Shown in pieces: positions 1-64,000 of a stretch of DNA of 64,000 nucleotides (positions are counted from its first letter, which is position 1; each line of letters starts with the position of its first letter). A model generated the notes under the pieces. It worked only from the letters and a program-made list of their open reading frames with translations, ran no database searches and was not told the DNA's origin. Where the stretch lies: the NCBI GenBank assembly GCA_050945515.1, contig JBMNTB010000008.1, positions 1,665 through 65,664 of the forward strand, written 5' to 3'. Origin of the DNA: Saccharofermentanales bacterium. GTDB taxonomy: Bacteria > Bacillota > Clostridia > Saccharofermentanales > DTU023. The position numbers were made by a program, and so were the translations under genes.

Positions 1-1965
1 AAACCTGAGATTGTTGTCACTTTGTGCCGTACCGATTATGCGACAAGGATTGCCATTATTGTACTTTCTTACGCAATTACGCAATTTTTAATGACCCTGC
101 AGACAGTGAGGATGCAGAAGTATGAAAAATCCACAATGGAGCAAAGTATCCTTGAAAGAATTTCTTCCAACTTTATTTCCTTTAACAAAGAGGAGGCTGG
201 GGGAAAATTCAATGAAATGTTTGAAATGTCCGCCGAAATTCTAAATTTTGACTATGCATATTTATTAGAAGTAAGTCCCGATAACAAAAACACAACCTTC
301 GTAAGTACGTATGTTAATTGTGCTTTGGCTGAGGGTTCACAGCCTTACTATTCGGAAGTGGATGCCAAAAATGCAATATTATCCATTGTCGAATCTATAA
401 TTACTCACAAACAGCCTATAGTGTGTGACGATATTAGAGGTATTTCTATCCGAGAATATGAGGCTGCAAGAAACTACTTTATGTCAAAGGGAATCAATTC
501 ATTTTCCGCACTGCCTGTAATTATTGATGATAGAATAAGTGGAATTCTTATTGTTGAATATTGTAGCATTACCGATATGTACACCTGGGAGAATCGACTA
601 CCTATTTTAAAAATTTTAACTAATGTCTTGGCTGATGCAAATAAAAAGATACTGTACGAAGAAAGGCTGCATGAATTCGCTTATTTTGATGCGGCTACAA
701 AAATGCCCAATTTAAATATGCTTAACAAAACATTGCAATCAATTCTGCACAATGAAGAAGAACTAAAGAAAATAGCAATTTTGGATATTGAAATAGAGAA
801 TTTAAAGCCGATTAATGAGACCTTCGGCCATGACGTCGGAACACAGGTAATAATAAAATCCGCGTCAACCCTCGAAAATCTGTTTCAGGATAGCATCATT
901 ATTTCAAGGACAGGCTCAAAAGAGTTTATAGTTGCTCTGCCCTACAGCAACAATAAGGATGAAATAACGAACAGGGCGAAGGAAGTGATTAACACCTTCT
1001 CACAGCCCTTGTTGACCGAAACGGGAGTGAAAGCATTATTTGTTATTATCAACATAGGCATATCGTTATATCCGGAAGACGGAAAAGATGTAACCTCTCT
1101 TTTGGAAAGTGCCGAATTGGCGGGAAATGAGGCCGAACATTCTGACGATAAGATTGTTTTTTATACTTCAAGAATAAAAGAACATATTATAGAAACCACC
1201 TTGCTCACTAACAGACTTTTCAGCTCATTACAAAACAATGAATTTTACTTGGAATTTCAGCCTCAAATCAATCTTGCAACGGAAAAAACCGCCGGAATTG
1301 AAACTTTACTCAGACTGACGCCTGAAAACGGTAAAATATTGGAGCCGCCTAATAGATTCATCCCCATACTTGAAACCACAGGGTTGATTAACGATGTGGG
1401 AGCCTGGGTGCTTAAACAGTCGATAGCGGCACATCAGAGGCTTGTAATGAAGGGATTTGAACCCCTTCGCTTTTCCGTAAATATTTCGGCTGTTCAGCTC
1501 CAAAGGAATGATTTTGTGGATTCCGTTTCAAAAATTATAAAAGAGAGTCAAATAGAGCCGAAGTATATCGAATTGGAAATCACGGAAGGCGCGTTGTCTG
1601 AAAATTTATCGGATACGATAGAAAAAATATCGGAATTGAAAAAGTTGGGAGTAAGTATCGCCCTTGACGATTTCGGCAAGGGATATTCATCATTACATCG
1701 ATTGGAAGCTATACCTTTTGACAGAATAAAAATTGATAAAAGCATTACCGACAATATCGATTTAGAAAGAAAAAAGGCAACCATAACCGAAATGGTTGTC
1801 TCGTTGGCCAAGGCCTTTAACGCTCATACTACTATTGAAGGTGTGGAAACAAAGGATCAAGTCGATTTTTTGAAAAGATTGAGATGTGATGAAATACAAG
1901 GATATTATTTTTCAAAGCCTTTACCCATCGACAAATTGGAAGAATTTCTTAGAAATGAGATTTAA
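1..1965 (+). CDS. GAF + degenerate GGDEF + EAL domain protein (probable c-di-GMP phosphodiesterase), 5' partial
   Basis: Frame is open from base 1. GAF-like segment ends ...FSALPVIIDDRISGILIV. GGDEF site reads RTGSKEF. EAL motifs are intact (FQPQ, ETLLR, VNIS, ELEITE, DDFGKGYSS, IKID, EGVET, QGYYFSKP). Confidence 0.85.
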   Translation, partial: KPEIVVTLCRTDYATRIAIIVLSYAITQFLMTLQTVRMQKYEKSTMEQSILERISSNFISFNKEEAGGKFNEMFEMSAEILNFDYAYLLEVSPDNKNTTFVSTYVNCALAEGSQPYYSEVDAKNAILSIVESIITHKQPIVCDDIRGISIREYEAARNYFMSKGINSFSALPVIIDDRISGILIVEYCSITDMYTWENRLPILKILTNVLADANKKILYEERLHEFAYFDAATKMPNLNMLNKTLQSILHNEEELKKIAILDIEIENLKPINETFGHDVGTQVIIKSASTLENLFQDSIIISRTGSKEFIVALPYSNNKDEITNRAKEVINTFSQPLLTETGVKALFVIINIGISLYPEDGKDVTSLLESAELAGNEAEHSDDKIVFYTSRIKEHIIETTLLTNRLFSSLQNNEFYLEFQPQINLATEKTAGIETLLRLTPENGKILEPPNRFIPILETTGLINDVGAWVLKQSIAAHQRLVMKGFEPLRFSVNISAVQLQRNDFVDSVSKIIKESQIEPKYIELEITEGALSENLSDTIEKISELKKLGVSIALDDFGKGYSSLHRLEAIPFDRIKIDKSITDNIDLERKKATITEMVVSLAKAFNAHTTIEGVETKDQVDFLKRLRCDEIQGYYFSKPLPIDKLEEFLRNEI

Positions 1966-2193
1966 CTTTATTACAAAATAACCGTCGTATACTTTGAATC
2001 CATATCACCCCAGGTAATGTAATTGATCTTTGTTTTGTTGATACTTCTTTCCGACAAAAGGATGCCGAGCTTGATCAAATCGTTTTGGCTCATGAAGTCA
2101 TCCAAAATATCTCTCGAAATTCTAATTTATCCGTTAACAAATGCTCTGACAAAATATCTAAAGTCCTTTGCCTCTTGTTATTATCGGTAAAGT

Positions 2194-3096
2194 TTAAATT
2201 AATGCAGTACTGAAATATCTTTCCACTCTGTCCGGCAGAATAGTGACGATGTTTTTATCTTGACCATATTTTTGCGCCATCTGAATAGATGCCCAGACAT
2301 TGGCGCCGGCCGAAGTACCAACCAAAATACCATGCCCACTGGCCAATGCTCTTGCAGTATTAATAGCATCATCATCCGTCACCTCAACAACCTCGCTAAT
2401 CAGGCTGACATCAAGCACACTGGGAATGAACCCATCACCAATACCCTGAATTTTATGTAATCCCGGCTCGTGTCCTAATAGTGCAGAAACATTTTTCGGC
2501 TCCACAGCGATGATCTTGACCTGTGGATTCTTTTCGATAATAAAGCGACCCACTCCTTCCAAGGTACCGCCGCTCCCCAGCCCGGAAACAAAGACATCTA
2601 CCCGGCCCTCCATTTGTTCCCATATTTCCGCTGCTGTGGTTAAGTAGTGGGTATGGGGATTATGCATATTTTCAAACTGTTGCGGAACAAAAATATTCAC
2701 GTCAGCAGCTTGTTGCCGTTCCACCTCCGCAATTGTTCCACCGATGTTTTCCTTGGCATCAGTCAGGATCAGCTCGGCACCCAAAGCGCGGATGATCTTT
2801 TTTCTTTCCTCACTCATATTTTCCGGCATGACAATTACCACCCGGTAGCCCTTTTGCACACCGACTAAGGCCAGACCAATGCCGGTATTGCCCGAGGTGG
2901 GCTCCATAATCGTCATGCCTGGCTTTAATTTCCCTTCAGCTTCAGCCTGCTCAATCATATATTTAGCCACCCGGTCTTTGATGCTGCCACCGGGATTCAA
3001 GTACTCAGCCTTCGCAAAGATATTTAGCCCTGTGACTTTTTTTAGGCTGATGATCGGCGTACCGCCGATAATATCAAGAATGCTTTCAGTAATCAT
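2194..3096 (-). CDS. cysK: Cysteine synthase A (O-acetylserine sulfhydrylase)
   Basis: PLP lysine motif NPGGSIKDR, plus EPTSGNTG, GSGGT and HKIQGIG. Start set at ATG 3096, which follows AAGGCGG. Confidence 0.93.
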   Translation of the reverse strand: MITESILDIIGGTPIISLKKVTGLNIFAKAEYLNPGGSIKDRVAKYMIEQAEAEGKLKPGMTIMEPTSGNTGIGLALVGVQKGYRVVIVMPENMSEERKKIIRALGAELILTDAKENIGGTIAEVERQQAADVNIFVPQQFENMHNPHTHYLTTAAEIWEQMEGRVDVFVSGLGSGGTLEGVGRFIIEKNPQVKIIAVEPKNVSALLGHEPGLHKIQGIGDGFIPSVLDVSLISEVVEVTDDDAINTARALASGHGILVGTSAGANVWASIQMAQKYGQDKNIVTILPDRVERYFSTALI

Positions 3097-3339
3097 ACTT
3101 ATCCGCCTTGTCATATCAGTGTTTTTCCTCGCATAACGTAGAATAACTTAGCAAACTAAAAATGCCCTATTATTCCTAGTAGTTTACTATATTAGTGAGA
3201 TGAGAGGAAGTAATTCAGTGCTTCGTTATTCTCAAAAAGGGGAAGCACTTTGTCTGACATCTGCAATCCCAACAATGCGTATCAGAGAAAAGAAGAGTAC
3301 TGGCTGTTTCTGTTTAGCCCCGCATTTCAAATTTTGGAA

Positions 3340-3383
3340 AAAGCAAACGACGGCTTCGATATTATTTCAAACCGTCGTTTAGC
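3340..3383 (-). terminator. Intrinsic terminator of the ECF sigma/partner operon
   Basis: AAACGACGG (3345-3353) pairs with CCGTCGTTT (3372-3380); GCTTTTT follows on the minus strand. Confidence 0.65.
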
Positions 3384-3455
3384 ATGTTGGTCTCATTAAG
3401 TTTTTTGTTTAGTCTCTGCAAAACAGCTTATAAAATTGGTTCGCAGGACAGGTTA

Positions 3456-4274
3456 TTATAATATATCTTCTTTATCTATCTTGCATAAAATAGAGTCAAA
3501 TACTTCGTCACGGGGTGAAACTTCACTGTTTTTTACTGCTGCCATCGTTTGTTTTCTGCTGACAGAAGCAGTTTTCGTAACAACAGAGCCTGTCGCCGTT
3601 TGCATAGCCGGAACCAGTTTGGTGCGAAGGGCAAATATAATGCCGGTTCCGAGCAAAAGCACTATCGGTATCAGCAACCATGACAGGTTAGCGTTTTTGT
3701 CCTTGGCTCCGGCCTCCTCCACGGGAGCCCCGCTTTTGAATACCACAACCTTGTCTCCATAAAGCTTCTCGAACTTTTTCGTATACTCGGCAAAAATACT
3801 TTTATCCAACTCTATGTAAACACGAGGTTCTTTCCCGCTGTCGCCAAAGCCCGGAGGTCCGTCGCCTACTCCTCCCCAACCAACTCCGAGACCATAAAAG
3901 AGTTTATTTTTTCCCAAATAGTCGGAGGAGATCTCTGCAGCAATCGCCATTAACTCATTGTATGAATATTTCGCGCTGCCAAAGGAAAGGCCGGAATCGC
4001 TTATCAGCATACTGCGGATTTGATTCTCCGCCGTACCGTCATCTCCAACAAGAAGAACAGTAAGATTGCTTGTACTGCCGTCCGTGCTGAAAACAAATCC
4101 AACATTGTCAGGATACCCGTTTGTTTCCCAATGTTCATACAGAGCTACGATGTTTTCATATTTACCACTATCAGGAGACAAAGATTTGTTGTTGTCCGAA
4201 TTAGCTGCCAACGCCGTCATTGACAAAGCTAAAATGCACGTGAGTGCTATTAGAAAAGCTATTAATTTTTTCAT
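3456..4274 (-). CDS. Type I membrane protein (signal peptide, extracellular domain, C-terminal TM, cytoplasmic tail); putative anti-sigma factor
   Basis: Starts MKKLIAFLIALTCILALSMTALA after GGAGG and overlaps the sigma stop (ATGA). TM segment is WLLIPIVLLLGTGIIFAL. Confidence 0.7.
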   Translation of the reverse strand: MKKLIAFLIALTCILALSMTALAANSDNNKSLSPDSGKYENIVALYEHWETNGYPDNVGFVFSTDGSTSNLTVLLVGDDGTAENQIRSMLISDSGLSFGSAKYSYNELMAIAAEISSDYLGKNKLFYGLGVGWGGVGDGPPGFGDSGKEPRVYIELDKSIFAEYTKKFEKLYGDKVVVFKSGAPVEEAGAKDKNANLSWLLIPIVLLLGTGIIFALRTKLVPAMQTATGSVVTKTASVSRKQTMAAVKNSEVSPRDEVFDSILCKIDKEDIL

Positions 4275-4792
4275 TTTACACCTCCGGATAAAATAGACCG
4301 TAATTGTGTAATCCCCTTCTGGTATCTCCAAAGGACTGTTCCCAACGGAATGCCCATCACATCGGAAATTTCCCGAAATTTCAGTCCGCCGTTAATGCGT
4401 AAAGACACGATTTGACATTCCTGCAAAGGCAAGGTCTTCATGGCGTGGTCAATATCCATTTTTACTGAAAAGTCGTCAAGCGGAAGATACACAATGTTCT
4501 CAATACTATCCCAATTAGCATACTGTGGAAGCTTTCTCACGTTATCAATTGCCAAATTGCGCGCCATCTGGAACAAATATGCGCGAGGCTTCCTGATTGG
4601 GGACTTAGGCGGCGACTGATACAATTTGAGAAATACTTCTTGTAGTATGTCCTCTGATAACGACCTGTCCTGTGTAATTCGCAAGATAATCGTATACATC
4701 GGCGTTTTTAGATGGTTGTAGATTTCTTCAAATGCTATCTTATCGCCACTTTGTAAAGCTATTAACTTATTTTGTAAGCTCTCATTATCCAT
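4271..4792 (-). CDS. ECF RNA polymerase sigma factor (sigma70 group 4)
   Basis: 173 aa. Region 2 (EDILQEVFLKLY...AYLFQMARNLAID) and region 4 (FREISDVMGIPLGTV). Confidence 0.92.
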   Translation of the reverse strand: MDNESLQNKLIALQSGDKIAFEEIYNHLKTPMYTIILRITQDRSLSEDILQEVFLKLYQSPPKSPIRKPRAYLFQMARNLAIDNVRKLPQYANWDSIENIVYLPLDDFSVKMDIDHAMKTLPLQECQIVSLRINGGLKFREISDVMGIPLGTVLWRYQKGITQLRSILSGGVK

Positions 4793-4972
4793 GCTTTATC
4801 CCCCTTTCACTAACTATGACGAAATTGAGTTGTGCTTTTATTGGCAGGATTTAAGTGTTTTTCAAGTTTGTTTCTCCTTCTATCCACTATCCACTATCAT
4901 TATTATCCGAGATATGGCTGATTCCGCAAATTCGATAAAAAATACATCCAAACACATAAACTATCAATAATA

Positions 4973-5022
4973 TGAATTTAAATACAAAAAGGGTTGACAT
5001 TTGATAACTCCAAACTGATAAT
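4973..5022 (+). promoter_or_regulatory. sigmaA promoter of argG with adjacent ARG box
   Basis: TTGACA (4994-4999)-N17-GATAAT (5017-5022). TGAAT-TTAA-ATACA (4973-4986) resembles the ArgR/AhrC box. Confidence 0.65.
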
Positions 5023-5062
5023 GGCTGATACGAGATTAAAAGCTGTTACAGGAGTCATCTAT

Positions 5063-6310
5063 ATGTCAGTTAAAGAGATAAAAAAGATTGTTCTCGCTTA
5101 TTCAGGCGGGCTTGATACGTCCGTTATTATTCCTTGGTTAAAGGAGAACTATGAAGGCTGCGAAGTTATCGCAGTTTCATTTGACGTCGGGCAGGGATCG
5201 GAATTAGACGGCTTGGAAGAGAAAGCCATTAAAACTGGTGCATCAAAACTGTACATTGAGGACATGCGCCAAGAATTCATTACAGATTATATCTTCCCCA
5301 CATTGAAGGCCGGTGCACGCTATGAGCGTACTTACCTGCTCGGAACGTCGTTTGCGCGTCCTTGTATCACCAAACGGCTTGTCGATATCGCTAAACGGGA
5401 ACAAGCTGACGCCATTGCTCACGGTTGCACCGGTAAAGGCAACGATCAGGTTCGTTTTGAGCTGACGATCAAGGCGTTTGCTCCGGATATGAAGATTATT
5501 GCTCCTTGGCGTATTTGGGATATTAAATCGCGGGATGAGGAGATTGATTACGCCGAAGCAAATAACATTCCGTTAAAAATTAATCGCGGAACGAACTATT
5601 CCAAGGACAAGAATCTCTGGCACTTGTCACATGAGGGTATGGATCTTGAAGATCCCAGCTCAGAGCCTATGTACGACAAGCTGGGTTTTCTTGAGATGTG
5701 TGTGACACCGGAAGCTGCGCCTGATGAGCCGGTATACGTAACGATCGGTTTTGAGCAGGGTGTGCCCGTACGCATCGACGGTCAGGAACTTGATGCCGTC
5801 TCGCTCATTGAGGAGTTGAACAGATTGGGCGGTGCCCATGCAATCGGGTTATTAGATCTCGTAGAGAATCGCTTAGTCGGCATGAAGTCTCGTGGTATTT
5901 ACGAGACACCGGCCGGTACGATACTCTACCATGCACACGATGTCTTGGAGACCTTAACGCTTGATCGCGATACCCAACATTATAAGGAGATGATAGCGAT
6001 TCGTTTTGCCGAACTGGTTTACGACGGCAAGTGGTTCACACCGCTGCGCGAGGCGCTCTCAGCTTTCGTTGACGAGACGCAGAAGACCTGCACCGGTGAG
6101 GTAAAGCTCAAGCTCTACAAAGGCAACATTATCAATGCCGGTGTGACGTCGCCTTATTCACTCTACGATGAAGAAACCGCGACGTTCAATGAAGATGAGG
6201 TCTATAACCAAAAGGATGCCGAAGGCTTTATCAACTTGTTCGGTCTTCCGCTCAAGATGCGAGCCAAGATGTTGGATAAAGTGCAAGGCGGGGAGGATAA
6301 CCTTGGCTGA
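5063..6310 (+). CDS. argG: Argininosuccinate synthase
   Basis: [23 protein letters not shown] and [16 protein letters not shown] motifs. ATG 5063 follows AGGAG. Confidence 0.96.
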
Positions 6311-7718
6311 TCTTTGGAAGGGACGATTTAGCGGTGAGCTCGCTAAGCTGGCGCGGGACTTTAACCAGTCGCTGCATATTGATGGTCGGATGATTGCGGA
6401 AGATATCAAGGGTTCACTTGCTCACGTTGCCATGCTGGGGCGACAGGGAATTATAACGGAGCAGTCCGCTCAGCGAATCGAAGCCGGTCTGCTGTCCATC
6501 CTCAACGACTACACGGCCGGCTGTTTGGAACCTGATCAAGCGGCAGAAGACGTTCATACCCTGGTTGAAGGCGAATTGACGCGGAGAATCGGCGATGACG
6601 GGAAACGTTTGCATACGGCACGCAGCCGCAACGATCAAGTTGCGCTCGATTTTAGACTTTATGCAGAAGGTGAAGCCAAGACGATTCATAAATTATTGAC
6701 GCAGTTTATTGAGAAGTTGACTGATCTGGCCGAAACATACGCCGAAACCATTATGCCGGGCTACACACATCTTCAGCGCGCTCAACCGATCACCTTTGGG
6801 CATCATTTGCTGGCGTATGCGGCGATGTTCCTGCGTGACTGTGGGCGAATCCGAGATGCTGTCTCGCGCATGATGGCTGAATCGCCGCTCGGTGCCTGTG
6901 CGTTGGCCGGTACGACCTACCCTACAGATCGCCGGGAACCCGCTCAGATACTCGGTTTCACTGGCGTTGCTGCAAACAGTATGGACGCTGTTGCTGATCG
7001 TGATTTTGCTGTTGAGCTGACGGCGGCTCTTTCCATCATCATGATGCATCTCTCACGTTTAGCTGAAGAGGTAATTCTCTGGTGTTCGCAGGAATTTCGG
7101 TTTTTAGAGCTTGACGATGCTTACGCCACGGGTTCAAGTATTATGCCACAGAAAAAAAATCCCGACATTGCAGAGCTTGTGCGCGGAAAAACAGGACGGG
7201 TCTACGGTGATCTGATCACCTTGTTAACCTTGCTGAAAGGCCTGCCACTGGCGTATAACAAGGATATGCAGGAAGATAAGGAAGCTTTCTTTGATGCTTG
7301 TGATACCGTCAAGATTTGTCTCGAACTGTTTCCGCCGATGCTCGTGACAGCTCAGATCAACAGTCAAGAGATGCGCCGGGCGGCTGCAGACGGCTTGCTC
7401 AACGCAACAGATTGTGCCGATTATCTGGTGCGCAAAGGTGTACCGTTCCGGGAAGCATATCAAGCTACCGGAGCGCTCGTCGCCCGTTGCCTAACAGATC
7501 ATACGACACTGGAGCATTTGCCGCTGACTGTTTACCAATCTGTTCATCCGGCGTTTGCACAGGATATATACCAGGTCGTCGATCTTGATCGCTGTGTAAC
7601 GGAGCGAAATTCCGAAGGCGGAACTGCGCCGGAATCTGTCAGGAAGCAAATCGCTGCAATTCGCGAGCGGTTAGCGAATGAACCGTATGTGGAGCGTACA
7701 CACAAGTTCGACGTATAA
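6303..7718 (+). CDS. argH: Argininosuccinate lyase
   Basis: LWKGRF N-terminus, [17 protein letters not shown] and [15 protein letters not shown] start at 6303 follows GGGAGG and overlaps the argG stop. Confidence 0.95.
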
Positions 7719-7869
7719 CTCAGCGGAGACGATTGGTTTATAAGCGCACTGCTATATTAACAAAAAGTTGGAAAAATCTGCGCGGCTCATGCGGCAGAGC
7801 AAGGAACCGCAAGTACGACGGCGAATGATGGCGAAAAGTGAAGTTACTTTTTATGCTTACCGAAAGTTG

Positions 7870-7898
7870 TTGCATGAGAATCCAATTAAGAATACAGT
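7870..7898 (+). promoter_or_regulatory. Putative promoter of argF overlapped by an ARG-like box
   Basis: TTGCAT (7870-7875)-N17-TACAGT (7893-7898). TGCAT-GAGA-ATCCA (7871-7884) overlaps the -35. Confidence 0.45.
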
Positions 7899-7904
7899 AA
7901 ACAT

Positions 7905-7930
7905 ATAGATCTGCCTAATAGATCTGCCTA
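7905..7930 (+). repeat. Exact 13-bp tandem duplication ATAGATCTGCCTA x2
   Basis: Copies at 7905-7917 and 7918-7930, just upstream of the argF RBS. Confidence 0.9.
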
Positions 7931-7947
7931 AATAAGGGGAACAAACA

Positions 7948-8877
7948 ATGAAACATCTGCTTAAGCTATCGGATCTGACAACGGAGGAGATCAGAGATAT
8001 CCTCAACTTTGGTGATCAATTAAAATATGAGCGCAAGCACGGCATCAAGCATAAACATCTCAAGGATAAATCCCTAGGCATGATTTTTCAGAAAGCGTCA
8101 ACCCGTACGCGCGTATCGTTTGAGGCCGGAATGTTCCAGCTCGGAGGACAAGCCCTCTTTTTGTCTAGCCGCGATCTACAGATCGGGCGTAGCGAACCGA
8201 TTCAGGATACGGCTCGTGTGCTCTCACGCTACTTGGACATTATCATGATCCGAACTTTCGCCCAACAGGAAGTTGATGATCTGGCGGCCTACAGCCAAGT
8301 GCCTGTCATTAATGGCTTAACAGATTATGCTCACCCCTGTCAGGTGCTAGCGGATCTGATGACGATTCGTGAGATCAAGGGTAGTCTGGAGGGTCTAAAA
8401 CTCTGTTTTGTCGGTGATGGCAACAACGTGATGAACTCACTGATCGTCGGCTGTTTGAAGATGGGTATGTCGGTCGCTGTTGCTTGTCCTTCAGGTTACG
8501 AACCTGATGCTGAGATCCGCGCTTGGGCGGAGACGAGCGGACGCTTTTCGTTACAGGAGGATGTTTTCGCTGCCGCAGAACATGCCGATGTGCTCTACAC
8601 GGATGTCTGGGCATCCATGGGCATGGAAGATGAGATTAAAGAGCGCCAGAAGGCGTTCCGTTACTATCAGATCAATCAGCAAGTGATGGATGTGGCGGCG
8701 AACGATGCGATAGTCTTGCACTGCCTGCCGGCACATCGCGAAGAAGAAATTACGACAGAAGTCTTAGAGGCTCATGCCCACGAGATTTTTGAACAGTCGG
8801 AAAATCGTCTGCATGTCCAGAAAGCTGTAATGGTGCGATTACTATGCGGACCTTGTAAAGAGTCAAGTGTACTTTAG
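7948..8877 (+). CDS. argF: Ornithine carbamoyltransferase
   Basis: STRTR, HPCQ, DVWASMG and HCLP motifs. Confidence 0.95.
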   Translation: MKHLLKLSDLTTEEIRDILNFGDQLKYERKHGIKHKHLKDKSLGMIFQKASTRTRVSFEAGMFQLGGQALFLSSRDLQIGRSEPIQDTARVLSRYLDIIMIRTFAQQEVDDLAAYSQVPVINGLTDYAHPCQVLADLMTIREIKGSLEGLKLCFVGDGNNVMNSLIVGCLKMGMSVAVACPSGYEPDAEIRAWAETSGRFSLQEDVFAAAEHADVLYTDVWASMGMEDEIKERQKAFRYYQINQQVMDVAANDAIVLHCLPAHREEEITTEVLEAHAHEIFEQSENRLHVQKAVMVRLLCGPCKESSVL

Positions 8878-8895
8878 CTCTGTACAAAAATGACC

Positions 8896-8924
8896 TTGAC
8901 AATTTCTTTTTTCGCGCATAGAAT
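8896..8924 (+). promoter_or_regulatory. sigmaA promoter of the leader/ABC transporter operon
   Basis: TTGACA (8896-8901)-N17-TAGAAT (8919-8924). Confidence 0.8.
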
Positions 8925-8959
8925 CAATCCATGTTATTGAGAACGGAGAAAGTGCAAAG

Positions 8960-9040
8960 ATGAGACAAGTCACGGATATGCGTTTCAACGTCTACTATTA
9001 TTACGGCAAGGTGGTTCGTTGTTGCGCTTTCCGCAAATAA
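8960..9040 (+). CDS. Tyr-rich leader peptide MRQVTDMRFNVYYYYGKVVRCCAFRK (attenuator)
   Basis: GGAGA (8945-8949) precedes ATG 8960. TAC TAT TAT TAC at 8993-9004, TAA at 9038-9040. Not in the supplied ORF track (too short). Confidence 0.75.
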   Translation: MRQVTDMRFNVYYYYGKVVRCCAFRK

Positions 9041-9067
9041 CGCATATTTGCGTATGACAAAGCCGAT

Positions 9068-9107
9068 AACGTCCACCAAATCTACAGACAGGTGGACGTT
9101 TTTATTT
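9068..9107 (+). terminator. Attenuator intrinsic terminator in the 5' leader
   Basis: 10-bp stem AACGTCCACC (9068-9077) / GGTGGACGTT (9091-9100), followed by TTTATTT, upstream of the first ABC gene. Confidence 0.8.
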
Positions 9108-9144
9108 GCAAATTCATTAATTATCTGTATTGGAGGTATAAAAA

Positions 9145-10173
9145 ATGAAAAGCAAGAAGATCATAAGCCTATTGTTAGCAGTCCTTCTCCTGATGTCGCT
9201 TGCGGCGTGCGGAAGCAAGGACGGCAGCAAGGACACAGGTGTAGCTGAGCCGGATGAAGGGTCAAAGGAGCCGATAAAAATTGGTATCATGCAGTTTGGA
9301 GAATTTGACGCCCTTCTGAACGCAAGCGAAGGCTTTAAAGCAGGGCTTGCGGAAGCAGGCTTTATCGAAGGCGAGAACGTGGTATTCAACTATCTCTCCG
9401 CTGCAGCGGATACCTCAAACTGCCCGACCATAGCGGACAGCCTCATCAACGACGGCAGTGACCTCATCTTCGCAATTGCAACCCCGAGCGTGCTCTGCCT
9501 GAAGGAAAAGACCACTACTATTCCCGTCATATTCTCCGCGGTCACCGATCCCGTGCAGTCCGGCCTCATTGCGGATTACGATGCCCCCGGCGGGAACATC
9601 TCGGGCGCCTCGGATATGAATCCCGTTAAAGAGCAAATAGACTTCCTTCTCGAGTTGCTCCCGGAAACGAAGACCATAGCCGTATTCTACTCCTCAAGCG
9701 AGTCCAACTCTCGCATCCAGTACGAAATGGCGAAGAGTCACATCGAAGGAAAAGGCCTCACCTGCGTACAGAAAACCATATCAGCGGTCGATGAAGCCAA
9801 GTCCGCCATCGAGTCCCTTAAGGGTCAGGTTGACGCCATCTACATTCCGACCGACAATACAGTGTCGGATGCGATGCAGATAGTTTCCACGGCGGCCCAT
9901 GATTGCGGAATCCCGACTTTCGGCGCAGAGCCTGCAATGGTTGCAAACGGAGCCTTTGCAAGCTATGGTGTGAACTACTTCGAGCTCGGTAAGCAGAGCG
10001 CCGCCATGGCGGTAAAGGTGTTGCAGTCGGGCGATCCTCTCGCTGAAGTTGCCAAGATGCCCGTAGTATACCAAACCGAAAACCTTACGACAGCCATCAA
10101 TGCCACCGCCGCGGAAAAGCTCGGCATAGAAATTTCTCAAGAGATACTCGATTCGGCTGAAGTAATCAAGTAG
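9145..10173 (+). CDS. ABC transporter substrate-binding lipoprotein (ABC_sub_bind/TrpX-like; probably aromatic amino acid, Tyr)
   Basis: Lipobox LAAC. AIATP, AVTDPV, GGNISGASD and PTDNT motifs are typical of the family. GGAGG RBS. Confidence 0.85.
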   Translation: MKSKKIISLLLAVLLLMSLAACGSKDGSKDTGVAEPDEGSKEPIKIGIMQFGEFDALLNASEGFKAGLAEAGFIEGENVVFNYLSAAADTSNCPTIADSLINDGSDLIFAIATPSVLCLKEKTTTIPVIFSAVTDPVQSGLIADYDAPGGNISGASDMNPVKEQIDFLLELLPETKTIAVFYSSSESNSRIQYEMAKSHIEGKGLTCVQKTISAVDEAKSAIESLKGQVDAIYIPTDNTVSDAMQIVSTAAHDCGIPTFGAEPAMVANGAFASYGVNYFELGKQSAAMAVKVLQSGDPLAEVAKMPVVYQTENLTTAINATAAEKLGIEISQEILDSAEVIK

Positions 10174-10191
10174 TCAAGGAGTTATATTTGC

Positions 10192-11124
10192 ATGTCATTA
10201 GCTACCATACAAAGCGGCGTTGCACAGGGCGTAATGTGGGCGGTCCTCACCCTGGGGATCTACCTTACGTTCCGTACTCTCGAGATTGCCGACCTCACCG
10301 TAGAGGGAACCTTTCCCCTCGGTGCGGCTGTCACGGTTGTGCTCATCAATGCCGGAGTCCATCCGATCGTCGCAGCCACTGCGGCCTTCATCTCCGGCAT
10401 GTGCGCAGGTCTTGTAAGCGGGGTACTCATCACCGCATTCAAGATCCCCCCCATACTTTCGGGGATACTGACCCAGATAGCCCTCTATTCCGTAAATATA
10501 CGGATAATGAGTGACAGAGCAACGGTCTCGATAGTCGGGACTTCATTCAAGAATATTATTACGACTTTGTTCCCCGACGGTACTGCGCCGAACACCGTAT
10601 CCATCTGCGTAGGCTTTGCCATATCCGCGCTGCTGGTCGCCATACTCTATATGTTCTTCGGCACCGAGATCGGTTGCGCGATAAGGGCTACCGGAAATAA
10701 TCGCCATATGGCGCGGGCTCTTGGTATAAACACCGACTGGACCACAATCCTCTGTCTCATGATTTCAAACGGGCTGGTCGCTCTTTCCGGCAACCTCATC
10801 GCCCAGTTCGATTACGGCTCGGCGCTCGTGAACATGGGACAGGGAACGATCGTCATCGGTCTCGCCTCGATAATAATCGGGGAGGTGCTCTTCCTGAGGA
10901 AGGAGCACAACTTCGCCTACATACTGTCCGCGATTGTCCTGGGCTCGGTGATATACAGGACCATAATAGCTGCCGCGCTCACGATTCCCTGGATGAAGGC
11001 GACGGACCTCAAGCTTATCACGGCAGTCATCGTCGCCATTGCGCTTGCCCTCCCGGTCCTCAAGGGGAAGGCCGCCTTTTTCAGGAAAGCCGGAAACGGG
11101 AATAAGGAGGCACAAGATGCTTAA
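10192..11124 (+). CDS. ABC transporter permease
   Basis: Multi-TM; ADLTVEGTFPLGAA, IRATGNN and GLASIIIGE motifs. TTG start after AAGGAG. Confidence 0.88.
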   Translation: MSLATIQSGVAQGVMWAVLTLGIYLTFRTLEIADLTVEGTFPLGAAVTVVLINAGVHPIVAATAAFISGMCAGLVSGVLITAFKIPPILSGILTQIALYSVNIRIMSDRATVSIVGTSFKNIITTLFPDGTAPNTVSICVGFAISALLVAILYMFFGTEIGCAIRATGNNRHMARALGINTDWTTILCLMISNGLVALSGNLIAQFDYGSALVNMGQGTIVIGLASIIIGEVLFLRKEHNFAYILSAIVLGSVIYRTIIAAALTIPWMKATDLKLITAVIVAIALALPVLKGKAAFFRKAGNGNKEAQDA

Positions 11125-11911
11125 GATTGAGAATCTTAGAAAGACCTTCGATCCCGGCACGGTGAACGAGAAGACGCTATTCACGGATTTAAACCTTGAG
11201 GTAGCTGAGGGTGAATTCGTGACCGTAATAGGCTCGAACGGAGCAGGAAAATCGACGATGCTGAGCCTTGTTGCAGGCTCGATGATGCCGGACTCGGGGC
11301 GCATAAGCCTCGGCGTCAGGGATATAACCTATATGCCGGAGTTCAAGCGTGCCGCTTTCATAGGACGGGTCTTTCAGGATCCCATGATGGGTACGGCGGC
11401 GAAGATGTGGATAGAGGAGAACCTCGCCCTCGCCTACCGGCGCGCCAAGCCCAAGACGCTAAAATGGGGTCTCCCGCAGTCTGACGAGGAGATGTATAAG
11501 GAACAGCTAGCAAGCCTCGGTCTCGGGCTCGAGGATCGGCTCAAGACAAAGGTTGGCCTGCTTTCAGGTGGACAGAGACAGGCGCTAACTCTTCTCATGG
11601 CTACCATACGCCGCCCTGAGCTCCTCCTCCTCGACGAGCACACGGCAGCGCTTGACCCGAAGACCGCTCAGACCGTTCTTCAACTGAGCGACAAGATAGT
11701 ACGGGAAAACAAGCTCACGACCCTGATGGTTACCCACAACATGAGAAATGCCATCGAGTATGGAAACCGCCTCGTCATGATGCACGAGGGGGGCATAATC
11801 CTCGATATCTCAGGTGAGGAGAAAAAGGCTCTCACGGTTGAGGCGTTACTCCAGAAGTTCGAGCAGGCGTCCGGCTCCTCCGATGTATCGGATGCCGCAA
11901 TCCTCAGCTAA
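11117..11911 (+). CDS. ABC transporter ATP-binding protein
   Basis: Walker A GSNGAGKS, signature LSGGQRQ, Walker B LLLLDEH. ATG 11117 follows AAGGAGG. Confidence 0.92.
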   Translation: MLKIENLRKTFDPGTVNEKTLFTDLNLEVAEGEFVTVIGSNGAGKSTMLSLVAGSMMPDSGRISLGVRDITYMPEFKRAAFIGRVFQDPMMGTAAKMWIEENLALAYRRAKPKTLKWGLPQSDEEMYKEQLASLGLGLEDRLKTKVGLLSGGQRQALTLLMATIRRPELLLLDEHTAALDPKTAQTVLQLSDKIVRENKLTTLMVTHNMRNAIEYGNRLVMMHEGGIILDISGEEKKALTVEALLQKFEQASGSSDVSDAAILS

Positions 11912-11935
11912 AATTCAAAAGCCGGTGTAAACACT

Positions 11936-11971
11936 AAAAAGTGCGCTCTGGAATAAACAGGGCGCATTTTT
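11936..11971 (+). terminator. Intrinsic terminator of the ABC operon
   Basis: AAAAAGTGCGCTCTG / CAGGGCGCATTTTT hairpin directly after the stop codon. Confidence 0.75.
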
Positions 11972-12253
11972 ATGGGATCACTACATATTATCTTACTTAA
12001 TTTAATTAAATACCGAGCGACTAGATTACTGAAATTGTTTTATGAAACCGGAACGGTTTCCGAAATGAACACAGACCGTATCCCGGCACAGTTAGTCAGC
12101 TTCATCAGCATGAATGTGTCGAGTTAGGGTAGTGTATTTATATTATAGAATAGTTTTTGTACAGCATAACCGATGTAAGCACTGTTTCGTAATTAATATT
12201 ACAGAAACGTACTTGACCTGATAGTAAATTGTTAAATAAAAGGAGAATTAACA

Positions 12254-13774
12254 ATGGCTTATTCACCAAAATTATCATCTGCATTTAATGATACGTATCT
12301 TAGAAGCAATCATATTTCACCACAATCCGGTATGTGTTCATTTTGCACCGAAGAATGTGAGGGAACATGTGAAATTGCTTTAGCATCTGTTTTAGGACAG
12401 CAGACTGTTTACCCAACAAATACTGGAAATAATCAAGTTGCTTCAGAGAAGAATTATCCAATTGATTTTTCGCACTTTAATATTAATGGACGTGTGTTTG
12501 GAGCTGTTGGAGCCAACCCTAACTATGAAGATGCCAACATATATCATGTAAAATTGGAAAGAGAATATGGAAAATTTAATCCCGTAAAATTATCGATGCC
12601 TATCATTTTACCTGCTCTTATTAAGTTGAATTGGAAAGATTATTTTGGCGGAGCAGCTATGGCAGGGGTAACATGTGTGATTGGAGAGGAAGCCAGAGAC
12701 AAGGATCCTGATCTACAGATTGAAAATGGCAAGGTTGTTGAGTTTCCAGCTTTAAAGAGTATGCTTGATTCTTTCCGTAAATATTATCGCGGATATGGAC
12801 AGATTGTATTGCAGTGCAATGTTGAGGATGATATGTTGGGTATTCCTGAATATGCAATAAAAGAGCATAATTTAGAAGCTTTAGAATTTAAATTTGGTCA
12901 AAGCGCAAAAGGCACACAACCGGTTCACAAATTAAAAGACAGGGAGGAAGCACTCAAAAAGCGGGAAATTGGAATATTAGTATTCCCGGATCCTATGGAT
13001 CCTGAGATTATTAGAAAAGCTGAAAAAGAAATTTGCCCTAATTTTTATTCATATAGCAGGTTGCCATTATGGGATGAGGAGTATTTAATCCCAAGAATTG
13101 AGGGATTAAGAAAAATGGGAGTAAAAAATATCTATCTAAAAATGGCCGGCTATGATAGAGAGGATTTAGAGAGAGTAATCAGGATTGGAAGCGAAGCGCA
13201 AGTAGACATGATTACCTTTGATGGTGCAGGCGGAGGAAGCGGATATAGTCCATGCAAGATGATGAATGAGTGGAGCCTGCCTACGATACTCCTGGAAGAA
13301 TCTGTTTGTAAAATAGTTGAAAAGTTAAAAGCTGAAGGCCGATATATCCCGGCTGTAACAATTACCGGTGGATTTAGTTCTGAAGACCAAGTGTTTAAGG
13401 CACTTGCATTTGGAAATCAGAATGTAACATCCATAGGATTATGCCGTGCTTCTATGACAGCCGCGATGACTGGTAAGAATATTGGAGAAAGAATAAAAAA
13501 AGGTGATGTTCCTAAGAATCTGAAGACATATGGAACTACTGTAAATGAAATATATTATGATCTTGCTGATTTGAGATCAATATATGACAAAAAAGCAGAT
13601 GAGTTTTCTTTAGGTGCTGTTGGAGTATTTTCGTATTTAAATAAAATTGCCTTTGGATTAAAACACTTCGCAGCATTAAATCGTAAATTTGATGTTTCAT
13701 ATCTAAATAGGAGTGATTTGATACCTTTAACTCATGATGCAAAAGACCTTATTAAAGGAAGATGGTTTGAATAG
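12254..13774 (+). CDS. FMN-binding glutamate synthase family protein (stand-alone)
   Basis: N-terminal CxxCxxxCxxxC cluster; EFKFGQSAKG and TFDGAGGGSG are typical of the GltS FMN domain. AAGGAG RBS. AT-rich. Confidence 0.8.
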   Translation: MAYSPKLSSAFNDTYLRSNHISPQSGMCSFCTEECEGTCEIALASVLGQQTVYPTNTGNNQVASEKNYPIDFSHFNINGRVFGAVGANPNYEDANIYHVKLEREYGKFNPVKLSMPIILPALIKLNWKDYFGGAAMAGVTCVIGEEARDKDPDLQIENGKVVEFPALKSMLDSFRKYYRGYGQIVLQCNVEDDMLGIPEYAIKEHNLEALEFKFGQSAKGTQPVHKLKDREEALKKREIGILVFPDPMDPEIIRKAEKEICPNFYSYSRLPLWDEEYLIPRIEGLRKMGVKNIYLKMAGYDREDLERVIRIGSEAQVDMITFDGAGGGSGYSPCKMMNEWSLPTILLEESVCKIVEKLKAEGRYIPAVTITGGFSSEDQVFKALAFGNQNVTSIGLCRASMTAAMTGKNIGERIKKGDVPKNLKTYGTTVNEIYYDLADLRSIYDKKADEFSLGAVGVFSYLNKIAFGLKHFAALNRKFDVSYLNRSDLIPLTHDAKDLIKGRWFE

Positions 13775-13893
13775 ATTTTACAATTAAGAATCTTACCTAG
13801 AGATAAAAGGCTGAAGTCTACAGAGATTTCTTCACACATCCAACTCGATCTTATAAAGCATCCCTGCTGTTCCTTATGTATCACCGCCGACCG

Positions 13894-14427
13894 TCAGAGG
13901 CGGATCACTGTTACCTCATCGACCCGGGCGGCACACAGACACATGCTGTACCCCGGCGGGGCGGACAGCGGTCGAAGCTGTGCACCCTGCGGAAGAGGGG
14001 CCGTGATATCGAAAGTATCAAGGCCGGACAGGATCCCCTCGCCGGTATATTTGACAAAGCTCTCCTTGGCCGTCCAAATCTCGAAGAATGCGGGCAACGC
14101 ATATTCCACTGCCGCCAGTGTGCTGTCCTCCCGCGGGTGAAAAAATCGCCGGGAGAGCCTGGACACGTCACAGGATATCTGCTGCTGGATGTCCAACCCC
14201 ACAGGAGACGCACCCAGTGCACACGCCCAAAAGGCACCGCTGTGCGAAATTGAGAAATGCACATCGGGCGCTTGTCGGAAAAAGGGCCGGCCACTCTCCT
14301 CCTCTTCCCTTTGCCAGCCCGCCGTCTCTCGCCCCGTGTAACGCGCCGCCGCGTCCAGCAGACGAAGGTGGCGTGGCAGGATATAGGTCTCCGGATATAG
14401 ATACACCGTGAAGTTTGCCCCGCTCAA
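13894..14427 (-). CDS. Sfp-type 4'-phosphopantetheinyl transferase
   Basis: HFSISHSG, VGLDIQ and WTAKESFVK motifs. Last gene of the NRPS operon. Confidence 0.9.
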   Translation of the reverse strand: MSGANFTVYLYPETYILPRHLRLLDAAARYTGRETAGWQREEEESGRPFFRQAPDVHFSISHSGAFWACALGASPVGLDIQQQISCDVSRLSRRFFHPREDSTLAAVEYALPAFFEIWTAKESFVKYTGEGILSGLDTFDITAPLPQGAQLRPLSAPPGYSMCLCAARVDEVTVIRL

Positions 14428-14429
14428 GG

Positions 14430-14654
14430 CTACTCCAGTCCTCGCTCCTGTATATAGGCAATGACATCTCTCACATGTCGCAGATTCCAGATATCCCGCG
14501 CGGGGATCTTGGTGTTGTAGTGTGCCTCAAATGCAGCGACGATGTTTACAATATCGAATGAATTCAATTCAAGGTCTTTGACAAAATCCGTATCCGGGGT
14601 CACGTCCCTCTTGCCGGTCACGTCAAATATAATGTCTTGGATCAGCTTCAGCAT
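14430..14654 (-). CDS. Acyl carrier protein
   Basis: 74 aa; DLELNSFDIV carries the phosphopantetheine Ser. AAGGAG RBS. Confidence 0.85.
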   Translation of the reverse strand: MLKLIQDIIFDVTGKRDVTPDTDFVKDLELNSFDIVNIVAAFEAHYNTKIPARDIWNLRHVRDVIAYIQERGLE

Positions 14655-14664
14655 AGTTTCTCCT

Positions 14665-16341
14665 TCACTTCACGGCCAGGTCGTTCCGGTTCTCTGCCGC
14701 ATACCGTTTTATTTTCATGGATGAGGTCTTTGTAAATTCCCGCTCCCGCAGGTTGACCACCTGCAGCTGCTGATAGGCTGGCAGCGTCGAGTTGAGGCGG
14801 TCAATCTCATGCTGCAGCGCTCCCAAAACTTCGTAGTCCTCCATATGCTCAGTCAGTTTAGCATCCGGATATATACTGACAGCCGGCTGGACGTCATCCG
14901 CATCCCCACCGGACACAATGCCGTATACCAGTGCATCCTTGACCATGGGAATGGTCAGCACCATCTCTTCCAGCTTCTCCGGCGAGATCTTTTTCCCGTT
15001 TTTCAAAACAATCAGATTTTTAGTCCGGCCGGTAATGAACAGGTGTCCGCGGGCATTTCTTGCCCCCAGGTCGCCGGTGCGGAACCAGCCGTCCTGCAAA
15101 ACGGCTGCCGTGGCCTCCGGATCCTTGTAGTAGCCGCCCATGACGCTAGGCCCCCGCACCAGGATCTCTCCGTCCACCAGCTTCATCTCGTATCCCGGCA
15201 GCAGCACCCCCACCGACTCCAGATCCCAGGACAGATTCCGATTGACCGAAATTAGTGGCGAGCACTCAGTAATGCCGTACCCTTGAAGCACCAGCACACC
15301 CAATGCTTCTAGCTGGCGGGAGATATCAGTATTCATATGGGCACCGCCACAGACAATCAGGCGTATGTGACCAAAGTATTGGTCCCGAATCTGCTTACGT
15401 TCCCTCTGACCAACCGTGAGCCTGAACCGCCGAAACATAAAGAATCGTTTGAGCAACCGATTAACCTTTTCTTCGCACCCAGCGCGCCTAATCTGTGCCC
15501 AGACTGTGTTATAAAGGGCTTCAACCATCAGAGGTACCGCAATCACAGTCTCGGATTCTGACAGCGTCAGGTCGCGCAGCATGGTGGCTAGACTGCCATT
15601 GATGGTCAGTCGCGCGCCCTTGAGCAGAGAACAGATTACACCGCAATTGAGCCCGTAGGCGTGAAAGAACGGGAGCCCCACGAAAATCGACTGCCCTAAG
15701 TCCACAGTGGCTACAGCGGCACCCGCGTTTTGCAGCAGATTTCTGTGCGTCAGCACCACTCCCTTTGGATCCGCGGTTGTCCCGGAAGTGAATATGAGTA
15801 CAGCAGGCTGCTCTGGCATCAGCGCCGGCGTCTCTGTCTCCTTTATCTCTATACCCTCGCGGTATAACGCGCCAAACGTGCCGCCCACTGAGGTGTCGCT
15901 TTCCGGGGCAGTAAGGGAAAATATACACTGTATATCAGCATTCTGCCCCAGCATAGGCATACAGATCGGCAGTAGGCTGGGGGAGGCAAAGACCACTTGC
16001 GCATCTGCCTGCTTGATCATACTGCGAATGGTATTATCATTTTGTTCAATGTCCACACAGATAGCCACACCACCGCTTGACACGACGGCAAAGAAAAGCA
16101 CGATCCACTCATAGCTGTTCTCCCCGACGATGGCCACTCGTTTCGCGGCCAGAGAGTGGGCGTTTAGCGCGCGCCTTAGTACCGCCACATCGTCACAGAG
16201 TGTTCGATAGGAATGACTCCGCATCTGCCCGTTTTCATCCGCATAGCAGATGGCCGGGCGGTCTCCGAATGCGGAGATCCCCTGTAAAAAGTCTGTAAAA
16301 GTGTCGTAGTATACAGTTGGATTCCAACGGTGGGTTTTCAT
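14665..16341 (-). CDS. Long-chain acyl-CoA/acyl-ACP ligase (AMP-binding)
   Basis: FTSGTTADPKG, QGYGITE, FRTGDLG and GRTKNLIVL motifs. ATGA overlap with the upstream response regulator. Confidence 0.88.
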   Translation of the reverse strand: MKTHRWNPTVYYDTFTDFLQGISAFGDRPAICYADENGQMRSHSYRTLCDDVAVLRRALNAHSLAAKRVAIVGENSYEWIVLFFAVVSSGGVAICVDIEQNDNTIRSMIKQADAQVVFASPSLLPICMPMLGQNADIQCIFSLTAPESDTSVGGTFGALYREGIEIKETETPALMPEQPAVLIFTSGTTADPKGVVLTHRNLLQNAGAAVATVDLGQSIFVGLPFFHAYGLNCGVICSLLKGARLTINGSLATMLRDLTLSESETVIAVPLMVEALYNTVWAQIRRAGCEEKVNRLLKRFFMFRRFRLTVGQRERKQIRDQYFGHIRLIVCGGAHMNTDISRQLEALGVLVLQGYGITECSPLISVNRNLSWDLESVGVLLPGYEMKLVDGEILVRGPSVMGGYYKDPEATAAVLQDGWFRTGDLGARNARGHLFITGRTKNLIVLKNGKKISPEKLEEMVLTIPMVKDALVYGIVSGGDADDVQPAVSIYPDAKLTEHMEDYEVLGALQHEIDRLNSTLPAYQQLQVVNLREREFTKTSSMKIKRYAAENRNDLAVK

Positions 16342-17801
16342 AGTTTAAAGATCCTTTCCGCAAATAACTCTGTTCGCTCGGTCAACGCGATCTCCTCTTT
16401 TGGCAATTTCGGGATCAGCGTGAGGAAGACGTCGACCATAGCACCGTCAAATTGGATATCCTTGTTATCCCTTAACTGTTTGGCGGCCTCTTCAAAGGTC
16501 ATCTTAGACCTGTAGCGGCGGGTAGACGTCATGGCGTCAAATGCATCGGCAATGGAAATGATCCGCGACTCCTCCGGGATTTCCTCTCCGATCAGGCCAT
16601 CGGGGTAGCCACCGCCGCCATATCGCTCATGGTGGCTCCGCACAATGGGCACAATCTCACGAAAATGTGTAATCGCCGACAAAATGGAGCAGCCATACTG
16701 CGGATGCTTACGAATGACGTCGAGTTCCTCATTGGTCAGTCGACGCTCAGCCAGTAGGATTTCATCAGGCACCGCCATTTTCCCTATGTCATGTAACAGG
16801 CCAGCCAGCTGCACTCGCTCACAGAATCGCTCTTCCTTCCCCAGCGCAACTGCTAATTGGATAGCGTAATAGGCAACGCGGTCGGAATGACCGCGGGTGT
16901 AAATGTCCTTCGCGTCGACCATGAGACGCAGCGCCTGGATTACCTCGAGGTAACCCGTCTTGACTCGTGTCATCAGAGCGTTGTTTTCCAGCGCCGACGC
17001 GCACTGACGGGAAAAGATCTCGAAGAGTCGCTCCTGATAAAACCCCGGCTTATTCTGCGTTTCCAGAGCGAGAACGCCAACGGCATTGCCGTCGGTATCC
17101 TGGAGCAGCGTCCGCATGCATAGCTTTTTCTCTTCCATGTCCTCAATCTGCCCCAGTAACTGCTGCGGCGTCGTGCCGTCTAGTGCTTCAAATTTCTTTC
17201 CGAAGGCGTAACGCAAAAGCTTCCGCGGTGCCGCCTCCGACCAAGCCGCCAAAAAACCACTTGTACAGGTCCAAAGTCGTTTGGCAATCTTCAGGATAGG
17301 CGGCGCTTCCAAAGCATCGACCGTACGGAAGCTGTAGATCTCAGGTAGCGCGTTTGCCAACTCGGCCAGGCTTTTCTGATAAGCTTTGATAGTACGCATG
17401 TGATCAATGGATTTGATGCACGATTCCACCAGAAGCTCCAGCTGGTCAAAGCGGTCACTCTTTTCATAATAGCCCTGAATGTCCAGAGCGCGTATGGTGC
17501 GGATAGGTGGAACCATACTCTTATGCCCGGTAAGAAGAATTATGAACAGATCCTGATTAAAGGTGCGTATCTGCTCTACCACTTGATCTCCGCAGATAGG
17601 CGTCATCAGGAAGTCCAGAAGTAGAATGTCATAGTTGCCGACCCGTATACGTTCGATGGCAGCATAGGGATCGTTTTCAATATCAACACGATAGCCGAGC
17701 GGTTGAAAATAAGACTGAATGGTCTCGGTCATGATAGGGTCATCGTCCAACGTCAAAATCGAGTATTTATTTTCATCTGCCCTATATCGTTTTTTTCTCA
17801 T
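16338..17801 (-). CDS. Response regulator: REC + GAF-like + HD-GYP cyclic-dinucleotide phosphodiesterase (RpfG-like)
   Basis: REC motifs LDDD, LLDFLM and LTG. HD-GYP motifs HSDRV, LHDIGK, HHERYGGGGYP and ADAFDAM. ATG 17801 overlaps the kinase stop. Confidence 0.9.
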   Translation of the reverse strand: MRKKRYRADENKYSILTLDDDPIMTETIQSYFQPLGYRVDIENDPYAAIERIRVGNYDILLLDFLMTPICGDQVVEQIRTFNQDLFIILLTGHKSMVPPIRTIRALDIQGYYEKSDRFDQLELLVESCIKSIDHMRTIKAYQKSLAELANALPEIYSFRTVDALEAPPILKIAKRLWTCTSGFLAAWSEAAPRKLLRYAFGKKFEALDGTTPQQLLGQIEDMEEKKLCMRTLLQDTDGNAVGVLALETQNKPGFYQERLFEIFSRQCASALENNALMTRVKTGYLEVIQALRLMVDAKDIYTRGHSDRVAYYAIQLAVALGKEERFCERVQLAGLLHDIGKMAVPDEILLAERRLTNEELDVIRKHPQYGCSILSAITHFREIVPIVRSHHERYGGGGYPDGLIGEEIPEESRIISIADAFDAMTSTRRYRSKMTFEEAAKQLRDNKDIQFDGAMVDVFLTLIPKLPKEEIALTERTELFAERIFKL

Positions 17802-19687
17802 GTTCTTGTTACCTCCCCGCATTCAATGCGTGAAATAGAGACCATTTCCAAAGGGATGGAAAACCCAAATATAGCTCCTCCACCAGGGTTGTCTTTAGCC
17901 CACATGAAACCGCCGAACTTCCCCCGCACAATCGAGTTGGATATAAACAATCCTAAGCCTGTCCCCTTGGTGCCTTTGCTGGTAATCATCTCGCGGAACA
18001 GCCGATCGCGCACCCGCGCGTCAATCCCACTGCCTGTATCCTTCACATATATGCTGAGATGTGTCTCATCTTCTTCGACCCCGATGTATATTTCTTTCAT
18101 TTCTGAGTCCCTCTCTGCGTAAATAGCGTTCCCCACCAAATTATTGATCACCTGAATCAGATTATTGATATCTCCGGTGAGTATGATACGCTCCTGGGGG
18201 TCGTATTCCAAAATTAGCTTGCAGCCGCTGGTCATCAACTCGTGCCGCATGAGTAGTGCCGTGCGCCTTATGAGCTCATCGAGGGTAAATTCACGCTTCT
18301 CTAAGTTGTCCAGATGGGTGGTCTGATCCTTGATCGCTGTGATAATATCAGACATATATGAACAGGAAGTACTGATCTTGCCCAGCCACTCGTCGATCTC
18401 CTCATATATCTCAAGGTAGTCCTCCAGGACAACCTCCTCATCTCCCAGGGATTCCCGCGCCTCCTGCACCAGCCTACTGGTGGCCGCGGTGCAACCCGCA
18501 ATGCTCATGATCGGCGTCTTCAGGTTATGGGCCAGACCACCCACCATTTGCCCCAAAAAGGCTAGTCGATCCTGTTCCATCATGCGCGTCTGACTCTCAT
18601 GCAACTGTTGCATGCCCTTTTTGACTTGCGAGATGTCCTTGAAGACTACCACAAACCCGGATATCTTGCCATCAATTTCCAAAGGTGTAATATCTACCAT
18701 GTAGTAATATTTTTTGCTCGACTCACCGTCCTTCTCGGGCACTATCATCGCCTGCTCATAGGTGAGCGGAACTTGGCTCTCCGCGCAGGATTGCACTGCT
18801 GAGATCAAAATATAGAGTGCCGACTGCCCGTCATTATCTTTTTCGTCGATGCAGTCTTTCAGGTACTTATTGGTAGTGATCCCGTAGAATTGCCCGAACA
18901 CAGTCCGAAAGCGCTGGTTTTCATTTACCACAAGGCCAGATTCGTTGAGCACCAGATATCCGTCCGAGATCCAGTCCAAAATATGCTGTGTGGCCACTGG
19001 AACAATATCCAGCAGATGAAGTCGGTAAATGGCTATAAACGTGCAGATCAACGTCGCGGTAAAGCTGAGAGGCGTGGCAAAAATAGAGAGGTCTGCAATC
19101 CCGAAAGTAGCCACCATACTGACCACTAGCGGCACCAGCTCCCCCAGCACCAGCATGGTGACCTGCATCCTATAGAGTCGGTTACGGCTCTTGACGCCGA
19201 AGCGAATGAGCAGGATAGTAGCTACAATCAGGCAAATATAGGTATAGGCACCCGAGATGAGCATATACGGTCCAAATACCAGTTCGCTGCGTACCACGGC
19301 AAACACGCGGTAATGCAAGTGATGAAGAGGGTTAGTCCAAACTATGATATTGGTGATAATCGGGATAATGAGTAGCAGAAACCAGCGCCTCGGCATTTGC
19401 ACCTTGCCAGTGATAAATGCGAGGGCGATCAACAGCATGATGACCGGAGTAAAAGCACCACCGATATAGCTCAGGGAATCCAACACAAACAGCGCCTTCA
19501 TGTCCACCGGGTCGACAAAAGCGATGCCAAGCATGGCAAGTAGCCAAACGAGAAAGACCACACAAAGCCAAACGTAAAGCTTCTGAATCAACTGTTGACG
19601 CTTAGTGGAAAACAGATTCCAAATGAGGAATATGGTGCAGATCAAAATGAGCCATAAGATCATAATAATTTCAAAGTTGCTGATCAC
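17798..19687 (-). CDS. Sensor histidine kinase with N-terminal 7TM (HisKA_7TM-like), PAS-like, HisKA and HATPase domains
   Basis: About 7 hydrophobic segments including WTNPLHHL. H-box LAHNLKTP, N-box NLVGNA, DTGSGI and GTGLGL. GTG start after GGAGG. Confidence 0.9.
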   Translation of the reverse strand: MISNFEIIMILWLILICTIFLIWNLFSTKRQQLIQKLYVWLCVVFLVWLLAMLGIAFVDPVDMKALFVLDSLSYIGGAFTPVIMLLIALAFITGKVQMPRRWFLLLIIPIITNIIVWTNPLHHLHYRVFAVVRSELVFGPYMLISGAYTYICLIVATILLIRFGVKSRNRLYRMQVTMLVLGELVPLVVSMVATFGIADLSIFATPLSFTATLICTFIAIYRLHLLDIVPVATQHILDWISDGYLVLNESGLVVNENQRFRTVFGQFYGITTNKYLKDCIDEKDNDGQSALYILISAVQSCAESQVPLTYEQAMIVPEKDGESSKKYYYMVDITPLEIDGKISGFVVVFKDISQVKKGMQQLHESQTRMMEQDRLAFLGQMVGGLAHNLKTPIMSIAGCTAATSRLVQEARESLGDEEVVLEDYLEIYEEIDEWLGKISTSCSYMSDIITAIKDQTTHLDNLEKREFTLDELIRRTALLMRHELMTSGCKLILEYDPQERIILTGDINNLIQVINNLVGNAIYAERDSEMKEIYIGVEEDETHLSIYVKDTGSGIDARVRDRLFREMITSKGTKGTGLGLFISNSIVRGKFGGFMWAKDNPGGGAIFGFSIPLEMVSISRIECGEVTRT

Positions 19688-19734
19688 CTTTCTCCCTCCT
19701 CTACCATCTTTCTCCTTCCTCCGATGTTGTAAGA

Positions 19735-22700
19735 TCAGATAAACGCATCCAGCACCCGGCGCACGTCTGTGTCCGGCCAGTGAAAGCCAGCTGCGGCCAT
19801 ACTGCTTTGAGTAAGTGTCGTGGATACCGTAATGGAGGCTACATCACTCTGAAACTGGTTCCACAGTTCGACAACCGCGTCAACTTCAGGGGATGTGCCA
19901 TCGGCGACCCGCTTGGAGAGCAAGGTGGCAAACTCCGACTCGGACAGAATCTGCAATCCCGTGATTACCTTGGCAAGGGTCTCTCCCATAGGGGCAGGGT
20001 TGGGTTCAATGATATGGCTCACGGTGTGCGGGGTGTGGCGGAGAACTACAATGGCCTCGGCACAGATGTCCACCGGCGTTAATTCCAGCGGCATCATCGC
20101 CATAACATCCGGCAGTGCGCCCAGCACCGAAATACCACGTACCGCGCGATAGAAAGCATTAGACGCCTGGTTCCGCTGGAATACACCGTCCGACGCACGG
20201 CCCACAAGGCGTCCGATCCGGAAAATTCGGGCGCATAGCCCCTGCTCAATCGCTCGACATACCTCCTGTTCGGCCAAAAACTTGCTCCTGGTATAGAAGT
20301 TGTCTGCCCAATTCTGCCCTATGTCTAAATCGTTTTCAGTGAAGATACAGGTACGCTGCGGCATCGCCTGCAGATGGGATCCACTGACACTGATTGTGGA
20401 GATGTGATAGAGAGCAGCGTTTGCCCGGCGGGTAAAGTCGGTCACCTGTTTTGTCCCCTCCAGATTTGTGGCAAGAAGGGCATCGTCGGCCGCATAGTGG
20501 CGTACGTCGGCCGCAGCGTGGAAAACCGCATTCACCTGCGCTTGGAGCGCTGTGTACTGCACAGCCGGGAGACCCAGGTTCGGCTGCGTGATATCCCCTT
20601 CCAGAATCTCTATCCGCGTGCCCTTGCGTTTTGTCCAACCGTTCCCGAAATACCAGGAGAGAGTCTCCCAGAGACGGTCGGGGCGCCCGCCGCGCAAAAG
20701 ACAGATCACCTTTTCAGCCCCATGCTCCAGCAAGCTACGCAACAGATGCGCACCCAGAAATCCGGTCGCGCCGGTCAGCAGAACGGTGGTCAGCGCTGGT
20801 TGGATTTGATTTGCCATCTGCGGCACCTGCGCTGTGACATTCAGCACTTCCATAGGAGGCGCAGACGGCATCTGCGCGGGATCCGCCGCCAATGGCGAAG
20901 AGGATGCATAAGCCGAGAGCATCAGCGCCTGCTTCTGCGCGGTCGGTACACGATAAAAGTCGGCCAGCGTCATGCTGATCCCACGGTTAAAGTATTCGCT
21001 CAAAACACTCAGCGCCGAGAGCGAAGTGCCGCCCTGTTCAAAGAAAGAAACCTCCGCGCTGAGATTTTGATTTTTCAGGATGGTCCTCCAGATCGCCAGC
21101 AATTCCTCGGCGTTCATCACCTGCGCTACGCCCGGTTTGGTACCTGATGTTGCCGTAGGTAGCGGTACCGAAGGCTGGGGCGAAACGTGCCCAGTCTCAC
21201 AATTCGGCTCCGCCTCGAGGACGGGGATGGAACTGTGTTCCAAGGCGGACTTGTCCTCTTCTTCGGACACGGTCTCTGCCACAGAAGTGACCGATGAGCG
21301 ACTCTGATCAAGGATAGGTGTGCTCGGCGGCGCCGCGTTGTCCGGTTCCAAGAACATGTCCCTAATGGCGAGCATGTCCAGCTTTCCGCTGGCATTATAG
21401 GGCAACTGACGCAGAACAAGAATTCGGGACGGGATCATATAAGAAGGCAGACTTCGTTCCAGCTCCTGCTTGAGCGAAGGCGATTGCAGGGTCTCCGGTG
21501 TAACAACGGCATACAGCGTCGTGGAACCGTCCGGGTTGCTTACCGGGACTGCGACCGCCTGTTCAGCGCCCGCATTCAGTAGAGCCTCGGTAATTTCAAC
21601 CAATTCGACGCGATTACCGTTGATTTTGATCTGCCCGTCGGTCCGTCCGAAACACTCGATCCGTCCGTCACTGCGCAGCCGGCCGATGTCGCCGCTGCGG
21701 TACATTTTTTCACCGGGGAAAAAGGGATCGGGCAGGAACACGGCCTGGGTCAGGTCGGGACGGGCAACATACCCGTCGGCGAGACAGCGGCCTGCCACAT
21801 AGAGTTCCCCGCGCACAGTGGGCAAGACCGGACGTAGCTCCTGATCCAGCACATAGATGCGGCAGTTGTCCAGCGGCGTCCCAATGGTCACAGGCTCCCC
21901 CGCTGACAATTCCTCCGCCGTCACATAGACCGCCGTTTCGGTGGGCCCGTACATGTTGATCAGACGTCCGGCACAGGACGCTTTGAACTTGGCCACAAGG
22001 GAGGCGGTAACCATTTCACCCGCCACAATCGTAAAGGACAGCAAGGCGATGGACTGGGCAAAGGCGTTATTACTCAGGCACATTTGCAGACGGCTGGGTG
22101 TAAACTGCGCGATACGGGGCTGATGAGCGCGGATCAGTTCGGCTAGCCGCCACGGCAGGAGCATCTCCTCTTCGTCTGCCAGCACGACAGCAAAGCCCTG
22201 GGCCAGCGCTAACAACGTCTCGGTAATAAAGATGTCAAAGGTGACGTTAGTGATACAAAGGACCGGCCCCTCTTCCCCCTTCATCCAAACACGCATACTC
22301 TCCAGCAGATTGGCCAGCGCACGGTGGGGAATTTGTACCCCCTTCGGTTTCCCGGTCGAGCCCGAGGTAAACAATATATACATCGGGGCTGTCCCCGGCG
22401 GGATATGCGTCTGCGCGATGGGATCCGCCGGCTCACTGGTACGCACAACAGGGCGCACACACGCCTCCTCCGGCAGTTCCGCCGCTGTCTGGTCGTCGCA
22501 GAGAATCACCCTCACATCGGCGGTTTCCAGCATATAGGCTATGCGGGCAGGCGGGTAATCCGATAGGAAAGGAACATAGACCGCACCGGCCTTCAAGATG
22601 CCAAGGAGAGCAGCGAGCAGCGTGGGAGAGCGCCGACAGGCCAGACCCACCCGGTCGCCCGGGCAGACCCCATGCCGCACCAGAAGCCCCGCCAGTAGGC

Positions 22701-25700
22701 AGGCCTGCTCCTCCAGTTCGCCATAGGTGACCACTTGGTCGTGCCAGATCACCGCCGCGGCCTGTGGGTGATCCTGCGCCTCCTCCTCGATGGTGCAGTG
22801 GACAGGCAGGTCGAGATAAGGGACCACGCGGCGATTCGGTTGGTCAAAGAACCGCCGTTGATCCGCAGGCGCCAGGAAACGCAGCTCCTGCACAGTTGCC
22901 GGCGGTCGGTCAGAAACCAGCTGCCGCAGCAGATAGGCAAAGCAACGGCCGAAAAAGGCGATGGTCTCCCGCTCAAACAGACTTGAAGCATATTCTATAA
23001 AGAACTGATAGCACTCGTCCTGCTTGACAGCTTCTACACTTAAATCCATTTTGGCCGTCTTGGTCGAGATGGGCAGGTACTGCAGGTCGATATCATCCAA
23101 CCTGAACCCCGCGGTATCCAACGGGCGTACTTGAAACAGTACCTGATAAAGCGGGTTCTGTGCCGTAGTGCGCGGGAAGTTATGAAGGGACAGGATCTGC
23201 TCCAGCGGATAATCCGCATGGTCGATCATGCCCAGTGTGCCGGCCTTCACCTGTTCAAAATAGGTGTGCAGATCGCCTGCCGGCCGCAAGCGCAGCGGCA
23301 TGGTGCCCATCAGCGGCCCGCAAATATTGCGCAGCTCCGGCCGCGTACGGTAGGAGATCGGCGTGCCGATTACCACATCTTCCTGCCCGGACAGCTTGGC
23401 CAGCAGCAGGCCAAACGTGCCCGCCAGGAACATATAGGCGGTGAGCTCCCGCATCTCACAATAGCGATCGATTGCGCGGCTGACATCCTCCGAGAGGGTC
23501 AACCGCTCGCTGTCACCGCAAAAATCGAATACAGACGGTCGCGGACGGTCCAGCGGCAGCTCCAATGTGCCGGAATAGCCCTCCAGTTCCCGTCTCCAAA
23601 AGTCTTTGTTCTCTTCCTCCTCCGGGGGAGTATGCTCATCGCGGTACCAGGCGTAGTCCAAATAGGACAAATGGGCCGACGGAATCTCTCCCCGATAATA
23701 GGTGCTGAGCCGGTCGAGCAGCAGCGGCGTGCTGACGCCGTCCGCTATTATATGATGTAGATCCACCAGAAGATACCAGCGTTCTTCCTCGTCCTGCCAA
23801 AGCGCAGCACGTATCAGTGGTGCGCGGGACAGATCAAATGGTTGCAAAAATTGTGCGAACGCCTCCCCGCTATCGGACGCAGTGAGCACTGGCAGCTCAA
23901 ACTCCGCCTCTTCGGCTACACAGGCCACAACCTCCCCCTCCTGGGGGACAAAAGCGGTGCGAAACATAACGTCGTCCCGTATCATGGCACGAAACGCATG
24001 GGTAAGCCGCGCCGCATCCGGCCGCTCACTCATGAGAAACGCGCCGGGCATGTGATAGGCAAAACCGCTGGAATCCATGTGGGACTGCACATAAATGCTC
24101 TTTTGCATAGCGGAGAGCGGGTAAGTCGAGCGGGCGGGCGCAGCGGAAATGGTCTCGGTCGTTGTCTCGGCCTGTCCCAGCGAGAGGAATTCCTCCAGAC
24201 GCTGTACCGTTCGGCAAGCATACAGATCGGAGACCAACAGCCGCACGCCGAAGCGCTCCTCGATTAGGCCAAGGGTCTCCATCGCGTTCAGCGAATTACC
24301 TCCGCAGAGGAAGTAGTCACTGTCAACACGCAAATTCGGTTTTTTCAAAACGGTCTGGAACACAGTAAGCAGCCGGGCCTGCCGTTCATTCTCCACCGGC
24401 CGCTGGCCCTCCTCTTGTGACGGTAACGGCAGCAGGTGTTCCTCCACCTTCCCATTTGCCGAAAGGGGGATGGACTCAACTTGTAAAATATTGGTGGGAA
24501 TCATGTAGCGCGGCAGATGGGCGGCGGCATAGGTCAGCAACTCGACCTCGGGGATGTGGTGGTCTGCCACATAGTAACCCACCAGCATATGGCTGTCATC
24601 CCGCTCCCAAACACGAACCACCGCATCGGTGACCTCCGGATGGCCGCGCAAGCAGACCGCGATTTCCTGCGGATCTACCCGCATCCCGCGCAACTTTACC
24701 TGCCGGTCGCACCGGCCGGCCAGCAGCAACTCCCCATCTTCAGTCCAACAGGCAAGATCGCCGGTCTTATAGAGGGTCTCCCCCATTTCAAATGGGCTGG
24801 GGAGGAAACTGGCCTCTGTCAACTCGGGCGCATTGCGGTAGCCGCGCCCAACGCAGATGCCACCCACATACAGTTCTCCATAGACATGTACGGGCAACGG
24901 CTGAAGTTCATTGTCCAAAACATAAAGATGGCAGTTCTCCATCGGGCGGCCGATGGTAATCCGCTCGGCACAGTCAACCCGCGCACAGCTAACCGCCACT
25001 GTCGTCTCCGCCGGGCCGTACTGATTATAGATACGCGCATCGGTGTAGCCTTTCAATCGCTGCAATAGCTCACCGGTCAATACCTCGCCGCCGCAGACGA
25101 TACTCTCCAGTCTGCGCAACGCCTTGGTAAATTCCGCATTCTGCATCAGCGCAGATAGGCGTGACGGCGTCGTTGACAGGAAGCCGACACCATACTCCCA
25201 GATCAGGCGCGCCAAAGCAGTCGGATTTTCCTGCTGCGGCTCATCCGTCAGCAGGACGGTACGCCCGCACAGAAGAGCTACCACACTCTCCAGCAGGAAG
25301 GCGTCAAATCCCACGTTGCATAGCGAGAGTACCGCGCCCCCCTTGCTATAGATAGGGCGCATGGTCATTGCGAGATTGAGCAGGCTCTTCTGCCGAATTT
25401 CCACACCCTTCGGCTGTCCGGTACTGCCAGATGTGTAAACAACATAGGCCAGGTCGTCCGGATGGCCGCGCCGAACGGGCGCCGAATCGTATGGCAGGGA
25501 ATCATAGTCCAGGAACGGAATATCGAGCGCACCCAGAGGTTGAGTGAGCTCCGGGATGGAAAGTAGCCGTGCCGCACCGCTCTGTTGAAGGATGTTCAGG
25601 ATGCGCTGGGTAGGCAGATCAAGCGGTAGGAGCAGCCAGGCACAGTTTGCCTGCATGATGCCCACCATAGCCGCAAACAGGCGGCGGTCGCGGGGCAACA

Positions 25701-27243
25701 AGACGGCAATCACTTCACCTTCCTCCGGGAGGGCGGCGGCGACCCGCTCCCCCTCGTGACTTAGAGTCTCATAGGTAATCCGCATGCCGCCACTGATGAG
25801 GGCGACGCGCCGGGGATTGCATGCGGCCTGCTTTGTAAACATGTCATAGGGACTGTCATTGCCACGCAGCGCTCGGGTGCGGTTGAAAGTGTATAGCACC
25901 CGCTCCCGCTCCTGCACGCTAAGGATAGGCAGCGCGCGAATGGGGGTGTCTGGATTATTGAGCGCCACCGTCAGGATCTGACACAGATGTTGGTGCAGCT
26001 CATCTATCTCCCGCCCGGAGAAAAATTGCGCCAGATAATCGTAATCAACAGAAAAGGCCCGGTTTCCCTCCAAATTGGTCAGGTGGATGCAAAGCTGCTC
26101 GACCTGATACCCACTGTAATGCCAACGTCCAGAAATACTGACCGAGGCATCCTGGCTCTCCAGGACCTGACTGCCCTGATAGGAGAGCATCAGATGAAAC
26201 AAGGGCTCTCCCGATTCCGCCAAGGCCTCGATGTGGGAAAAAGGAAATCTCTGATGGCGCAGCAGATTGATCCACTTCCCCATCAAATGATCGCTAAAGG
26301 AGTTGAAGCTCCATTCGTCGGACATCTTATAAACAAACGGCAAGGTGCTGACAAACATCCCTGTCGTCTGCTTAAATGAATAATTAGTACGATTAAAAAT
26401 CGGCACGCCGATGGTCAGGTGATCCTCCCCGCCCGTGCGTCTGAGGTAAGTGGCCAGTGCCATGTAAAATACGGCAAAGGGCGCGACGCGGTGCTCCATG
26501 CAAAATGAGGTAATCGCATGGTTGAGCTGCTGTGAGAGCTTATAACTGCGGCGCAGACCCACCCGGCTGATCCCCGCACCCCGGACAGACTTGAGCGATG
26601 CAGGCACTCCCGAGGTCTTGAGGATCTCATGCCAATAACGCTCATCCTCCTTGTAGGCGTCAGAGGAGAGATAGCTGCGTTCGGCTTCCACATAATCGCT
26701 ATAGTCTGGCTGCGGGGTTGCATCGGGCTCCTTGCCAGACAGGAGGTCCAGATAGGTCTGGCCAATCCGATTACAGAGCATAATCTGCGACCAGCCGTCG
26801 GAGATCAGATGGTGAGTCTCCACCAACAGACCTGCGGAGTTCTCCCCGATTAGAAAGATCACAAACCGGTAGAGTGGCGCGTCGATCAGCGGCATAGGGA
26901 TCTGTGTAAAACGCTCCGACCAGTTGGAGATGCTCTCCTCATCGGTCATGAAGAAGTCCAGGACGTCAATGGCCGCCTCGGTCTCCTTCGCGTAATATTG
27001 TACCGGCACACCATCACGGAGCTGCAGTCTAGTACGTAACGAGGCGTCCGATTGCAACACTAAATGCAGCGCTTTTTTCAATAGCAAAATATTAACACGG
27101 CCTTTGATCCGTATTGTCGCGCTGATGTTATTGATCGACGTCCCGGGAACCGCCTGTTCCAACGCCCATATATTTAATTGATTCAAAGATAGAGGAAATA
27201 CGTCCCCTTTTTTCATTCCAACATCGGTCACAGGCCCTACCAC
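19735..27243 (-). CDS. Dimodular NRPS C-A-T-C-A-T-R (terminal thioester reductase)
   Basis: C1 HHLISDG; A1 YTSGSTGQPKG and YGPAETT; T1 GGNSL; C2 HHIIADG; A2 FTSGSTGKPKG and YGPTET; T2 GGTSL; R domain TGATGFLG and YTRSK. Exact start is uncertain (27243, 27231 or 27216). Confidence 0.95.
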   Translation of the reverse strand: MVGPVTDVGMKKGDVFPLSLNQLNIWALEQAVPGTSINNISATIRIKGRVNILLLKKALHLVLQSDASLRTRLQLRDGVPVQYYAKETEAAIDVLDFFMTDEESISNWSERFTQIPMPLIDAPLYRFVIFLIGENSAGLLVETHHLISDGWSQIMLCNRIGQTYLDLLSGKEPDATPQPDYSDYVEAERSYLSSDAYKEDERYWHEILKTSGVPASLKSVRGAGISRVGLRRSYKLSQQLNHAITSFCMEHRVAPFAVFYMALATYLRRTGGEDHLTIGVPIFNRTNYSFKQTTGMFVSTLPFVYKMSDEWSFNSFSDHLMGKWINLLRHQRFPFSHIEALAESGEPLFHLMLSYQGSQVLESQDASVSISGRWHYSGYQVEQLCIHLTNLEGNRAFSVDYDYLAQFFSGREIDELHQHLCQILTVALNNPDTPIRALPILSVQERERVLYTFNRTRALRGNDSPYDMFTKQAACNPRRVALISGGMRITYETLSHEGERVAAALPEEGEVIAVLLPRDRRLFAAMVGIMQANCAWLLLPLDLPTQRILNILQQSGAARLLSIPELTQPLGALDIPFLDYDSLPYDSAPVRRGHPDDLAYVVYTSGSTGQPKGVEIRQKSLLNLAMTMRPIYSKGGAVLSLCNVGFDAFLLESVVALLCGRTVLLTDEPQQENPTALARLIWEYGVGFLSTTPSRLSALMQNAEFTKALRRLESIVCGGEVLTGELLQRLKGYTDARIYNQYGPAETTVAVSCARVDCAERITIGRPMENCHLYVLDNELQPLPVHVYGELYVGGICVGRGYRNAPELTEASFLPSPFEMGETLYKTGDLACWTEDGELLLAGRCDRQVKLRGMRVDPQEIAVCLRGHPEVTDAVVRVWERDDSHMLVGYYVADHHIPEVELLTYAAAHLPRYMIPTNILQVESIPLSANGKVEEHLLPLPSQEEGQRPVENERQARLLTVFQTVLKKPNLRVDSDYFLCGGNSLNAMETLGLIEERFGVRLLVSDLYACRTVQRLEEFLSLGQAETTTETISAAPARSTYPLSAMQKSIYVQSHMDSSGFAYHMPGAFLMSERPDAARLTHAFRAMIRDDVMFRTAFVPQEGEVVACVAEEAEFELPVLTASDSGEAFAQFLQPFDLSRAPLIRAALWQDEEERWYLLVDLHHIIADGVSTPLLLDRLSTYYRGEIPSAHLSYLDYAWYRDEHTPPEEEENKDFWRRELEGYSGTLELPLDRPRPSVFDFCGDSERLTLSEDVSRAIDRYCEMRELTAYMFLAGTFGLLLAKLSGQEDVVIGTPISYRTRPELRNICGPLMGTMPLRLRPAGDLHTYFEQVKAGTLGMIDHADYPLEQILSLHNFPRTTAQNPLYQVLFQVRPLDTAGFRLDDIDLQYLPISTKTAKMDLSVEAVKQDECYQFFIEYASSLFERETIAFFGRCFAYLLRQLVSDRPPATVQELRFLAPADQRRFFDQPNRRVVPYLDLPVHCTIEEEAQDHPQAAAVIWHDQVVTYGELEEQACLLAGLLVRHGVCPGDRVGLACRRSPTLLAALLGILKAGAVYVPFLSDYPPARIAYMLETADVRVILCDDQTAAELPEEACVRPVVRTSEPADPIAQTHIPPGTAPMYILFTSGSTGKPKGVQIPHRALANLLESMRVWMKGEEGPVLCITNVTFDIFITETLLALAQGFAVVLADEEEMLLPWRLAELIRAHQPRIAQFTPSRLQMCLSNNAFAQSIALLSFTIVAGEMVTASLVAKFKASCAGRLINMYGPTETAVYVTAEELSAGEPVTIGTPLDNCRIYVLDQELRPVLPTVRGELYVAGRCLADGYVARPDLTQAVFLPDPFFPGEKMYRSGDIGRLRSDGRIECFGRTDGQIKINGNRVELVEITEALLNAGAEQAVAVPVSNPDGSTTLYAVVTPETLQSPSLKQELERSLPSYMIPSRILVLRQLPYNASGKLDMLAIRDMFLEPDNAAPPSTPILDQSRSSVTSVAETVSEEEDKSALEHSSIPVLEAEPNCETGHVSPQPSVPLPTATSGTKPGVAQVMNAEELLAIWRTILKNQNLSAEVSFFEQGGTSLSALSVLSEYFNRGISMTLADFYRVPTAQKQALMLSAYASSSPLAADPAQMPSAPPMEVLNVTAQVPQMANQIQPALTTVLLTGATGFLGAHLLRSLLEHGAEKVICLLRGGRPDRLWETLSWYFGNGWTKRKGTRIEILEGDITQPNLGLPAVQYTALQAQVNAVFHAAADVRHYAADDALLATNLEGTKQVTDFTRRANAALYHISTISVSGSHLQAMPQRTCIFTENDLDIGQNWADNFYTRSKFLAEQEVCRAIEQGLCARIFRIGRLVGRASDGVFQRNQASNAFYRAVRGISVLGALPDVMAMMPLELTPVDICAEAIVVLRHTPHTVSHIIEPNPAPMGETLAKVITGLQILSESEFATLLSKRVADGTSPEVDAVVELWNQFQSDVASITVSTTLTQSSMAAAGFHWPDTDVRRVLDAFI

Positions 27244-27311
27244 CTTAAGAGAATTGCCGTGCGCCAGTATACTTGTACTGGTATGACGTTAGATATGGTT
27301 GCTAATATAGT

Positions 27312-27400
27312 AAACCTCATGACAAAAAGATAGCAAACTTCGTGACAAAAAGATAGCAAAACTCATGATAAAAAGCAAGATGATTGTGATAAACGACAGC
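27312..27400. repeat. Array of about 23-bp direct repeats upstream of the NRPS
   Basis: AAACCTCATGACAAAAAGATAGC (27312-27334), AAACTTCGTGACAAAAAGATAGC (27335-27357), AAAACTCATGATAAAAAGCAAGA (27358-27380), plus a degenerate fourth copy. Confidence 0.85.
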
Positions 27401-27633
27401 ATAAAAGCGACGTTTTGACACGAATGTGCCCGTGTGTACAAATATGAATGGGTAATAGAATTGAATGAAATCGACATTCAAAGAATTTTAAATACCCCCC
27501 AAGCCTTCGGCTTCCATAGAAAATAGTGGTTCGTCCGTTGCAATATCTACATAAATCCCCTTTTCATAAAAATTGTCGTACTCACTTGCTGAAAGGCCTT
27601 TCGGTTCCTGCCTCCCGAGTTATATGACACTGC

Positions 27634-28464
27634 TCAGCCGAGTGCTACATCAAGAATCATCATAACGGTAAAGCCGAGCATGACGCCGACCGTCGCTACA
27701 TCAGCCTTTACTTCCAGTTCCTCCGTCTCTTGGCGCTGTGCCTCCGGAATCAATTCTTCAACAACAACATAAATCATGGCACCGGCCGCAAAAGCAAGAG
27801 CAAAAGGCAAGATCTGCTGGAAGGCCTGAACTGCCAAGACTCCTATTATGGCCGATATCGGCTCGACAATACCTGACATCTGCCCGTAGAAAAAAGCTTT
27901 GCTCCGCCGCATGCCTTCACGTCTGAGTGGAATCGACACAGCAGCACCTTCAGGAAAATTTTGCAGGCCAATACCGAGAGCGAGCGCTAAAGCACCGGTG
28001 AGATCTGCTCCCTCTACGCCTGCAGCGGCCGCGCCGAAGGCGACACCGACAGCTAGTCCCTCCGGAATATTATGAATCGTAATAGCCAGTACAAGAAGAA
28101 TACTTCTCCTCAATTTCGTTTTCGGACCGTGTATTTCACCGCTTTTGCCTAGTCCAGAGTGCATATGCGGTAACAGATGATCAACAAGCATAAGAAAGCC
28201 GCCCCCGGCCAAAAAACCGAGCGCAGCAACTAAATATGGAATCTGCCCGATCTGCTCCGCCATAACAATCGCCGGCTGCAAAAGCGACCAGAAACTGGCG
28301 GCGATCATCACGCCGGAAGCAAAACCAAGCATAGCGTTCAAGACAATTTTATTAATGCGACGGAAGAAAAAAACCAAGGCCGCACCAAGTGCTGTCATAC
28401 CCCAGGTAAAAAGTGTCCCGAGTAGCGCCTGCAGTACAGGATCAAGTTCTTTTAAAAAAGTCAT
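27634..28464 (-). CDS. ZIP family divalent metal transporter (ZupT/GufA-like)
   Basis: [16 protein letters not shown] and [16 protein letters not shown] motifs. Confidence 0.9.
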
Positions 28465-28653
28465 GGATGCTCATCCTTCTTATTGTCAATTCATTAGATA
28501 CAGTTTTGCCCGGCCCGGAGAAGTCAATCAGCAAAATTACTATTTCCCGTCTGCGATTTAAATCACAGAGATAATCCGGGATTCTTCTCCGGCCAGGCAT
28601 CTAATACTGTTAATTTTTTCGAAGTGTTCCTGCGTTAGCCTACCCGACAGTCA

Positions 28654-29346
28654 TCACTCATCTGCGTCTTGGCGGAACGTCAGGAACCAGTCCATCATCT
28701 TATAACCCTTTTCCTTTACTTCTTCATTCCTATCACGTATGGCACCACAGGTTCCGGGCGGAGGAACAATCACATCTTTACCGGGCTCCCAGTCGGCCGG
28801 AAGAGCGACACCTTCCTTATCCGCCTTTTGCAGACCAATCACAATGCGCTTAATTTCCGCAAAGTTTCTGCCGAGGCTTGCCGGGTAATAGAGGATCGTG
28901 CGGATCGTACCCTTGGGATCAATGAAGAAGACGGCACGCACAGCACTCGTATCAGACTCCCCCTGAAGCATCCCATATTTTTTTGCTACGTCCATCTTAA
29001 TGTCAGCAATGACCGGGAACTCAACATTGGGGTTTTCAATTCCGTTCCAGCTGTAACCGCGGATTGCGTTCAACCAGCCGAGGTGCGCATGGATAGAATC
29101 GATCGAAAGACCGACCAGCTCTGTATTAATGGCGCGAAACTCATCATGCATTTTGGCGAATGTCATAAATTCCGTAGTACAGACAGGTGTAAAGTCCGCC
29201 GGGTGTGAAAAGAGAATCACCCACTTACCTTTATAATCCTTAGGGAAATTTATCTCGCCTTGCGTTGTCACTGCCTTAAATTCAGGCGCCTTACTGCCGA
29301 TTACCGGCATAGAAAATGTTTCTTGCTTAGTTACTTGTTCGCTCAT
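28654..29346 (-). CDS. Peroxiredoxin (Prx6/archaeal-type)
   Basis: HPADFTPVCTTEF active site. ATG 29346 follows GGAGG. Confidence 0.9.
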   Translation of the reverse strand: MSEQVTKQETFSMPVIGSKAPEFKAVTTQGEINFPKDYKGKWVILFSHPADFTPVCTTEFMTFAKMHDEFRAINTELVGLSIDSIHAHLGWLNAIRGYSWNGIENPNVEFPVIADIKMDVAKKYGMLQGESDTSAVRAVFFIDPKGTIRTILYYPASLGRNFAEIKRIVIGLQKADKEGVALPADWEPGKDVIVPPPGTCGAIRDRNEEVKEKGYKMMDWFLTFRQDADE

Positions 29347-29376
29347 ATTATCCTCCATCAAAGATTAATTATTTAT

Positions 29377-29790
29377 CTATTCTCTGCATTCCTTACAGAG
29401 TCCTGTAAAGACGAGTTCCTGTGACTCAACAAGATGACCGTCTAGTTCACGCTTGACCTCAGTATTCTGTTGCGGAATATCATATATTTTCTTGCATTTC
29501 CGACAGAAAAAGTGGCCGTGCGTTTCGGATACGGAATCAAAATGTGTTTCTGCACCGGCTGTATGCAGTGAACGAATCACACCCTTCTCTACTAAAAGAT
29601 TCAGTGTGTTATACACCGTTGCCCTTGAGATCGCCGGCACATTAGACCCAAGCTGTTTGAATAAAGCATCCGCAGAAGGATGTTCATCTGACTCAAGAAG
29701 AGAGGCAAGAACCATAATACGCTGATAACTTGTGTATACGTCTGCATTTTTGAGCAATTCCAATGCTTCGAGCTGCGCCGCCTTATTCAT
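29377..29790 (-). CDS. perR: Fur-family regulator, probably PerR
   Basis: HPSA, SRATVYNTL, HGHFFCRKC and CKEC motifs. Lies directly upstream of the peroxiredoxin. Confidence 0.75.
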   Translation of the reverse strand: MNKAAQLEALELLKNADVYTSYQRIMVLASLLESDEHPSADALFKQLGSNVPAISRATVYNTLNLLVEKGVIRSLHTAGAETHFDSVSETHGHFFCRKCKKIYDIPQQNTEVKRELDGHLVESQELVFTGLCKECRE

Positions 29791-29801
29791 AAAAGCCTCC
29801 T

Positions 29802-29835
29802 TTTAATTAAATCTAAATTTAGATTTAATCTAAAT
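29802..29835. promoter_or_regulatory. Per/Fur-box-like nested palindromes upstream of perR
   Basis: Perfect 24-bp palindrome at 29806-29829. Overlapping 7-1-7 TTAGATT-T-AATCTAA at 29819-29833. Confidence 0.65.
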
Positions 29836-30092
29836 AGAGTGTAAATCAAACTTAACAGCTTTTTTGATACTCATGTTACAGGCATAATTGGCCACAAGAG
29901 AATTATTTTTTATAGATATGCTCTCAAAAGAAAGCTAATTATCTATTAATATCGGCCGAACTAAATTGAGATTATTAAAGTAGGAAAACGGTTTTCGCCT
30001 GTGTAAATCAAGCACTCACCTTTTCAGTATGTTCTGATTTTAAAATTATCTTTCTATTTTAGAAAAATTGATGACTTGAAATTATGTTTTCT

Positions 30093-31010
30093 TCAGAAGT
30101 CCTTTTCGAGGGTGAGTATTTCTTCTAACAGAGCTTGGTTGATGGGAGTGGCAATGCCATGTTTTTGGCCTAGCTTGACGACGGTGCCGGCAAAAAGATC
30201 AACTTCTGTTTTACGTCCTTGCAGAAGGTCCTGGCGCATAGAGGGCATGCCCTCCGCAGCAAGAGGCTTAATGACATCCAGCCAATGTAAGATATCGTTT
30301 TCACTCAGATTGACTCCTTCTGCTTTTGCCAGAGGAATGACCTCACGCATAGCAGCAATCATGCGCTCGCGCTCCGGACCTTGGCGCTGAACCAAACCGT
30401 AATTGCCTTCACAGACACTGACAACTTGATTGATACCGACATTGAGCATAAACTTGCCCCACATCCGGTCGCGCATATCAGTCACAAGGGTATAAGGAAT
30501 CTTCGCTCGAGTAAGATAATCTGCTACAAGCAACAGGCGAGATGTAATTTGATCAGAGTTGAGTTCGCCCAAGGTGAAATCGCCCATGTTTCTCCAGTAG
30601 AGCCGATTGCCCTCTTTGGTAGCATCCATGCCCTGGACCGTACAACCAACAACTTTATCCCCATATACGGCGCCAATATCCTCTTCACTGCTGATGCCGT
30701 TGAGAAGCGAGAGGATGATGGTCTGATCTCCGACATGTTGTGCCGTATCAGCAATGGCCTGGGGCAGTTGGCCGTACTTGACAGCAAAAATTAAAAGGTC
30801 AGCCGGCTCACAGGTCTCATCCGGTCGAAACATATTAAAGCTTAGCTCTTTGTCATTATTATAAAGCCCTTCTTTGCGATATCTTTCCTGGCGAACCGCA
30901 TCTGCAATGACGCGAAAACCGCCGGGGGAAACGGCAGAGGCGAAAGACTCGGAAAAGAGGAGGCCGAGGGCTCCAAGGCCGATCAAACTGACAGTTTTAA
31001 TTTGCTTCAT
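30093..31010 (-). CDS. panE: Ketopantoate reductase family protein (PanE/ApbA)
   Basis: IGLGALG Rossmann motif, FAVK, LLNG, WGKFMLN and SMRQD...TEVD. Confidence 0.8.
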   Translation of the reverse strand: MKQIKTVSLIGLGALGLLFSESFASAVSPGGFRVIADAVRQERYRKEGLYNNDKELSFNMFRPDETCEPADLLIFAVKYGQLPQAIADTAQHVGDQTIILSLLNGISSEEDIGAVYGDKVVGCTVQGMDATKEGNRLYWRNMGDFTLGELNSDQITSRLLLVADYLTRAKIPYTLVTDMRDRMWGKFMLNVGINQVVSVCEGNYGLVQRQGPERERMIAAMREVIPLAKAEGVNLSENDILHWLDVIKPLAAEGMPSMRQDLLQGRKTEVDLFAGTVVKLGQKHGIATPINQALLEEILTLEKDF

Positions 31011-31093
31011 GATTTTTCACTTTTTATACTTTCTTTTGTAAATAGAATAGAGCTGCAAATAATCGCAGCGTTATCGTGTCCATCGAAATGAGG

Positions 31094-31133
31094 GGGGATT
31101 CTCCGCAACTAGGTTTAGTTTTGGAGAATCCCC
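31094..31133 (-). terminator. Hairpin downstream of the DUF819 gene (probable terminator)
   Basis: GGGGATTCTCC / GGAGAATCCCC inverted repeat; U tract is weak. Confidence 0.5.
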
Positions 31134-31226
31134 TCTCTTATACAGACAATATTTGTGTTATTTATTCTGCACTTCCTGCGCAGAGGAATAAATAATTTTC
31201 AGCGACTTGCAGCTAACTTACCAGGG

Positions 31227-32483
31227 TTAGAAGTTCTGCAGCAATGTAGCCATGAAAATACCCAGATAGTTACCGATGACATAGCCGAAGATACCGGCCA
31301 GGATGATCGGACCTATGAGCTTGGTCCAGCCTTTGGAAATGGCCATAGCTGCTGCTGTGGTCGGACCGCCGATATTGGCATTGGAACAGAGCAAAATCTC
31401 CTCGAGGTTGAATTTGAAGAGCTTGCCGAGTCCCAATGAGACAACCATATTGACAATGACGATAATTCCCGCAAAGACTAGAAGCAGAGGAGCATTCTTG
31501 ATGATTTGCGGAATCGAGGCCGGCACACCAATGACAACCAGGAAAATATAGATCAGGAAAGTTCCCAGCTCTTGGGCCCCGTTAATATTACCTAAGAAAT
31601 TAGGTAAGAAAGTGGCCAAGAGCATGGTCAAGGTCGTGATCCACAGATACTGGCTGCCGAGGAAGTTGCCTGCCAGTGATTGGAAAAAATCTCCGATAGT
31701 GGCAGAAGTCTCCGGTACCGGCACCAAGCCTTTAAGCCAGGTGGCAAGTTCCGTGGAAATCCAGACGATCATAAAAGAGGTGGCCATCGCCTTGGCAATA
31801 TCCAGCAGTGAAATGTTCTTGGGGCTCCAGTACTGGGCTGCCAAGGTTTTGTCCCTTTCTTCCGAAGCCGCCTCGACTTCATCTATATGCGGATGCGTAA
31901 AATGTTTGCGGAAGAACTTGACTGAGGGAATGGCCAGCAAAACAAAGAAATATAAGGCCATCAATAGATTGTCAGCCACAGTCAGTTCAGCAATAGTCCA
32001 AGCGGTTACTTTATTAGCCACATCGTATTGCGCTGCCATGGCTGCAAAGTTGACGCCGCCGCCGATATAGGTCCCAGTCATCATGGCTACGGCGGGCATT
32101 AGCTGGTCAATCGCACCTTTCAGGGCAAAATAAGCAATAGCGACACCCAGCAGAGTACCTAGAGCCGATAAGCAGAACATGACCAGGATCCGGCCGCTCT
32201 CACGCCAGATCTTCTTCAGATTGGCATTGAATAAGAGCAGAGGAATACCGAGTGGAACGACATAACCCCAGACCGCATCGTAAACCGGGGCATCGGTAGG
32301 TATCACATTGAAATTGGCCAGCAACATCGCGATCAGCAAACCGATAATCGCACCGGTGATCTTAGCCGCCCATTCATATTTCTGTTCCAGATAGATCGAA
32401 ATACAGGTAATCAGGACTAAGATCGCCCATAATGCCCATGTATTATCTGCCTTAATAAATGAATCGGCAATTACAGTAAACAT
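31227..32483 (-). CDS. DUF819-family multi-pass membrane protein (putative transporter)
   Basis: GTYIGGGVNF and SNANIGGPTTAAAMA motifs, about 11 TM. ATG follows GGGAGG. Confidence 0.75.
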   Translation of the reverse strand: MFTVIADSFIKADNTWALWAILVLITCISIYLEQKYEWAAKITGAIIGLLIAMLLANFNVIPTDAPVYDAVWGYVVPLGIPLLLFNANLKKIWRESGRILVMFCLSALGTLLGVAIAYFALKGAIDQLMPAVAMMTGTYIGGGVNFAAMAAQYDVANKVTAWTIAELTVADNLLMALYFFVLLAIPSVKFFRKHFTHPHIDEVEAASEERDKTLAAQYWSPKNISLLDIAKAMATSFMIVWISTELATWLKGLVPVPETSATIGDFFQSLAGNFLGSQYLWITTLTMLLATFLPNFLGNINGAQELGTFLIYIFLVVIGVPASIPQIIKNAPLLLVFAGIIVIVNMVVSLGLGKLFKFNLEEILLCSNANIGGPTTAAAMAISKGWTKLIGPIILAGIFGYVIGNYLGIFMATLLQNF

Positions 32484-32575
32484 ACAAAACCTCCCTTGAA
32501 TTTCAAATATCAAATAACTCTATCTTAGTAACCGGTTTGCCGGTTCAGATAGGACTTCTCTCCCAAAAGCACAAC

Positions 32576-33550
32576 TCAGGCTCTGACTCTTCTAAAGAAG
32601 TTGACAAAATTCTCACCTGAGAGTTTTCTGATATCAGCCGCGGAATAGCCTCTGCGTTCCAGTTCCGCCAGCATATTAGGCGCATCTCCGATGTTCTGCA
32701 GTCCCTGCAATCCATGATCGGGACTGGAGCTAAAACTGGCAAGAGTATCGAGATTGAGGAAATCATCAAAATCGAAACCAAAGCCGACATGATCTATTCC
32801 CATACGCTCAACCAGATAGTCAATATGATCGACCAGACGGGATAGGGTTTGTTCCTCGCGCTTATGGCTGACAAATTCATTGAAAGCATTGATTCCAACC
32901 ATTCCTCCACCCTGGCGTATGGCATCGATCTGCTCATCCCACAAATTCCTGGGCACATCACAGATCTGACGTACATTTGAGTGCGAGGCAATAACAGGAG
33001 CTGAAGTAGTTTCTAAGATATCCCAGAATGATTTTTCATTGGTATGGGCAACATCTACGATCATTTTCAGCTCATTCATAACGCGTATCGCTTGCCGACC
33101 GTAATCTGTCAAGCCACGAGTCGGATCTTGTGTAGGACCGGTCGACAGATCATTCAACTCATTCCAGGTTAGCATTGCCAGCCTGAAGCCCATACGTTCA
33201 AAGGCATAGAGCATTTCGACATTAGTGCCAATGCCGCTCAACCCTTCAAGGCCGAGCATAACTCCCAGCTTGCCGGCTGCTTCCGCTGCCGCGAAATCCT
33301 CCGGCTCTGTTACGACCTGGATAATATCCTGGTTTTCCCACAGCTCTGCCGACATAGCACCGAGACTTTCGATCATACGTTCCTGGGGTCTTTGATCATG
33401 AGGCGGGTCTGCCCAGATAATAAAAACTCCGCCGGTAAGTCCACCCTGGCGGAAACGATCCAGATGACGCTTTTTGATCACGGACTTCATGCCCTGCAAA
33501 CGTTGTACAGTCACATCGGTCCAAATATCTCCATGCAGATCAAGTAACAT
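32576..33550 (-). CDS. Membrane dipeptidase family (peptidase M19)
   Basis: DLHGD, LEG, LTWN, DVAH, ASHSN, RN and GFDFD motifs. Confidence 0.88.
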   Translation of the reverse strand: MLLDLHGDIWTDVTVQRLQGMKSVIKKRHLDRFRQGGLTGGVFIIWADPPHDQRPQERMIESLGAMSAELWENQDIIQVVTEPEDFAAAEAAGKLGVMLGLEGLSGIGTNVEMLYAFERMGFRLAMLTWNELNDLSTGPTQDPTRGLTDYGRQAIRVMNELKMIVDVAHTNEKSFWDILETTSAPVIASHSNVRQICDVPRNLWDEQIDAIRQGGGMVGINAFNEFVSHKREEQTLSRLVDHIDYLVERMGIDHVGFGFDFDDFLNLDTLASFSSSPDHGLQGLQNIGDAPNMLAELERRGYSAADIRKLSGENFVNFFRRVRA

Positions 33551-33677
33551 AATTACCTCCTTTCCGTATATGATTGTTTATCAAATATTATACATTTATT
33601 ATACATTTTTGCTAGCTGCTGTGTGTTAATAAAAATATTTATGACGATTGGTAACAAAGAAAACTGTAAAAATAATA

Positions 33678-35879
33678 CTATTCCAGAGTATCCGGATGCT
33701 GTAAAATTAGGATTTTATCCGGCAGTTCCACTTTGATCAGATAGCCTTGGGCAATTGCTGTTTCAATTCTTGCGGCAAAAGCTTCCCGCCGGTTGTAGCG
33801 TAAATCAATCACAATATAGTCGGCCGGCCATGTCTCTGCATCAGGAATATGCTCATAGTTGAGGTCAATCAGCTTTGACCTGCCGGACAGATATGTTGTA
33901 AGCCAGGTGGTCGCCCGAACCGAGGCCTGATCTGGTATTTGATCCATCTCATATTTCATTTCTTGGGCAATCTGTAGGCGTTGTTTGACTGTGGCGTGCG
34001 GAACATAATGCTCAGTGAATACTGTTGCGCCGAAATACAGGGCGGCAACCAGCATGATGCCGGAGATCATACTCAATGCCAGATAAGATTTGGACGGGTA
34101 CTGTTTCTGATAGGCGGTCGCCTTCGTTTCTGCATAAGGCAGCTGTCGCAATTTGGCTTGTCTGGGCAGTGTCGGTCGATAGAAGCTGAAACTATGCTGA
34201 AACATGTCCTCAACAGCTAATATGGTGGCAAAGATCAGCAATACTCCCGTGCCATAATGATATTGGAAGTTAATATTATGCTGATACTGGTAGTCCGGTA
34301 TCAGGTTCATGATCAGCCAGGGCAGCAGCAGGATATGATCCGCTCCCGGCTTGCGCAGCAAAGGCAGGAAGGCCAGGGGTGCCATCATAGTTAGGATATA
34401 TATCAACTTCTCCGCGGTAAAAATACGAGTCAAAACATAGGCAGGATGCAATATGCTGGTGAGCACTACGCCCGGCAGACCGTATTCCGGCCAGGCCATC
34501 AGATTGGCAAAGCGGCTGTCCATGGCACCCAGGCCCCTTGTATTGAGCCAGTGCAGAGCCAGTACAAACCAGGTCAGACCGAATAGCAGCATAATGATGC
34601 CATGCCGCTTGTTTGTACGTTTTGACCACAGCATCCAGAATCCGATCAGGATTATATATATTGCAGCATCCTCTTTGACGGCGAGCACCAGCACAGTAAA
34701 AACAAAAGTGCCGACAGTATTTTGCTTGAGAACAAATAGCAGCAGCCAGAGCAATAAGGGTGCCAGGAAACAGTTTTCGTGCAGGTCGTACATGCTGCTG
34801 CCACTCAGGGCCGGATGTGCCAGATACAGCAGAGAAAAGACAGCTGCTCTTCTATTAGGCCAGTGGAGAAATTTCATGAGCAGGAATAATGGAATAACCC
34901 CTGAGGCAACCGATACTATTTGTGCCAGCTGGAGTGCTGCCGGGCTTTTCGTAAACAGATACAGCGGCAGCAAGAGATAATAAATGGGCGACACATGCAC
35001 AGCGAAATGGTTAAGTTCGTAACTTCTCTCCAGCGTAGTAGTGGGCAGCCCGGTCTTGGACATATTGTGAAACATCTGGGCGAAAATACCAAAATCATAT
35101 GTCGGTGTAGAAAGGGTAGTAGTGCGCACATATAGAATATAACCGAATAAGCCGATGTGGATCAGAAAAGCAAGACCGACCAGATAATACACTCTATACT
35201 GCCCGGCAGACGATTTATGCGGTTTTTTGATGATGGCGACATCCGGGAACAGGTGCGCTGTCACTGCGCCTGCCAGTGCTCCTTGCAGCGCTAAAACCAG
35301 CGTCAGTATAATCCGGAGCATCAGTTTCTGTTCTACGCCTGCAGTAACGGCAGGCAGTAGGACTAGACAGCTGATTATATTCAGCGCGGTTAGGAGAACT
35401 CCGCCGATGAACAAAGCCCAGCCTGTATAGAAAAAGAACTTGTTTTCTCTGTTGGCCGTTAAAAAATTACGGGTTGCTGCCAGGAGAAATAGGCACAACA
35501 TAAGCAGGCCGAAACAATATGGCAGAGACTGTTGCTGAGCAGGGTCGATATAGTCGAGATACCAGAGTTGCACAATAAACAGCCAGGAAGATACCAGCAG
35601 GCATAACTGACCGAGCTTCAGTTTATCTAATCTGATTGGAACCAGAATTAAGATTATTGCCACCGCTAACGTAATTAGGGCGCCATTAAGGAAAGATGTG
35701 GCTGACATCTGCCTGATATAGTCGAGAGACAGAATTTGAACCTGTTGGGCAGTAGAGCCGATGACATTAATGATACAGAAAATCAGCCAGGCCGAGACAG
35801 AATAATATATAACAAGCTGCAGAATATACCCTATCTGATCCGGCTTAATTTTCTTCAATAATGTTTTCCGGCCAGACAT
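33678..35879 (-). CDS. DUF2079-type polytopic membrane protein (GT-C-like glycosyltransferase candidate)
   Basis: YDFGIFAQ, HFAVHVSP, DLHEN and KED motifs within many TM helices. Confidence 0.65.
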   Translation of the reverse strand: MSGRKTLLKKIKPDQIGYILQLVIYYSVSAWLIFCIINVIGSTAQQVQILSLDYIRQMSATSFLNGALITLAVAIILILVPIRLDKLKLGQLCLLVSSWLFIVQLWYLDYIDPAQQQSLPYCFGLLMLCLFLLAATRNFLTANRENKFFFYTGWALFIGGVLLTALNIISCLVLLPAVTAGVEQKLMLRIILTLVLALQGALAGAVTAHLFPDVAIIKKPHKSSAGQYRVYYLVGLAFLIHIGLFGYILYVRTTTLSTPTYDFGIFAQMFHNMSKTGLPTTTLERSYELNHFAVHVSPIYYLLLPLYLFTKSPAALQLAQIVSVASGVIPLFLLMKFLHWPNRRAAVFSLLYLAHPALSGSSMYDLHENCFLAPLLLWLLLFVLKQNTVGTFVFTVLVLAVKEDAAIYIILIGFWMLWSKRTNKRHGIIMLLFGLTWFVLALHWLNTRGLGAMDSRFANLMAWPEYGLPGVVLTSILHPAYVLTRIFTAEKLIYILTMMAPLAFLPLLRKPGADHILLLPWLIMNLIPDYQYQHNINFQYHYGTGVLLIFATILAVEDMFQHSFSFYRPTLPRQAKLRQLPYAETKATAYQKQYPSKSYLALSMISGIMLVAALYFGATVFTEHYVPHATVKQRLQIAQEMKYEMDQIPDQASVRATTWLTTYLSGRSKLIDLNYEHIPDAETWPADYIVIDLRYNRREAFAARIETAIAQGYLIKVELPDKILILQHPDTLE

Positions 35880-35891
35880 GCTCACTCCTCA

Positions 35892-37958
35892 TTAAGGTAC
35901 CTGATAAGGTCCATCGGCATAAATGCTGTCCATCAGTTCACCCCAGCGCGTAAAAGCGGTAGCTTTATCTTCTCTCCTCTGCATATCCTGCATTTGTGTA
36001 ACTAAGATCAGCGAAGTATTGACATTGTCAAAACCAATGAACCAGGTGTCAATGACCTGTTTGTCCAGATCTTTATCCCAACCGCGCTGGACCGTACCTG
36101 ATTTACCAGCAAATTCTGCATACGGGCGGGCAGCTGTATTTTTATGTGTTGTTTCGACTGTCCGGCGTAGGGCACGGCGCAGATAATCCAGTACCTGAGG
36201 ACTGGTAAAGTTTTCTTTCCAGATTTTTTGCTCATTACCGCGCAGGATATGCGGCTCCAGAATTTTTCCGCCATTTACCAGACTGGCATAGATAGCTGCC
36301 AGTTGAACTTGCGTGATCTGCAATTCACCCTGGCCATAAGCCGTGTCAGCCATCAAAACTTCAGATCCTGCCTGGCCGCTATTTGTTATCTGAGCTGTAT
36401 AGAACGGGTATTCCGAGGGAACTTCTTCTGTAAGGCCGAGTTTAAGCAGCTGATCGTAAAAAGCAGACGAACCCATCTCCACTGCTAGCTGAGCAAAGAA
36501 AATATTGTCTGAGATAGCGATAGCTTTTATACCGTCTTGCGGTTCATTATTCTCGACCAGTCGGGATACCTGATAGCCACCCCAGGAGGAATCGGCCTGC
36601 CATTTCTTTCCCTTGATTGTCTTGACAGTATCTTCAGTGAGAACACCGGTATTAAAAGCGGCGATAGCAGTAGGAATCTTGAAAGTTGATCCGGGGGGAT
36701 ACCTGAGTTGGAATCGGTTTAACAGCGGTTTTTGCGGTGAATCCACCAATTGCTGGTATTCGCTGTTACTTATTCCCGTCGCCATTGCATTGGGGCTGAA
36801 AGCAGGTGTGCTAACTAAGGCCAGGATATCACCGCTGAACGGATCCACTGCCGTGGTGGCTGAGCTGTCATCTTTAGTAACATCATAGATTTTTTGCTGC
36901 AATTCCGCATCGACAGTCAAATAAAAATCTTGTCCCGGAATAGCAGCACGTTCGAAAAGAACTTCCCCGCCGCCACCGGTCAGACTTACTCTGACACCTC
37001 TGGTTGAGCGCAGCTGCTCTTCATAATGAGCCTCCAGACCTCTTTTGCCCTCTTTATCGCCCATGCGATAAAATTCATGCTTCGGATCATCCTGTCCGGA
37101 AAAGGAAACCTCAGCTGTATAGCCGATCAAATGGGCAAAAGCCTTATCATAGGGATAAATTCTGGCACTGATTGTACGAACCGACAGACCATAATTGCCA
37201 AAATGATTAGTCTGCTCGGGGGTATATGAACTTCTGACCTGCAAGGGGACGAACATATTGTCCTTGATCCATGACTGGGTCATTTTCTTCTCAACATCTG
37301 CGGTCGTCATATCCAGTAATGCAGCAACTTCAGCATGTTTAGACATGTCATAAACACCGGTCACAGCACCCACTTGCTGGCTCAAACCATCAACTGCAAG
37401 TTCACGTCCGGTTCGATCATAAATAGTTCCTCTGGGTGCCGTCAGTTCCTCGACGACAATATCATTGGAAAGAGTCAGACCCGGGAAAATAGTTGCCGGA
37501 GTCCATTCCATTTCCCAACGGTCCAGCTGACGATTGCGGATAAAAGTAACAGTTAGAGGACGCTCAATCGGACCATATTCCGTTGTGAAACTCATGGTCA
37601 TTTCATAAACTTCAATATTTTGATCCGACAACATTTCAACCAAGGAAATACCATACAGATTGACTTGGCTCACTCTCAGTTTCTTATCAATTTCTTTTTG
37701 ACGAGTAATGATTTGATCGTCACCATAGCGAGAAAGCGATTCAGCTGTCAGATAGCTTTTCAACAGCTCCTGCTCGCGTCCGGCAACTAACTGGAGGATG
37801 TGGTTGATCTGATCTTCAGGCAATCCTTCCTCTACAGTTTCAGCGCTGCTTGCATCCTGATCCCAGTCGGTATCAATTATTTCTTTGCCACCGCATGAGG
37901 TAAACAGTAATAGGCTGATTATCAGGATAATAATCAGCCGCTTGCTTGCCCTGTCCAT
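35892..37958 (-). CDS. Class B penicillin-binding protein, subclass B1-like (PBP2a/PBP5/PbpC family), lipoprotein
   Basis: Lipobox LFTSC; RGTIYDR; SxxK GSTFK, SxN SDNIFFA, KSG and YGQGE motifs. Confidence 0.8.
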   Translation of the reverse strand: MDRASKRLIIILIISLLLFTSCGGKEIIDTDWDQDASSAETVEEGLPEDQINHILQLVAGREQELLKSYLTAESLSRYGDDQIITRQKEIDKKLRVSQVNLYGISLVEMLSDQNIEVYEMTMSFTTEYGPIERPLTVTFIRNRQLDRWEMEWTPATIFPGLTLSNDIVVEELTAPRGTIYDRTGRELAVDGLSQQVGAVTGVYDMSKHAEVAALLDMTTADVEKKMTQSWIKDNMFVPLQVRSSYTPEQTNHFGNYGLSVRTISARIYPYDKAFAHLIGYTAEVSFSGQDDPKHEFYRMGDKEGKRGLEAHYEEQLRSTRGVRVSLTGGGGEVLFERAAIPGQDFYLTVDAELQQKIYDVTKDDSSATTAVDPFSGDILALVSTPAFSPNAMATGISNSEYQQLVDSPQKPLLNRFQLRYPPGSTFKIPTAIAAFNTGVLTEDTVKTIKGKKWQADSSWGGYQVSRLVENNEPQDGIKAIAISDNIFFAQLAVEMGSSAFYDQLLKLGLTEEVPSEYPFYTAQITNSGQAGSEVLMADTAYGQGELQITQVQLAAIYASLVNGGKILEPHILRGNEQKIWKENFTSPQVLDYLRRALRRTVETTHKNTAARPYAEFAGKSGTVQRGWDKDLDKQVIDTWFIGFDNVNTSLILVTQMQDMQRREDKATAFTRWGELMDSIYADGPYQVP

Positions 37959-37961
37959 TTT

Positions 37962-38474
37962 TCACTCCAGCTCTTTCTTGTTCTTGGTAACGAAAGTTAG
38001 AATTTCAGCTAATTGATTTTCCAGATCAGTTAGGATGTCATGAGTGTATTTTATGGCACTGTTCCTGATATCTGTGCTCTGACGTGTGGCATCCTCAAGC
38101 AGATCTGTAGCCTCCTCCCGGGCTTTGATCGTGATTTCATGCTCATCAATCATGCGCGCCATCTGAGCTTGTGCATCACGCATAATGCTGTCTGCTTCTT
38201 TGCGCGCTTCTGCGATCAGCTGTCTGTTTTGGTCAAGCAGCCATTTGGCCTGCCTCAACTCGTCCGGCAAGCCCTCACGGACCATTCTCACTAGAAATAA
38301 CATTTCTTCTTTTTCTACCAGACATTTATCACTCAACGGCATCATCTTGGCATGAGAAAGAGTAGCCTCCATCCGGTCGAGCAAATTGTCAATGCTCTGT
38401 TCACCCGTACGGGGACCTGCTGTACGCCTGGGTCTTACTTCTTCTTGACGGTATTCTCTGTCATTCGGATTCAT
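37962..38474 (-). CDS. Conserved coiled-coil protein usually found downstream of coaD in Clostridia
   Basis: LPDELRQAKW...EADSIM...IDEHEI pattern and its position next to coaD. Confidence 0.65.
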   Translation of the reverse strand: MNPNDREYRQEEVRPRRTAGPRTGEQSIDNLLDRMEATLSHAKMMPLSDKCLVEKEEMLFLVRMVREGLPDELRQAKWLLDQNRQLIAEARKEADSIMRDAQAQMARMIDEHEITIKAREEATDLLEDATRQSTDIRNSAIKYTHDILTDLENQLAEILTFVTKNKKELE

Positions 38475-38536
38475 CTCATTTCCTCCGTATCGTTACAATT
38501 ATCTGTCTGGTCATCTGAATTGGGCTGTGCTGATGC

Positions 38537-39019
38537 TCAATTTTTTGTCAGCTTTGCTTTGACTGCTTGAGAAATATGTGCCGGCACCATCTGCTCGATA
38601 TTGCCGCCATAGCTGGCAATAGTTTTGACCATTGATGAGCTAATGCAGGAGTACTCAGGTGCAGCAGTAATGAAAAGGGTTTCACATGCCGGCAACAAAA
38701 TCTGATTATTCAAAGCCATCTTTTTTTCATAATTGTAGTCGGTTTCACTGCGTAAACCTCTTACTATGGTTGTGATATAATTTATTCGGCAATAATCAAC
38801 TAACAATCCGTTCCAGAAATCTACCTTGACATTTTCTAATTCAGTAATTGATTGCTTGATCAGGTCTAATCGTTCCTCATAAGTAAATAAGGCCGTTTTT
38901 TCTTGATTGCTCAGAACTAGAATTATCAGTTCTGCACATAGCTTAGAAGCACGTGTAGCGATATCAAGATGGCCATTAGTAAATGGATCAAAAGTACCGG
39001 AATAGATTAGTTTATTCAC
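38537..39019 (-). CDS. coaD: Phosphopantetheine adenylyltransferase
   Basis: YSGTFDPFTNGH, VRGLR and ISSSMVK motifs. Confidence 0.93.
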   Translation of the reverse strand: MNKLIYSGTFDPFTNGHLDIATRASKLCAELIILVLSNQEKTALFTYEERLDLIKQSITELENVKVDFWNGLLVDYCRINYITTIVRGLRSETDYNYEKKMALNNQILLPACETLFITAAPEYSCISSSMVKTIASYGGNIEQMVPAHISQAVKAKLTKN

Positions 39020-39060
39020 CGAGGCACCTGCACATAGTCACAATAAAAGCTGTAAAGCTG

Positions 39061-39621
39061 TCATTGTGCCACTTTCTGATAAAATGATAACACCGCATTT
39101 CCATACTTACAACTGCTCGAATATTCCAATCCTGTTACAGCCTCAGGGCTTTTCACATTTTTATGGTGCTCCAGAATCAGTATTCCATTCTCATGCAATA
39201 GTTCAGTCAAAGGCACAGCCAGATCGGAAAATAACTCAGCTGCCAATTTCCAGGGCGGGTCAAGAAATATAACATTAAAACATAGACCTTGTCTGTGCAG
39301 CATTGTAATTGCCTGGCGGGCACCAAGACACACTAAGGTGGCATCAGTTTGCAATTTTGTGGCAGCAATATTTTTGCGGATCACTTGTTGGGCGGACCTC
39401 GATTTCTCCACAAGAATAACAGGACTAAAACCTCTGCTGGCAGCCTCCAGACCAATCTGACCGCTGCCTGCGAATAGGTCGAGAAACGCACCGTCGAACT
39501 GTCTGCTGTCAAGAATCGAAAACAAAGCTTCTTTCGTGCGGCCGGCAGTCGGTTGAACCAGATCTCCCGTCAGATTGAACAATTTCTTGCCTTTAGCCTT
39601 GCCGCTGATAATTCTTGTCAT
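39061..39621 (-). CDS. rsmD: 16S rRNA m2G966 methyltransferase
   Basis: RIISGKAKG, LDLFAGSG and DPP motifs; lies between recG and coaD. ATGA overlap with recG. Confidence 0.9.
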   Translation of the reverse strand: MTRIISGKAKGKKLFNLTGDLVQPTAGRTKEALFSILDSRQFDGAFLDLFAGSGQIGLEAASRGFSPVILVEKSRSAQQVIRKNIAATKLQTDATLVCLGARQAITMLHRQGLCFNVIFLDPPWKLAAELFSDLAVPLTELLHENGILILEHHKNVKSPEAVTGLEYSSSCKYGNAVLSFYQKVAQ

Positions 39622-41699
39622 AACACCGGCTCCCAATTTGTTGTCAACCGACGCTTGATAAAAGGCAGAAGTCTACGATTCTCAACTGTTGTCAGATCAG
39701 GATCTTCTTGCAGCAGCTTATCAGCAGCACGACTGGTTTTCAAAATCAGTTCCTTATCTTCGTACAAGTTAACAATCTTAAATTCCGGCAGACCATGCTG
39801 TCTGATGCCAAAAAATTCGCCCGGTCCTCTCAGTTTCAAATCTTCTTCAGCCAGCACAAAACCATCGTTGGTAAGACAGAGCGCTGTCAGTCTTTGTCTG
39901 GCCTTGGTGTCAGTGGTTTCGCTCATTAATACACAAAGGCTTTTTTTTTCGCCTCTGCCAATGCGGCCTCTGAGTTGATGTAGTTGTGCCAGCCCAAATC
40001 TTTCCGCGTTTTCTATTACCATCATAGTAGCTTGAGGATTATCGACTCCTACCTCGATTACAGTCGTGGTAACTAGAATGTCAATCTTGCCTTGTCCAAA
40101 GTCTTCCATGATTGTTGACTTGGCTTTGGCAGTCAATCTGCCATGCAGCAATGCCACTTTTTGCTCGGGGAATACAGTCTGAGACAAATAATTATACACA
40201 CCGGTAGCTGATTCAAGATCCTGTTCCGAGCTATCTTCAATCATCGGACAAACTACATATATCTGCTCATTTTGTTCAATTCTGCGCCGCATCAGCTTCT
40301 CTACCCTGCTCCGATCTTTTTCGCGAGCGGTATAGGTTGCAACAGGGACTCGACCCGGTGGTTTTTCGCGAATCATAGTTATATCCAGATCACCATAAAT
40401 AATCAGTGCCAAGGTTCTCGGAATAGGTGTCGCCGACATTACCAGCATATGGGGAAAGAGATCGTTTCCCGAAAAATCACCCAGACTGGCCCGCTGATCA
40501 ACTCCGAAACGGTGTTGTTCATCGGTAATACACAGGCCCAGATTATTATATTTAACTGTCTCTTCCAGGACTGCATGTGTACCAATAAGAATATTAATTG
40601 TCCCCTTTGCCAGACCGGCTAAGATGGCAGTCCGTTCGCCTTTTTTGACAGCACCGGTCAGCAGCGCCAAATTCAGCCCGGTATTAGCATAAAGGGTAGA
40701 GAGAGTTTCATAGTGCTGCTCGGCTAAAATGGAGGTAGGCGCCATAAAAACCGATTGATAGCCTGACCAGGCAGTCAGAGCCATTCCATAAGCTGCAACT
40801 ACAGTTTTACCGGAACCAACATCTCCCTGGATCAGGCGGTTCATAGATTTTTCCTGTTCTAAGTCACGACGCAAATCAGCGATTGCTTGATTTTGATCGG
40901 CAGTTAATTGGAAAGGAAGTGTCCGAAGCCAACTCTGGAGTTTGCCGTCAATTTTTGCATCTAAACTAATCTTCGGTGAAAGATGTTTATCTTGATGTCG
41001 TTTTTTGATCAATCGCAGGCCCATCTGCAATAGAAAAAGTTCGTCGAAACCCAAACGTTCCCTAGATACTAAAATATCATGCCGGTTATTAGGGTAATGG
41101 ATATTTTGCAGTGCATATTCCAGAGTACACAGCTTATTTTCTTTGCGCAAAGAAGCCGGCAAAGGTTCCAATTCGCCTATTCTTAACCGCTTTAAAGCTG
41201 CTGTCACAGCCTGCCTGATATCTCGTTGTGTCAGCCCCTGTGTCAAAGGATAAATGGGTCTGAAGAAGAAGTCGATTTTGTCTTTGAGCAAATAGGCCGG
41301 ATTTTGCAGATTGAAAAATCTGCCTTTGCGTTCAGCCTGTCCGTGAAAAACATAAACTTGACCCATTTGCAGCTGATCTTCTATCCAAGGCTGATTAAAC
41401 CAGATCGCGGTAACAACAGCCCCCTCCTGCTCCAGACGAGCTCTGATAATAGTCAATCTACCTTTGCGCTGGACAGTCGGTTCTCGGGCAACAGTTGCTT
41501 CTACTGTCAGCCATTGTCCATCCAGAGCCTCCTGTAGGGAGTGACGTTCACTCCAGTCTTCGTAGTCACGAGGAAAGAAATAAAGAAGATCCTGAATCGT
41601 GTTCAGACCCAGCTTGGCAAATAGGGCTGCTTTTTTAGCTCCAATCCCTGGCAGGATACTGAGGGGAGAATACCTTTCAATAGCATTTCCGGACATCAT
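39618..41699 (-). CDS. recG: ATP-dependent DNA helicase RecG
   Basis: GDVGSGKT, DEQHRFG, SATPIPRT and QLHQLRGRIGRG motifs. Start is probably 41699 or 41696. Confidence 0.95.
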   Translation of the reverse strand: MMSGNAIERYSPLSILPGIGAKKAALFAKLGLNTIQDLLYFFPRDYEDWSERHSLQEALDGQWLTVEATVAREPTVQRKGRLTIIRARLEQEGAVVTAIWFNQPWIEDQLQMGQVYVFHGQAERKGRFFNLQNPAYLLKDKIDFFFRPIYPLTQGLTQRDIRQAVTAALKRLRIGELEPLPASLRKENKLCTLEYALQNIHYPNNRHDILVSRERLGFDELFLLQMGLRLIKKRHQDKHLSPKISLDAKIDGKLQSWLRTLPFQLTADQNQAIADLRRDLEQEKSMNRLIQGDVGSGKTVVAAYGMALTAWSGYQSVFMAPTSILAEQHYETLSTLYANTGLNLALLTGAVKKGERTAILAGLAKGTINILIGTHAVLEETVKYNNLGLCITDEQHRFGVDQRASLGDFSGNDLFPHMLVMSATPIPRTLALIIYGDLDITMIREKPPGRVPVATYTAREKDRSRVEKLMRRRIEQNEQIYVVCPMIEDSSEQDLESATGVYNYLSQTVFPEQKVALLHGRLTAKAKSTIMEDFGQGKIDILVTTTVIEVGVDNPQATMMVIENAERFGLAQLHQLRGRIGRGEKKSLCVLMSETTDTKARQRLTALCLTNDGFVLAEEDLKLRGPGEFFGIRQHGLPEFKIVNLYEDKELILKTSRAADKLLQEDPDLTTVENRRLLPFIKRRLTTNWEPVL

Positions 41700-42381
41700 T
41701 GTCACGTACTTTCTGTCGGCTAAAATCGATCGCAAATCCGTAAGCACATACCGGTTGCAGAGGGCAGATCCGGCACTGTCGACAACGAGCTTCGCATAGT
41801 CTTCTGCCATGCGCAACCATCAGATGCCCCCAGGAAATCCATTCTGTCTCAGGCAAGACCTGCTGCAGATCGCGCTCAATTCTTACAGGATCTTTGCTGT
41901 CCGTCAAACCGAGCAATCTGCTGATACGACCACAGTGGGTATCAACAACAATCGCAGGGTGACCGAAGAAATCAGACCTAACCAGATTGGCAATTTTTCT
42001 TCCTACTCCCGGCAAACGTAAGAGATCAGTTTCCTGCTCCGGCACTTGTCCGGCAAAATCCGCCAGGATCATTGCCGCACTGCCTTTAATCGCCTTAGCT
42101 TTATTGCGATACAGGCCACAGCTCCTAATAATTTGCTCAATTTCAGTCAGACTGGCAGCATCATAATCGCTCAACTGCGGAAAACGCTCATGCAGGATAG
42201 GAGCGATAATATTTACTCTTTCATCTGTACATTGAGCACCAAGTATCCCACCAACCAAAATCTCCCAGGCTGAATTAAATTCCAGTGTGCAATCAGCTTT
42301 CGGATATGTCTGATGTAACAGAAATATTATTTGATCGATCTGTTGAGAATCAGTAGCTATATTGTCTGTTTTATTCATCAT
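41677..42381 (-). CDS. nth: Endonuclease III
   Basis: AQCTDERVN, HhH LPGVGRKIAN, VDTH and the 4Fe-4S motif C-x6-C-x2-C-x5-C. Confidence 0.93.
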   Translation of the reverse strand: MMNKTDNIATDSQQIDQIIFLLHQTYPKADCTLEFNSAWEILVGGILGAQCTDERVNIIAPILHERFPQLSDYDAASLTEIEQIIRSCGLYRNKAKAIKGSAAMILADFAGQVPEQETDLLRLPGVGRKIANLVRSDFFGHPAIVVDTHCGRISRLLGLTDSKDPVRIERDLQQVLPETEWISWGHLMVAHGRRLCEARCRQCRICPLQPVCAYGFAIDFSRQKVRDNDVRKCY

Positions 42382-43814
42382 GATGGCATTTTGCTTAAGT
42401 AGATCTGCATAGTATATATGCGTTTTTCTGCAGTTCGATAAATCCTGACATTAACCAGAGTACCGATCGGCTGTTTCTGTACATAATCTGTAAATATCTG
42501 ATGATTACTCATCTCTACACCATTCAACGAGAGCAGGATATCACCACTTCTAATACCGGCAATATAAGCCGGACTGCGGTCAACAACCTGGCTGACAAAA
42601 AGGCCGGACGGCCAGTCCATCAGCTCAATTAAACTATTGTTATCCTCTTCAGACATAGTCATAATGCCAAACCAGGCAGACGCTTTCGGCTCTTGCGGAT
42701 TATCTATGGCCTCAAGCGCCGCAACGAGCATTGGAGTAGGTAGTGCATAACCCATAATATCCGAATAAGAACGGTTAAAGCGACTATTAGTCAAACCGAT
42801 AATCTCTCCTTGCAAGTTCAGTAAAGGACCGCCGGAGGCCTGTTGCGAGATAAAAGCATTTGTTTGAATCATACTGACGGAAAGCTCACTTTCGAGCAGC
42901 GCCGGATAATATACACCTGTAATAAACCCTAAGGACAATCCACCTTGTGACATCATTACATCAGGTTGTCCTATGGAAATTACCGGTTCTCCGACAACTA
43001 GTTCTGAGGCGAAGTCCAAATTAGCGTAGGGCAGATTAGAAACATTCTCAATCTGAAAAACAGCAAGATCAGTGTCTTTGTGAATAGCAGATAGTGTGGC
43101 ATTGAAACTCTTTGGACGGTTCGGAACCACAATTCTTACTTCTGCTCTTTCATATAGATGATCACCATAAGCTAGGGCGAAGGAGAAATTGCTGGCAAAG
43201 GTGATTACTTTGCCATCGGCGGAAATCAGCAGACCGGAAAAGGTCTCCATCTTGTCATTTGTTGAGCTGGTTCCAGGAAGATAAACCTGGATTGAAGCCA
43301 CCATCGGCGAATACTGGGCATAAATATCGCGGATTCTATTGTCGATTAGGTAGCTATAAGAATTATTATGTACGTCATTTGCGCCAGTTTCACCTGTAGA
43401 TACCGGTTCAGAAGAATCAGTTTGTCCGGGGCTGGGAATATCCTCATCCTCCCTGCTGGTTTGGGCAGCTATTGATTCGGTGGGATAGGAACCAGCCGTA
43501 GTCGCCGCGGAAGTTGTCAGTGGTTCTGTTTCTTTCTGATCAGGTCCAGTTTCTGCAGTTGAGGTTGTCATCCTCTCTGTTGGCCGATCCACATCAACTT
43601 TAATGGTAGAAGTCGCCGATACGATCGGCGTCGTAGTCTTAACAGGCGTCACCACCACAGGAGCAGGCCTGGCACCATTTGCGGTCGGGTCTTTATCCCG
43701 CAGAAAATAATCAGTAATCAGGGGGATTATAACTGCCATTAAAACAAAGGCTGTCAAAGCTAAAACCGAAATGGTCAGTAAGGCTTGAATCAGTTTGCTA
43801 CTTGGTTTTTTCAT
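42378..43814 (-). CDS. HtrA/DegP-like membrane protein with PDZ domain; catalytic His appears absent
   Basis: N-terminal TM, Thr/Ser-rich linker, DLAV, IQTNA..SGGPLLN and PDZ (SPAYIAGIRSGD). The TNxHV motif is replaced by TFASN. Confidence 0.8.
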   Translation of the reverse strand: MKKPSSKLIQALLTISVLALTAFVLMAVIIPLITDYFLRDKDPTANGARPAPVVVTPVKTTTPIVSATSTIKVDVDRPTERMTTSTAETGPDQKETEPLTTSAATTAGSYPTESIAAQTSREDEDIPSPGQTDSSEPVSTGETGANDVHNNSYSYLIDNRIRDIYAQYSPMVASIQVYLPGTSSTNDKMETFSGLLISADGKVITFASNFSFALAYGDHLYERAEVRIVVPNRPKSFNATLSAIHKDTDLAVFQIENVSNLPYANLDFASELVVGEPVISIGQPDVMMSQGGLSLGFITGVYYPALLESELSVSMIQTNAFISQQASGGPLLNLQGEIIGLTNSRFNRSYSDIMGYALPTPMLVAALEAIDNPQEPKASAWFGIMTMSEEDNNSLIELMDWPSGLFVSQVVDRSPAYIAGIRSGDILLSLNGVEMSNHQIFTDYVQKQPIGTLVNVRIYRTAEKRIYTMQIYLSKMPS

Positions 43815-43874
43815 ATCTTTAGATTATACAACAACAAATTGAGCTTTCCTGTAGGAATCAGTCCGGCAGAAAAG

Positions 43875-45407
43875 CTAAGGTGTATCCAGAGTGAAGGAAA
43901 ACAGCGCACCTCCCATCGTGCTATTGCCAGCTTCAATCATTTGGCCATGTGCTTTAATGATATTACGAGCAATGAACAGACCGAGACCGGAGCCCTCAGA
44001 ATTTCTGGCTTTATCGGCTTTGTAGAAGCGGTCAAAGACATGTTCAAGATCTTTATCGGATAAACCGCTGCCATTGTCCTCAATCACAAATTGGTAGAGC
44101 TTGCTATCAGTGATACGACTGCTGATTCGAATTTTACCGTTCAGGGGACAAAAGCGGATGGCGTTACCAAGCATATTGACAATTACGCGCTGGATCGCTT
44201 CGTCATTGCCGATCACGAGTGACTCATCATCGGAGGCTAGAGCAACTTGCAAAGTGATATTCTTCTCATGTAATTGTGGCTCATGGCTGTCTATCACATC
44301 AGCAATCAATTCATTCATATCGAAAATACTCATCAAAAGATTATCTTTTCTCAGGACCGTAGACATTTCAAAGAGTTCATTTACCAACTGCTGGAGGCGA
44401 ATACTTTCCTGCTGAACAATTTTCAAATAATGTTCCGTTTGATCTGTAGGCACAGTTCCATCCAGCATGCCTTCCACGAAACCTCTGATTGACGTAATTG
44501 GCGATCTGAGATCATGTGAAATACTACTCATGAAATCCATGCGCTCTTTTTCCTGTGTTTCAAATTTTTCGATCAAAGTATTGAAAGTGCGGATCAGTAA
44601 AATTAAATCATCATCTTGAAACTCTTCACTGTCAGAAGACAATAGATTGTCTGCCGGATTGTCGGATACACCGGACGACGGAATGGGCACTCTGGCAGAT
44701 AGATCGCCTCTATAGACCCGTTCTGCCGTATCAGCCAGCAGTGAGATAGGTTTCGTGATTTCACGAGACAGTAGCAGAATCACAATCAGGGCCAGAAAAA
44801 AGGCAATCAGAAAAGAAATCGGCACTAGATTATCCTGGAAAAATTCAATACGTGAATCTGCGGACAGAGCTCTCAGTAGAATAATCTCACCGGCATAAGC
44901 ACCTGTCAGTGAAGTTAAAGGAGCGCTGGCTATCATCCAGCTGTTATCTCTGGGCAGCAGTTTGCCGAGTTCAGAATTACGGGCTATCTGGCTATAGACA
45001 ATTCGTGACCGATTTTGTGCCGCAAACGGCAGTCTATAAAATTGTCTGTCATCGATTGCCTCCTGCAATTTAGTATATGTAGTTGCAGGAATCCCGGTAT
45101 TGTAGATTAGCTCGCCATTAGCATTGATCAACCAGACCAGAGAATCAGTTGACCTGCCGGTGAGACTGATATAAGAAGGAATTTCCGATCTCTCAATAGC
45201 TGTCCTGGTTCTATTCATGCCCCGTGAAACCAAGATAGCAATTTCTTCAGCATTCCGTCTTAGATAAGTCGTCTCCTGGCTGCGCCTGGCAGAAATAAAC
45301 AGAGCAAAATATACTGTCGCCAGAATGATAAATATGATCAGAATCGCAAAGGCAACTCTAAACAGAGTGCGAGCGTAAATAGATTTTAAGAAGGACGGGC
45401 GTTTCAT
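43875..45407 (-). CDS. Sensor histidine kinase (2 TM, HAMP, HisKA, HATPase)
   Basis: SHDLRSP, NAIRF, DNGSG and GSGLGL motifs. Confidence 0.92.
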   Translation of the reverse strand: MKRPSFLKSIYARTLFRVAFAILIIFIILATVYFALFISARRSQETTYLRRNAEEIAILVSRGMNRTRTAIERSEIPSYISLTGRSTDSLVWLINANGELIYNTGIPATTYTKLQEAIDDRQFYRLPFAAQNRSRIVYSQIARNSELGKLLPRDNSWMIASAPLTSLTGAYAGEIILLRALSADSRIEFFQDNLVPISFLIAFFLALIVILLLSREITKPISLLADTAERVYRGDLSARVPIPSSGVSDNPADNLLSSDSEEFQDDDLILLIRTFNTLIEKFETQEKERMDFMSSISHDLRSPITSIRGFVEGMLDGTVPTDQTEHYLKIVQQESIRLQQLVNELFEMSTVLRKDNLLMSIFDMNELIADVIDSHEPQLHEKNITLQVALASDDESLVIGNDEAIQRVIVNMLGNAIRFCPLNGKIRISSRITDSKLYQFVIEDNGSGLSDKDLEHVFDRFYKADKARNSEGSGLGLFIARNIIKAHGQMIEAGNSTMGGALFSFTLDTP

Positions 45408-45409
45408 AC

Positions 45410-46138
45410 TTAGTCTTCAACTTTAGAAGTCTCGAATTTATAACCCACACCCCAAACTGTTTTGATACGCCATTCAGGATGCGGCACACTGTCAACTTTT
45501 TCTCTAATGCGCTTGATATGTACATCCACTGTCCGCGTGCCGCCAAAAAAATCAAAACCCCAGATATTTTCCAGCAACTGTTCCCGTGTAAAAACCCGGT
45601 CAGGATGTCCGGCGAGAAAATACAAAAGCTCCAGTTCTTTAGGCGGTATGTCAATTTCCTGCTGCCCAATTGTGACAGTATATCGAGTGCGATCCACTAT
45701 TAGCTCGGGCCAGGTAATAATATCAGGCTTATGCTGATCCTCATCACTAGAAGACCTCGCTTTATCCGGGGCTGACTGGATTCTCCTCAGTACTGCTTTA
45801 ACCCTAGCCAGTAATTCTTTCGGCTCAAATGGTTTTTCGATATAGTCATCTGCCCCTAGTTCCAGCCCGACCACCTTATCCAGCGTATCGCCCCTAGCCG
45901 TAAGAATCAGGACCGGAACATCAGATTCTTTGCGCAAAGCACGTAGGACATCAAATCCACCCATGCCAGGCAGCATTAAATCCAGCACAATAACATCAGG
46001 CAGTGAATGCCGATAAGCATCAAGGACGTCATTGCCGTTGTAGCAAATTTGCACCTTGAAGCCGTCCTTGCTGAAATACAGGCGCAATAATTCACTGATA
46101 TTGGGATCATCATCTACAATTAAAACCGTTTTATCCAT
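45410..46138 (-). CDS. OmpR/PhoB-family response regulator
   Basis: VDDD, LDLMLP, GADDYIEKPF, RTVDVHI and TVWGVGYKF motifs. Confidence 0.93.
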   Translation of the reverse strand: MDKTVLIVDDDPNISELLRLYFSKDGFKVQICYNGNDVLDAYRHSLPDVIVLDLMLPGMGGFDVLRALRKESDVPVLILTARGDTLDKVVGLELGADDYIEKPFEPKELLARVKAVLRRIQSAPDKARSSSDEDQHKPDIITWPELIVDRTRYTVTIGQQEIDIPPKELELLYFLAGHPDRVFTREQLLENIWGFDFFGGTRTVDVHIKRIREKVDSVPHPEWRIKTVWGVGYKFETSKVED

Positions 46139-46140
46139 GA

Positions 46141-46614
46141 TTATTCATTATCTTTTCTGTCGGCACTTTCTGTCAATGAGCTGATAGCATCAAAAAAAGA
46201 ACCGATATCAACAAATTCCCGGTAGACCGAAGCAAAGCGAATATAGGCTACTTCATCAATATCGCGCAGTTGCTGCAAAACCAACTCGCCCAACTCACGT
46301 GTTGGAATTTCTCTCCTCAGGCTATTTTCCATTTGGCGTTCAATTGTGTCAACAATTTTGGTTATCTGCTGTGTGGAGACTGGTCTCTTTTCACAACTTT
46401 TTAAAATGCCGTTAATCAGCTTATTGCGTTCAAAGGGCTGACGAGAGCCATCTTTTTTGATTACCATCAATGACATGTTTTCGACCCGCTCATAGGTTGT
46501 AAACCGCTCCAGGCAGGACATGCATTCTCTACGTCTCCGTATAGCAATACCCTCATCCACAGGCCTTGAGTCAATTACCCTGTCTCCATCATAGCCACAA
46601 TGCGGACATTTCAT
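46141..46614 (-). CDS. nrdR: Transcriptional repressor NrdR
   Basis: CPHC...[10 protein letters not shown] zinc ribbon, ATP cone and [10 protein letters not shown]. Confidence 0.95.
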
Positions 46615-46640
46615 GTTCAGCACTCCGTTTCTAAAGAATA

Positions 46641-46667
46641 CCGGACAGATCAAGCAGATCTGTCCGG
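46641..46667 (-). terminator. Hairpin after ftsZ (probable terminator)
   Basis: 11-bp perfect stem CCGGACAGATC / GATCTGTCCGG, followed by TATTCTTT on the minus strand. Confidence 0.6.
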
Positions 46668-46702
46668 CACAGCTTCAAGTAAATACAACTTGTCAAAGTA
46701 GC

Positions 46703-48112
46703 TTAGTCTTGGTCTTCGCTGTCCTGTAAAAACCAAGGCAGGACTCTGCCACCTTTGCTCGACTGTTTTCTACCGGATCCCCTGGGAGCGCTTGGAGTTC
46801 TAGGCGCCTCATCCAGAATTTCCGGTTCCTCGCGCTGACTCCACATCGTGCTCTCCGAAACGCGCGAGATCAGATCTGCCATTGCGGCATCATTAGCTTG
46901 CCGGTTTGGATTTTGACTGTATGCAACCGGCTCACGGCTCTCATTCTGAGCAGGATGTGCCGTTCGTTCGGGTGCAACTCTCCTCGGTTCCTGCTTGCGC
47001 ATCGGTCTTAAAAACTCCGGCAAGTCTTCTTGTTTGCTGCGAGTGACTTCGGGAGCAACAGGACGACCGGTAGCAAACACAGGCTGAGCTGCTGCAATTG
47101 CTGTCTGTTGTGACCGCACTGCCTGTTTTTGCATACCCTCCTGATCAAAACGGCTGGCAATAATTGTGATAAGCAAGTCATCCTGCATGTTCTCGTCGAT
47201 CACTGCACCAAAGATAATATCCGCATCAGGTGATACTGCTTCTCGAACCTGAGAGGCAGCTTCATTAATCTCTTTGATTTTCATATCGTGTCCGCCGGTA
47301 AAATTGATGATAATGCTGTGTGCACCATCAATCGTTGTATCAAGTAACGGACTGTTCATGGCCTGTTTCACTGCTGTAGCAGCTCTACTTTCACCTGAGC
47401 CACGGCCAATACCCATATGACAGACGCCGGCATCAGTCATTACACGGCGCACATCAGCTAGGTCAAGGTTGATCATACCATTGACAGCCACCAAATCGGA
47501 GATACTGGATACACCATACTGGAGAACTCTGTCCGCCATGCTGAAGGCATCGTCAATCGAAGTATCATCACTGGCGATCTCAAGCAATTTATCATTAGGA
47601 ACGATGATAAGAGAATCAACATATTGCTGTAAATCGCGAACACCCCGCTCTGCATTTTGTCTTCTCTTAGCGCCTTCAAAACGGAAAGGCATAGTAACAA
47701 CACCAACTGTTAAGATACCCATTTTACGAGCAATTGCTGCTACAACAGGTGAAGCTCCTGTCCCGGTACCACCGCCCATGCCGGCAGTTATAAAGAGCAT
47801 ATCCGTACCTTCAAGCACTTTGGATATCTCTTCAATATTTTCCTCTGCTGCCTTTTGTCCTGTCTCAGGATGTGCTCCGGCACCCAGACCCCTGGTAACC
47901 TTAGAACCGATCTGAATGCGCTCAGAGGCCAGGCTCTTGGCCAGACTCTGATGGTCAGTGTTCACAGCTATAAACTCAATTCCCTGTACGCCATCATTGA
48001 TCATGCGGTCAACGGCATTACAGCCACCACCGCCAACTCCGATCACACGGATATTAGCGTATAGATCGTCATCCATACCAAATCCCAGTTGAAAATCAGC
48101 CAATTTCAGCAA
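46703..48112 (-). CDS. ftsZ: Cell division protein FtsZ
   Basis: GVGGGGCNAV, GGGTGTG and NLDLAD motifs; long C-terminal linker. TTG start after AAGGAG. Confidence 0.96.
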   Translation of the reverse strand: MLKLADFQLGFGMDDDLYANIRVIGVGGGGCNAVDRMINDGVQGIEFIAVNTDHQSLAKSLASERIQIGSKVTRGLGAGAHPETGQKAAEENIEEISKVLEGTDMLFITAGMGGGTGTGASPVVAAIARKMGILTVGVVTMPFRFEGAKRRQNAERGVRDLQQYVDSLIIVPNDKLLEIASDDTSIDDAFSMADRVLQYGVSSISDLVAVNGMINLDLADVRRVMTDAGVCHMGIGRGSGESRAATAVKQAMNSPLLDTTIDGAHSIIINFTGGHDMKIKEINEAASQVREAVSPDADIIFGAVIDENMQDDLLITIIASRFDQEGMQKQAVRSQQTAIAAAQPVFATGRPVAPEVTRSKQEDLPEFLRPMRKQEPRRVAPERTAHPAQNESREPVAYSQNPNRQANDAAMADLISRVSESTMWSQREEPEILDEAPRTPSAPRGSGRKQSSKGGRVLPWFLQDSEDQD

Positions 48113-48390
48113 CTCCTTTCGAAAGTGGCCGGATGCCGACTAATCCTACATAGTTGTCATTACAATATTACAACTTTGTTATGATCAAAATACATCCGGA
48201 GCAGTATTCGCATAATTTTGAAACTAATTCTACACTATAAAATTTATTATTACAAGACTTAATTCCGAAGTTATCGAGAAATATTACATAGTTGTTTCGT
48301 TGTAATGACATCTTTCGCAAAAATTATTCTGAGATTAATTAAGTTCAAAATATTTCCGCTTTGAGATGTTATTACCTCTTTATTTCATTC

Positions 48391-48756
48391 TTATTTCTTA
48401 ATTGTTTTGGATGCTTCTATGCGTTTTTGGATATCCTGGATAAAATATCTGCGAATAAGGCCCAAGTTTTTGAAAATCCTAATGCCAAAAGCAAAAACAG
48501 CAACTAGGCTTAAATCAAAAGCCAATTGCTGACCCAGTGCAGTTAAAGCTACTGCAGTCGTTGCATTTAAGATAAAGCCAGTTACAAACAGAATATTACT
48601 GAAACGCTTGCGATAAGCAGCTTCCATTCCTCCTAGCAGCGCATCAATTCCCGCCAGGATCACAACAGCAACATAAACTGACCAGACTTCCGGTATCTGG
48701 AAATTCAATACCAGCCCGATCACTAATCCAATTATTAATCCGATTAAAGGCAGCAT
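48391..48756 (-). CDS. sbp: Small basic protein / DUF1290 membrane protein
   Basis: YVAVVILAGIDALLGG and FGIRIFKNL motifs; dcw position. ATG follows AGGAGG. Confidence 0.75.
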   Translation of the reverse strand: MLPLIGLIIGLVIGLVLNFQIPEVWSVYVAVVILAGIDALLGGMEAAYRKRFSNILFVTGFILNATTAVALTALGQQLAFDLSLVAVFAFGIRIFKNLGLIRRYFIQDIQKRIEASKTIKK

Positions 48757-48778
48757 CTTGTCCTCCTGTCTGAGTAAT

Positions 48779-49771
48779 TCAGGGATTGTCACGCCTGAAT
48801 ACAATCATATCTGCTGTCAAATCCAGTTGTCCCGAGCCCTGGTCAAGTAGTTTTCTACTTTCGGTCATTTCATGCAATTTTCTGATTGCTTCAGGCAAAC
48901 TGCGACTGTCAGATACCTTAACTCGCCAGATCGCTTCATTATCAAACTGCAGAATTAAGGTGGCAAAACCGTTGGCTTGAGGACTAATAGATTTAGTCAA
49001 ACCAATTAGTGGCTTGGACTCGGGAAATGCTTTATCTGACAAAATTAATTGTGCCGTAATTTCCGTGCAGATCTCCAGTAATTTCATCTCATCTTCATTG
49101 AGCTGTCTACCCGGTGTCAGTGGTTCCAGACTATTGAATTCTTCAATCACGGGCAAATATTCCGGCGGAGAATCGACTAGACGAATCACCTTTCCTGTGC
49201 TATCAACCAGAGCATATTTTAGCCCATTTCTTATACAAGCAGTTTCAACTCGTTCCGTAACCTGAATCAGAATTCCTGATGGCCAAGAGAAACAGGCTTT
49301 GACGGTTGCCAGCTCAGGGAAAGCCTGCAGCAACTTTGTCTCCAAAGCACCGTAACGCAGGGTAAGATAATTGAGTAGACCGGGTCCTAAATCTAGAAAA
49401 GCGTGACGCTCAGATTCGAGATCTACTACAGATAGTATATCCGCAGTCGCAATATCAACATTGCCGGTAATGTCAACATGGTCTAGCCTAAATGCAGGCA
49501 ATAGTACAATCAATGTAATAAGGGCCAAAGCGACAGCAAAAAAGGCAAAGAGTTTTGCAAATAGACTTAGCCCGGTCTTTGTAGCACCACCTGCCGGATA
49601 CCGCTGCTTTTCTGACGGATAATCAACAGTGGCTGCCTGATTCGCTGGCAGAGTTTTTGCAGATTTTGGGGCTTTGCCTGCTACTCTTGTTTGCTGTCTG
49701 CTCGCATTAGATCTCGACGGAGGATAGGATATATTTTCTATCTTCTTGCTTTTTTGTCTAATCCCTGCCAT
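48779..49771 (-). CDS. ftsQ: Cell division protein FtsQ/DivIB
   Basis: Single TM followed by a POTRA-like segment (ITGN...WPSGILIQVTER); lies after murG. Confidence 0.75.
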   Translation of the reverse strand: MAGIRQKSKKIENISYPPSRSNASRQQTRVAGKAPKSAKTLPANQAATVDYPSEKQRYPAGGATKTGLSLFAKLFAFFAVALALITLIVLLPAFRLDHVDITGNVDIATADILSVVDLESERHAFLDLGPGLLNYLTLRYGALETKLLQAFPELATVKACFSWPSGILIQVTERVETACIRNGLKYALVDSTGKVIRLVDSPPEYLPVIEEFNSLEPLTPGRQLNEDEMKLLEICTEITAQLILSDKAFPESKPLIGLTKSISPQANGFATLILQFDNEAIWRVKVSDSRSLPEAIRKLHEMTESRKLLDQGSGQLDLTADMIVFRRDNP

Positions 49772-50903
49772 CTCTGATTACCTGTAATAGAGTATCGTGA
49801 ATTTTGGCTGTGGCATTAGGCAGAGCTTTTGTTCTGGCTTGTTTGCCCATATTAGCCAGACCCGCACTATCTTTTATAAGCATGAGGATCTGATCATGCA
49901 GATACTCGGCTGAAAATTCCTGATCACGGCACATCAATGCCGCACCAACATCCATCAAAGTTCTGGCATTAAAGGTCTGGTGATCGTCCGCCGCATATGG
50001 ATAAGGAATCAGAATTGATGGTAAGCCTAGTGCTGCCAGCTCAGCACAGGTCATAGCCCCGGCCCTGCCGACAAAAAGATCGGCCGAAGCCATCCAGAAC
50101 AAACCGTCATAAAGATATTCACTAGCCGTAATATTTGGTGCAGCTGACAGCTGTTGGCATATTTCTTTACCGCGCTGCATGCCTGTGCTGATCGTCAGAA
50201 ACAGATTCGGATATTTTGCAATCATAGCAGCCCACTTGCCGGACTCAACCAGATCGGCTACAGCGTTGTTTAGCGATCTGGCACCTAGGCTGCCCCCCAT
50301 CATCACAACATGAAACACATCCTCTGCAATGTTCAGTTTGCGCCGTGCTTCGTCTTTAGTCAGTTTAAAGAAGCCTGCAGATACCGGATTTCCTGTAAGG
50401 ACAGTTCTGGTCTTGCGCTTAAAGTATTTGACACTTTCTGCAAAGCTGATACAGACAGCTTTACAAAAAGGTCCAAAAAAGCGATTGGATCTACCCGGTA
50501 AGGCATTCTGTTCGTGGAGTAATACCGGTTTTCTTAATAACAGTCCGGCAAAAACCAGTGGACTGCCCACAAAGCCTCCTGTACTGACAACAATATCAGG
50601 TTTATATCTCCTGATATATTTCATGCAATGGCAGACTCCCGAAATATTCTCACGCAACCAGCGCAATTTTTTACGAATGCCGCGCGAAGGCAAGACAACT
50701 GCCCTGATGTATTCCAGTTTATAGCCGGCTCTGGCAACAATTTCTGCTTCCAGGCTGTTCGTCAAACCGCAAAATACTATCTCCGCTTCCGGGTCCTGTT
50801 CTTTGGTATAGTTGGCCAAAGTCAAGGCAGGATTAATATGTCCGCTGGTACCGCCAGCTCCGATCAACATCGTAAAATTTCTTTTTGATGCCATCTGCTT
50901 CAA
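49758..50903 (-). CDS. murG: UDP-GlcNAc:lipid I GlcNAc transferase
   Basis: GGTSGHINPA, HEQNALPG, GGSLGA, RAGA and HQTFNA motifs. Confidence 0.95.
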   Translation of the reverse strand: MKQMASKRNFTMLIGAGGTSGHINPALTLANYTKEQDPEAEIVFCGLTNSLEAEIVARAGYKLEYIRAVVLPSRGIRKKLRWLRENISGVCHCMKYIRRYKPDIVVSTGGFVGSPLVFAGLLLRKPVLLHEQNALPGRSNRFFGPFCKAVCISFAESVKYFKRKTRTVLTGNPVSAGFFKLTKDEARRKLNIAEDVFHVVMMGGSLGARSLNNAVADLVESGKWAAMIAKYPNLFLTISTGMQRGKEICQQLSAAPNITASEYLYDGLFWMASADLFVGRAGAMTCAELAALGLPSILIPYPYAADDHQTFNARTLMDVGAALMCRDQEFSAEYLHDQILMLIKDSAGLANMGKQARTKALPNATAKIHDTLLQVIRDGRD

Positions 50904-52264
50904 CTGGCTGTACCTACTTCCTGTCGGTCCGAGTTTGCAACAATGCTCTGTTGTTGCTCGCGCCTATTTCTTACTAAGATACGACTCAATTCCGGATCTT
51001 CTTTTTGATCCCATTTGGATACGAGCAGGATCATACCTGCCGCCAAAACGAAAAAGGCATTCGCTGTACCGCCCGAACTAAAGAAAGGTAAAGAAATACC
51101 TGTAGCAGGCAATAGATTAGTTGCTACACCGAAGTTGATCAGCGCCTGCAGAACAAGAAAGAAAGTATATCCTGCGGCAATCATTAGACCCGCTCTGCTT
51201 TTCGCACCCAGAGCTACACTGAAACCACGAAACATAAAAGCTATAAATAACAGAAGAATAAACGCTGTGCCGAGAAAGCCCAGTTCTTCTCCAATAATAG
51301 CTAGTACATAATCATTATGCGCTTCCGGCAGCCAGTTCATCTTCTGCACGCTGCGACCAAGACCAACTCCTGTCAATCCGCCGGATCCTAACGCAATCTG
51401 AGCCTGTTTGATCTGCATAATATCATCGGCAGATACACTGCCCGGATCCTGATAAGCATCCAGGCGCCTAAAGACATGGGCAAATCTTTTGGATAAGAAG
51501 TCACTATTGCTCATGCCTGTAAACCAGGGCAATATGACGAGAAGCAGTAGTCCCAGGATCAGCAAAATAGCCACTAACTGAATGGAGCCGGATATCCAGA
51601 CTGACCGCTGTAATCCTGCAAATAAAAACATCGCAAATACGACAATAGCAAAGATAAGTGCTGCCGAAAAATGAGGTTGGACAATAATCAGTCCAAACCA
51701 GACCAACATCTTACAGGCCGGCAAGGTCAAAAGATGCCAACCCTGTCGCCAGAATTTCTGCCAGGGATCACGCCATTTATTTTTGAGCTTCTGCATCTGC
51801 TGTTTCAGATGTTCAAGTTCAAGCGACAGCCAGAGTACAGCACCGTATTTGGCCACCTCTGATGGCTGGAAAGTAAAGATTTTCAAATCAAGCCAGCGCT
51901 TAGCGCCGTTAATTGTCTGCCCTCTAATCAGAACTAATGCCAGAAAAACCGTAACCACAATATATAGGGCATGTCTGAACCAGCGTCCGCGGAAAAAATT
52001 CAGATGAACGAATCTGGCCATAAAAATTGAGGCCAAAAGTGCAACACCGGTAATGCCGATCTGCTTGCTAATCAAGGCGCTTGAACTGTCGCCTGTTCTG
52101 GCAAAACTGATGCTAATGCTCGAACTAAACATCATCACCAAGCCAAAAGTGCACAGAATCAAACAGATGATCAAAAGTGGCAGATCCATTTTGCGAAATC
52201 CGGAATAGTCCGCGTTTTTATCGAGAGACTGGATCGATTTTTGTTTTTGATTCATAGTACTCAT
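50900..52264 (-). CDS. ftsW: SEDS peptidoglycan polymerase FtsW
   Basis: GAKRW, FQPSEVAK, LPEAHND and TGISLPFFSSGG motifs; lies upstream of murG. Confidence 0.9.
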   Translation of the reverse strand: MSTMNQKQKSIQSLDKNADYSGFRKMDLPLLIICLILCTFGLVMMFSSSISISFARTGDSSSALISKQIGITGVALLASIFMARFVHLNFFRGRWFRHALYIVVTVFLALVLIRGQTINGAKRWLDLKIFTFQPSEVAKYGAVLWLSLELEHLKQQMQKLKNKWRDPWQKFWRQGWHLLTLPACKMLVWFGLIIVQPHFSAALIFAIVVFAMFLFAGLQRSVWISGSIQLVAILLILGLLLLVILPWFTGMSNSDFLSKRFAHVFRRLDAYQDPGSVSADDIMQIKQAQIALGSGGLTGVGLGRSVQKMNWLPEAHNDYVLAIIGEELGFLGTAFILLLFIAFMFRGFSVALGAKSRAGLMIAAGYTFFLVLQALINFGVATNLLPATGISLPFFSSGGTANAFFVLAAGMILLVSKWDQKEDPELSRILVRNRREQQQSIVANSDRQEVGTAS

Positions 52265-52277
52265 AATATCATCACCG

Positions 52278-53282
52278 TTAAAAGGGATAAATGGTTAGCA
52301 GGCCCAACGCCCCACATATAATCGCTACCAAACAGAATACCACAACAACTTTTGTTTCCTTCCAGCCACATAGCTCAAAATGGTGGTGGATCGGCGCCAT
52401 TCGGAAAATCCGCTTACCGCCTGTCCGTCGGAAGTACAGAAACTGAAGCACCACTGATAGTCCTTCAAAAACGAAGACAAAGCCCGTTATCAGCATCAGC
52501 CACGGAACGCCAAGCATCAAAGTAATGCCTGCAAAACCGGCGCCAAGAGCCTGAGATCCTGTATCACCCATAAATATCTTAGCCGGATGGCGATTGAAAA
52601 CTAAAAAACCTAAACAGCCTGCTGCCAGCACAAGGCTTAGTAGCATGGCAGGGAAATAGGCCTCAATCAAATCTTTAAGCAGCCAGGCAGTAAGGGCTAA
52701 AAATAGGCTGGTAATCACAGTCAAGCCGGACAACAAGCCGTCAAGCCCATCCGTAATATTAACCGCATTGCTTATATAAAATATAAATAGGACTACAAAA
52801 GCACCATACAAGAGCTTCCACCAACCACTGATTACCAGAACCTTTCGTACCACCGGTAAGATCAAGATGGGGTCATCGGTCATCACAAACAGATACCAGA
52901 GCGTAAAAAGGACTGAAAAAAGTCCTAATAGAATCGTCTTTTGACTGACAGACAAACCCTTTTTGTTAACTTTTACTTTGATAAAGTCATCAATAAAACC
53001 TACTAGGCTGAATAGCAGCATCAGTAAAGATACGACACTGAAGCTCAGTAGCTTGGGTCTTGCCAGTGGCAGAATGATAGCAATCACTATCAAGGGCAGC
53101 AGAAAAAAAATACCACCGAATGTTGGTGTACCCGATTTGACAAAATGAGTCTTGGGACCATCATCCCGGACAGTTTGAACCAGTTGAAATTTCCTGATTA
53201 AAGGCAAGCCGACCAGACCGGTCAAAACCGTTCCGATTAACATAACGAAAAACAAAATCACAGCTTGCCAAAAAGGTGTCAT
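52278..53282 (-). CDS. mraY: Phospho-MurNAc-pentapeptide transferase
   Basis: KSGTPTFGG, NAVNITDGLDGL, FMGDTGS and MAPIHHHFE motifs. Confidence 0.95.
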   Translation of the reverse strand: MTPFWQAVILFFVMLIGTVLTGLVGLPLIRKFQLVQTVRDDGPKTHFVKSGTPTFGGIFFLLPLIVIAIILPLARPKLLSFSVVSLLMLLFSLVGFIDDFIKVKVNKKGLSVSQKTILLGLFSVLFTLWYLFVMTDDPILILPVVRKVLVISGWWKLLYGAFVVLFIFYISNAVNITDGLDGLLSGLTVITSLFLALTAWLLKDLIEAYFPAMLLSLVLAAGCLGFLVFNRHPAKIFMGDTGSQALGAGFAGITLMLGVPWLMLITGFVFVFEGLSVVLQFLYFRRTGGKRIFRMAPIHHHFELCGWKETKVVVVFCLVAIICGALGLLTIYPF

Positions 53283-53289
53283 TGTCTGC

Positions 53290-54771
53290 CTACTTCCCAC
53301 CAAAGCGCAATTTAATGGCATCGGCAATATGTTCAAGTTCAAAATAACGGGAGGCCTTAACCATGATCGCATCCTTGGGGTGAATTGCCTCCAGCACCTC
53401 TTGTCCCATCGTATCCCGATCCTCAAACCACCTGGTCTTGATGGTTGGCGCCTTCGTATGCAAATACTCAGCTACTCGCTGCATTTCCTCCCCTATGAGA
53501 TAAATCTCGCGGAAACCCATGTCAATCATCTGATCGGCAATCTCAAGGTGGAGCTTGCGAGCATATTGGCCCAATTCTCTCATATCACCAAAAACACCAA
53601 TTCGTTGAGCCGATTCGGAAATATGAGATAGGGTAGTTAAACCGCTAGTCATAGCTTCCGGTGAGGAATTATACGAATCATCTAACAGCAAAATATTCTG
53701 CTCTAACATGCTTATTTGCTGTCTGGCACCAGTATTCACAAAGTCGCTTGCAGCCTGTGCCGCAAGATTCATTTCCAGGCCCTGCACATAGGCACAGGCA
53801 AGCCCGAACATAGTAGATTCCGTCAGATGAGAAGCTGCAAAAGGCAGATGGATCGGCCAGCTTTCTTCAGGAGTAAAGCTGCATTTGACTCTGAAATCAG
53901 TACTGTCAGCTGCAAGAACCAGATCTTCATACCAGAAGATAGGAAAACCTTCCGCCAGGATTTCGTCTTTATATTTCAGGCTGGAAACAAACCAGGTGGC
54001 GAAGCGTGTATCTTCTTTGTTAGCTACCGCCCAGGATCTGAGACTGGCATCATTGCCGTTGAGCAAAACCAGACTATTTTCCTTCATATCGCGCAGTAAA
54101 TCCGTCTTTTCTTTTAGAATCGCTTCCCTGCTGCCAAAATACAGAGCATGACTGTAGCCTATGCCGGTGATGATCGCAATATCCGGCCGAGCTAAAGCAG
54201 AAAGTTCAGCCATTTCATCGATTCTATCCACAGCAATCTCAGCCACCAGAACTTGAGCTTCAGCATTCGTACTCAAGATGGTATAGGATAGACCAATTTG
54301 ATTATTGAGATTTGCATCCGACTGCTCTGTGCGAAGCTGAGAGTTCAAAATCTGATGGACCATACGCCTGGTTGTGGTTTTGCCTACTGAACCTGTAACG
54401 CCGATGATTGTCGTCTCTAATGTCTGTCGGTAACCGGCAGCGATTTTCATATAGGCTGCCAAAGTATCACTGACCAGCAATAGTTCCGGCGCCCCCGGTT
54501 CATGAATCCGGTTTTGCATTTCCTGTGCCTGGGCGGAGTTTGCATCCATAATGAGCATGCCTGCTCCCCGTTTGATCGCTTGATCAATAAAATTATGCCC
54601 ATCAAAATTCTCGCCCCGTAAAGCCAGAAACACTTCGCCCGGTACCAGTGATCTGGTATCAGTCGAAATACCGGGATAAAATTTCTCGGTATCATTGGCA
54701 GAATTTTTACTTCGTATCAGTTTACCGCCTGTCCATTGCTGGATCTGGTTGGGTAAAAATCTTGTCTTCAT
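53290..54771 (-). CDS. murF: UDP-MurNAc-tripeptide--D-Ala-D-Ala ligase
   Basis: DTRS...GENFDGH, TGSVGKTTT, NNQIG, DSYNSSP and KASR motifs. Confidence 0.92.
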   Translation of the reverse strand: MKTRFLPNQIQQWTGGKLIRSKNSANDTEKFYPGISTDTRSLVPGEVFLALRGENFDGHNFIDQAIKRGAGMLIMDANSAQAQEMQNRIHEPGAPELLLVSDTLAAYMKIAAGYRQTLETTIIGVTGSVGKTTTRRMVHQILNSQLRTEQSDANLNNQIGLSYTILSTNAEAQVLVAEIAVDRIDEMAELSALARPDIAIITGIGYSHALYFGSREAILKEKTDLLRDMKENSLVLLNGNDASLRSWAVANKEDTRFATWFVSSLKYKDEILAEGFPIFWYEDLVLAADSTDFRVKCSFTPEESWPIHLPFAASHLTESTMFGLACAYVQGLEMNLAAQAASDFVNTGARQQISMLEQNILLLDDSYNSSPEAMTSGLTTLSHISESAQRIGVFGDMRELGQYARKLHLEIADQMIDMGFREIYLIGEEMQRVAEYLHTKAPTIKTRWFEDRDTMGQEVLEAIHPKDAIMVKASRYFELEHIADAIKLRFGGK

Positions 54772-54847
54772 ATTGTATCCCCCGTCAATATCACCTTGCT
54801 TAGTATAGAACAGTGACTGTAAACAGTCATTTTCTTTTTTCCCTTGT

Positions 54848-57229
54848 TTATTCGTCCGGTTTTTCAAACCAGATATCGATTACCGATCCTCTGACCACTT
54901 TGCCCTGTGCCGGATTATCTATCGCTTTATCTATCTGCGGTGCCCCAACTTCGTCAGCTTCTTGTGCGTCAATCTGCTGCCTGGAAGGCGCCGGACTCTG
55001 GGAAACTACTCCCTGTGTGGGTAAACCATGAGTCCTCAGAACTACTCCCGCTGATTCAGCCAGCCAGATGCAACTATGGTAGTCCAGATTGGAAAAATCA
55101 GGTACATTAACCTGAGTTGTATCTCCACTGTCGGTCAACCAGATTGTTGATCCCACCGCCACTTCCGAACCGGGTGTCAGATTCAGATAAGCAACTTTGT
55201 CATCATAACTCATCTCAGGATGGGCGCGAAAACCATATAGATCCAGTGCCGATAGTGCAAAAGCCGCCTCACTATATGTCAGACCATTGATATCAGGCAA
55301 TCTGACATTTTTGGCCAGCTTGGCTGTCTCATTGGCATTGTAATCACGCTGATAACCCCTCATATCCATAATTCGGCCCATCAATCTTTTGGTATGCTGA
55401 GCTACAATCGCACTACTGGGAAACTTATTTACAGGCTTCTTAACCAGTATCATGCAAAGAATATCTGCTGATTCATTTGGTCCTACAGCGATAAAGGAAT
55501 AGGTATTCTGCTTATCAAATTCATCGGTAGAGGTGCTGGTTTTACCACCGATCTCAAGACCTGCACAGCCGAATGTTGATAGATAGCTGACATTTCCCGC
55601 CTCCTTCAGTAACTTACACATTCTGGCTGAGGTTTCTGCCGAAATAATCTGCACCGGCTGTCCTGCAACAACTTTCTCCGTTACGCCGTCAGGATTGACA
55701 AATTCCCTAACTACTGATGGCTGAACAAGATAACCTCCATTGACGATAGCAGCATAGGCACGGGCCATATGGAGAGGTGTCACAGCCACTGATTCGCCGA
55801 AGGTAATGTTGGCATAATCCAATTTGCTGGGTCTGTCGTGAAAAATAGTATTGGTTTCTGCCGGCAGATCAATTCCCGTTTTGTCCATAAAGCCATAGGT
55901 TCTGAGATAATCGTAAAATAGATCCTGATCAATTCTCTGCCCAATCTGGACAAAAACAGGATTGCAGGAATTGACAAAGGCCTGTGCCACACTCTCAACA
56001 CCATGGCCGCTTTTTAACAAACAACTAATTGTATGGCTCATAACTTCAATTGGACTGTCATCAAATTCTGTCGCTTCGGTCACCGCCGCTTCCTCAAAAG
56101 CAATGGCAGCAGTAACTGCTTTCATGGTTGAACCAGGCTCAAACACATCGGATATTATCGCATTTCGCCAGACTTGCGAGCTGAGCTGATTGACCATCTT
56201 ATCAAGATCAGGGTTCCAATAGTGCGGGTCGATTCCCCCGGGCACGGCTGTCGGATACTGGCTTTGCATTGTTGGAATTTGTCCCATGGCATAAATCCAT
56301 CCGGTATTTACATCCATTACCAGACCCATTACACCGGTATTTAAACCTGCCACACCGGCAATCTGCTCCAATTCATGTTGCAAGACTTCTTGCATTTTCA
56401 GATTGAGATGCAAATGCATATCCGCACCATCAACCTTCTGCTGGTCAGTAGGGATGGAGAAAGGCACCGTTCCGTGATTGCGGTAATTATCTCTTCTGGC
56501 GTAACTATACCCTGCTTCGCCGCTCAGGATTGTATCATAATAAGCTTCAAGCCCTGCAACTCCTTGCAGCTTCTGATCCTCAAAACGGGTAAAGCCAACG
56601 ACTTGGCCGGCCAAGTCGCCATTATTATACAAACGCTCAGAAGTAAGATCGAAAGTATAGCCACCTACTCTGTTCTCGGCCAGCCAGTTTCTCAGGATTT
56701 CCGCTTTTTCCTCCGGTACATTCTTAGCAATCTGGATATAGCTGCGCTCCTTCTGTTCCAACCAGGATCTCATTTTTTCAACGGGAATTTCGAGCGTAGC
56801 GGAAGTAAAGTCGATTATTTCCGTCTCATTAACTCTTTTATTAATGGAACGAACATTAGCCGGGGTAATACCGATACTGTATTTGATAACTGAAGATGCA
56901 ATCAAAATACCATCGCTATCATAAATATCGCCGCGTTTGGGCTGGCTTCTTTGCATGATGAATTGCTGATTCGCACCGGCAGCTACATATCTATCATATT
57001 TTTCGACTTGGATTTGATACAGGTTAAGCAAAATAATAATCGCTACCAGACTGATCGCCAGAGATAAAAACCGGATAACTCTTACACCACGGGCCGTTTT
57101 TTTTCTGCCCGCCCGGCGCGAGCCTCCGGATTTCGCTCTGGGAACAACAGAATCAACATGTGACATTCTGTCGTCATGTTGAGTTGACTTAGTTATATCA
57201 TTTTGTCCTCTGCTCTTTCTAAATAACAC
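54848..57229 (-). CDS. ftsI: Division class B PBP (FtsI/PbpB/SpoVD family) with PASTA domains
   Basis: RGDIYD, EPGSTMK (SxxK), SCN and KTS motifs; two C-terminal PASTA-like repeats; dcw position. Confidence 0.85.
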   Translation of the reverse strand: MLFRKSRGQNDITKSTQHDDRMSHVDSVVPRAKSGGSRRAGRKKTARGVRVIRFLSLAISLVAIIILLNLYQIQVEKYDRYVAAGANQQFIMQRSQPKRGDIYDSDGILIASSVIKYSIGITPANVRSINKRVNETEIIDFTSATLEIPVEKMRSWLEQKERSYIQIAKNVPEEKAEILRNWLAENRVGGYTFDLTSERLYNNGDLAGQVVGFTRFEDQKLQGVAGLEAYYDTILSGEAGYSYARRDNYRNHGTVPFSIPTDQQKVDGADMHLHLNLKMQEVLQHELEQIAGVAGLNTGVMGLVMDVNTGWIYAMGQIPTMQSQYPTAVPGGIDPHYWNPDLDKMVNQLSSQVWRNAIISDVFEPGSTMKAVTAAIAFEEAAVTEATEFDDSPIEVMSHTISCLLKSGHGVESVAQAFVNSCNPVFVQIGQRIDQDLFYDYLRTYGFMDKTGIDLPAETNTIFHDRPSKLDYANITFGESVAVTPLHMARAYAAIVNGGYLVQPSVVREFVNPDGVTEKVVAGQPVQIISAETSARMCKLLKEAGNVSYLSTFGCAGLEIGGKTSTSTDEFDKQNTYSFIAVGPNESADILCMILVKKPVNKFPSSAIVAQHTKRLMGRIMDMRGYQRDYNANETAKLAKNVRLPDINGLTYSEAAFALSALDLYGFRAHPEMSYDDKVAYLNLTPGSEVAVGSTIWLTDSGDTTQVNVPDFSNLDYHSCIWLAESAGVVLRTHGLPTQGVVSQSPAPSRQQIDAQEADEVGAPQIDKAIDNPAQGKVVRGSVIDIWFEKPDE

Positions 57230-57241
57230 AGAAAAGCGCTC

Positions 57242-57811
57242 CTATGGTTGGGATTGACGCTGATCCATTACCCAATCTATTACAGTACCGACTGCAAAAT
57301 CGTATTCCATCTCACTAGCAGAACCTGCTGTATACACAACTTTATCGCTTACACTAAAATCCAACTGTACGATTTGCTGTGGGCTTACCTGTTGCAGTCC
57401 AGCTTCCGTGCGGGCATTCTCTCTGATCTCATCAAGATTAATTTTGTTGATGATAGCGTTCTGAATCAGAGAATTCTCGATTTCTAATTCTTTAATTTCT
57501 CGATTTAATCTGATATTTGAGAAGTTCAGTTCCGTAATTTTGGCGTAACGCAAAACTGAAATGCCTAGTACCGCCACAGCTGCAATAACTACCAGAACCA
57601 GGCTAAACAGATGTCTGCTTCGGGCGCGAGTTCCTTGTTTGTAGTTTAAGTAGATATTATTTTCATACTGCAGTCTGTGCAGTCTGCGCTCACGTTTGCG
57701 CCTTTCCGTCTCATAATCAGGAAATGGCAAAGGTCCGGGTGATGTATACGGATATAATTCCGGTGCCAAATTGCCCTTTAAGGCCAAATTGCCGTGCTCA
57801 TATCGATTCAT
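57242..57811 (-). CDS. ftsL: Cell division protein FtsL-like
   Basis: TM followed by a leucine-zipper-like coiled coil; lies between rsmH and the PBP. Confidence 0.7.
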   Translation of the reverse strand: MNRYEHGNLALKGNLAPELYPYTSPGPLPFPDYETERRKRERRLHRLQYENNIYLNYKQGTRARSRHLFSLVLVVIAAVAVLGISVLRYAKITELNFSNIRLNREIKELEIENSLIQNAIINKINLDEIRENARTEAGLQQVSPQQIVQLDFSVSDKVVYTAGSASEMEYDFAVGTVIDWVMDQRQSQP

Positions 57812-58767
57812 GCCAGCCTCCTCTCAAATACTCGTAAGCGCGCGCTGCGAGCACGCCGATTGTTTTGCAGCTCCTCTACACTGGCCGTGTCATTCGGAAC
57901 ATTGATTATAGTGCCGACGGACTCTCTGTCACAGGCACATATCGGCAGATCCGGCGGACAAATACACGGCCTTTCCCACTGTCTAAAACGCTGCTTCACC
58001 AGTCTGTCCTCCAGGGAATGAAAAGTAATGATAGCTATTCTTCCCCGGTCTGCCATTATGCCGGGCAGTTGATCCAATAACTGCTCCAGCTCTACCAGCT
58101 CATTATTGATAGCAATCCTGATGGCTTGAAAGCTCCTGCGAGCCGGGTGCTGCTTTTCACGCCGGGAAGCGGCGGGCATGCTTCTAACAATAATCTCTGC
58201 CAATTCCGCAGTCGTTGAAATTGCAGCGCTATCCCTCGCTCTAATGATGGCCTGTGAGATACGCCCGGCATACCTTTCTTCACCATATTCACTCAGGACT
58301 CTTTGTAATTCCGACTGAGTAACCCGGCTTAGCCATTGCGCCGCAGTTTCTCCGCCGGTTTTATCCATCCTCATATCCAGCGGACCATCCTGCTGGTAGG
58401 AAAAACCTCGTTCCTGCTGGTCCAGCTGGACGGAAGACACACCCAGATCTGCCAAAATTCCATCTACAGACTCAATACCCCTCACTTGCAGAATTTGTTT
58501 CAGGTTAGAGAAATTATTTCTCACTACTTCCCAATTCCCTTCTGCTTTCATCTTGTCCAGTTTCAACTTGGTTGCCTTACATGCCTCGCAATCACGATCC
58601 AGGGCGATCAGACTGCCTTTCGCACTAAGTTTCGACAGTATCAGCGAACTATGTCCGCCATCCCCTGCCGTACAATCGACATATCTGCCCTCCGGTACAA
58701 TCTTCAGCGCCTTTATAACCTCAGCGGCAAGGACCGGAATATGCCCCAAGCTACAATCCCTTGACAT
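57808..58767 (-). CDS. rsmH: 16S rRNA m4C1402 methyltransferase
   Basis: HIPVL, DLGVSS, PLDMRM, FQAIRI, FHSLEDR and RARSARLR motifs. Confidence 0.96.
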   Translation of the reverse strand: MSRDCSLGHIPVLAAEVIKALKIVPEGRYVDCTAGDGGHSSLILSKLSAKGSLIALDRDCEACKATKLKLDKMKAEGNWEVVRNNFSNLKQILQVRGIESVDGILADLGVSSVQLDQQERGFSYQQDGPLDMRMDKTGGETAAQWLSRVTQSELQRVLSEYGEERYAGRISQAIIRARDSAAISTTAELAEIIVRSMPAASRREKQHPARRSFQAIRIAINNELVELEQLLDQLPGIMADRGRIAIITFHSLEDRLVKQRFRQWERPCICPPDLPICACDRESVGTIINVPNDTASVEELQNNRRARSARLRVFERRLA

Positions 58768-59185
58768 CGAACTTACTCAAGTCAAGACCGGCAATCGGAT
58801 CTTCATGAGCTTTCTGCTCCTGATAGAACTGTTCAGAACAGATCTCGACTTTATCAATCATGTCGATAAAACAGATTTCATCACCCGGACCTACACCGAT
58901 CAAATCCCAGAGATTTGAACTGACTGAGATGCGACCCTGACTGTCAATTTCACAAATTACAGCTTCGCCGATAATAAAGCGCTGAAAACGACGGACATCA
59001 GGATCTGTTCCTGACAGCTGCAATAATTGGGCGCGAATTGAGTTAAACTGCTCACTCGTGTAAAGCGTCAAATAACCGGGATCCAGGTTGCCTGTGATAT
59101 GAAGCGTACCGGTCAGGTTTTCACGCAAGCGGGCAGGCACTATCACACGACCCTTTTTATCAATGATATGTGTATACCTGGCCAC
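58751..59185 (-). CDS. mraZ: Division/cell wall cluster repressor MraZ
   Basis: DKKGR and DSQGR repeats; first gene of the dcw cluster. Confidence 0.92.
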   Translation of the reverse strand: MARYTHIIDKKGRVIVPARLRENLTGTLHITGNLDPGYLTLYTSEQFNSIRAQLLQLSGTDPDVRRFQRFIIGEAVICEIDSQGRISVSSNLWDLIGVGPGDEICFIDMIDKVEICSEQFYQEQKAHEDPIAGLDLSKFDVKGL

Positions 59186-59219
59186 AGTTGTCTCCTTTAC
59201 CGTCTTTGAAGCAATTATC

Positions 59220-59306
59220 CGCTACTTTTACTCCACAATCAAATACTAACGCGACACTTTGCTCCACCTTTCTGCTTATTCTAACTGCTGTCAATTGAAA
59301 AAGCAA
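59220..59306 (-). promoter_or_regulatory. mraZ promoter with MraZ-binding direct repeats
   Basis: Minus-strand GTGGAG (59267-59262 and 59236-59231) with GTGTCG and GTAGCG variants at about 10-bp period. TTGCTT-N17-TAGAAT lies upstream. Confidence 0.6.
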
Positions 59307-59512
59307 ATTAATTTGTCAATAATAATGAAGAAATTATTAATATTAGCTTCCGCCGCCTGATTCCAGCAAAAAATTAAAAAATGCCTTTCAGCACCTTTAC
59401 TCTAGTTGTTTATTTGGCTTGGATAGATTTTGTGATCAGCGCGGATGGTAAGTGCCGAAAGTCAAATAGAAATTAGCCTTTTCCGGTTATTTTATCGGTT
59501 ATATGAGAACTG

Positions 59513-60697
59513 TTAATAGCCTGACTGCATAGCCAGCATGCGCTGATTCATAGAAATATTCAAGATAATACCAAGTGAGATAAAATTGGAGACCATAGCA
59601 GAGCCGCCATGGCTGACAAAAGGTAGCGGAATCCCGGTGATAGGGAGTAGACCTACCGTCATACCCATATTCTCAATATAATGGAATGCCATAACTGAGA
59701 TCAGACCCGTCATAATATAGCCCTGAGCCGGATCATCCCTAACTACCTCAAAAGAAACTAACAAGGTACGGGTAATGAAAATAGCAACCAAGACTATCAA
59801 GGCTACTACTCCAATCAAGCCCATATACTCAGAGACAGCAGAAAATATAAAGTCAGACTCCTTGACCGGTACATTAACCGGTTGACCGGCACTGCCGGTA
59901 ATGCCACCTGAAGAGACAGCAGTTAGCGATTGCGAAATATGATAGCTTGCCCTTTTGTCATGACCGGGAAACAGAAAAGTCAAAATCCGGTTTTGTCCTA
60001 CCCCACTCAGGACATTATTCCAGATTAAAGGCAGTGCGATTACAAATGCCCCGGCTGTGATAAGGACATACCTCCAGCGGATGCCCCAGACAAAAATCAT
60101 CACTACAACCATAAAAATTATCGTCATTGAAGTACCGAAATCCGGCTCAGTAATTATTAGCAAAAACGGAAAACCGGAGACCAGAGCAATCCTGATACCA
60201 CCGTCCAGATAGTTGCGCTTGCCGGATTTCATCTCTGCCAAAATATTGCCTACAACCATAGCAATACCGGTTTTTGCCAGTTCTGACGGCTGGAGTGAAC
60301 CAATTACAGGAAATTTGATCCAGCTGTCGGCGCCGGTAAAGGAGCGCAGGGAATAGCCGTCAATCTTGACGTAAATCAGTAATAGTATAGCAACGATATA
60401 GACGATTGATCCGAATAATCTCAAGGTCGGCAACTCCATCAGGCAAATAATAATCGCCAGTGCTAAACCAAGCAATACGGCGCCCACCTGACGATAAAAG
60501 CCGGAAGGATAACTGAGCGTAGTGCCTACACCATCTGCTGCTACCTTATTTAGCACATATAGTCCGATCAGAACCATAATCATTACCGGCACAAGGATCC
60601 AATAATCCATGGCAGAGAAAAAAATAGCGGCGCGGGATTGATCACTGCCGGAACGTTTTAGAGCATATTTTTGATCCGGATTGGAGCTTCTGAACAT
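59513..60697 (-). CDS. rodA: SEDS protein RodA/FtsW family
   Basis: QPSELAK, PDFGT, ESDFIFS and TGIPLPFVSHGGS motifs. Confidence 0.8.
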   Translation of the reverse strand: MFRSSNPDQKYALKRSGSDQSRAAIFFSAMDYWILVPVMIMVLIGLYVLNKVAADGVGTTLSYPSGFYRQVGAVLLGLALAIIICLMELPTLRLFGSIVYIVAILLLIYVKIDGYSLRSFTGADSWIKFPVIGSLQPSELAKTGIAMVVGNILAEMKSGKRNYLDGGIRIALVSGFPFLLIITEPDFGTSMTIIFMVVVMIFVWGIRWRYVLITAGAFVIALPLIWNNVLSGVGQNRILTFLFPGHDKRASYHISQSLTAVSSGGITGSAGQPVNVPVKESDFIFSAVSEYMGLIGVVALIVLVAIFITRTLLVSFEVVRDDPAQGYIMTGLISVMAFHYIENMGMTVGLLPITGIPLPFVSHGGSAMVSNFISLGIILNISMNQRMLAMQSGY

Positions 60698-60707
60698 AGT
60701 TTTCCTA

Positions 60708-61871
60708 TCAGTCTAAAGACCCGTCCTCATCAGTCCGATCATTCTCACCAGTCTGACCATCATAATCAGTCTGATCATCATCAGCAGTCTGATCGCCCTC
60801 AGCAGTATCGGCTACTGCCGTCACAGCGGTCAAAGCACTCTCTGAGCCCTCTTTTTCTGCTGCTCCTATATCTTCTGTTTCCCCAGCTTCCTCCAACTCG
60901 ACCTCATCCTCCTCTAACTCAATCTCAGCCTCGGACAAAGCAGCTGCCTTATCAATCTTATTTGCATCTGCAACAGGGATAGCTACAGTCACCTCTCGCT
61001 CAGGATGCCGCTGCTTGATAAAACTGGAAACCAGCAGGAAGATCAAAGAACCGGCAATCATCACAGCCGATAGTACCTGTGACACACGGAAATCCGTACC
61101 GGCAATATAAAGCGGATCCGTACGCAGTCCCTCGACCAGAAAACGCACCGAACCGTAGAGCAGAAAATAAGTCGCCATCGTAGTATAAGGGCGTTTCGCG
61201 CGCTTACGCACCTGCAGTAGGATAACAAAAATAATCAGATTGGCGATGAATTCATAGAGGAAAGTCGGATGAACCGGCTGCGACGGATCCAGCGTTGGCA
61301 GCAGATTGCGCTCTACACTACTGAGAGAACGGATATAGGCTGCAGTACCGTTGCTGTACATACCCCAAGGCAAATTCGTATTAATGCCAAAGGCCTCTTG
61401 ATTAAAGAAATTACCCCAGCGTCCGATCGCCTGACCCAGAGGCAGGTAGACTGCGAAGAAATCGAAGATTCTGCTCAGTTTGTGCTTCTTGATTTTAGCC
61501 ATAATAATGATGGCTAGAATACCCCCGATCACGCCGCCATAAAATGCCAGTCCGCCGCTTCTGGTATCAAATATATCTTTCAGACTGAGGCCAACGGTCT
61601 CGCGCTGAAAAACGACATAATATAGCCTGGCGCCCAGCATTCCCAGAGGAATAATCAGTAAATAATAATCCGCAATCTGGTTACTCGTCATGCCGAATTG
61701 TTTCGCCTGCCTCATACTAAGAAATATGCAAAGCAAAAAGGCCAGGGCAATGATCACACCATACCAGTAGATACTGATATGCCGGCCAAAGAGCTCAAAA
61801 GATACCACCGTACGGTTGATAGGCAGATCAAAAATACCGAGTCCGGGAAAATCAACTAAATAATCAGCCAT
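60708..61871 (-). CDS. lgt: Prolipoprotein diacylglyceryl transferase with acidic C-terminal tail
   Basis: WYG, GARLYYV, GQAIGRWGNFFNQE, HPTFLYE and RFLVEGLR motifs. Confidence 0.93.
   Translation of the reverse strand: MADYLVDFPGLGIFDLPINRTVVSFELFGRHISIYWYGVIIALAFLLCIFLSMRQAKQFGMTSNQIADYYLLIIPLGMLGARLYYVVFQRETVGLSLKDIFDTRSGGLAFYGGVIGGILAIIIMAKIKKHKLSRIFDFFAVYLPLGQAIGRWGNFFNQEAFGINTNLPWGMYSNGTAAYIRSLSSVERNLLPTLDPSQPVHPTFLYEFIANLIIFVILLQVRKRAKRPYTTMATYFLLYGSVRFLVEGLRTDPLYIAGTDFRVSQVLSAVMIAGSLIFLLVSSFIKQRHPEREVTVAIPVADANKIDKAAALSEAEIELEEDEVELEEAGETEDIGAAEKEGSESALTAVTAVADTAEGDQTADDDQTDYDGQTGENDRTDEDGSLD
60728..60805 (-). repeat. Degenerate 18-bp (6-aa) tandem repeat in the lgt tail
   Basis: CAGTC(C/T)GA recurs every 18 bp, encoding DQTADD/DQTDYD/GQTGEN/DRTDED. 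Confidence 0.75.
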
Positions 61872-62006
61872 GTCTGTTTATCTCCTTATTAGAGAATAAT
61901 TCTACCATAAAGCAAGTCATTTCCAGCCTGAGACCATATCCGATATTACTGCAAAGTCCGCCGCTGTCAGAGCCACCAAAACACTAGACCTCAACTGGCG
62001 CTACTG

Positions 62007-62882
62007 CTAATCTGCAAAATTCAGATACAAAGCGGACTTCTCCGGCTGCACTCCCTGGGGAACCGGCAGCTTAAGGCGTGGTCCGTCCTCAGTTACAGCC
62101 AGCTCAAGTTCTGTCTGCCAGAGCAAAGGTAACTCAGCTCTCCGCTCAAAGCCGACAGAGGCCGGAAATACTTCCACCTGATATTTTCCGGGAGGAAGCA
62201 CGACAATTCCAGCCGGATAGCGCAGTTCAATCTCCAACTGCTCCTTAGCATCTTCAATGCCTGTCAGAGACTGTACTTCCGCTCTAAAACCAAAGCTGCG
62301 CCCTAACAGTTCAGCCGCTTGCCTCAGTCTCCCCTTCTGCAGCAGACTGCGAATACGTGTACTGGAAATCTTCTCCCCCTCAAAATACAGATCTTCGATA
62401 ATGACGGTTTTCACTCCGTTCTCCCTGCCCCAGCCGCATAGGAACTCGGTATCCCCACTGCGGCCGGAGCCGAATCTGGCATCTTCACCCACTACAATCA
62501 TTCCGGCATTCAGCCTGCTCTGCAGCAGATCCCGCAAAAACTCCGTCGCCGACAGTCGGTAAATCTGCGGCACCAAAGGGAACAAAAACACCTCCGCCAC
62601 CCCCAGCTCAGCCAGAATTTTCACTTTTTCCTCTATAGTCATAGTCAACCCAGGGAATGTCTCCCGATCCCTAAAGACCAAATCAGGATGATCGGAAAAA
62701 GTGAAAACTGACGGAACTCGCCCCGACTCCTCAGCATCTGTCAACAAGGCCCGCATCAAAGCCTGATGACCCAAATGAACCCCATCAAAAGTCCCCAGCG
62801 CCACACTGCGCTCAAACTCGACCGGCCAGATATCATCCGCAAGATAGACTTTCATCAGAGACAATACCCCAATTCCTCTCAA
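62007..62882 (-). CDS. ribF: FAD synthetase (RibF-like): intact FMN adenylyltransferase domain, degenerate riboflavin kinase domain
   Basis: GTFDGVHLGH and ISSTRIR motifs; no GFPTAN motif; lies after truB. Start is 62882 or 62855. Confidence 0.8.
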   Translation of the reverse strand: MRGIGVLSLMKVYLADDIWPVEFERSVALGTFDGVHLGHQALMRALLTDAEESGRVPSVFTFSDHPDLVFRDRETFPGLTMTIEEKVKILAELGVAEVFLFPLVPQIYRLSATEFLRDLLQSRLNAGMIVVGEDARFGSGRSGDTEFLCGWGRENGVKTVIIEDLYFEGEKISSTRIRSLLQKGRLRQAAELLGRSFGFRAEVQSLTGIEDAKEQLEIELRYPAGIVVLPPGKYQVEVFPASVGFERRAELPLLWQTELELAVTEDGPRLKLPVPQGVQPEKSALYLNFAD

Positions 62883-63949
62883 ATAATCTCAGCACGAGTC
62901 ACAAAAACCGTCTCCGGCTTAATCAGTAAATTCCCCTCCTGCTCCACCGGAGAACCTACAGCCAGCAGATCATTCTGCCAGAGCAAGCAAACAATATTAT
63001 GACGAAGGCGCCCCCCTGTGGTCCGCTGCACAGGCCCAGCAACAGACCCATATTGTAGTTCTACAGACGGAGTACGGCAACTAATTGTCATACCTGCAGC
63101 AATGGCCAGTGCCTCCTCGCGGTTGAGCCGATAGGATGGATATTCACTCATAGCCTGAGCCAGCGTCAGTATCTGCCCTCGCTGTGCCAGATGTGAACGC
63201 CAAGCAGCACTGTCCGCCTGATATATGTTAGAGAACAGTTCTTCAGCCTGTGTCAGCTCCAGCGCCTCCGCAACTGTAAAGCCGCCAACTGCCAAACGGC
63301 GCAAAGCCACAGCATAAGCCAAACTGCCAAGCATTTGCCCCAGCTCAGCCGCCAACACCCTGATATAAGTGCCCTTGCTGCAATAAACTATCAAATCCAG
63401 CACCACAGTTTCACACTCGGGGCGCAAATATGATTTATCCTGTCTGACTTCCCTCAAGTTGGCCTGATAGACCTCAACACGACGTGCTGACCTCTTAACA
63501 TATTCTCCTCGGCGAGCATACTTATATAGGGGCTTGCCGTCAATTTTGACAGCGGAATACAGCGGTGGCAATTGCTCCCTGACGCCTTCCAGATCAGCAA
63601 CCGCTTGCCTGATTATTTTGCAATCATCCTGCAGCAAATGCTGCGAATGCTCCGCTGTCAACTGTTTTTCGGCTACGATCCTTCCATCCCGATCCAGCGT
63701 ATCTGTGGCAAGCCCCAGCTCCAGCGTGACTTGATAGCGCTTATCGTGTTCCATTAGATATTGTGAGAGGCGGGTTGCCTTGCCAAAGACCAGAGGCAGA
63801 ATACCGGTGGCAAAAGGATCCAATGTGCCCAGATGACCGACACGGCGGGTCCCCAGCATTTTGCGGCTGCGTGCCACAACGTCGAATGAAGTAAGACCAG
63901 CCGGTTTATCGAGCAGCAGAATACCGCTTTCCATCTGTTCCAACTTCAC
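62879..63949 (-). CDS. truB: tRNA pseudouridine(55) synthase
   Basis: GHLGTLDPFATG, PPLYSAVK and CSKGTYIR motifs. Confidence 0.95.
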   Translation of the reverse strand: MKLEQMESGILLLDKPAGLTSFDVVARSRKMLGTRRVGHLGTLDPFATGILPLVFGKATRLSQYLMEHDKRYQVTLELGLATDTLDRDGRIVAEKQLTAEHSQHLLQDDCKIIRQAVADLEGVREQLPPLYSAVKIDGKPLYKYARRGEYVKRSARRVEVYQANLREVRQDKSYLRPECETVVLDLIVYCSKGTYIRVLAAELGQMLGSLAYAVALRRLAVGGFTVAEALELTQAEELFSNIYQADSAAWRSHLAQRGQILTLAQAMSEYPSYRLNREEALAIAAGMTISCRTPSVELQYGSVAGPVQRTTGGRLRHNIVCLLWQNDLLAVGSPVEQEGNLLIKPETVFVTRAEII

Positions 63950-64000
63950 TTATCACCAGGTACGGAGCAAGTTTGAAGAATAGCAGTGGCTTCGCGCATG
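63946..64000 (-). CDS. 3' end of an upstream gene (…MREATAILQTCSVPGDK*), identity not determinable
   Basis: Open frame to the window edge; its TGA overlaps the truB GTG (GTGA coupling). Confidence 0.45.
   Translation of the reverse strand, partial: MREATAILQTCSVPGDK

Follow-up and report, generated by a model that had tools for sequence, protein, structure and literature searches.

A putative tyrosine-codon attenuator in the leader of a predicted aromatic amino-acid ABC importer operon from Clostridia

INTRODUCTION

Leader-peptide attenuation is a textbook mechanism. The classical leaders of E. coli (trpL, pheL/pheA, pheST, hisL) combine a short translated ORF carrying a run of the sensed codon, an intrinsic terminator, and an antiterminator that overlaps it and forms or not according to the position of the ribosome; when the ORF is not translated, termination is the default. 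This general scheme is summarised in the available text of PMC9413887 and PMC11802643.

Several leaders are related to this scheme by their codons or by the genes that they precede. In Corynebacterium glutamicum, the aroR leader upstream of aroF contains Phe-Tyr-Phe and, according to the portion of PMC11802643 drawn on here, responds to Phe limitation, Tyr availability being without effect. Comparative genomics has predicted His-leader attenuators in the B. cereus group, Peptostreptococcaceae and Erysipelotrichales (PMC9413887, in part), and uORFC-8-2, before cysS, and uORFC-13-1, before aroF in Acholeplasma, have been proposed to be ribosome-mediated attenuators (PMC8632094, in part). T-box leaders also precede aromatic amino-acid importers of the PF04392 family, an example being trpX of Streptococcus suis (excerpt of PMC9382623). 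As to the ligands of that family, the available text of PMC6816091 gives Tyr, Trp and Phe for relatives CD0873, SP1069 and VC_1101; CD0873 binds tyrosine, and its residues Glu-263 and Tyr-279 are linked to tyrosine selection.

Here we analyze a leader preceding a PF04392 importer operon in the window, i.e. the whole 64,000-nucleotide stretch of DNA under study. Our results make it likely that this leader acts as a ribosome-mediated transcription attenuator, with Tyr-tRNA as its signal and, as its target, an ABC importer for aromatic amino acids, probably tyrosine.

RESULTS

A Tyr-rich short ORF lies between a promoter and an intrinsic terminator

The original prediction, made from the sequence of the window, had listed a promoter, a ribosome-binding site, a 26-codon ORF with the codons TAC TAT TAT TAC and a terminator, all of which we found exactly where it had placed them:

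8896..8924, + strand: sigma-70-type promoter (TTGACA 8896-8901, 17-nt spacer, TAGAAT 8919-8924)
8945..8949, + strand: Shine-Dalgarno (SD) sequence GGAGA of the leader ORF, 10 nt 5' of the ATG
8960..9040, + strand: leader ORF, 26 codons plus TAA, MRQVTDMRFNVYYYYGKVVRCCAFRK (ATG at 8960, stop codon 9038-9040)
8993..9004, + strand: putative regulatory Tyr codons TAC TAT TAT TAC (YYYY), inside the leader ORF
9068..9108, + strand: intrinsic terminator, AACGTCCACC (9068-9077) pairing with GGTGGACGTT (9091-9100), T run 9099-9107

The promoter matches the consensus at 11 of 12 positions and is the top promoter-like site within 8500-12500; the transcript is predicted to start around 8931. Immediately before the -35 box, the window and the orthologous loci L033, L034 and L151 share a conserved TTTAGCTCT-like motif. 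The ORF contains Phe only as single codons, three residues before YYYY and near its end. Such an ORF is rare: a search of both strands of the 1,935,795-base genome for ORFs of 10-40 aa with an SD-preceded ATG and at least three consecutive Tyr returned exactly one, the leader itself.

The terminator consists of a 10-bp stem and a 13-nt loop (-16.6 kcal/mol), and was missed by a simple terminator scan because the latter limits loops to 8 nt. A contig assembled from an RNA library (run X2, from a relative 95-99% alike) spans 9050-9772 and hence runs across the terminator into the gene for the binding protein; assembled contigs of this kind cannot show transcript starts, ends or levels, and such libraries may include DNA. 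Note that positions 8884-9011 are covered by no RNA-library contig, which proves nothing.

The terminator 5' arm is shared with a predicted antiterminator

An antiterminator using the 5' arm of the terminator had also been proposed, and folding indeed produced one, composed as follows:

9010..9024, + strand: antiterminator 5' arm (GGTGG TT CGTTGTTG), inside the leader ORF, in its 3' half
9026..9063, + strand: inner stem-loop, including the hairpin GCAAATA/TATTTGC over the stop codon
9064..9077, + strand: antiterminator 3' arm, sharing 9068-9077 with the terminator 5' arm

Because of this overlap the two structures cannot coexist. The 5' arm pairs with the 3' arm in two blocks (9010-9014 with 9073-9077, and 9017-9024 with 9064-9071), and the antiterminator has an energy of -29.5 kcal/mol, compared to a mean of -14.2 for shuffled sequences (z = -5.3); the duplex between the 5' arm and its own terminator 5' arm reaches -18.1 kcal/mol (shuffle z = -3.9). 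In trp, the second segment is located after the stop codon; here, the 5' arm is part of the ORF, occupying the positions 14-28 nt ahead of the stop, with a gap of only 5 nt between the last Tyr codon and the arm.

We then folded the leader with a ribosome at defined positions, its edge being set 13 nt past the first base of the A-site codon (an assumed footprint value). The ribosome-free leader gave a minimum free energy of -46.7 kcal/mol with the terminator complete. With the A site at Tyr codon 1 or 2, the antiterminator formed (-33.3 kcal/mol) and the terminator was gone, while with the ribosome on the stop codon the terminator alone was obtained (-16.6 kcal/mol), as predicted originally. 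With the A site at the third or fourth Tyr codon, a stem of 7 bp was all that remained, the three pairs proximal to the U tract being lost; a ribosome stalled there would cover the GGUGG of the antiterminator arm.

These folds suggest how the leader could work. Transcription would start from the 8896-8924 promoter and a ribosome would load onto the 26-codon ORF. When tyrosine is plentiful, the ribosome would pass the four Tyr codons and reach the 3' half of the ORF and the stop codon, thereby occluding the antiterminator 5' arm and the inner hairpin; the terminator (9068-9100 plus the U tract) would then form and transcription would end before the importer genes. When Tyr-tRNA is scarce, the ribosome would stall at the first Tyr codons, leaving the RNA from 9010 onward exposed; once transcribed, 9060-9077 would pair with this stretch and the terminator 5' arm would be captured, so that RNA polymerase could proceed into the binding-protein, permease and ATPase genes. 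If the ORF were not translated, the terminator would form by default. What the analysis shows directly is the set of elements in the sequence, how they are conserved, the alternative folds and the family to which the importer belongs; translation of the ORF, stalling at its Tyr codons, a tyrosine response of the switch and tyrosine as the cargo are inferred.

The Tyr run is conserved in front of orthologous importers

The Tyr codons are conserved in orthologous leaders, as the original prediction required. We examined 46 loci (binding protein 52-100% identical, at least 250 nt of upstream sequence; the set includes the window itself and near-duplicates), scoring as positive an SD-preceded short ORF that has at least 3 Tyr within a 7-residue stretch and lies ahead of a terminator. 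Thirty-nine of the 46 were positive, representing 21 distinct peptides, and 40 when mixed Tyr/Phe leaders were included; the leader is missing in 6. By contrast, the identical test gave 0 positives among 62 distant homologues (36-45% identity), some of which have a Tyr, Phe or Trp T-box instead. The positive leaders contain Tyr-rich runs with 3-6 Tyr, Tyr being common to all 39. Phe codons are mixed in with those for Tyr in several orthologous leaders (FYFYYYYF, FFYYYYYYF, YAYYFYF, AFSYIFYF, YSYRYFF). An SD-like motif precedes the chosen ORF at 26 of the 28 loci analyzed, and each leader has its own TTGAC..TA..AT promoter.

In a quick tree of the binding proteins, the leader-bearing ones form one clade (SH-aLRT 100; 19 rows, 15 with the leader and 4 without it nested inside) and the T-box-bearing relatives fall elsewhere. 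The leader is conserved across families of Clostridia. It lies 19 nt past the stop codon of the upstream neighbour, an ornithine carbamoyltransferase gene, as might be expected if a chance ORF happened to sit beside the ordinary terminator of the upstream arg operon. This idea has a negligible probability: the leader has its own near-consensus promoter and, in related RNA contigs as well as in a genome of the same genus (G003), a 91% identical leader stays with the importer next to another upstream neighbour. With one such ORF in the whole genome, with conservation in relatives and with a recurrence of 39/46 against 0/62, the leader is not a product of chance, and we rejected the chance-ORF reading as refuted.

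Five leader-carrying genomes searched with TAYTAYTAYTAY for further regulon members returned 42 matches, and among the 30 inspected the combination of an RBS-preceded short ORF and a terminator was found only at the importer leader. A degenerate core pattern matched one of 400 other genomes of the class; this match is probably due to chance, since the reversed-pattern control matched more (about 10 genomes).

Apart from the Tyr run, the peptide varies: its length ranges from 16 to 28 aa, its N-terminal sequence and C-terminal tail differ, whole subgroups have unrelated tails (e.g. FTKDNCIR, GFNN), and close leader pairs differ mostly by amino-acid changes. In the core group, however, the antiterminator 5' arm is conserved in sequence throughout and also codes, in a fixed frame, for V-[VD]-R-C-C, so that constraints on the peptide and on the RNA are inseparable there. 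Could the ORF encode a functional peptide, either a TnaC-like nascent sensor of free tyrosine or a secreted or modified Tyr/Cys-rich product? The recurrence of this motif, with at least one Cys, in the C-terminal half would fit, but the part that is conserved and the RNA arm pairing with the terminator are exactly one and the same, nothing recurs besides the Tyr run and this one subgroup's RNA-arm stretch (a conserved peptide of the TnaC type was not found), and the leader is flanked by arg genes and the importer, with no modification or export genes alongside. We give this possibility very little credence. The differences that the peptides show beyond the Tyr run and the RNA arm point to the codons, rather than a peptide, as the target of selection, in line with a ribosome-mediated attenuator.

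Pairing between the leader ORF and the terminator

We assessed the pairing potential of the orthologous leaders by an alignment-free duplex test. In 11 of 17 representatives, the 3' segment of the ORF can pair with the terminator 5' arm of the same leader at shuffle p <= 0.05; complementarity was not significant in the other six, namely the L042, L125 and L127/128/134 groups and L148 (p = 0.07). ORF segments paired better with their own terminators than with swapped ones in 20000 of 20000 permutations.

A search for covarying stems had also been suggested with the original prediction; covariation was significant for the terminator and not for the antiterminator. Across 15 leaders, the terminator is paired in 89.4% of cells, with a covariation score that 0 of 500 shuffles reached; its covariation is therefore supported. 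For the antiterminator, a MAFFT alignment of 15 sequences gave 79.6% paired cells and a score reached by 236 of 500 shuffles. An alignment of 15 sequences fitted to a covariance model (R1), which is biased towards the structure by construction, gave 81.5% and 53 of 500; for cells with changes on both sides, the level was attained by 41 of 500 shuffles, and shifting this alignment by +3 columns still left 77.6% of antiterminator cells paired. (Two weak reverse-strand matches of the R1 search, L038 and L037, were excluded by a stricter E-value.) RNAalifold found 0 consensus pairs in a MAFFT alignment of the region between the last Tyr codon and the 5' arm of the terminator, several rows of which are visibly out of register in the 3' arm. 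Overall, the antiterminator shows sparse compensatory change, no higher than in controls.

Weak covariation of the antiterminator is one of the observations that would be expected if the terminator were simply leaky, or controlled by a protein, a small RNA or a promoter repressor, with the Tyr-rich ORF as a bystander; moreover, the orthologues L036 and L044 have kept the promoter and the terminator while lacking the leader ORF, and the motif 5' of the -35 box could be an operator. A bystander ORF would hardly have retained its SD, its ATG and 3-6 Tyr codons through 21 peptides at 39 of 46 loci (versus 0 of 62 distant ones), nor would it be expected to be unique in the genome, and we consider this explanation highly improbable. 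The original proposal, a classical trp/his/phe-type attenuator that reads Tyr-tRNA ahead of a CD0873-family ABC importer, withstood the refutation checks run in silico and is supported.

The importer belongs to a family tied to aromatic amino acids

The leader precedes three genes and an operon-end hairpin:

9145..10173, + strand: lipoprotein substrate-binding protein (PF04392, ABC_sub_bind, Pfam E = 1.8e-74)
10192..11124, + strand: ABC permease (BPD_transp_2, domain match)
11117..11911, + strand: ABC ATPase (likely start ATG 11117 after AAGGAGG, in frame with ORF 11039-11911)
11941..11973, + strand: operon-end hairpin plus T run (read directly from the sequence)

The nearest solved relative of the binding protein is the tyrosine-binding CD0873; the PDB matches were 6hni (3.4e-54, the best), 3lft (6.1e-49) and 3lkv (1.8e-47). 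The counterparts of CD0873 Glu-263 and Tyr-279 are E262 and Y278, both invariant in 13 of 13 orthologues. As a proof of tyrosine cargo these pocket residues had to be discarded: they are equally invariant in homologues located behind Phe and Trp T-boxes and are consequently not diagnostic of the cargo.

It had been stated at the outset that transporters of this family are usually controlled by T-boxes. T-boxes are present indeed, but 'usually' is too strong: among the 40 relatives' loci scanned, 5 have a T-box directly 5' of the binding-protein gene. Their specifiers read UAC (1), UUC (2) and UGG (2), and the importer family therefore appears to be tied to aromatic amino-acid tRNAs. The leader studied here is not itself a genuine T-box, a point on which the original prediction was borne out: a scan with the 4227 covariance models of Rfam gave 0 matches in 8880-9150 at E <= 10, and 0 for the leader at the gathering score in the window. 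T-box identity was accordingly rejected, RF00230 being without a match in 8880-9150 at E <= 10.

The cargo had been predicted to be tyrosine. The leader codons and the family membership uphold this prediction, the pocket Glu and Tyr do not, and tyrosine is probably the cargo on the former two grounds.

The host has predicted T-boxes and seems unable to make tyrosine

No match to prephenate dehydrogenase, chorismate synthase or prephenate dehydratase was obtained in the host genome (92.3% complete), and each was matched in 14 of 14 control genomes. The host thus seems unable to make tyrosine and the other aromatic amino acids. Its genome contains four T-box matches elsewhere (RF00230); at a second locus, a Tyr (UAC) T-box precedes a tyrosine-phenol-lyase-like gene. 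A paralogous importer, on another contig (C2), has a leader of its own with FNFFCY; equilibrium folds of this leader retained the terminator at all ribosome positions tried, and no switch could be derived.

These data bear on whether the same attenuator might be tuned to aromatic amino acids generally (Tyr and Phe), with an importer that takes more than one of them. Codons for Phe and Tyr often occur together in orthologous leaders, as they do in the paralogue's, relatives linked to Tyr, Phe or Trp are not told apart by their pocket residues, and the enzymes that found no match are those of Phe as well as Tyr biosynthesis. On the other hand, the run in the window is pure YYYY with its Phe codons single and outside the run, Tyr is the residue shared by the 39 positive leaders, and the existence of a separate Phe-rich leader at the paralogue suggests a division of labour. 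Broad tuning is therefore unlikely in our opinion, and we retain Tyr-tRNA as the signal in what follows.

DISCUSSION

The leader described here shares the design of trpL, pheL/pheA, pheST and hisL, its antiterminator being predicted, as well as their default, termination without translation. It differs from these classical E. coli attenuators in the codon sensed (Tyr), in controlling uptake genes rather than biosynthesis or synthetase genes, in its clostridial host and in having no Rfam leader family. The aroR leader, as far as it is described in the part of PMC11802643 considered here, is likewise a leader-peptide attenuator with a Tyr codon in aromatic amino-acid metabolism, but it has a single such codon, serves biosynthesis and belongs to an actinobacterium, whereas the leader in the window has four consecutive Tyr codons and its relatives up to six. 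The Firmicute His-leaders, also predicted leader-peptide attenuators and also found in Clostridia, have 3-5 His codons and precede his biosynthesis operons (PMC9413887, in part). The uORF motifs are short ORFs with relevant codons beside terminator stems; in the available text of PMC8632094 they sense Cys or Phe, in other lineages and before other genes. Finally, the T-box-controlled PF04392 importers share both the transporter family and the control of a terminator by tRNA charging; unlike them, the leader studied here is devoid of Stem I, specifier loop and T-box sequence, and charging would be read via the speed of the ribosome.

Such an attenuator had been called unusual both for tyrosine and for Clostridia. 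The literature searched contained no tyrosine-responsive attenuator, aroR being the nearest case; the second part needs qualification, given the His-leaders predicted in Peptostreptococcaceae (available text of PMC9413887). On balance, we lean towards regarding the leader as the first representative to be recognised of an RNA class not described so far, a leader-peptide attenuator that senses tyrosine and is coupled to a tyrosine ABC importer in Clostridia of the gut, the rumen and digesters; within one transporter family it would fulfil the role that Tyr, Phe and Trp T-boxes have in sister lineages. If this is true, the leader, together with the Phe/Tyr leader of the paralogue, suggests that attenuators with aromatic codons form a broader group that has been overlooked, controlling uptake genes in bacteria unable to produce these amino acids. 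The whole element is self-contained and about 180 nt long and, should its response be confirmed, might serve as a tyrosine-responsive genetic part.

For the host, an uncultured bacterium from a biogas fermenter, the finding points to the way in which it may secure tyrosine, and the coexistence of a T-box and a putative attenuator for tRNA-Tyr in one cell would offer a natural comparison of two sensors of tRNA charging. For the transporter family, a conserved Tyr-run leader would allow the cargo to be predicted from sequence where the pocket residues do not reveal specificity. A single family that relies on a T-box in some members and on a translating ribosome in others to read tRNA charging would, moreover, be a clean case of the replacement of one regulatory device by another.

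The leader and its operon

The original prediction had placed a promoter, a ribosome-binding site (RBS), a short ORF with a tyrosine run and a terminator ahead of an ABC importer, and direct reading of 8600-9500 found each of them in its place:

8896-8901 and 8919-8924, forward strand: promoter, TTGACA and TAGAAT with a 17-nt spacer (direct reading)
8945-8949, forward strand: RBS, GGAGA (direct reading)
8960-9040, forward strand: leader ORF, ATG start, predicted product MRQVTDMRFNVYYYYGKVVRCCAFRK (direct reading)
8993-9004, forward strand: tyrosine codons TAC TAT TAT TAC, inside the leader ORF
9068-9077 with 9091-9100, forward strand: terminator hairpin, AACGTCCACC with GGTGGACGTT, then a T run (sequence and folding)
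9145-10173, forward strand: importer gene 1, PF04392 substrate-binding lipoprotein
10192-11124, forward strand: importer gene 2, BPD_transp_2 permease
11117-11911 (most likely start), forward strand: importer gene 3, ABC ATPase
near 11941-11973, forward strand: hairpin and T run 3' of the importer (by eye)

The promoter is the sole 11/12 promoter-like site found by a scan of 8500-12500. The 13-nt loop of the 9068-9100 hairpin exceeds the 8 nt permitted by a simple terminator scan, which therefore missed it. By eye, a conserved TTTAGCTCT-like motif recurs about 15-25 nt 5' of the -35 element, both in the window (8866-8895) and at loci L033, L034 and L151; the window's copy is flanked by TGTAC and GTACA, which form an inverted repeat (5-nt arms). 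Other subgroups (L036, L040, L043, L119) have, again by eye, a CGCTTTA motif within the promoter spacer. Either may be an operator or UP-like element.

On its 5' side the leader follows genes for argininosuccinate synthase, argininosuccinate lyase and ornithine carbamoyltransferase, the last of which ends at 8877. (The listed synthase and lyase ORFs, 4994-6310 and 6168-7718, overlap by 143 nt; the true lyase start is probably a later start codon.) We nevertheless assign the leader to the importer, because a genome of the same genus (G003) keeps a 91% identical leader 5' of the importer next to another upstream neighbour, and because contigs assembled from three RNA libraries of a relative (95-99% alike) diverge from the window at 8849, close to where the ornithine carbamoyltransferase gene ends, and all continue beyond it into one common unrelated sequence. 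The leader-importer unit therefore occupies different genomic places in close relatives.

Ribosome-dependent folding

In constraining the folds, the ribosome's leading edge was assumed to lie 13 nt past the A-site codon's first base. Without a ribosome, the minimum free energy structure (-46.7 kcal/mol) contains the full terminator, and the GGUGGUUCGUUGUUG segment is held by upstream leader sequence. With the A site at tyrosine codon 1 or 2, the terminator is absent and an antiterminator is present (-33.3 kcal/mol), formed by 9010-9014/9073-9077, 9017-9024/9064-9071 and an inner stem-loop; with a ribosome at the stop codon, the terminator forms alone (-16.6 kcal/mol). These two outcomes are those predicted originally. 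At codon 3 or 4, GGUGG is covered and a 7-bp terminator remnant persists, lacking the three pairs proximal to the U tract.

The isolated antiterminator folds at -29.5 kcal/mol, compared with a shuffle mean of -14.2 (z = -5.3). On 9009-9108, the forced-terminator fold reaches -29.0 and the antiterminator fold -33.3 kcal/mol, so that the equilibrium preference for the antiterminator is only modest; the outcome would depend on which arms emerge first during transcription.

Tyrosine-run leaders are conserved among orthologues

To gauge chance, both strands of the organism's own genome (1,935,795 bases, 55 contigs) were scanned for ATG ORFs of 10-40 residues that follow a Shine-Dalgarno (SD)-like motif and have the same residue at three consecutive positions. 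Leucine (105), serine (79) and arginine (53) gave many such runs; tyrosine gave exactly one genome-wide, in the leader ORF.

A search of 185,579 species genomes with the binding protein found L034, nearly identical at 95%, and then a group sharing 57-66% identity; the next matches were at most 45% identical. This group comes from metagenome-assembled genomes labelled Eubacteriaceae, Anaerofustis stercorihominis, Oscillospiraceae/Ruminococcaceae, Anaerovoracaceae and unclassified Clostridia. A further 39 loci came from a scan of metagenomes. We scored a leader by a fixed definition (SD-preceded ATG ORF of 8-45 residues with at least three tyrosines in seven residues, followed by a hairpin and T run before the gene) at loci with at least 250 nt upstream; short upstream sequence left six loci out of the 52-100% identity set and three out of the 36-45% set. 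As anticipated, such leaders precede the homologous genes: they were found at 39 of the 46 loci at 52-100% identity, a count that includes the window and several near-duplicates, and at none of 62 loci at 36-45%. Counting a mixed Tyr/Phe leader raises the former figure to 40/46, leaving L036, L040, L044, L122, L123 and L150 without one. The main alternative to a tyrosine-specific element is the same device tuned to tyrosine plus phenylalanine.

The positive loci encode 21 distinct peptides, for instance MRYYVGGYFGYYYGTVDRCCTSRK, MKNRFYFYYYYFRDAAKRCTADTL, MKRRFFYYYYYYFSPAVECCAANI, MFANRYYYYYYTCAMECFTPAFSK, MLNRNNHRANYYYYYGFNN and MYYGFYYYRRFTNYNCIR. They share the tyrosine cluster, to which one subgroup adds a stretch overlapping an RNA arm; the rest, including length, is variable. 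Between close relatives most differences are amino-acid replacements (Q3R and V11I between the window and G003), a pattern that, judged from sequence, fits selection on codons and RNA rather than on the peptide.

The two stems differ in their alignment support

Covariation, which had been proposed as a check, rose above the shuffles for the terminator and not for the antiterminator. In a MAFFT alignment of 15 sequences, 89.4% of terminator cells pair, both sides change in five of ten pairs, and none of 500 shuffles reached the covariation score. For the antiterminator, 79.6% of cells pair, as against 28-72% with the partner slid, and covariation equals the shuffled mean; RNAalifold predicted zero pairs for this region in a shorter alignment. 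Realignment with a covariance model (R1) gave 81.5% pairing (still 77.6% at a +3 slide) and five cells in four pairs changed on both sides, a score reached by 41 of 500 shuffles. Alignment support for the antiterminator therefore consists of two conserved complementary arms, not of compensatory change.

An alignment-free test took the energy of the duplex between each leader's post-tyrosine ORF segment and its own terminator 5' arm. Of 17 representatives, 11 had a significant duplex (p <= 0.05 against shuffles), the window among them (z = -3.9); L148 had p = 0.07, and L042, L125, L127, L128 and L134 gave no signal; own pairings beat permuted ones in all 20000 permutations, a figure inflated by related sequences. 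Subgroups without the signal have a longer stop-to-terminator spacer (27-51 nt), and in L042 at least, the terminator-pairing arm lies directly 3' of the stop codon, which is nearer the trp layout.

Descent and probable loss of the leader

In a quick maximum-likelihood tree of 54 binding proteins, one clade (SH-aLRT 100) holds all 19 sampled members of the 55-100% group, 15 of them with the leader; T-box-bearing relatives and a paralogue on contig C2 fall in other clades. The four leaderless members are nested inside the leader-bearing clade, which suggests later losses. Leader DNA is present in two of eight genomes of the window's genus, and this patchiness, together with the occurrence in several families, is consistent with the operon having been transferred along with its leader.

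Leaderless loci, which have apparently lost the ORF, take several forms. The promoter is followed directly by a terminator in L036 and L044 (L044 resembles L124 minus the ORF, terminator kept), and directly by an RBS in L040, L122 and L123; L126/L150 have only MKKQK before the terminator. One promoter type occurs with leader and terminator in L119, with the terminator only in L036 and with neither in L040.

Importer substrate

Among solved structures, CD0873 of C. difficile is the closest (6hni, E = 3.4e-54), ahead of 3lft and 3lkv. According to the CD0873 study, that protein binds tyrosine with a KD of 94 uM, and its selectivity is ascribed to Glu-263 and Tyr-279, replaced by Ala and Gln in relatives that bind Phe or Trp (PMC6816091). 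In the window's protein the corresponding residues are Glu-262 and Tyr-278, and 13/13 orthologues keep both. The same pair is also invariant in five homologues behind T-boxes, whose specifiers, by the reading rule GAA-codon-purine, were read as UUC (L048, L064), UGG (L020, L023) and UAC (L054). The pocket residues are therefore not diagnostic of the cargo, and we discarded them as proof of tyrosine; these T-boxes do show that the PF04392 family has repeatedly been wired to aromatic amino-acid tRNAs. The predicted tyrosine substrate draws on the kinship with CD0873 and, as its main argument, on the tyrosine codons of the putative attenuator.

Prephenate dehydrogenase, chorismate synthase and prephenate dehydratase, each matched in 14/14 control genomes, had no match in the organism's 92.3%-complete genome, which, allowing for that incompleteness, makes dependence on imported tyrosine plausible.

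Other aromatic-codon and T-box loci

Three further loci in the organism's genome have leaders with aromatic codons or aromatic T-box specifiers:

C2 ~111209-111265 (L004:2678-2734), minus strand: second aromatic-codon leader, MRQRSSNFNFFCYLRRRL, 5' of the binding-protein match C2:110032-110901
C10:21523-21774 (L152), minus strand: T-box, specifier read UAC (Tyr), 5' of a Beta_elim_lyase gene (tyrosine phenol-lyase/tryptophanase family)
C11:3906-4166 (L153), minus strand: T-box, specifier read UGG (Trp), 5' of a PALP enzyme resembling tryptophan synthase beta

The C2 paralogue, also a PF04392 gene, is 36% identical and is preceded by promoter-like sequence, an RBS, the MRQRSSNFNFFCYLRRRL ORF and a strong terminator. 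Its orthologues in G001, G003, G002 (MLQFSGSFYFYFCYLRRRL) and G014 (MTANTRTGYYYFFSFRARS) likewise have aromatic-rich ORFs ahead of them. In equilibrium folds the C2 terminator persisted with the ribosome at each of the positions tested, and no switch could be derived. Four T-boxes were matched in all, the remaining two lying 5' of genes for threonyl-tRNA synthetase and a threonine-dehydratase-like protein. One cell thus appears to read tRNA-Tyr in two ways at two loci, and the UAC and UGG T-box genes, taken with the three unmatched aromatic enzymes, hint at salvage of tyrosine and tryptophan from phenol and indole.

Relation to known attenuators

As the original reading implied, the leader did not match the T-box; nor did it match any other Rfam family. 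It would work in the manner of the trp, phe and his attenuators and has the structural features of the kind, as far as sequence can tell. The open-access literature yielded no tyrosine-responsive leader-peptide attenuator and no such leader 5' of a PF04392 importer, although an earlier listing in subscription journals or supplementary tables is possible. The nearest item is aroR of C. glutamicum, which has tyrosine within Phe-Tyr-Phe rather than a tyrosine run and, according to a review, is reported to respond to phenylalanine and not tyrosine (PMC11802643). Also near are predicted histidine leaders in Firmicutes, including Peptostreptococcaceae (PMC9413887), and uORF motifs for cysteine and phenylalanine (PMC8632094).

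The elements, the conserved tyrosine leaders and the position-dependent folds together support the original interpretation, with the response itself predicted: the element is probably a Tyr-tRNA-sensing, ribosome-mediated attenuator that would control a probable tyrosine importer. It would adapt a known mechanism to tyrosine codons, in a leader conserved within an importer-operon clade spread among Clostridia.

Follow-up and report, generated by a model that had tools for sequence, protein, structure and literature searches.

In Xanthomonas, the Rpf/DSF system consists of RpfF, RpfB, RpfC and RpfG, and, like the operon described here, encodes together a synthase of a lipid-like signal, an acyl ligase, a membrane sensor kinase and a REC-HD-GYP regulator, with an output, predicted in the operon, of c-di-GMP hydrolysis instead of DNA binding. 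An earlier note on this DNA had called the operon rpf-like, and by Pfam the likeness holds for the logic of the circuit but not for its parts, which are not homologous and include neither an RpfF-type synthase nor an RpfC-type hybrid kinase. The synthase is an NRPS where Rpf has a crotonase, the kinase is of the HisKA_7TM-PAS-HATPase type and lacks the receiver and HPt domains of the hybrid kinase, DUF3369 is present in the regulator in addition to the domains of RpfG, and the hosts are Gram-positive anaerobes.

The LuxM/LuxN and CqsA/CqsS pairs of Vibrio likewise join an enzyme that makes a small acylated signal to a polytopic histidine kinase of the membrane, and, according to the available sections of the source, LuxN and CqsS have 9 or 6 helices within which the signal is bound, no extracytoplasmic sensor domain and an output via LuxU/LuxO to transcription, whereas the output of the operon is an HD-GYP enzyme (PMC5007282). 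The signal of the operon would be made by an NRPS, unlike those of LuxM and CqsA, and no sequence relationship of the operon's parts to either Vibrio pair was detected with NCBIfam. In the Pvf system of Pseudomonas, a small NRPS (PvfC) makes diffusible autoinducers that control many genes, but the receptor and the transduction pathway are described in the accessible part of the source as still to be found (PMC10194917), while a candidate receptor is encoded inside the operon here. Biosynthetic counterparts are found among the NRPS clusters of gut Clostridia that end in an R domain, including rup/ruminopeptin of Ruminococcus bromii, which share the C-A-T-C-A-T-R architecture, the acyl ligase, the ACP, the PPTase and an N-acyl dipeptide aldehyde as predicted product; in the excerpts of the review at hand, the products of these clusters are dipeptide aldehydes or pyrazinones, and they are discussed as protease inhibitors, not as signals paired with a receptor (PMC12327764). 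Our literature search found no published description of an operon with an NRPS, a sensor kinase and an HD-GYP protein.

Gene organization of the operon

The operon occupies positions 27243 to 13894 on the minus strand of the window, i.e., the whole stretch of 64,000 nucleotides that was analysed, and its open reading frames and Pfam matches define six co-directional genes. The first (27243 to 19735, 2502 aa) encodes an NRPS of C(starter)-A-T-C-A-T-R architecture with two Condensation, two AMP-binding and two PP-binding domains and NAD_binding_4 at residues 2156-2398; HHxxxDG motifs are found at residues 144 and 1163, and the R domain contains the nucleotide-binding motif TGATGFLG and YTRSK. 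The listed GTG start at 27243 sits within an AAGGTGG ribosome-binding site and alignments with relatives begin at residue 11-16, so that translation more likely starts at 27231 (GTG, in frame) or 27216 (ATG). The NRPS gene is followed by those for a sensor histidine kinase (19687 to 17798, 629 aa, GTG start; HisKA_7TM and HATPase_c) and a REC-DUF3369-HD-GYP regulator (17801 to 16338; Response_reg, a GAF-like DUF3369 and HD_5/HD) of 487 aa if translation begins at the ATG of the overlap with the kinase gene, whereas the longest open reading frame begins at 17822. The remaining genes encode an adenylating enzyme of the acyl-AMP/acyl-CoA ligase type (16341 to 14665, 558 aa; AMP-binding and AMP-binding_C_3), a stand-alone acyl carrier protein (14654 to 14430, 74 aa; PP-binding) and an Sfp-type 4'-phosphopantetheinyl transferase (14427 to 13894, 177 aa, TTG start; ACPS). 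The best NCBIfam and PDB matches of the ligase are fatty-acid ligases, all under the family cut-offs, the ACP has sub-threshold matches to acyl carrier protein models in NCBIfam, and the best NCBIfam match of the PPTase is the aureusimine PPTase AusB, under its cut-off.

The NRPS and kinase genes are separated by 47 nt with a GGAGG-type ribosome-binding site, the kinase/regulator and regulator/ligase junctions are each an ATGA overlap, and gaps of 10 nt (with AGGAG) and 2 nt separate the ligase from the ACP and the ACP from the PPTase, respectively. The gene order and direction put forward in the earlier note agree with these data, its gap and overlap lengths match the sequence exactly, and, as it had also stated, Pfam finds no exporter, immunity gene or DNA-binding protein among the six genes. 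Its framing of the locus by gut Clostridia does not fit this genome, as the sequencing runs that contain the stretch are bioreactor, digester and biogas metagenomes; the island that holds the operon comes from anaerobic-digester bacteria, unlike the rup-type clusters. Both flanks consist of housekeeping genes, with ZIP, peroxiredoxin and Fur upstream and a Glu_synthase-like gene, an ABC transporter and arg genes downstream.

Co-inheritance of the NRPS and the sensor pair

The survey set comprised 41 loci with an orthologous kinase from 40 genomes of at least two orders, with 31-96% kinase identity; one of them (L006) belongs to the culturable Fumia xinanensis NSJ-33. In 40 of the 41 loci, the kinase gene is immediately preceded by NRPS coding sequence, and in the exception (L101) the kinase itself is cut at the contig start. 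A REC-HD-GYP gene directly follows the kinase in 37 loci; the other four, all of one genus, keep the NRPS and the kinase without the REC-HD-GYP gene, and in this genus a PAS-GGDEF-HD-GYP gene is located two genes upstream of the NRPS. The association also holds from the side of the NRPS, the NRPS and kinase clades being found together nearly one to one in both directions. Among 301 genomes of the window's own order, the starter C domain is found in 31 at E<=1e-43, 29 of which have the kinase, and in the two that do not (G265 and G289) the NRPS contig ends within about 1 kb; among 401 genomes sampled from the second order, C1 is found in five at E<=1e-79 and the kinase in the same five at E<=1e-100. 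The only genes kept across the loci are those for the NRPS, kinase, regulator and PPTase, and no conserved exporter or DNA-binding regulator was found across the surveyed loci.

Four groups, with C-A-T-C-A-T-R, C-A-T-R, C-A-T-C-A-T-TE and C-A-T-TE architectures, are recovered in both the kinase and the NRPS C1 trees on branches with SH-aLRT support of 85-100, although in the kinase tree the TE groups each form one clade only when rows with truncated or unseen NRPSs are set aside. One genome (G288) contains two systems from different groups. The synteny of NRPS, kinase and HD-GYP genes, which the earlier note had named as a check, is borne out and extends further than it had claimed, since the trio persists where kinases share only 31% identity and in all four NRPS architectures, and the two trees are congruent. 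NRPS, kinase and regulator are tightly co-inherited, and the sensor pair is functionally coupled with the NRPS; conserved synteny gives this coupling, not the direction in which information flows.

The A-domain 10-residue codes, read via motif anchors, and the terminal domains bear on what the relatives may make. In all 22 TE-type NRPSs, the thioesterase nucleophile lies in an xHCxG motif and the last A domain has the code DFWN[IV]GMVHK, which we take to be the canonical Thr code. On the strength of this Cys-TE motif and Thr code, the whole NRPS family appears to make small N-acyl amino-acid derivatives resembling acyl-homoserine lactones. GXCXG is the motif of the obafluorin thioesterase in ObiF, a C-A-T-TE NRPS that converts a beta-hydroxy amino acid to an N-acyl-alpha-amino-beta-lactone (PMC6668435); the likeness concerns the TE-type relatives and not the reductase-ended NRPS of the window. 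According to the available sections of that source, the starter unit of ObiF is an aryl group, its amino acid is non-proteinogenic and its product is an antibiotic (PMC6668435), whereas the TE-type relatives combine a starter C domain and a plain Thr code with a linked sensor pair.

A putative signalling circuit and its alternatives

We propose that the N-acyl peptide electrophile made by the operon is recognized within the membrane by the kinase, which in turn activates the hydrolysis of c-di-GMP, a reading to which we give roughly an even chance of being correct. Judging from the domain set, the PPTase would prime the stand-alone ACP, the ligase would load a fatty acid onto it, and the starter C domain of the NRPS would pass the acyl group to the first amino acid, to which a second would be added before the terminal reductase frees an N-acyl dipeptide aldehyde or alcohol. 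By analogy with known systems, this small lipophilic product may partition into membranes and be recognized there by the presumably co-transcribed kinase, within its bundle of seven helices; the kinase lacks an extracytoplasmic domain. The kinase would then phosphorylate D63 of the regulator, whose motifs are intact, and the activated HD-GYP phosphodiesterase would lower cellular c-di-GMP, which may be made by up to 10 GGDEF proteins and read at least by one c-di-GMP-I riboswitch. The module would combine a signal factory with its receptor in one mobile operon, and such a circuit would therefore be of a quorum-sensing or autocrine type, with a second-messenger and not a transcriptional output. 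The presence of the trio in about 40 genomes points to an undescribed cell-to-cell signalling system, and it is plausible that the autoinducer is the NRPS product, with the kinase as its candidate receptor and c-di-GMP hydrolysis as the readout.

Hydrolases are classically inhibited in a covalent manner by aldehydes and beta-lactones, and the products may therefore be weapons first. The product could be mainly an inhibitor of proteases or other hydrolases of competitors, the host or the cell itself, with an aldehyde warhead here and a beta-lactone in relatives, while the kinase pair would report the amount or membrane load of the cell's own product, adjusting physiology through c-di-GMP during production and not serving communication between cells. 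The terminal domain of each of the four NRPS types could give an electrophile (R, or Cys-TE after Thr), and the lack of a conserved exporter is consistent with this possibility. The available part of the review describes gut dipeptide aldehydes related to that predicted here as hydrolase inhibitors and the rup products of R. bromii as dipeptide aldehydes with the aldehydes as the active form, and a title in its references indicates that the original rup work reported protease inhibitors (PMC12327764). However, an immunity or resistance gene is absent, a dedicated receptor that co-diversifies with the synthase is typical of signalling pairs, and self-monitoring would still require the kinase to sense the product, so that this explanation overlaps in mechanism with the proposed circuit and differs from it in ecological role only. 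We consider it unlikely.

The kinase may instead sense another cue, such as fatty-acid or amino-acid supply, the state of the membrane or an external cue, and owe its co-inheritance to a need to match c-di-GMP turnover to the making of the lipopeptide, for example through some c-di-GMP-dependent control of the assembly line or the operon. Its match to HisKA_7TM is strong (128 bits against a cut-off of 28.6), HATPase_c is present and PAS_9 is below threshold; hydropathy places seven hydrophobic helices at residues about 7-225 with loops of less than about 25 residues, followed by a PAS-like domain at about 241-354, a DHp domain with H387 and a CA domain. H387, N520, D550 and G575-G579 are invariant across 40 orthologues. 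The PDB matches span residues 318-613 only, and NCBIfam gave sub-threshold matches to the kinase core only (e.g., LuxQ, 53 bits against a cut-off of 1200). The literature found lists HisKA_7TM only as a sensor domain, with no ligand assigned, and this, the PAS-like domain after the helices and the nearby PAS-GGDEF-HD-GYP gene that preserves the c-di-GMP link in the genus without a REC-HD-GYP gene are all compatible with another cue. In favour of the proposed circuit, LuxN and CqsS, which according to the source sections at hand bind acyl-homoserine lactone and CAI-1 within their helices, have the same build (PMC5007282).

Also in favour of the circuit, the sensor part of the kinase diverges more strongly across the four groups than its catalytic part does, the ratio of between- to within-group identity being 0.52 for the 7TM and 0.58 for the PAS region versus 0.75-0.81 for DHp, linker and CA. 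The same pattern of sensor divergence is described for AgrC with its peptide signal in the accessible text of PMC5007282. On the other side, faster evolution of the sensor domain than of the core is general among histidine kinases. Within the window's clade, the sensor/core identity ratio falls with A-domain code distance (Spearman -0.40), but this trend is confounded with overall divergence (-0.79) and the pairs are not independent. Against another cue, kinase clades track NRPS architecture and predicted product type across orders and within the genome with two systems, and the sensor genes, placed after the NRPS within the biosynthetic operon, would be made only along with it. No c-di-GMP riboswitch was found in the window or in 7 related loci, so that there is no visible feedback onto the operon, and no DNA-binding output able to provide one was found either. 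Sensing of another cue is in our view improbable.

For the regulator, the best solved relative is PmGH (4mcw, E 5.6e-35), an active c-di-GMP phosphodiesterase with which its HD-GYP domain aligns, and the second is 5z7c (E 7.7e-32), a 3'3'-cGAMP-specific phosphodiesterase. The latter match, and a window motif (HHERYGGGGYP) with G where most orthologues have D (HHERIDGxGYP), leave some room for action on another nucleotide such as 3'3'-cGAMP or for a phosphorylation-controlled binding adaptor instead of an enzyme. This is nevertheless very unlikely: D63, T91, K114, H305, H337-D338, H366, H390-H391-E392, G398-Y399-P400 and D419, which we take to include all HD-GYP metal ligands, are invariant in 34 orthologues, and the genome has 10 GGDEF matches and one c-di-GMP-I riboswitch, ahead of genes for a 2005-aa surface protein and a pilin-like protein. 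The genome thus has a c-di-GMP network, and the regulator is the sole HD-GYP (HD_5) protein found in it, which favours the proposed circuit. Counting against the circuit, no PilZ domain was found in the genome (92% complete), five of the 12 regulators in the window's clade are without the DUF3369 domain, and one genus lacks the REC-HD-GYP gene.

Chance insertion of a functionally unconnected sensor pair, which has nothing in its favour beyond its a priori possibility and retains a negligible probability, is ruled out by the linkage, the congruent trees and the two-way co-occurrence in two orders, and distant homologues of either partner are unlinked (next-tier C domains of 25-28% identity lack the kinase orthologue, and five more distant HisKA_7TM kinases, of 24-27% identity by tblastn, adjoin no NRPS or HD-GYP gene).

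The accessory island and its 5' region

The operon is a 13.7-kb GC-rich accessory island, spanning positions 13855 to about 27519, with a GC content of 55-59% versus about 45% over most of the window. The close relative G024 is without the island, and its synteny with the window ends at about 27519; the window keeps the same order as the 95%-identical relative L001/G025 between 29688 and 13855, past which the relative has a different downstream flank, which places the downstream island edge at 13855 to 13893 (minus strand), and the loose end of an RNA-run contig at 13874 carries L001's sequence for that point. The six genes are one horizontally mobile operon. A relative about 94-95% identical is covered in all 30 bins by metatranscriptome contigs from three runs (three studies), which also span every gene junction; such contigs do not establish a single transcript, and DNA carry-over may contribute.

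The operon's 5' region (27244 to 27519, minus strand), which reaches to the upstream island edge, holds two exact 18-nt direct repeats (27343-27360 and 27320-27337) that recur with a period of 23 nt, along with a third, degenerate copy and a -10-like box (TATATT). Two copies of the repeat occur in the window versus 0.09 expected, and no other exact copy was found elsewhere in the genome. The repeat is conserved only in the 95%-identical relative L001.

Organization and coding content of the operon

The operon consists of six head-to-tail genes on the minus strand, from 27243 to 13894. In order, they encode a 2502-aa NRPS (Pfam C-A-T-C-A-T and NAD_binding_4), a 629-aa kinase (HisKA_7TM, a sub-threshold PAS and HATPase_c), a 487-aa response regulator (Response_reg, DUF3369 and HD_5/HD), a 558-aa adenylating ligase (AMP-binding), a 74-aa carrier protein (ACP; PP-binding) and a 177-aa phosphopantetheinyl transferase (PPTase; ACPS). 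As read from the sequence, the 47 nt between the NRPS and kinase genes contain a GGAGG-type ribosome-binding site, and ATGA overlaps join kinase to regulator and regulator to ligase; the ligase/ACP and ACP/PPTase spacings are 10 and 2 nt, respectively. Open reading frames, Pfam matches and junctions agree in every detail with the gene order, domains, gaps and overlaps described in the earlier note, the sole correction being that the NRPS probably starts further downstream than the listed GTG, by 12 or 27 nt. The flanks contain ordinary genes, i.e., those for a ZIP transporter, a peroxiredoxin, Fur, a ketopantoate reductase, an ABC transporter and arginine genes. No Rfam family reaches its gathering score anywhere in the window, nor in seven related loci (142 kb in total) searched for riboswitch feedback on the operon. 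Scans for promoters (17 promoter-like sites against 13.2 expected) and terminators (16 against 15.0 expected) were uninformative.

An 18-nt direct repeat occurs in two exact copies, spaced at a 23-nt period, at 27320-27360 on the minus strand; with a degenerate third copy, it is just upstream of a -10-like box preceding the NRPS gene. Judged by their arrangement, these copies could be a candidate site for a regulator that recognizes direct repeats. A conserved regulator site was rejected, as the repeat is exact only in the window's genome and in the ~95% identical carrier locus L001 and is absent from more distant loci; no further exact copy was found in the window's genome.

The HHxxxDG motif is intact in both C domains of the NRPS, and its reductase (R) domain retains the nucleotide-binding motif TGATGFLG and the YxxxK motif as YTRSK. 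With its C-A-T-C-A-T-R order and intact R motifs, the enzyme belongs to the reductase-terminated lipo-dipeptide type. A stand-alone ligase and an ACP are encoded beside this NRPS, which starts with a C domain, an arrangement that we take to be lipoinitiation of the DptE/DptF type. We infer that the ligase and ACP transfer an acyl group to the NRPS.

The kinase is a HisKA_7TM kinase (PF16927, 128 bits against a cut-off of 28.6) with seven hydrophobic segments in residues 7-225, loops of at most ~25 residues and no extracytoplasmic domain. The phospho-acceptor H387 (GGLAHNLKTP) and the residues of the N, G1 and G2 boxes are invariant in 40 kinases, as are N119, H122 and Q175, which are polar and located in or beside helices. 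In comparisons between clades, the 7TM and PAS regions retain only 0.52-0.58 of their within-clade identity, compared with 0.75-0.81 for the DHp, linker and CA regions. No solved structure in the PDB covers the sensor part, as matches start at residue 318, and a search of the ESM Atlas with residues 1-240 returned only HisKA_7TM clusters. When the sensor part was compared without a profile against 1.84 billion representative proteins, 58 relatives were recovered at E<=1e-30 and 2644 at E<=1e-10, from which it follows that the NRPS-linked kinase clade is a small branch of a larger sensor family.

In the regulator, the receiver residues D19, D20, D63, T91 and K114 are invariant in 34 regulators. 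H305, H337-D338, H366, H390-H391-E392, D419 and G398-Y399-P400 are likewise invariant in 34 orthologues, and the His, Asp and Glu residues among them are presumably the HD-GYP metal ligands. G replaces the D of DGxGYP in the HHExxDGxGYP motif of the window's regulator. An alignment of 233 residues relates the HD-GYP domain to the c-di-GMP phosphodiesterase PmGH (4mcw, E 5.6e-35). The regulator thus carries the motifs of HD-GYP cyclic-dinucleotide phosphodiesterases and is predicted to have this activity. DUF3369 is dispensable, being missing from 5 of the 12 regulators of the window's clade.

The window's genome (1.94 Mb assembly, 92% complete) contains 10 GGDEF matches, and the regulator is its sole HD_5 protein. 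No PilZ domain was found in this 92% complete assembly. A single c-di-GMP-I riboswitch was found in the genome (39.4 bits; contig C1, 148491-148600, plus strand; locus L124). It precedes genes for a GLUG-motif protein of 2005 aa, an ORF of 249 aa and a pilin-like protein with a prepilin N-methylation motif, and is likely a c-di-GMP read-out of this organism. One of the 10 GGDEF matches is a GAF-GGDEF-EAL protein encoded at 22-1965 (plus strand) of the window, ~12 kb from the island on which the operon resides.

Linkage of NRPS, kinase and regulator across genomes

Orthologues of the kinase were collected from a scan of species genomes (7 loci), from the 301 genomes of the window's order (31 places in 30 genomes) and from 401 genomes sampled in the order of Fumia, hereafter the second order (5 genomes). 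After removal of duplicates, 41 loci in 40 genomes were retained, and up to 20 kb was fetched around each. At 40 of these loci, the sequence immediately upstream of the kinase codes for an NRPS: 36 have a recognizable NRPS open reading frame and four are on contigs that end within the thioesterase (TE) domain; at the remaining locus, L101, the contig is cut within the kinase and no NRPS is visible. A REC-HD-GYP gene is directly downstream of the kinase at 37 loci. The four without it (L088, L091, L093 and L101) are from one genus of the window's order, which keeps the C-A-T-TE NRPS and the kinase; L093, the only locus of that genus long enough, encodes an 803-aa PAS-GGDEF-HD-GYP protein two genes upstream of the NRPS. 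The three genes therefore stay syntenic in other genomes, a check that the earlier note had proposed. Neither an NRPS nor an HD-GYP gene adjoins five more distant HisKA_7TM kinases that tblastn found in the second order (24-27% identity). A match in Pseudobdellovibrio (L008; 26% identity, kinase core only) was dropped as non-orthologous.

Similar results were obtained from the NRPS side. In the window's order, the starter C domain of the window's NRPS gave matches at E<=1e-43 in 31 genomes (31-41% identity), and 29 of these have the kinase; in the two without it, the contig bearing the NRPS stops within ~1 kb. The kinase is absent from a lower tier of matches with 25-28% identity. In the second order, the starter C domain at E<=1e-79 and the kinase at E<=1e-100 are found in exactly the same five genomes. 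Further NRPSs encoded in the genomes surveyed have no link to a kinase of this kind, an example being a 2992-aa A-T-C-A-T-C-A-T-R enzyme of the window's genome. An all-versus-all comparison of the open reading frames of the 41 loci found NRPS, kinase and regulator to be common beyond the genus level, together with a PPTase in 12 loci; it revealed no conserved exporter, immunity gene or DNA-binding regulator.

The 2992-aa NRPS and a PPTase form a second NRPS cluster of the window's genome (contig C7; L125:634-12059). Directly downstream of this NRPS is a gene for a 587-aa fusion of a MatE exporter and HATPase_c_2 (anti-sigma-kinase-like). The cluster is without a HisKA_7TM kinase, and similar NRPSs of ~3000 aa are found in other genomes of the family.

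The kinase-linked NRPSs are of four architectures. C-A-T-C-A-T-R is found at 12 loci, including the window, with the ligase and ACP genes downstream in all 11 whose contig reaches that far and a PPTase gene in nine. C-A-T-R is found at two loci and C-A-T-C-A-T-TE at four, three of which have a PPTase gene upstream. C-A-T-TE was scored at 18 loci, some of them N-terminally truncated, and the TE alone is visible at four more. Maximum-likelihood trees of 40 kinases and 30 starter C domains both recover the four architecture groups as clades, with SH-aLRT values of 85-100 on the group branches and similar inner structure, the two TE groups being single clades in the kinase tree only when rows with truncated or unseen NRPSs are set aside. 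The NRPS and kinase phylogenies are thus congruent. Members from the second order nest within clades of the first, and one genome (G288) has both a C-A-T-R system (L081) and a C-A-T-TE system (L097), with kinases from the two matching clades. The congruent trees, the nesting across orders and the paired systems of G288 together show that the NRPS, kinase and regulator genes are inherited and transferred as one module.

The two complete systems of G288 resemble parallel signaling channels. In the window's clade, co-variation between the kinase sensor part and the A-domain codes was also considered and set aside as not discriminating, as the correlation is confounded by overall divergence and non-independent pairs.

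All A domains were aligned, and motif anchors served to read their ten specificity-conferring positions, of which position 278 is the least certain. The code is DFWN[IV]GMVHK in C-A-T-TE enzymes, DVWHFSLV[DE]K followed by DFWNIGMVHK in C-A-T-C-A-T-TE enzymes and DVWHFSLIDK in C-A-T-R enzymes. We take codes of the DFWN[IV]GMVHK and DVWHFSL types to be the canonical Thr and Ser codes, respectively, and this match validates the motif anchoring. In the window's clade, the codes are DAL[SAGC][VIL]GQ[VI][AG]K for the first A domain and mostly D[IT]TQ[IFL][AVTC][ML]VYK for the second. Those of the window's NRPS are not known to match a canonical code and were not found in the literature searched, so its two amino acids are not predicted. 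The product of the window's NRPS is predicted to be an N-acyl dipeptide released by reduction, for which the two-electron (aldehyde) and four-electron (further reduced) outcomes are indistinguishable from sequence.

A Cys nucleophile in an xHCxG motif is present in all 22 TE domains of kinase-linked NRPSs (L075-L100 and L118; e.g., L079:4938-8888), and the last A domain of all 22 TE-type NRPSs has a Thr-type code. A GXCXG motif is reportedly needed by the obafluorin synthetase to close an N-acyl-alpha-amino-beta-lactone (PMC6668435). Because they share this motif and have Thr-type codes, the TE-type relatives are candidate makers of N-acyl-Thr or N-acyl-Ser-Thr beta-lactones. Judged by their domains, all four NRPS types are predicted to make small N-acylated amino-acid derivatives with a reactive C-terminus.

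Genomic island, horizontal movement and expression

The six genes have a GC content of 50-59%, compared with ~45% across most of the remaining window. In a congeneric species (G025, locus L001), the operon is 94.9% identical at the nucleotide level, and L001 is collinear with the window from 29688 to 13855, i.e., to 39 nt beyond the PPTase stop, after which it diverges. In the complete genome of another congener (G024), the ZIP gene encodes a protein with 96% identity and similarity stops at ~27519; neither the kinase nor the NRPS was found in this genome. The kinase is present in 4 of 65 genomes of the window's own family. Its closest relatives (45-60% identity) are from Oscillospiraceae-labelled assemblies and Fumia xinanensis, of which Fumia, at least, is placed in a different, larger order, while same-family kinases from other genera are only 39-40% identical to it. 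As kinases in other groups are closer than those of its own family outside the genus, the cassette has moved horizontally. The sequencing runs that contain the stretch are bioreactor, anaerobic-digester and biogas metagenomes.

A 506-aa gene at 12254-13774 (plus strand; GC ~38%) converges on the island end. Glu_synthase matches it only weakly (34.7 bits) and no NCBIfam family does, and its counterparts in two other genomes of the genus are 72-81% identical; it was not found in G024, and in G025 it does not adjoin the island. The peroxiredoxin and Fur genes (28654-29790) are unmatched in the 19-kb stretch around the G024 ZIP gene (L126), the flanking genes of which are collinear with those of the window. 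This neighborhood is thus variable beyond the island itself.

Contigs from three metatranscriptome runs of three biogas-fermenter studies cover 30 of 30 bins of 13600-27800. They derive from a relative ~94-95% identical to the window and bridge the PPTase/ACP/ligase, ligase/regulator, regulator/kinase and kinase/NRPS junctions. Their depth drops in the bin immediately past the end of the PPTase gene, a weak hint only. DNA carry-over is possible in such contigs, from which starts, ends, strand and a single transcript are not deducible, and they lend weak support to expression of the whole operon.

A proposed synthase-receptor system

The earlier note likened the operon to the Xanthomonas rpf locus, which belongs to the Rpf/DSF quorum-sensing system. 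This likeness stands for the output, as the regulator matches the RpfG-type REC-HD-GYP regulator, with an extra DUF3369 between its domains. Membership in the Rpf family fails by Pfam on both synthase and kinase type: an RpfF-type crotonase (enoyl-CoA hydratase fold) is absent from the six genes and their flanks, and the RpfC-type hybrid kinase with a receiver and HPt is not matched by a kinase that has HisKA_7TM, a weak PAS and HATPase_c only. Comparable in organization are LuxM/LuxN and CqsA/CqsS, where a synthase is likewise paired with a polytopic kinase without an extracytoplasmic domain; in the operon, the genes for the two are adjacent, as we take those of the Vibrio pairs to be. LuxN and CqsS are polytopic kinases by their reported helix counts (PMC5007282). 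No homology to the LuxN/CqsS sensors or LuxM/CqsA synthases was found, as NCBIfam gave only sub-threshold matches to the kinase core and the Pfam sensor family is different.

The comparative evidence shows that the NRPS, kinase and regulator work together; how they do so is outside that evidence. In the best-supported model, to which we give about an even chance, the kinase senses the NRPS product and the two form an autoinducer synthase-receptor pair. The co-expressed kinase would detect a lipophilic product inside its seven-helix bundle and, by phosphotransfer, activate c-di-GMP hydrolysis by the regulator. This model is favored by the position of the sensor genes inside the biosynthetic operon, the lack of an extracytoplasmic domain in the kinase, the match between kinase clades and product-determining architecture and the fastest divergence being in the sensor part. 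The same features reportedly mark LuxN, CqsS and AgrC (PMC5007282).

There are two main rival readings, which we regard as equally unlikely. In one, the products, with their predicted reactive C-termini, serve first of all to inhibit enzymes covalently, and the cell does no more than monitor them. In the other, the kinase senses a cue other than the NRPS product, against which stands the match of kinase clades to NRPS architecture. Insertion of the sensor pair into an NRPS cluster by chance is scarcely credible, being contradicted by linkage tested from both the kinase and the NRPS sides.

Returning to the synthase-receptor pair, we tentatively propose that these systems may constitute an unrecognized quorum-sensing family of anaerobic Firmicutes. 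N-acyl amino-acid and dipeptide electrophiles made by small NRPSs (aldehydes from R domains and N-acyl-(Ser-)Thr beta-lactones from Cys-TE domains) would be Gram-positive counterparts of acyl-homoserine lactones, each type read by its own co-evolving seven-helix kinase. The number of "pherotypes" would be four or more, and a single genome can hold two of them; the answer would be c-di-GMP hydrolysis, and the self-contained cassette would move between orders. Quorum-sensing logic that uses a membrane kinase and an HD-GYP enzyme is already known, but it is not known with this combination of parts, with this chemistry or in these hosts. In the literature searched, we found no account of an NRPS linked to a HisKA_7TM kinase and an HD-GYP regulator, with the proviso that figures or supplements on gut dipeptide-aldehyde clusters may show such neighbors. 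Searches on HisKA_7TM returned only censuses or reviews, and those combining beta-lactone, Clostridia and threonine NRPS returned nothing relevant.

Small NRPS clusters are common in anaerobic Clostridia, and their products have been discussed mainly as host-protease inhibitors. A receptor encoded within the operon would make the native role of such products testable, and the kinase could be turned into a biosensor specific to a reactive product that is otherwise elusive. With the four architecture-matched kinase clades, ligand-receptor specificity could be studied on natural pairs. The HD-GYP output would link secondary metabolism directly to the c-di-GMP switch between attached and free-living life, a subject that has received little study in the strict anaerobes of digesters and guts. 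The receptor of Pvf, an NRPS-made autoinducer, is described as still unknown (PMC10194917); for NRPS-made autoinducers, the kinase-linked NRPS family may supply the first genetically obvious receptor. Its TE-type members, in turn, are predicted from their domains and codes to be a reservoir, so far undescribed, of simple N-acyl-threonine beta-lactones.
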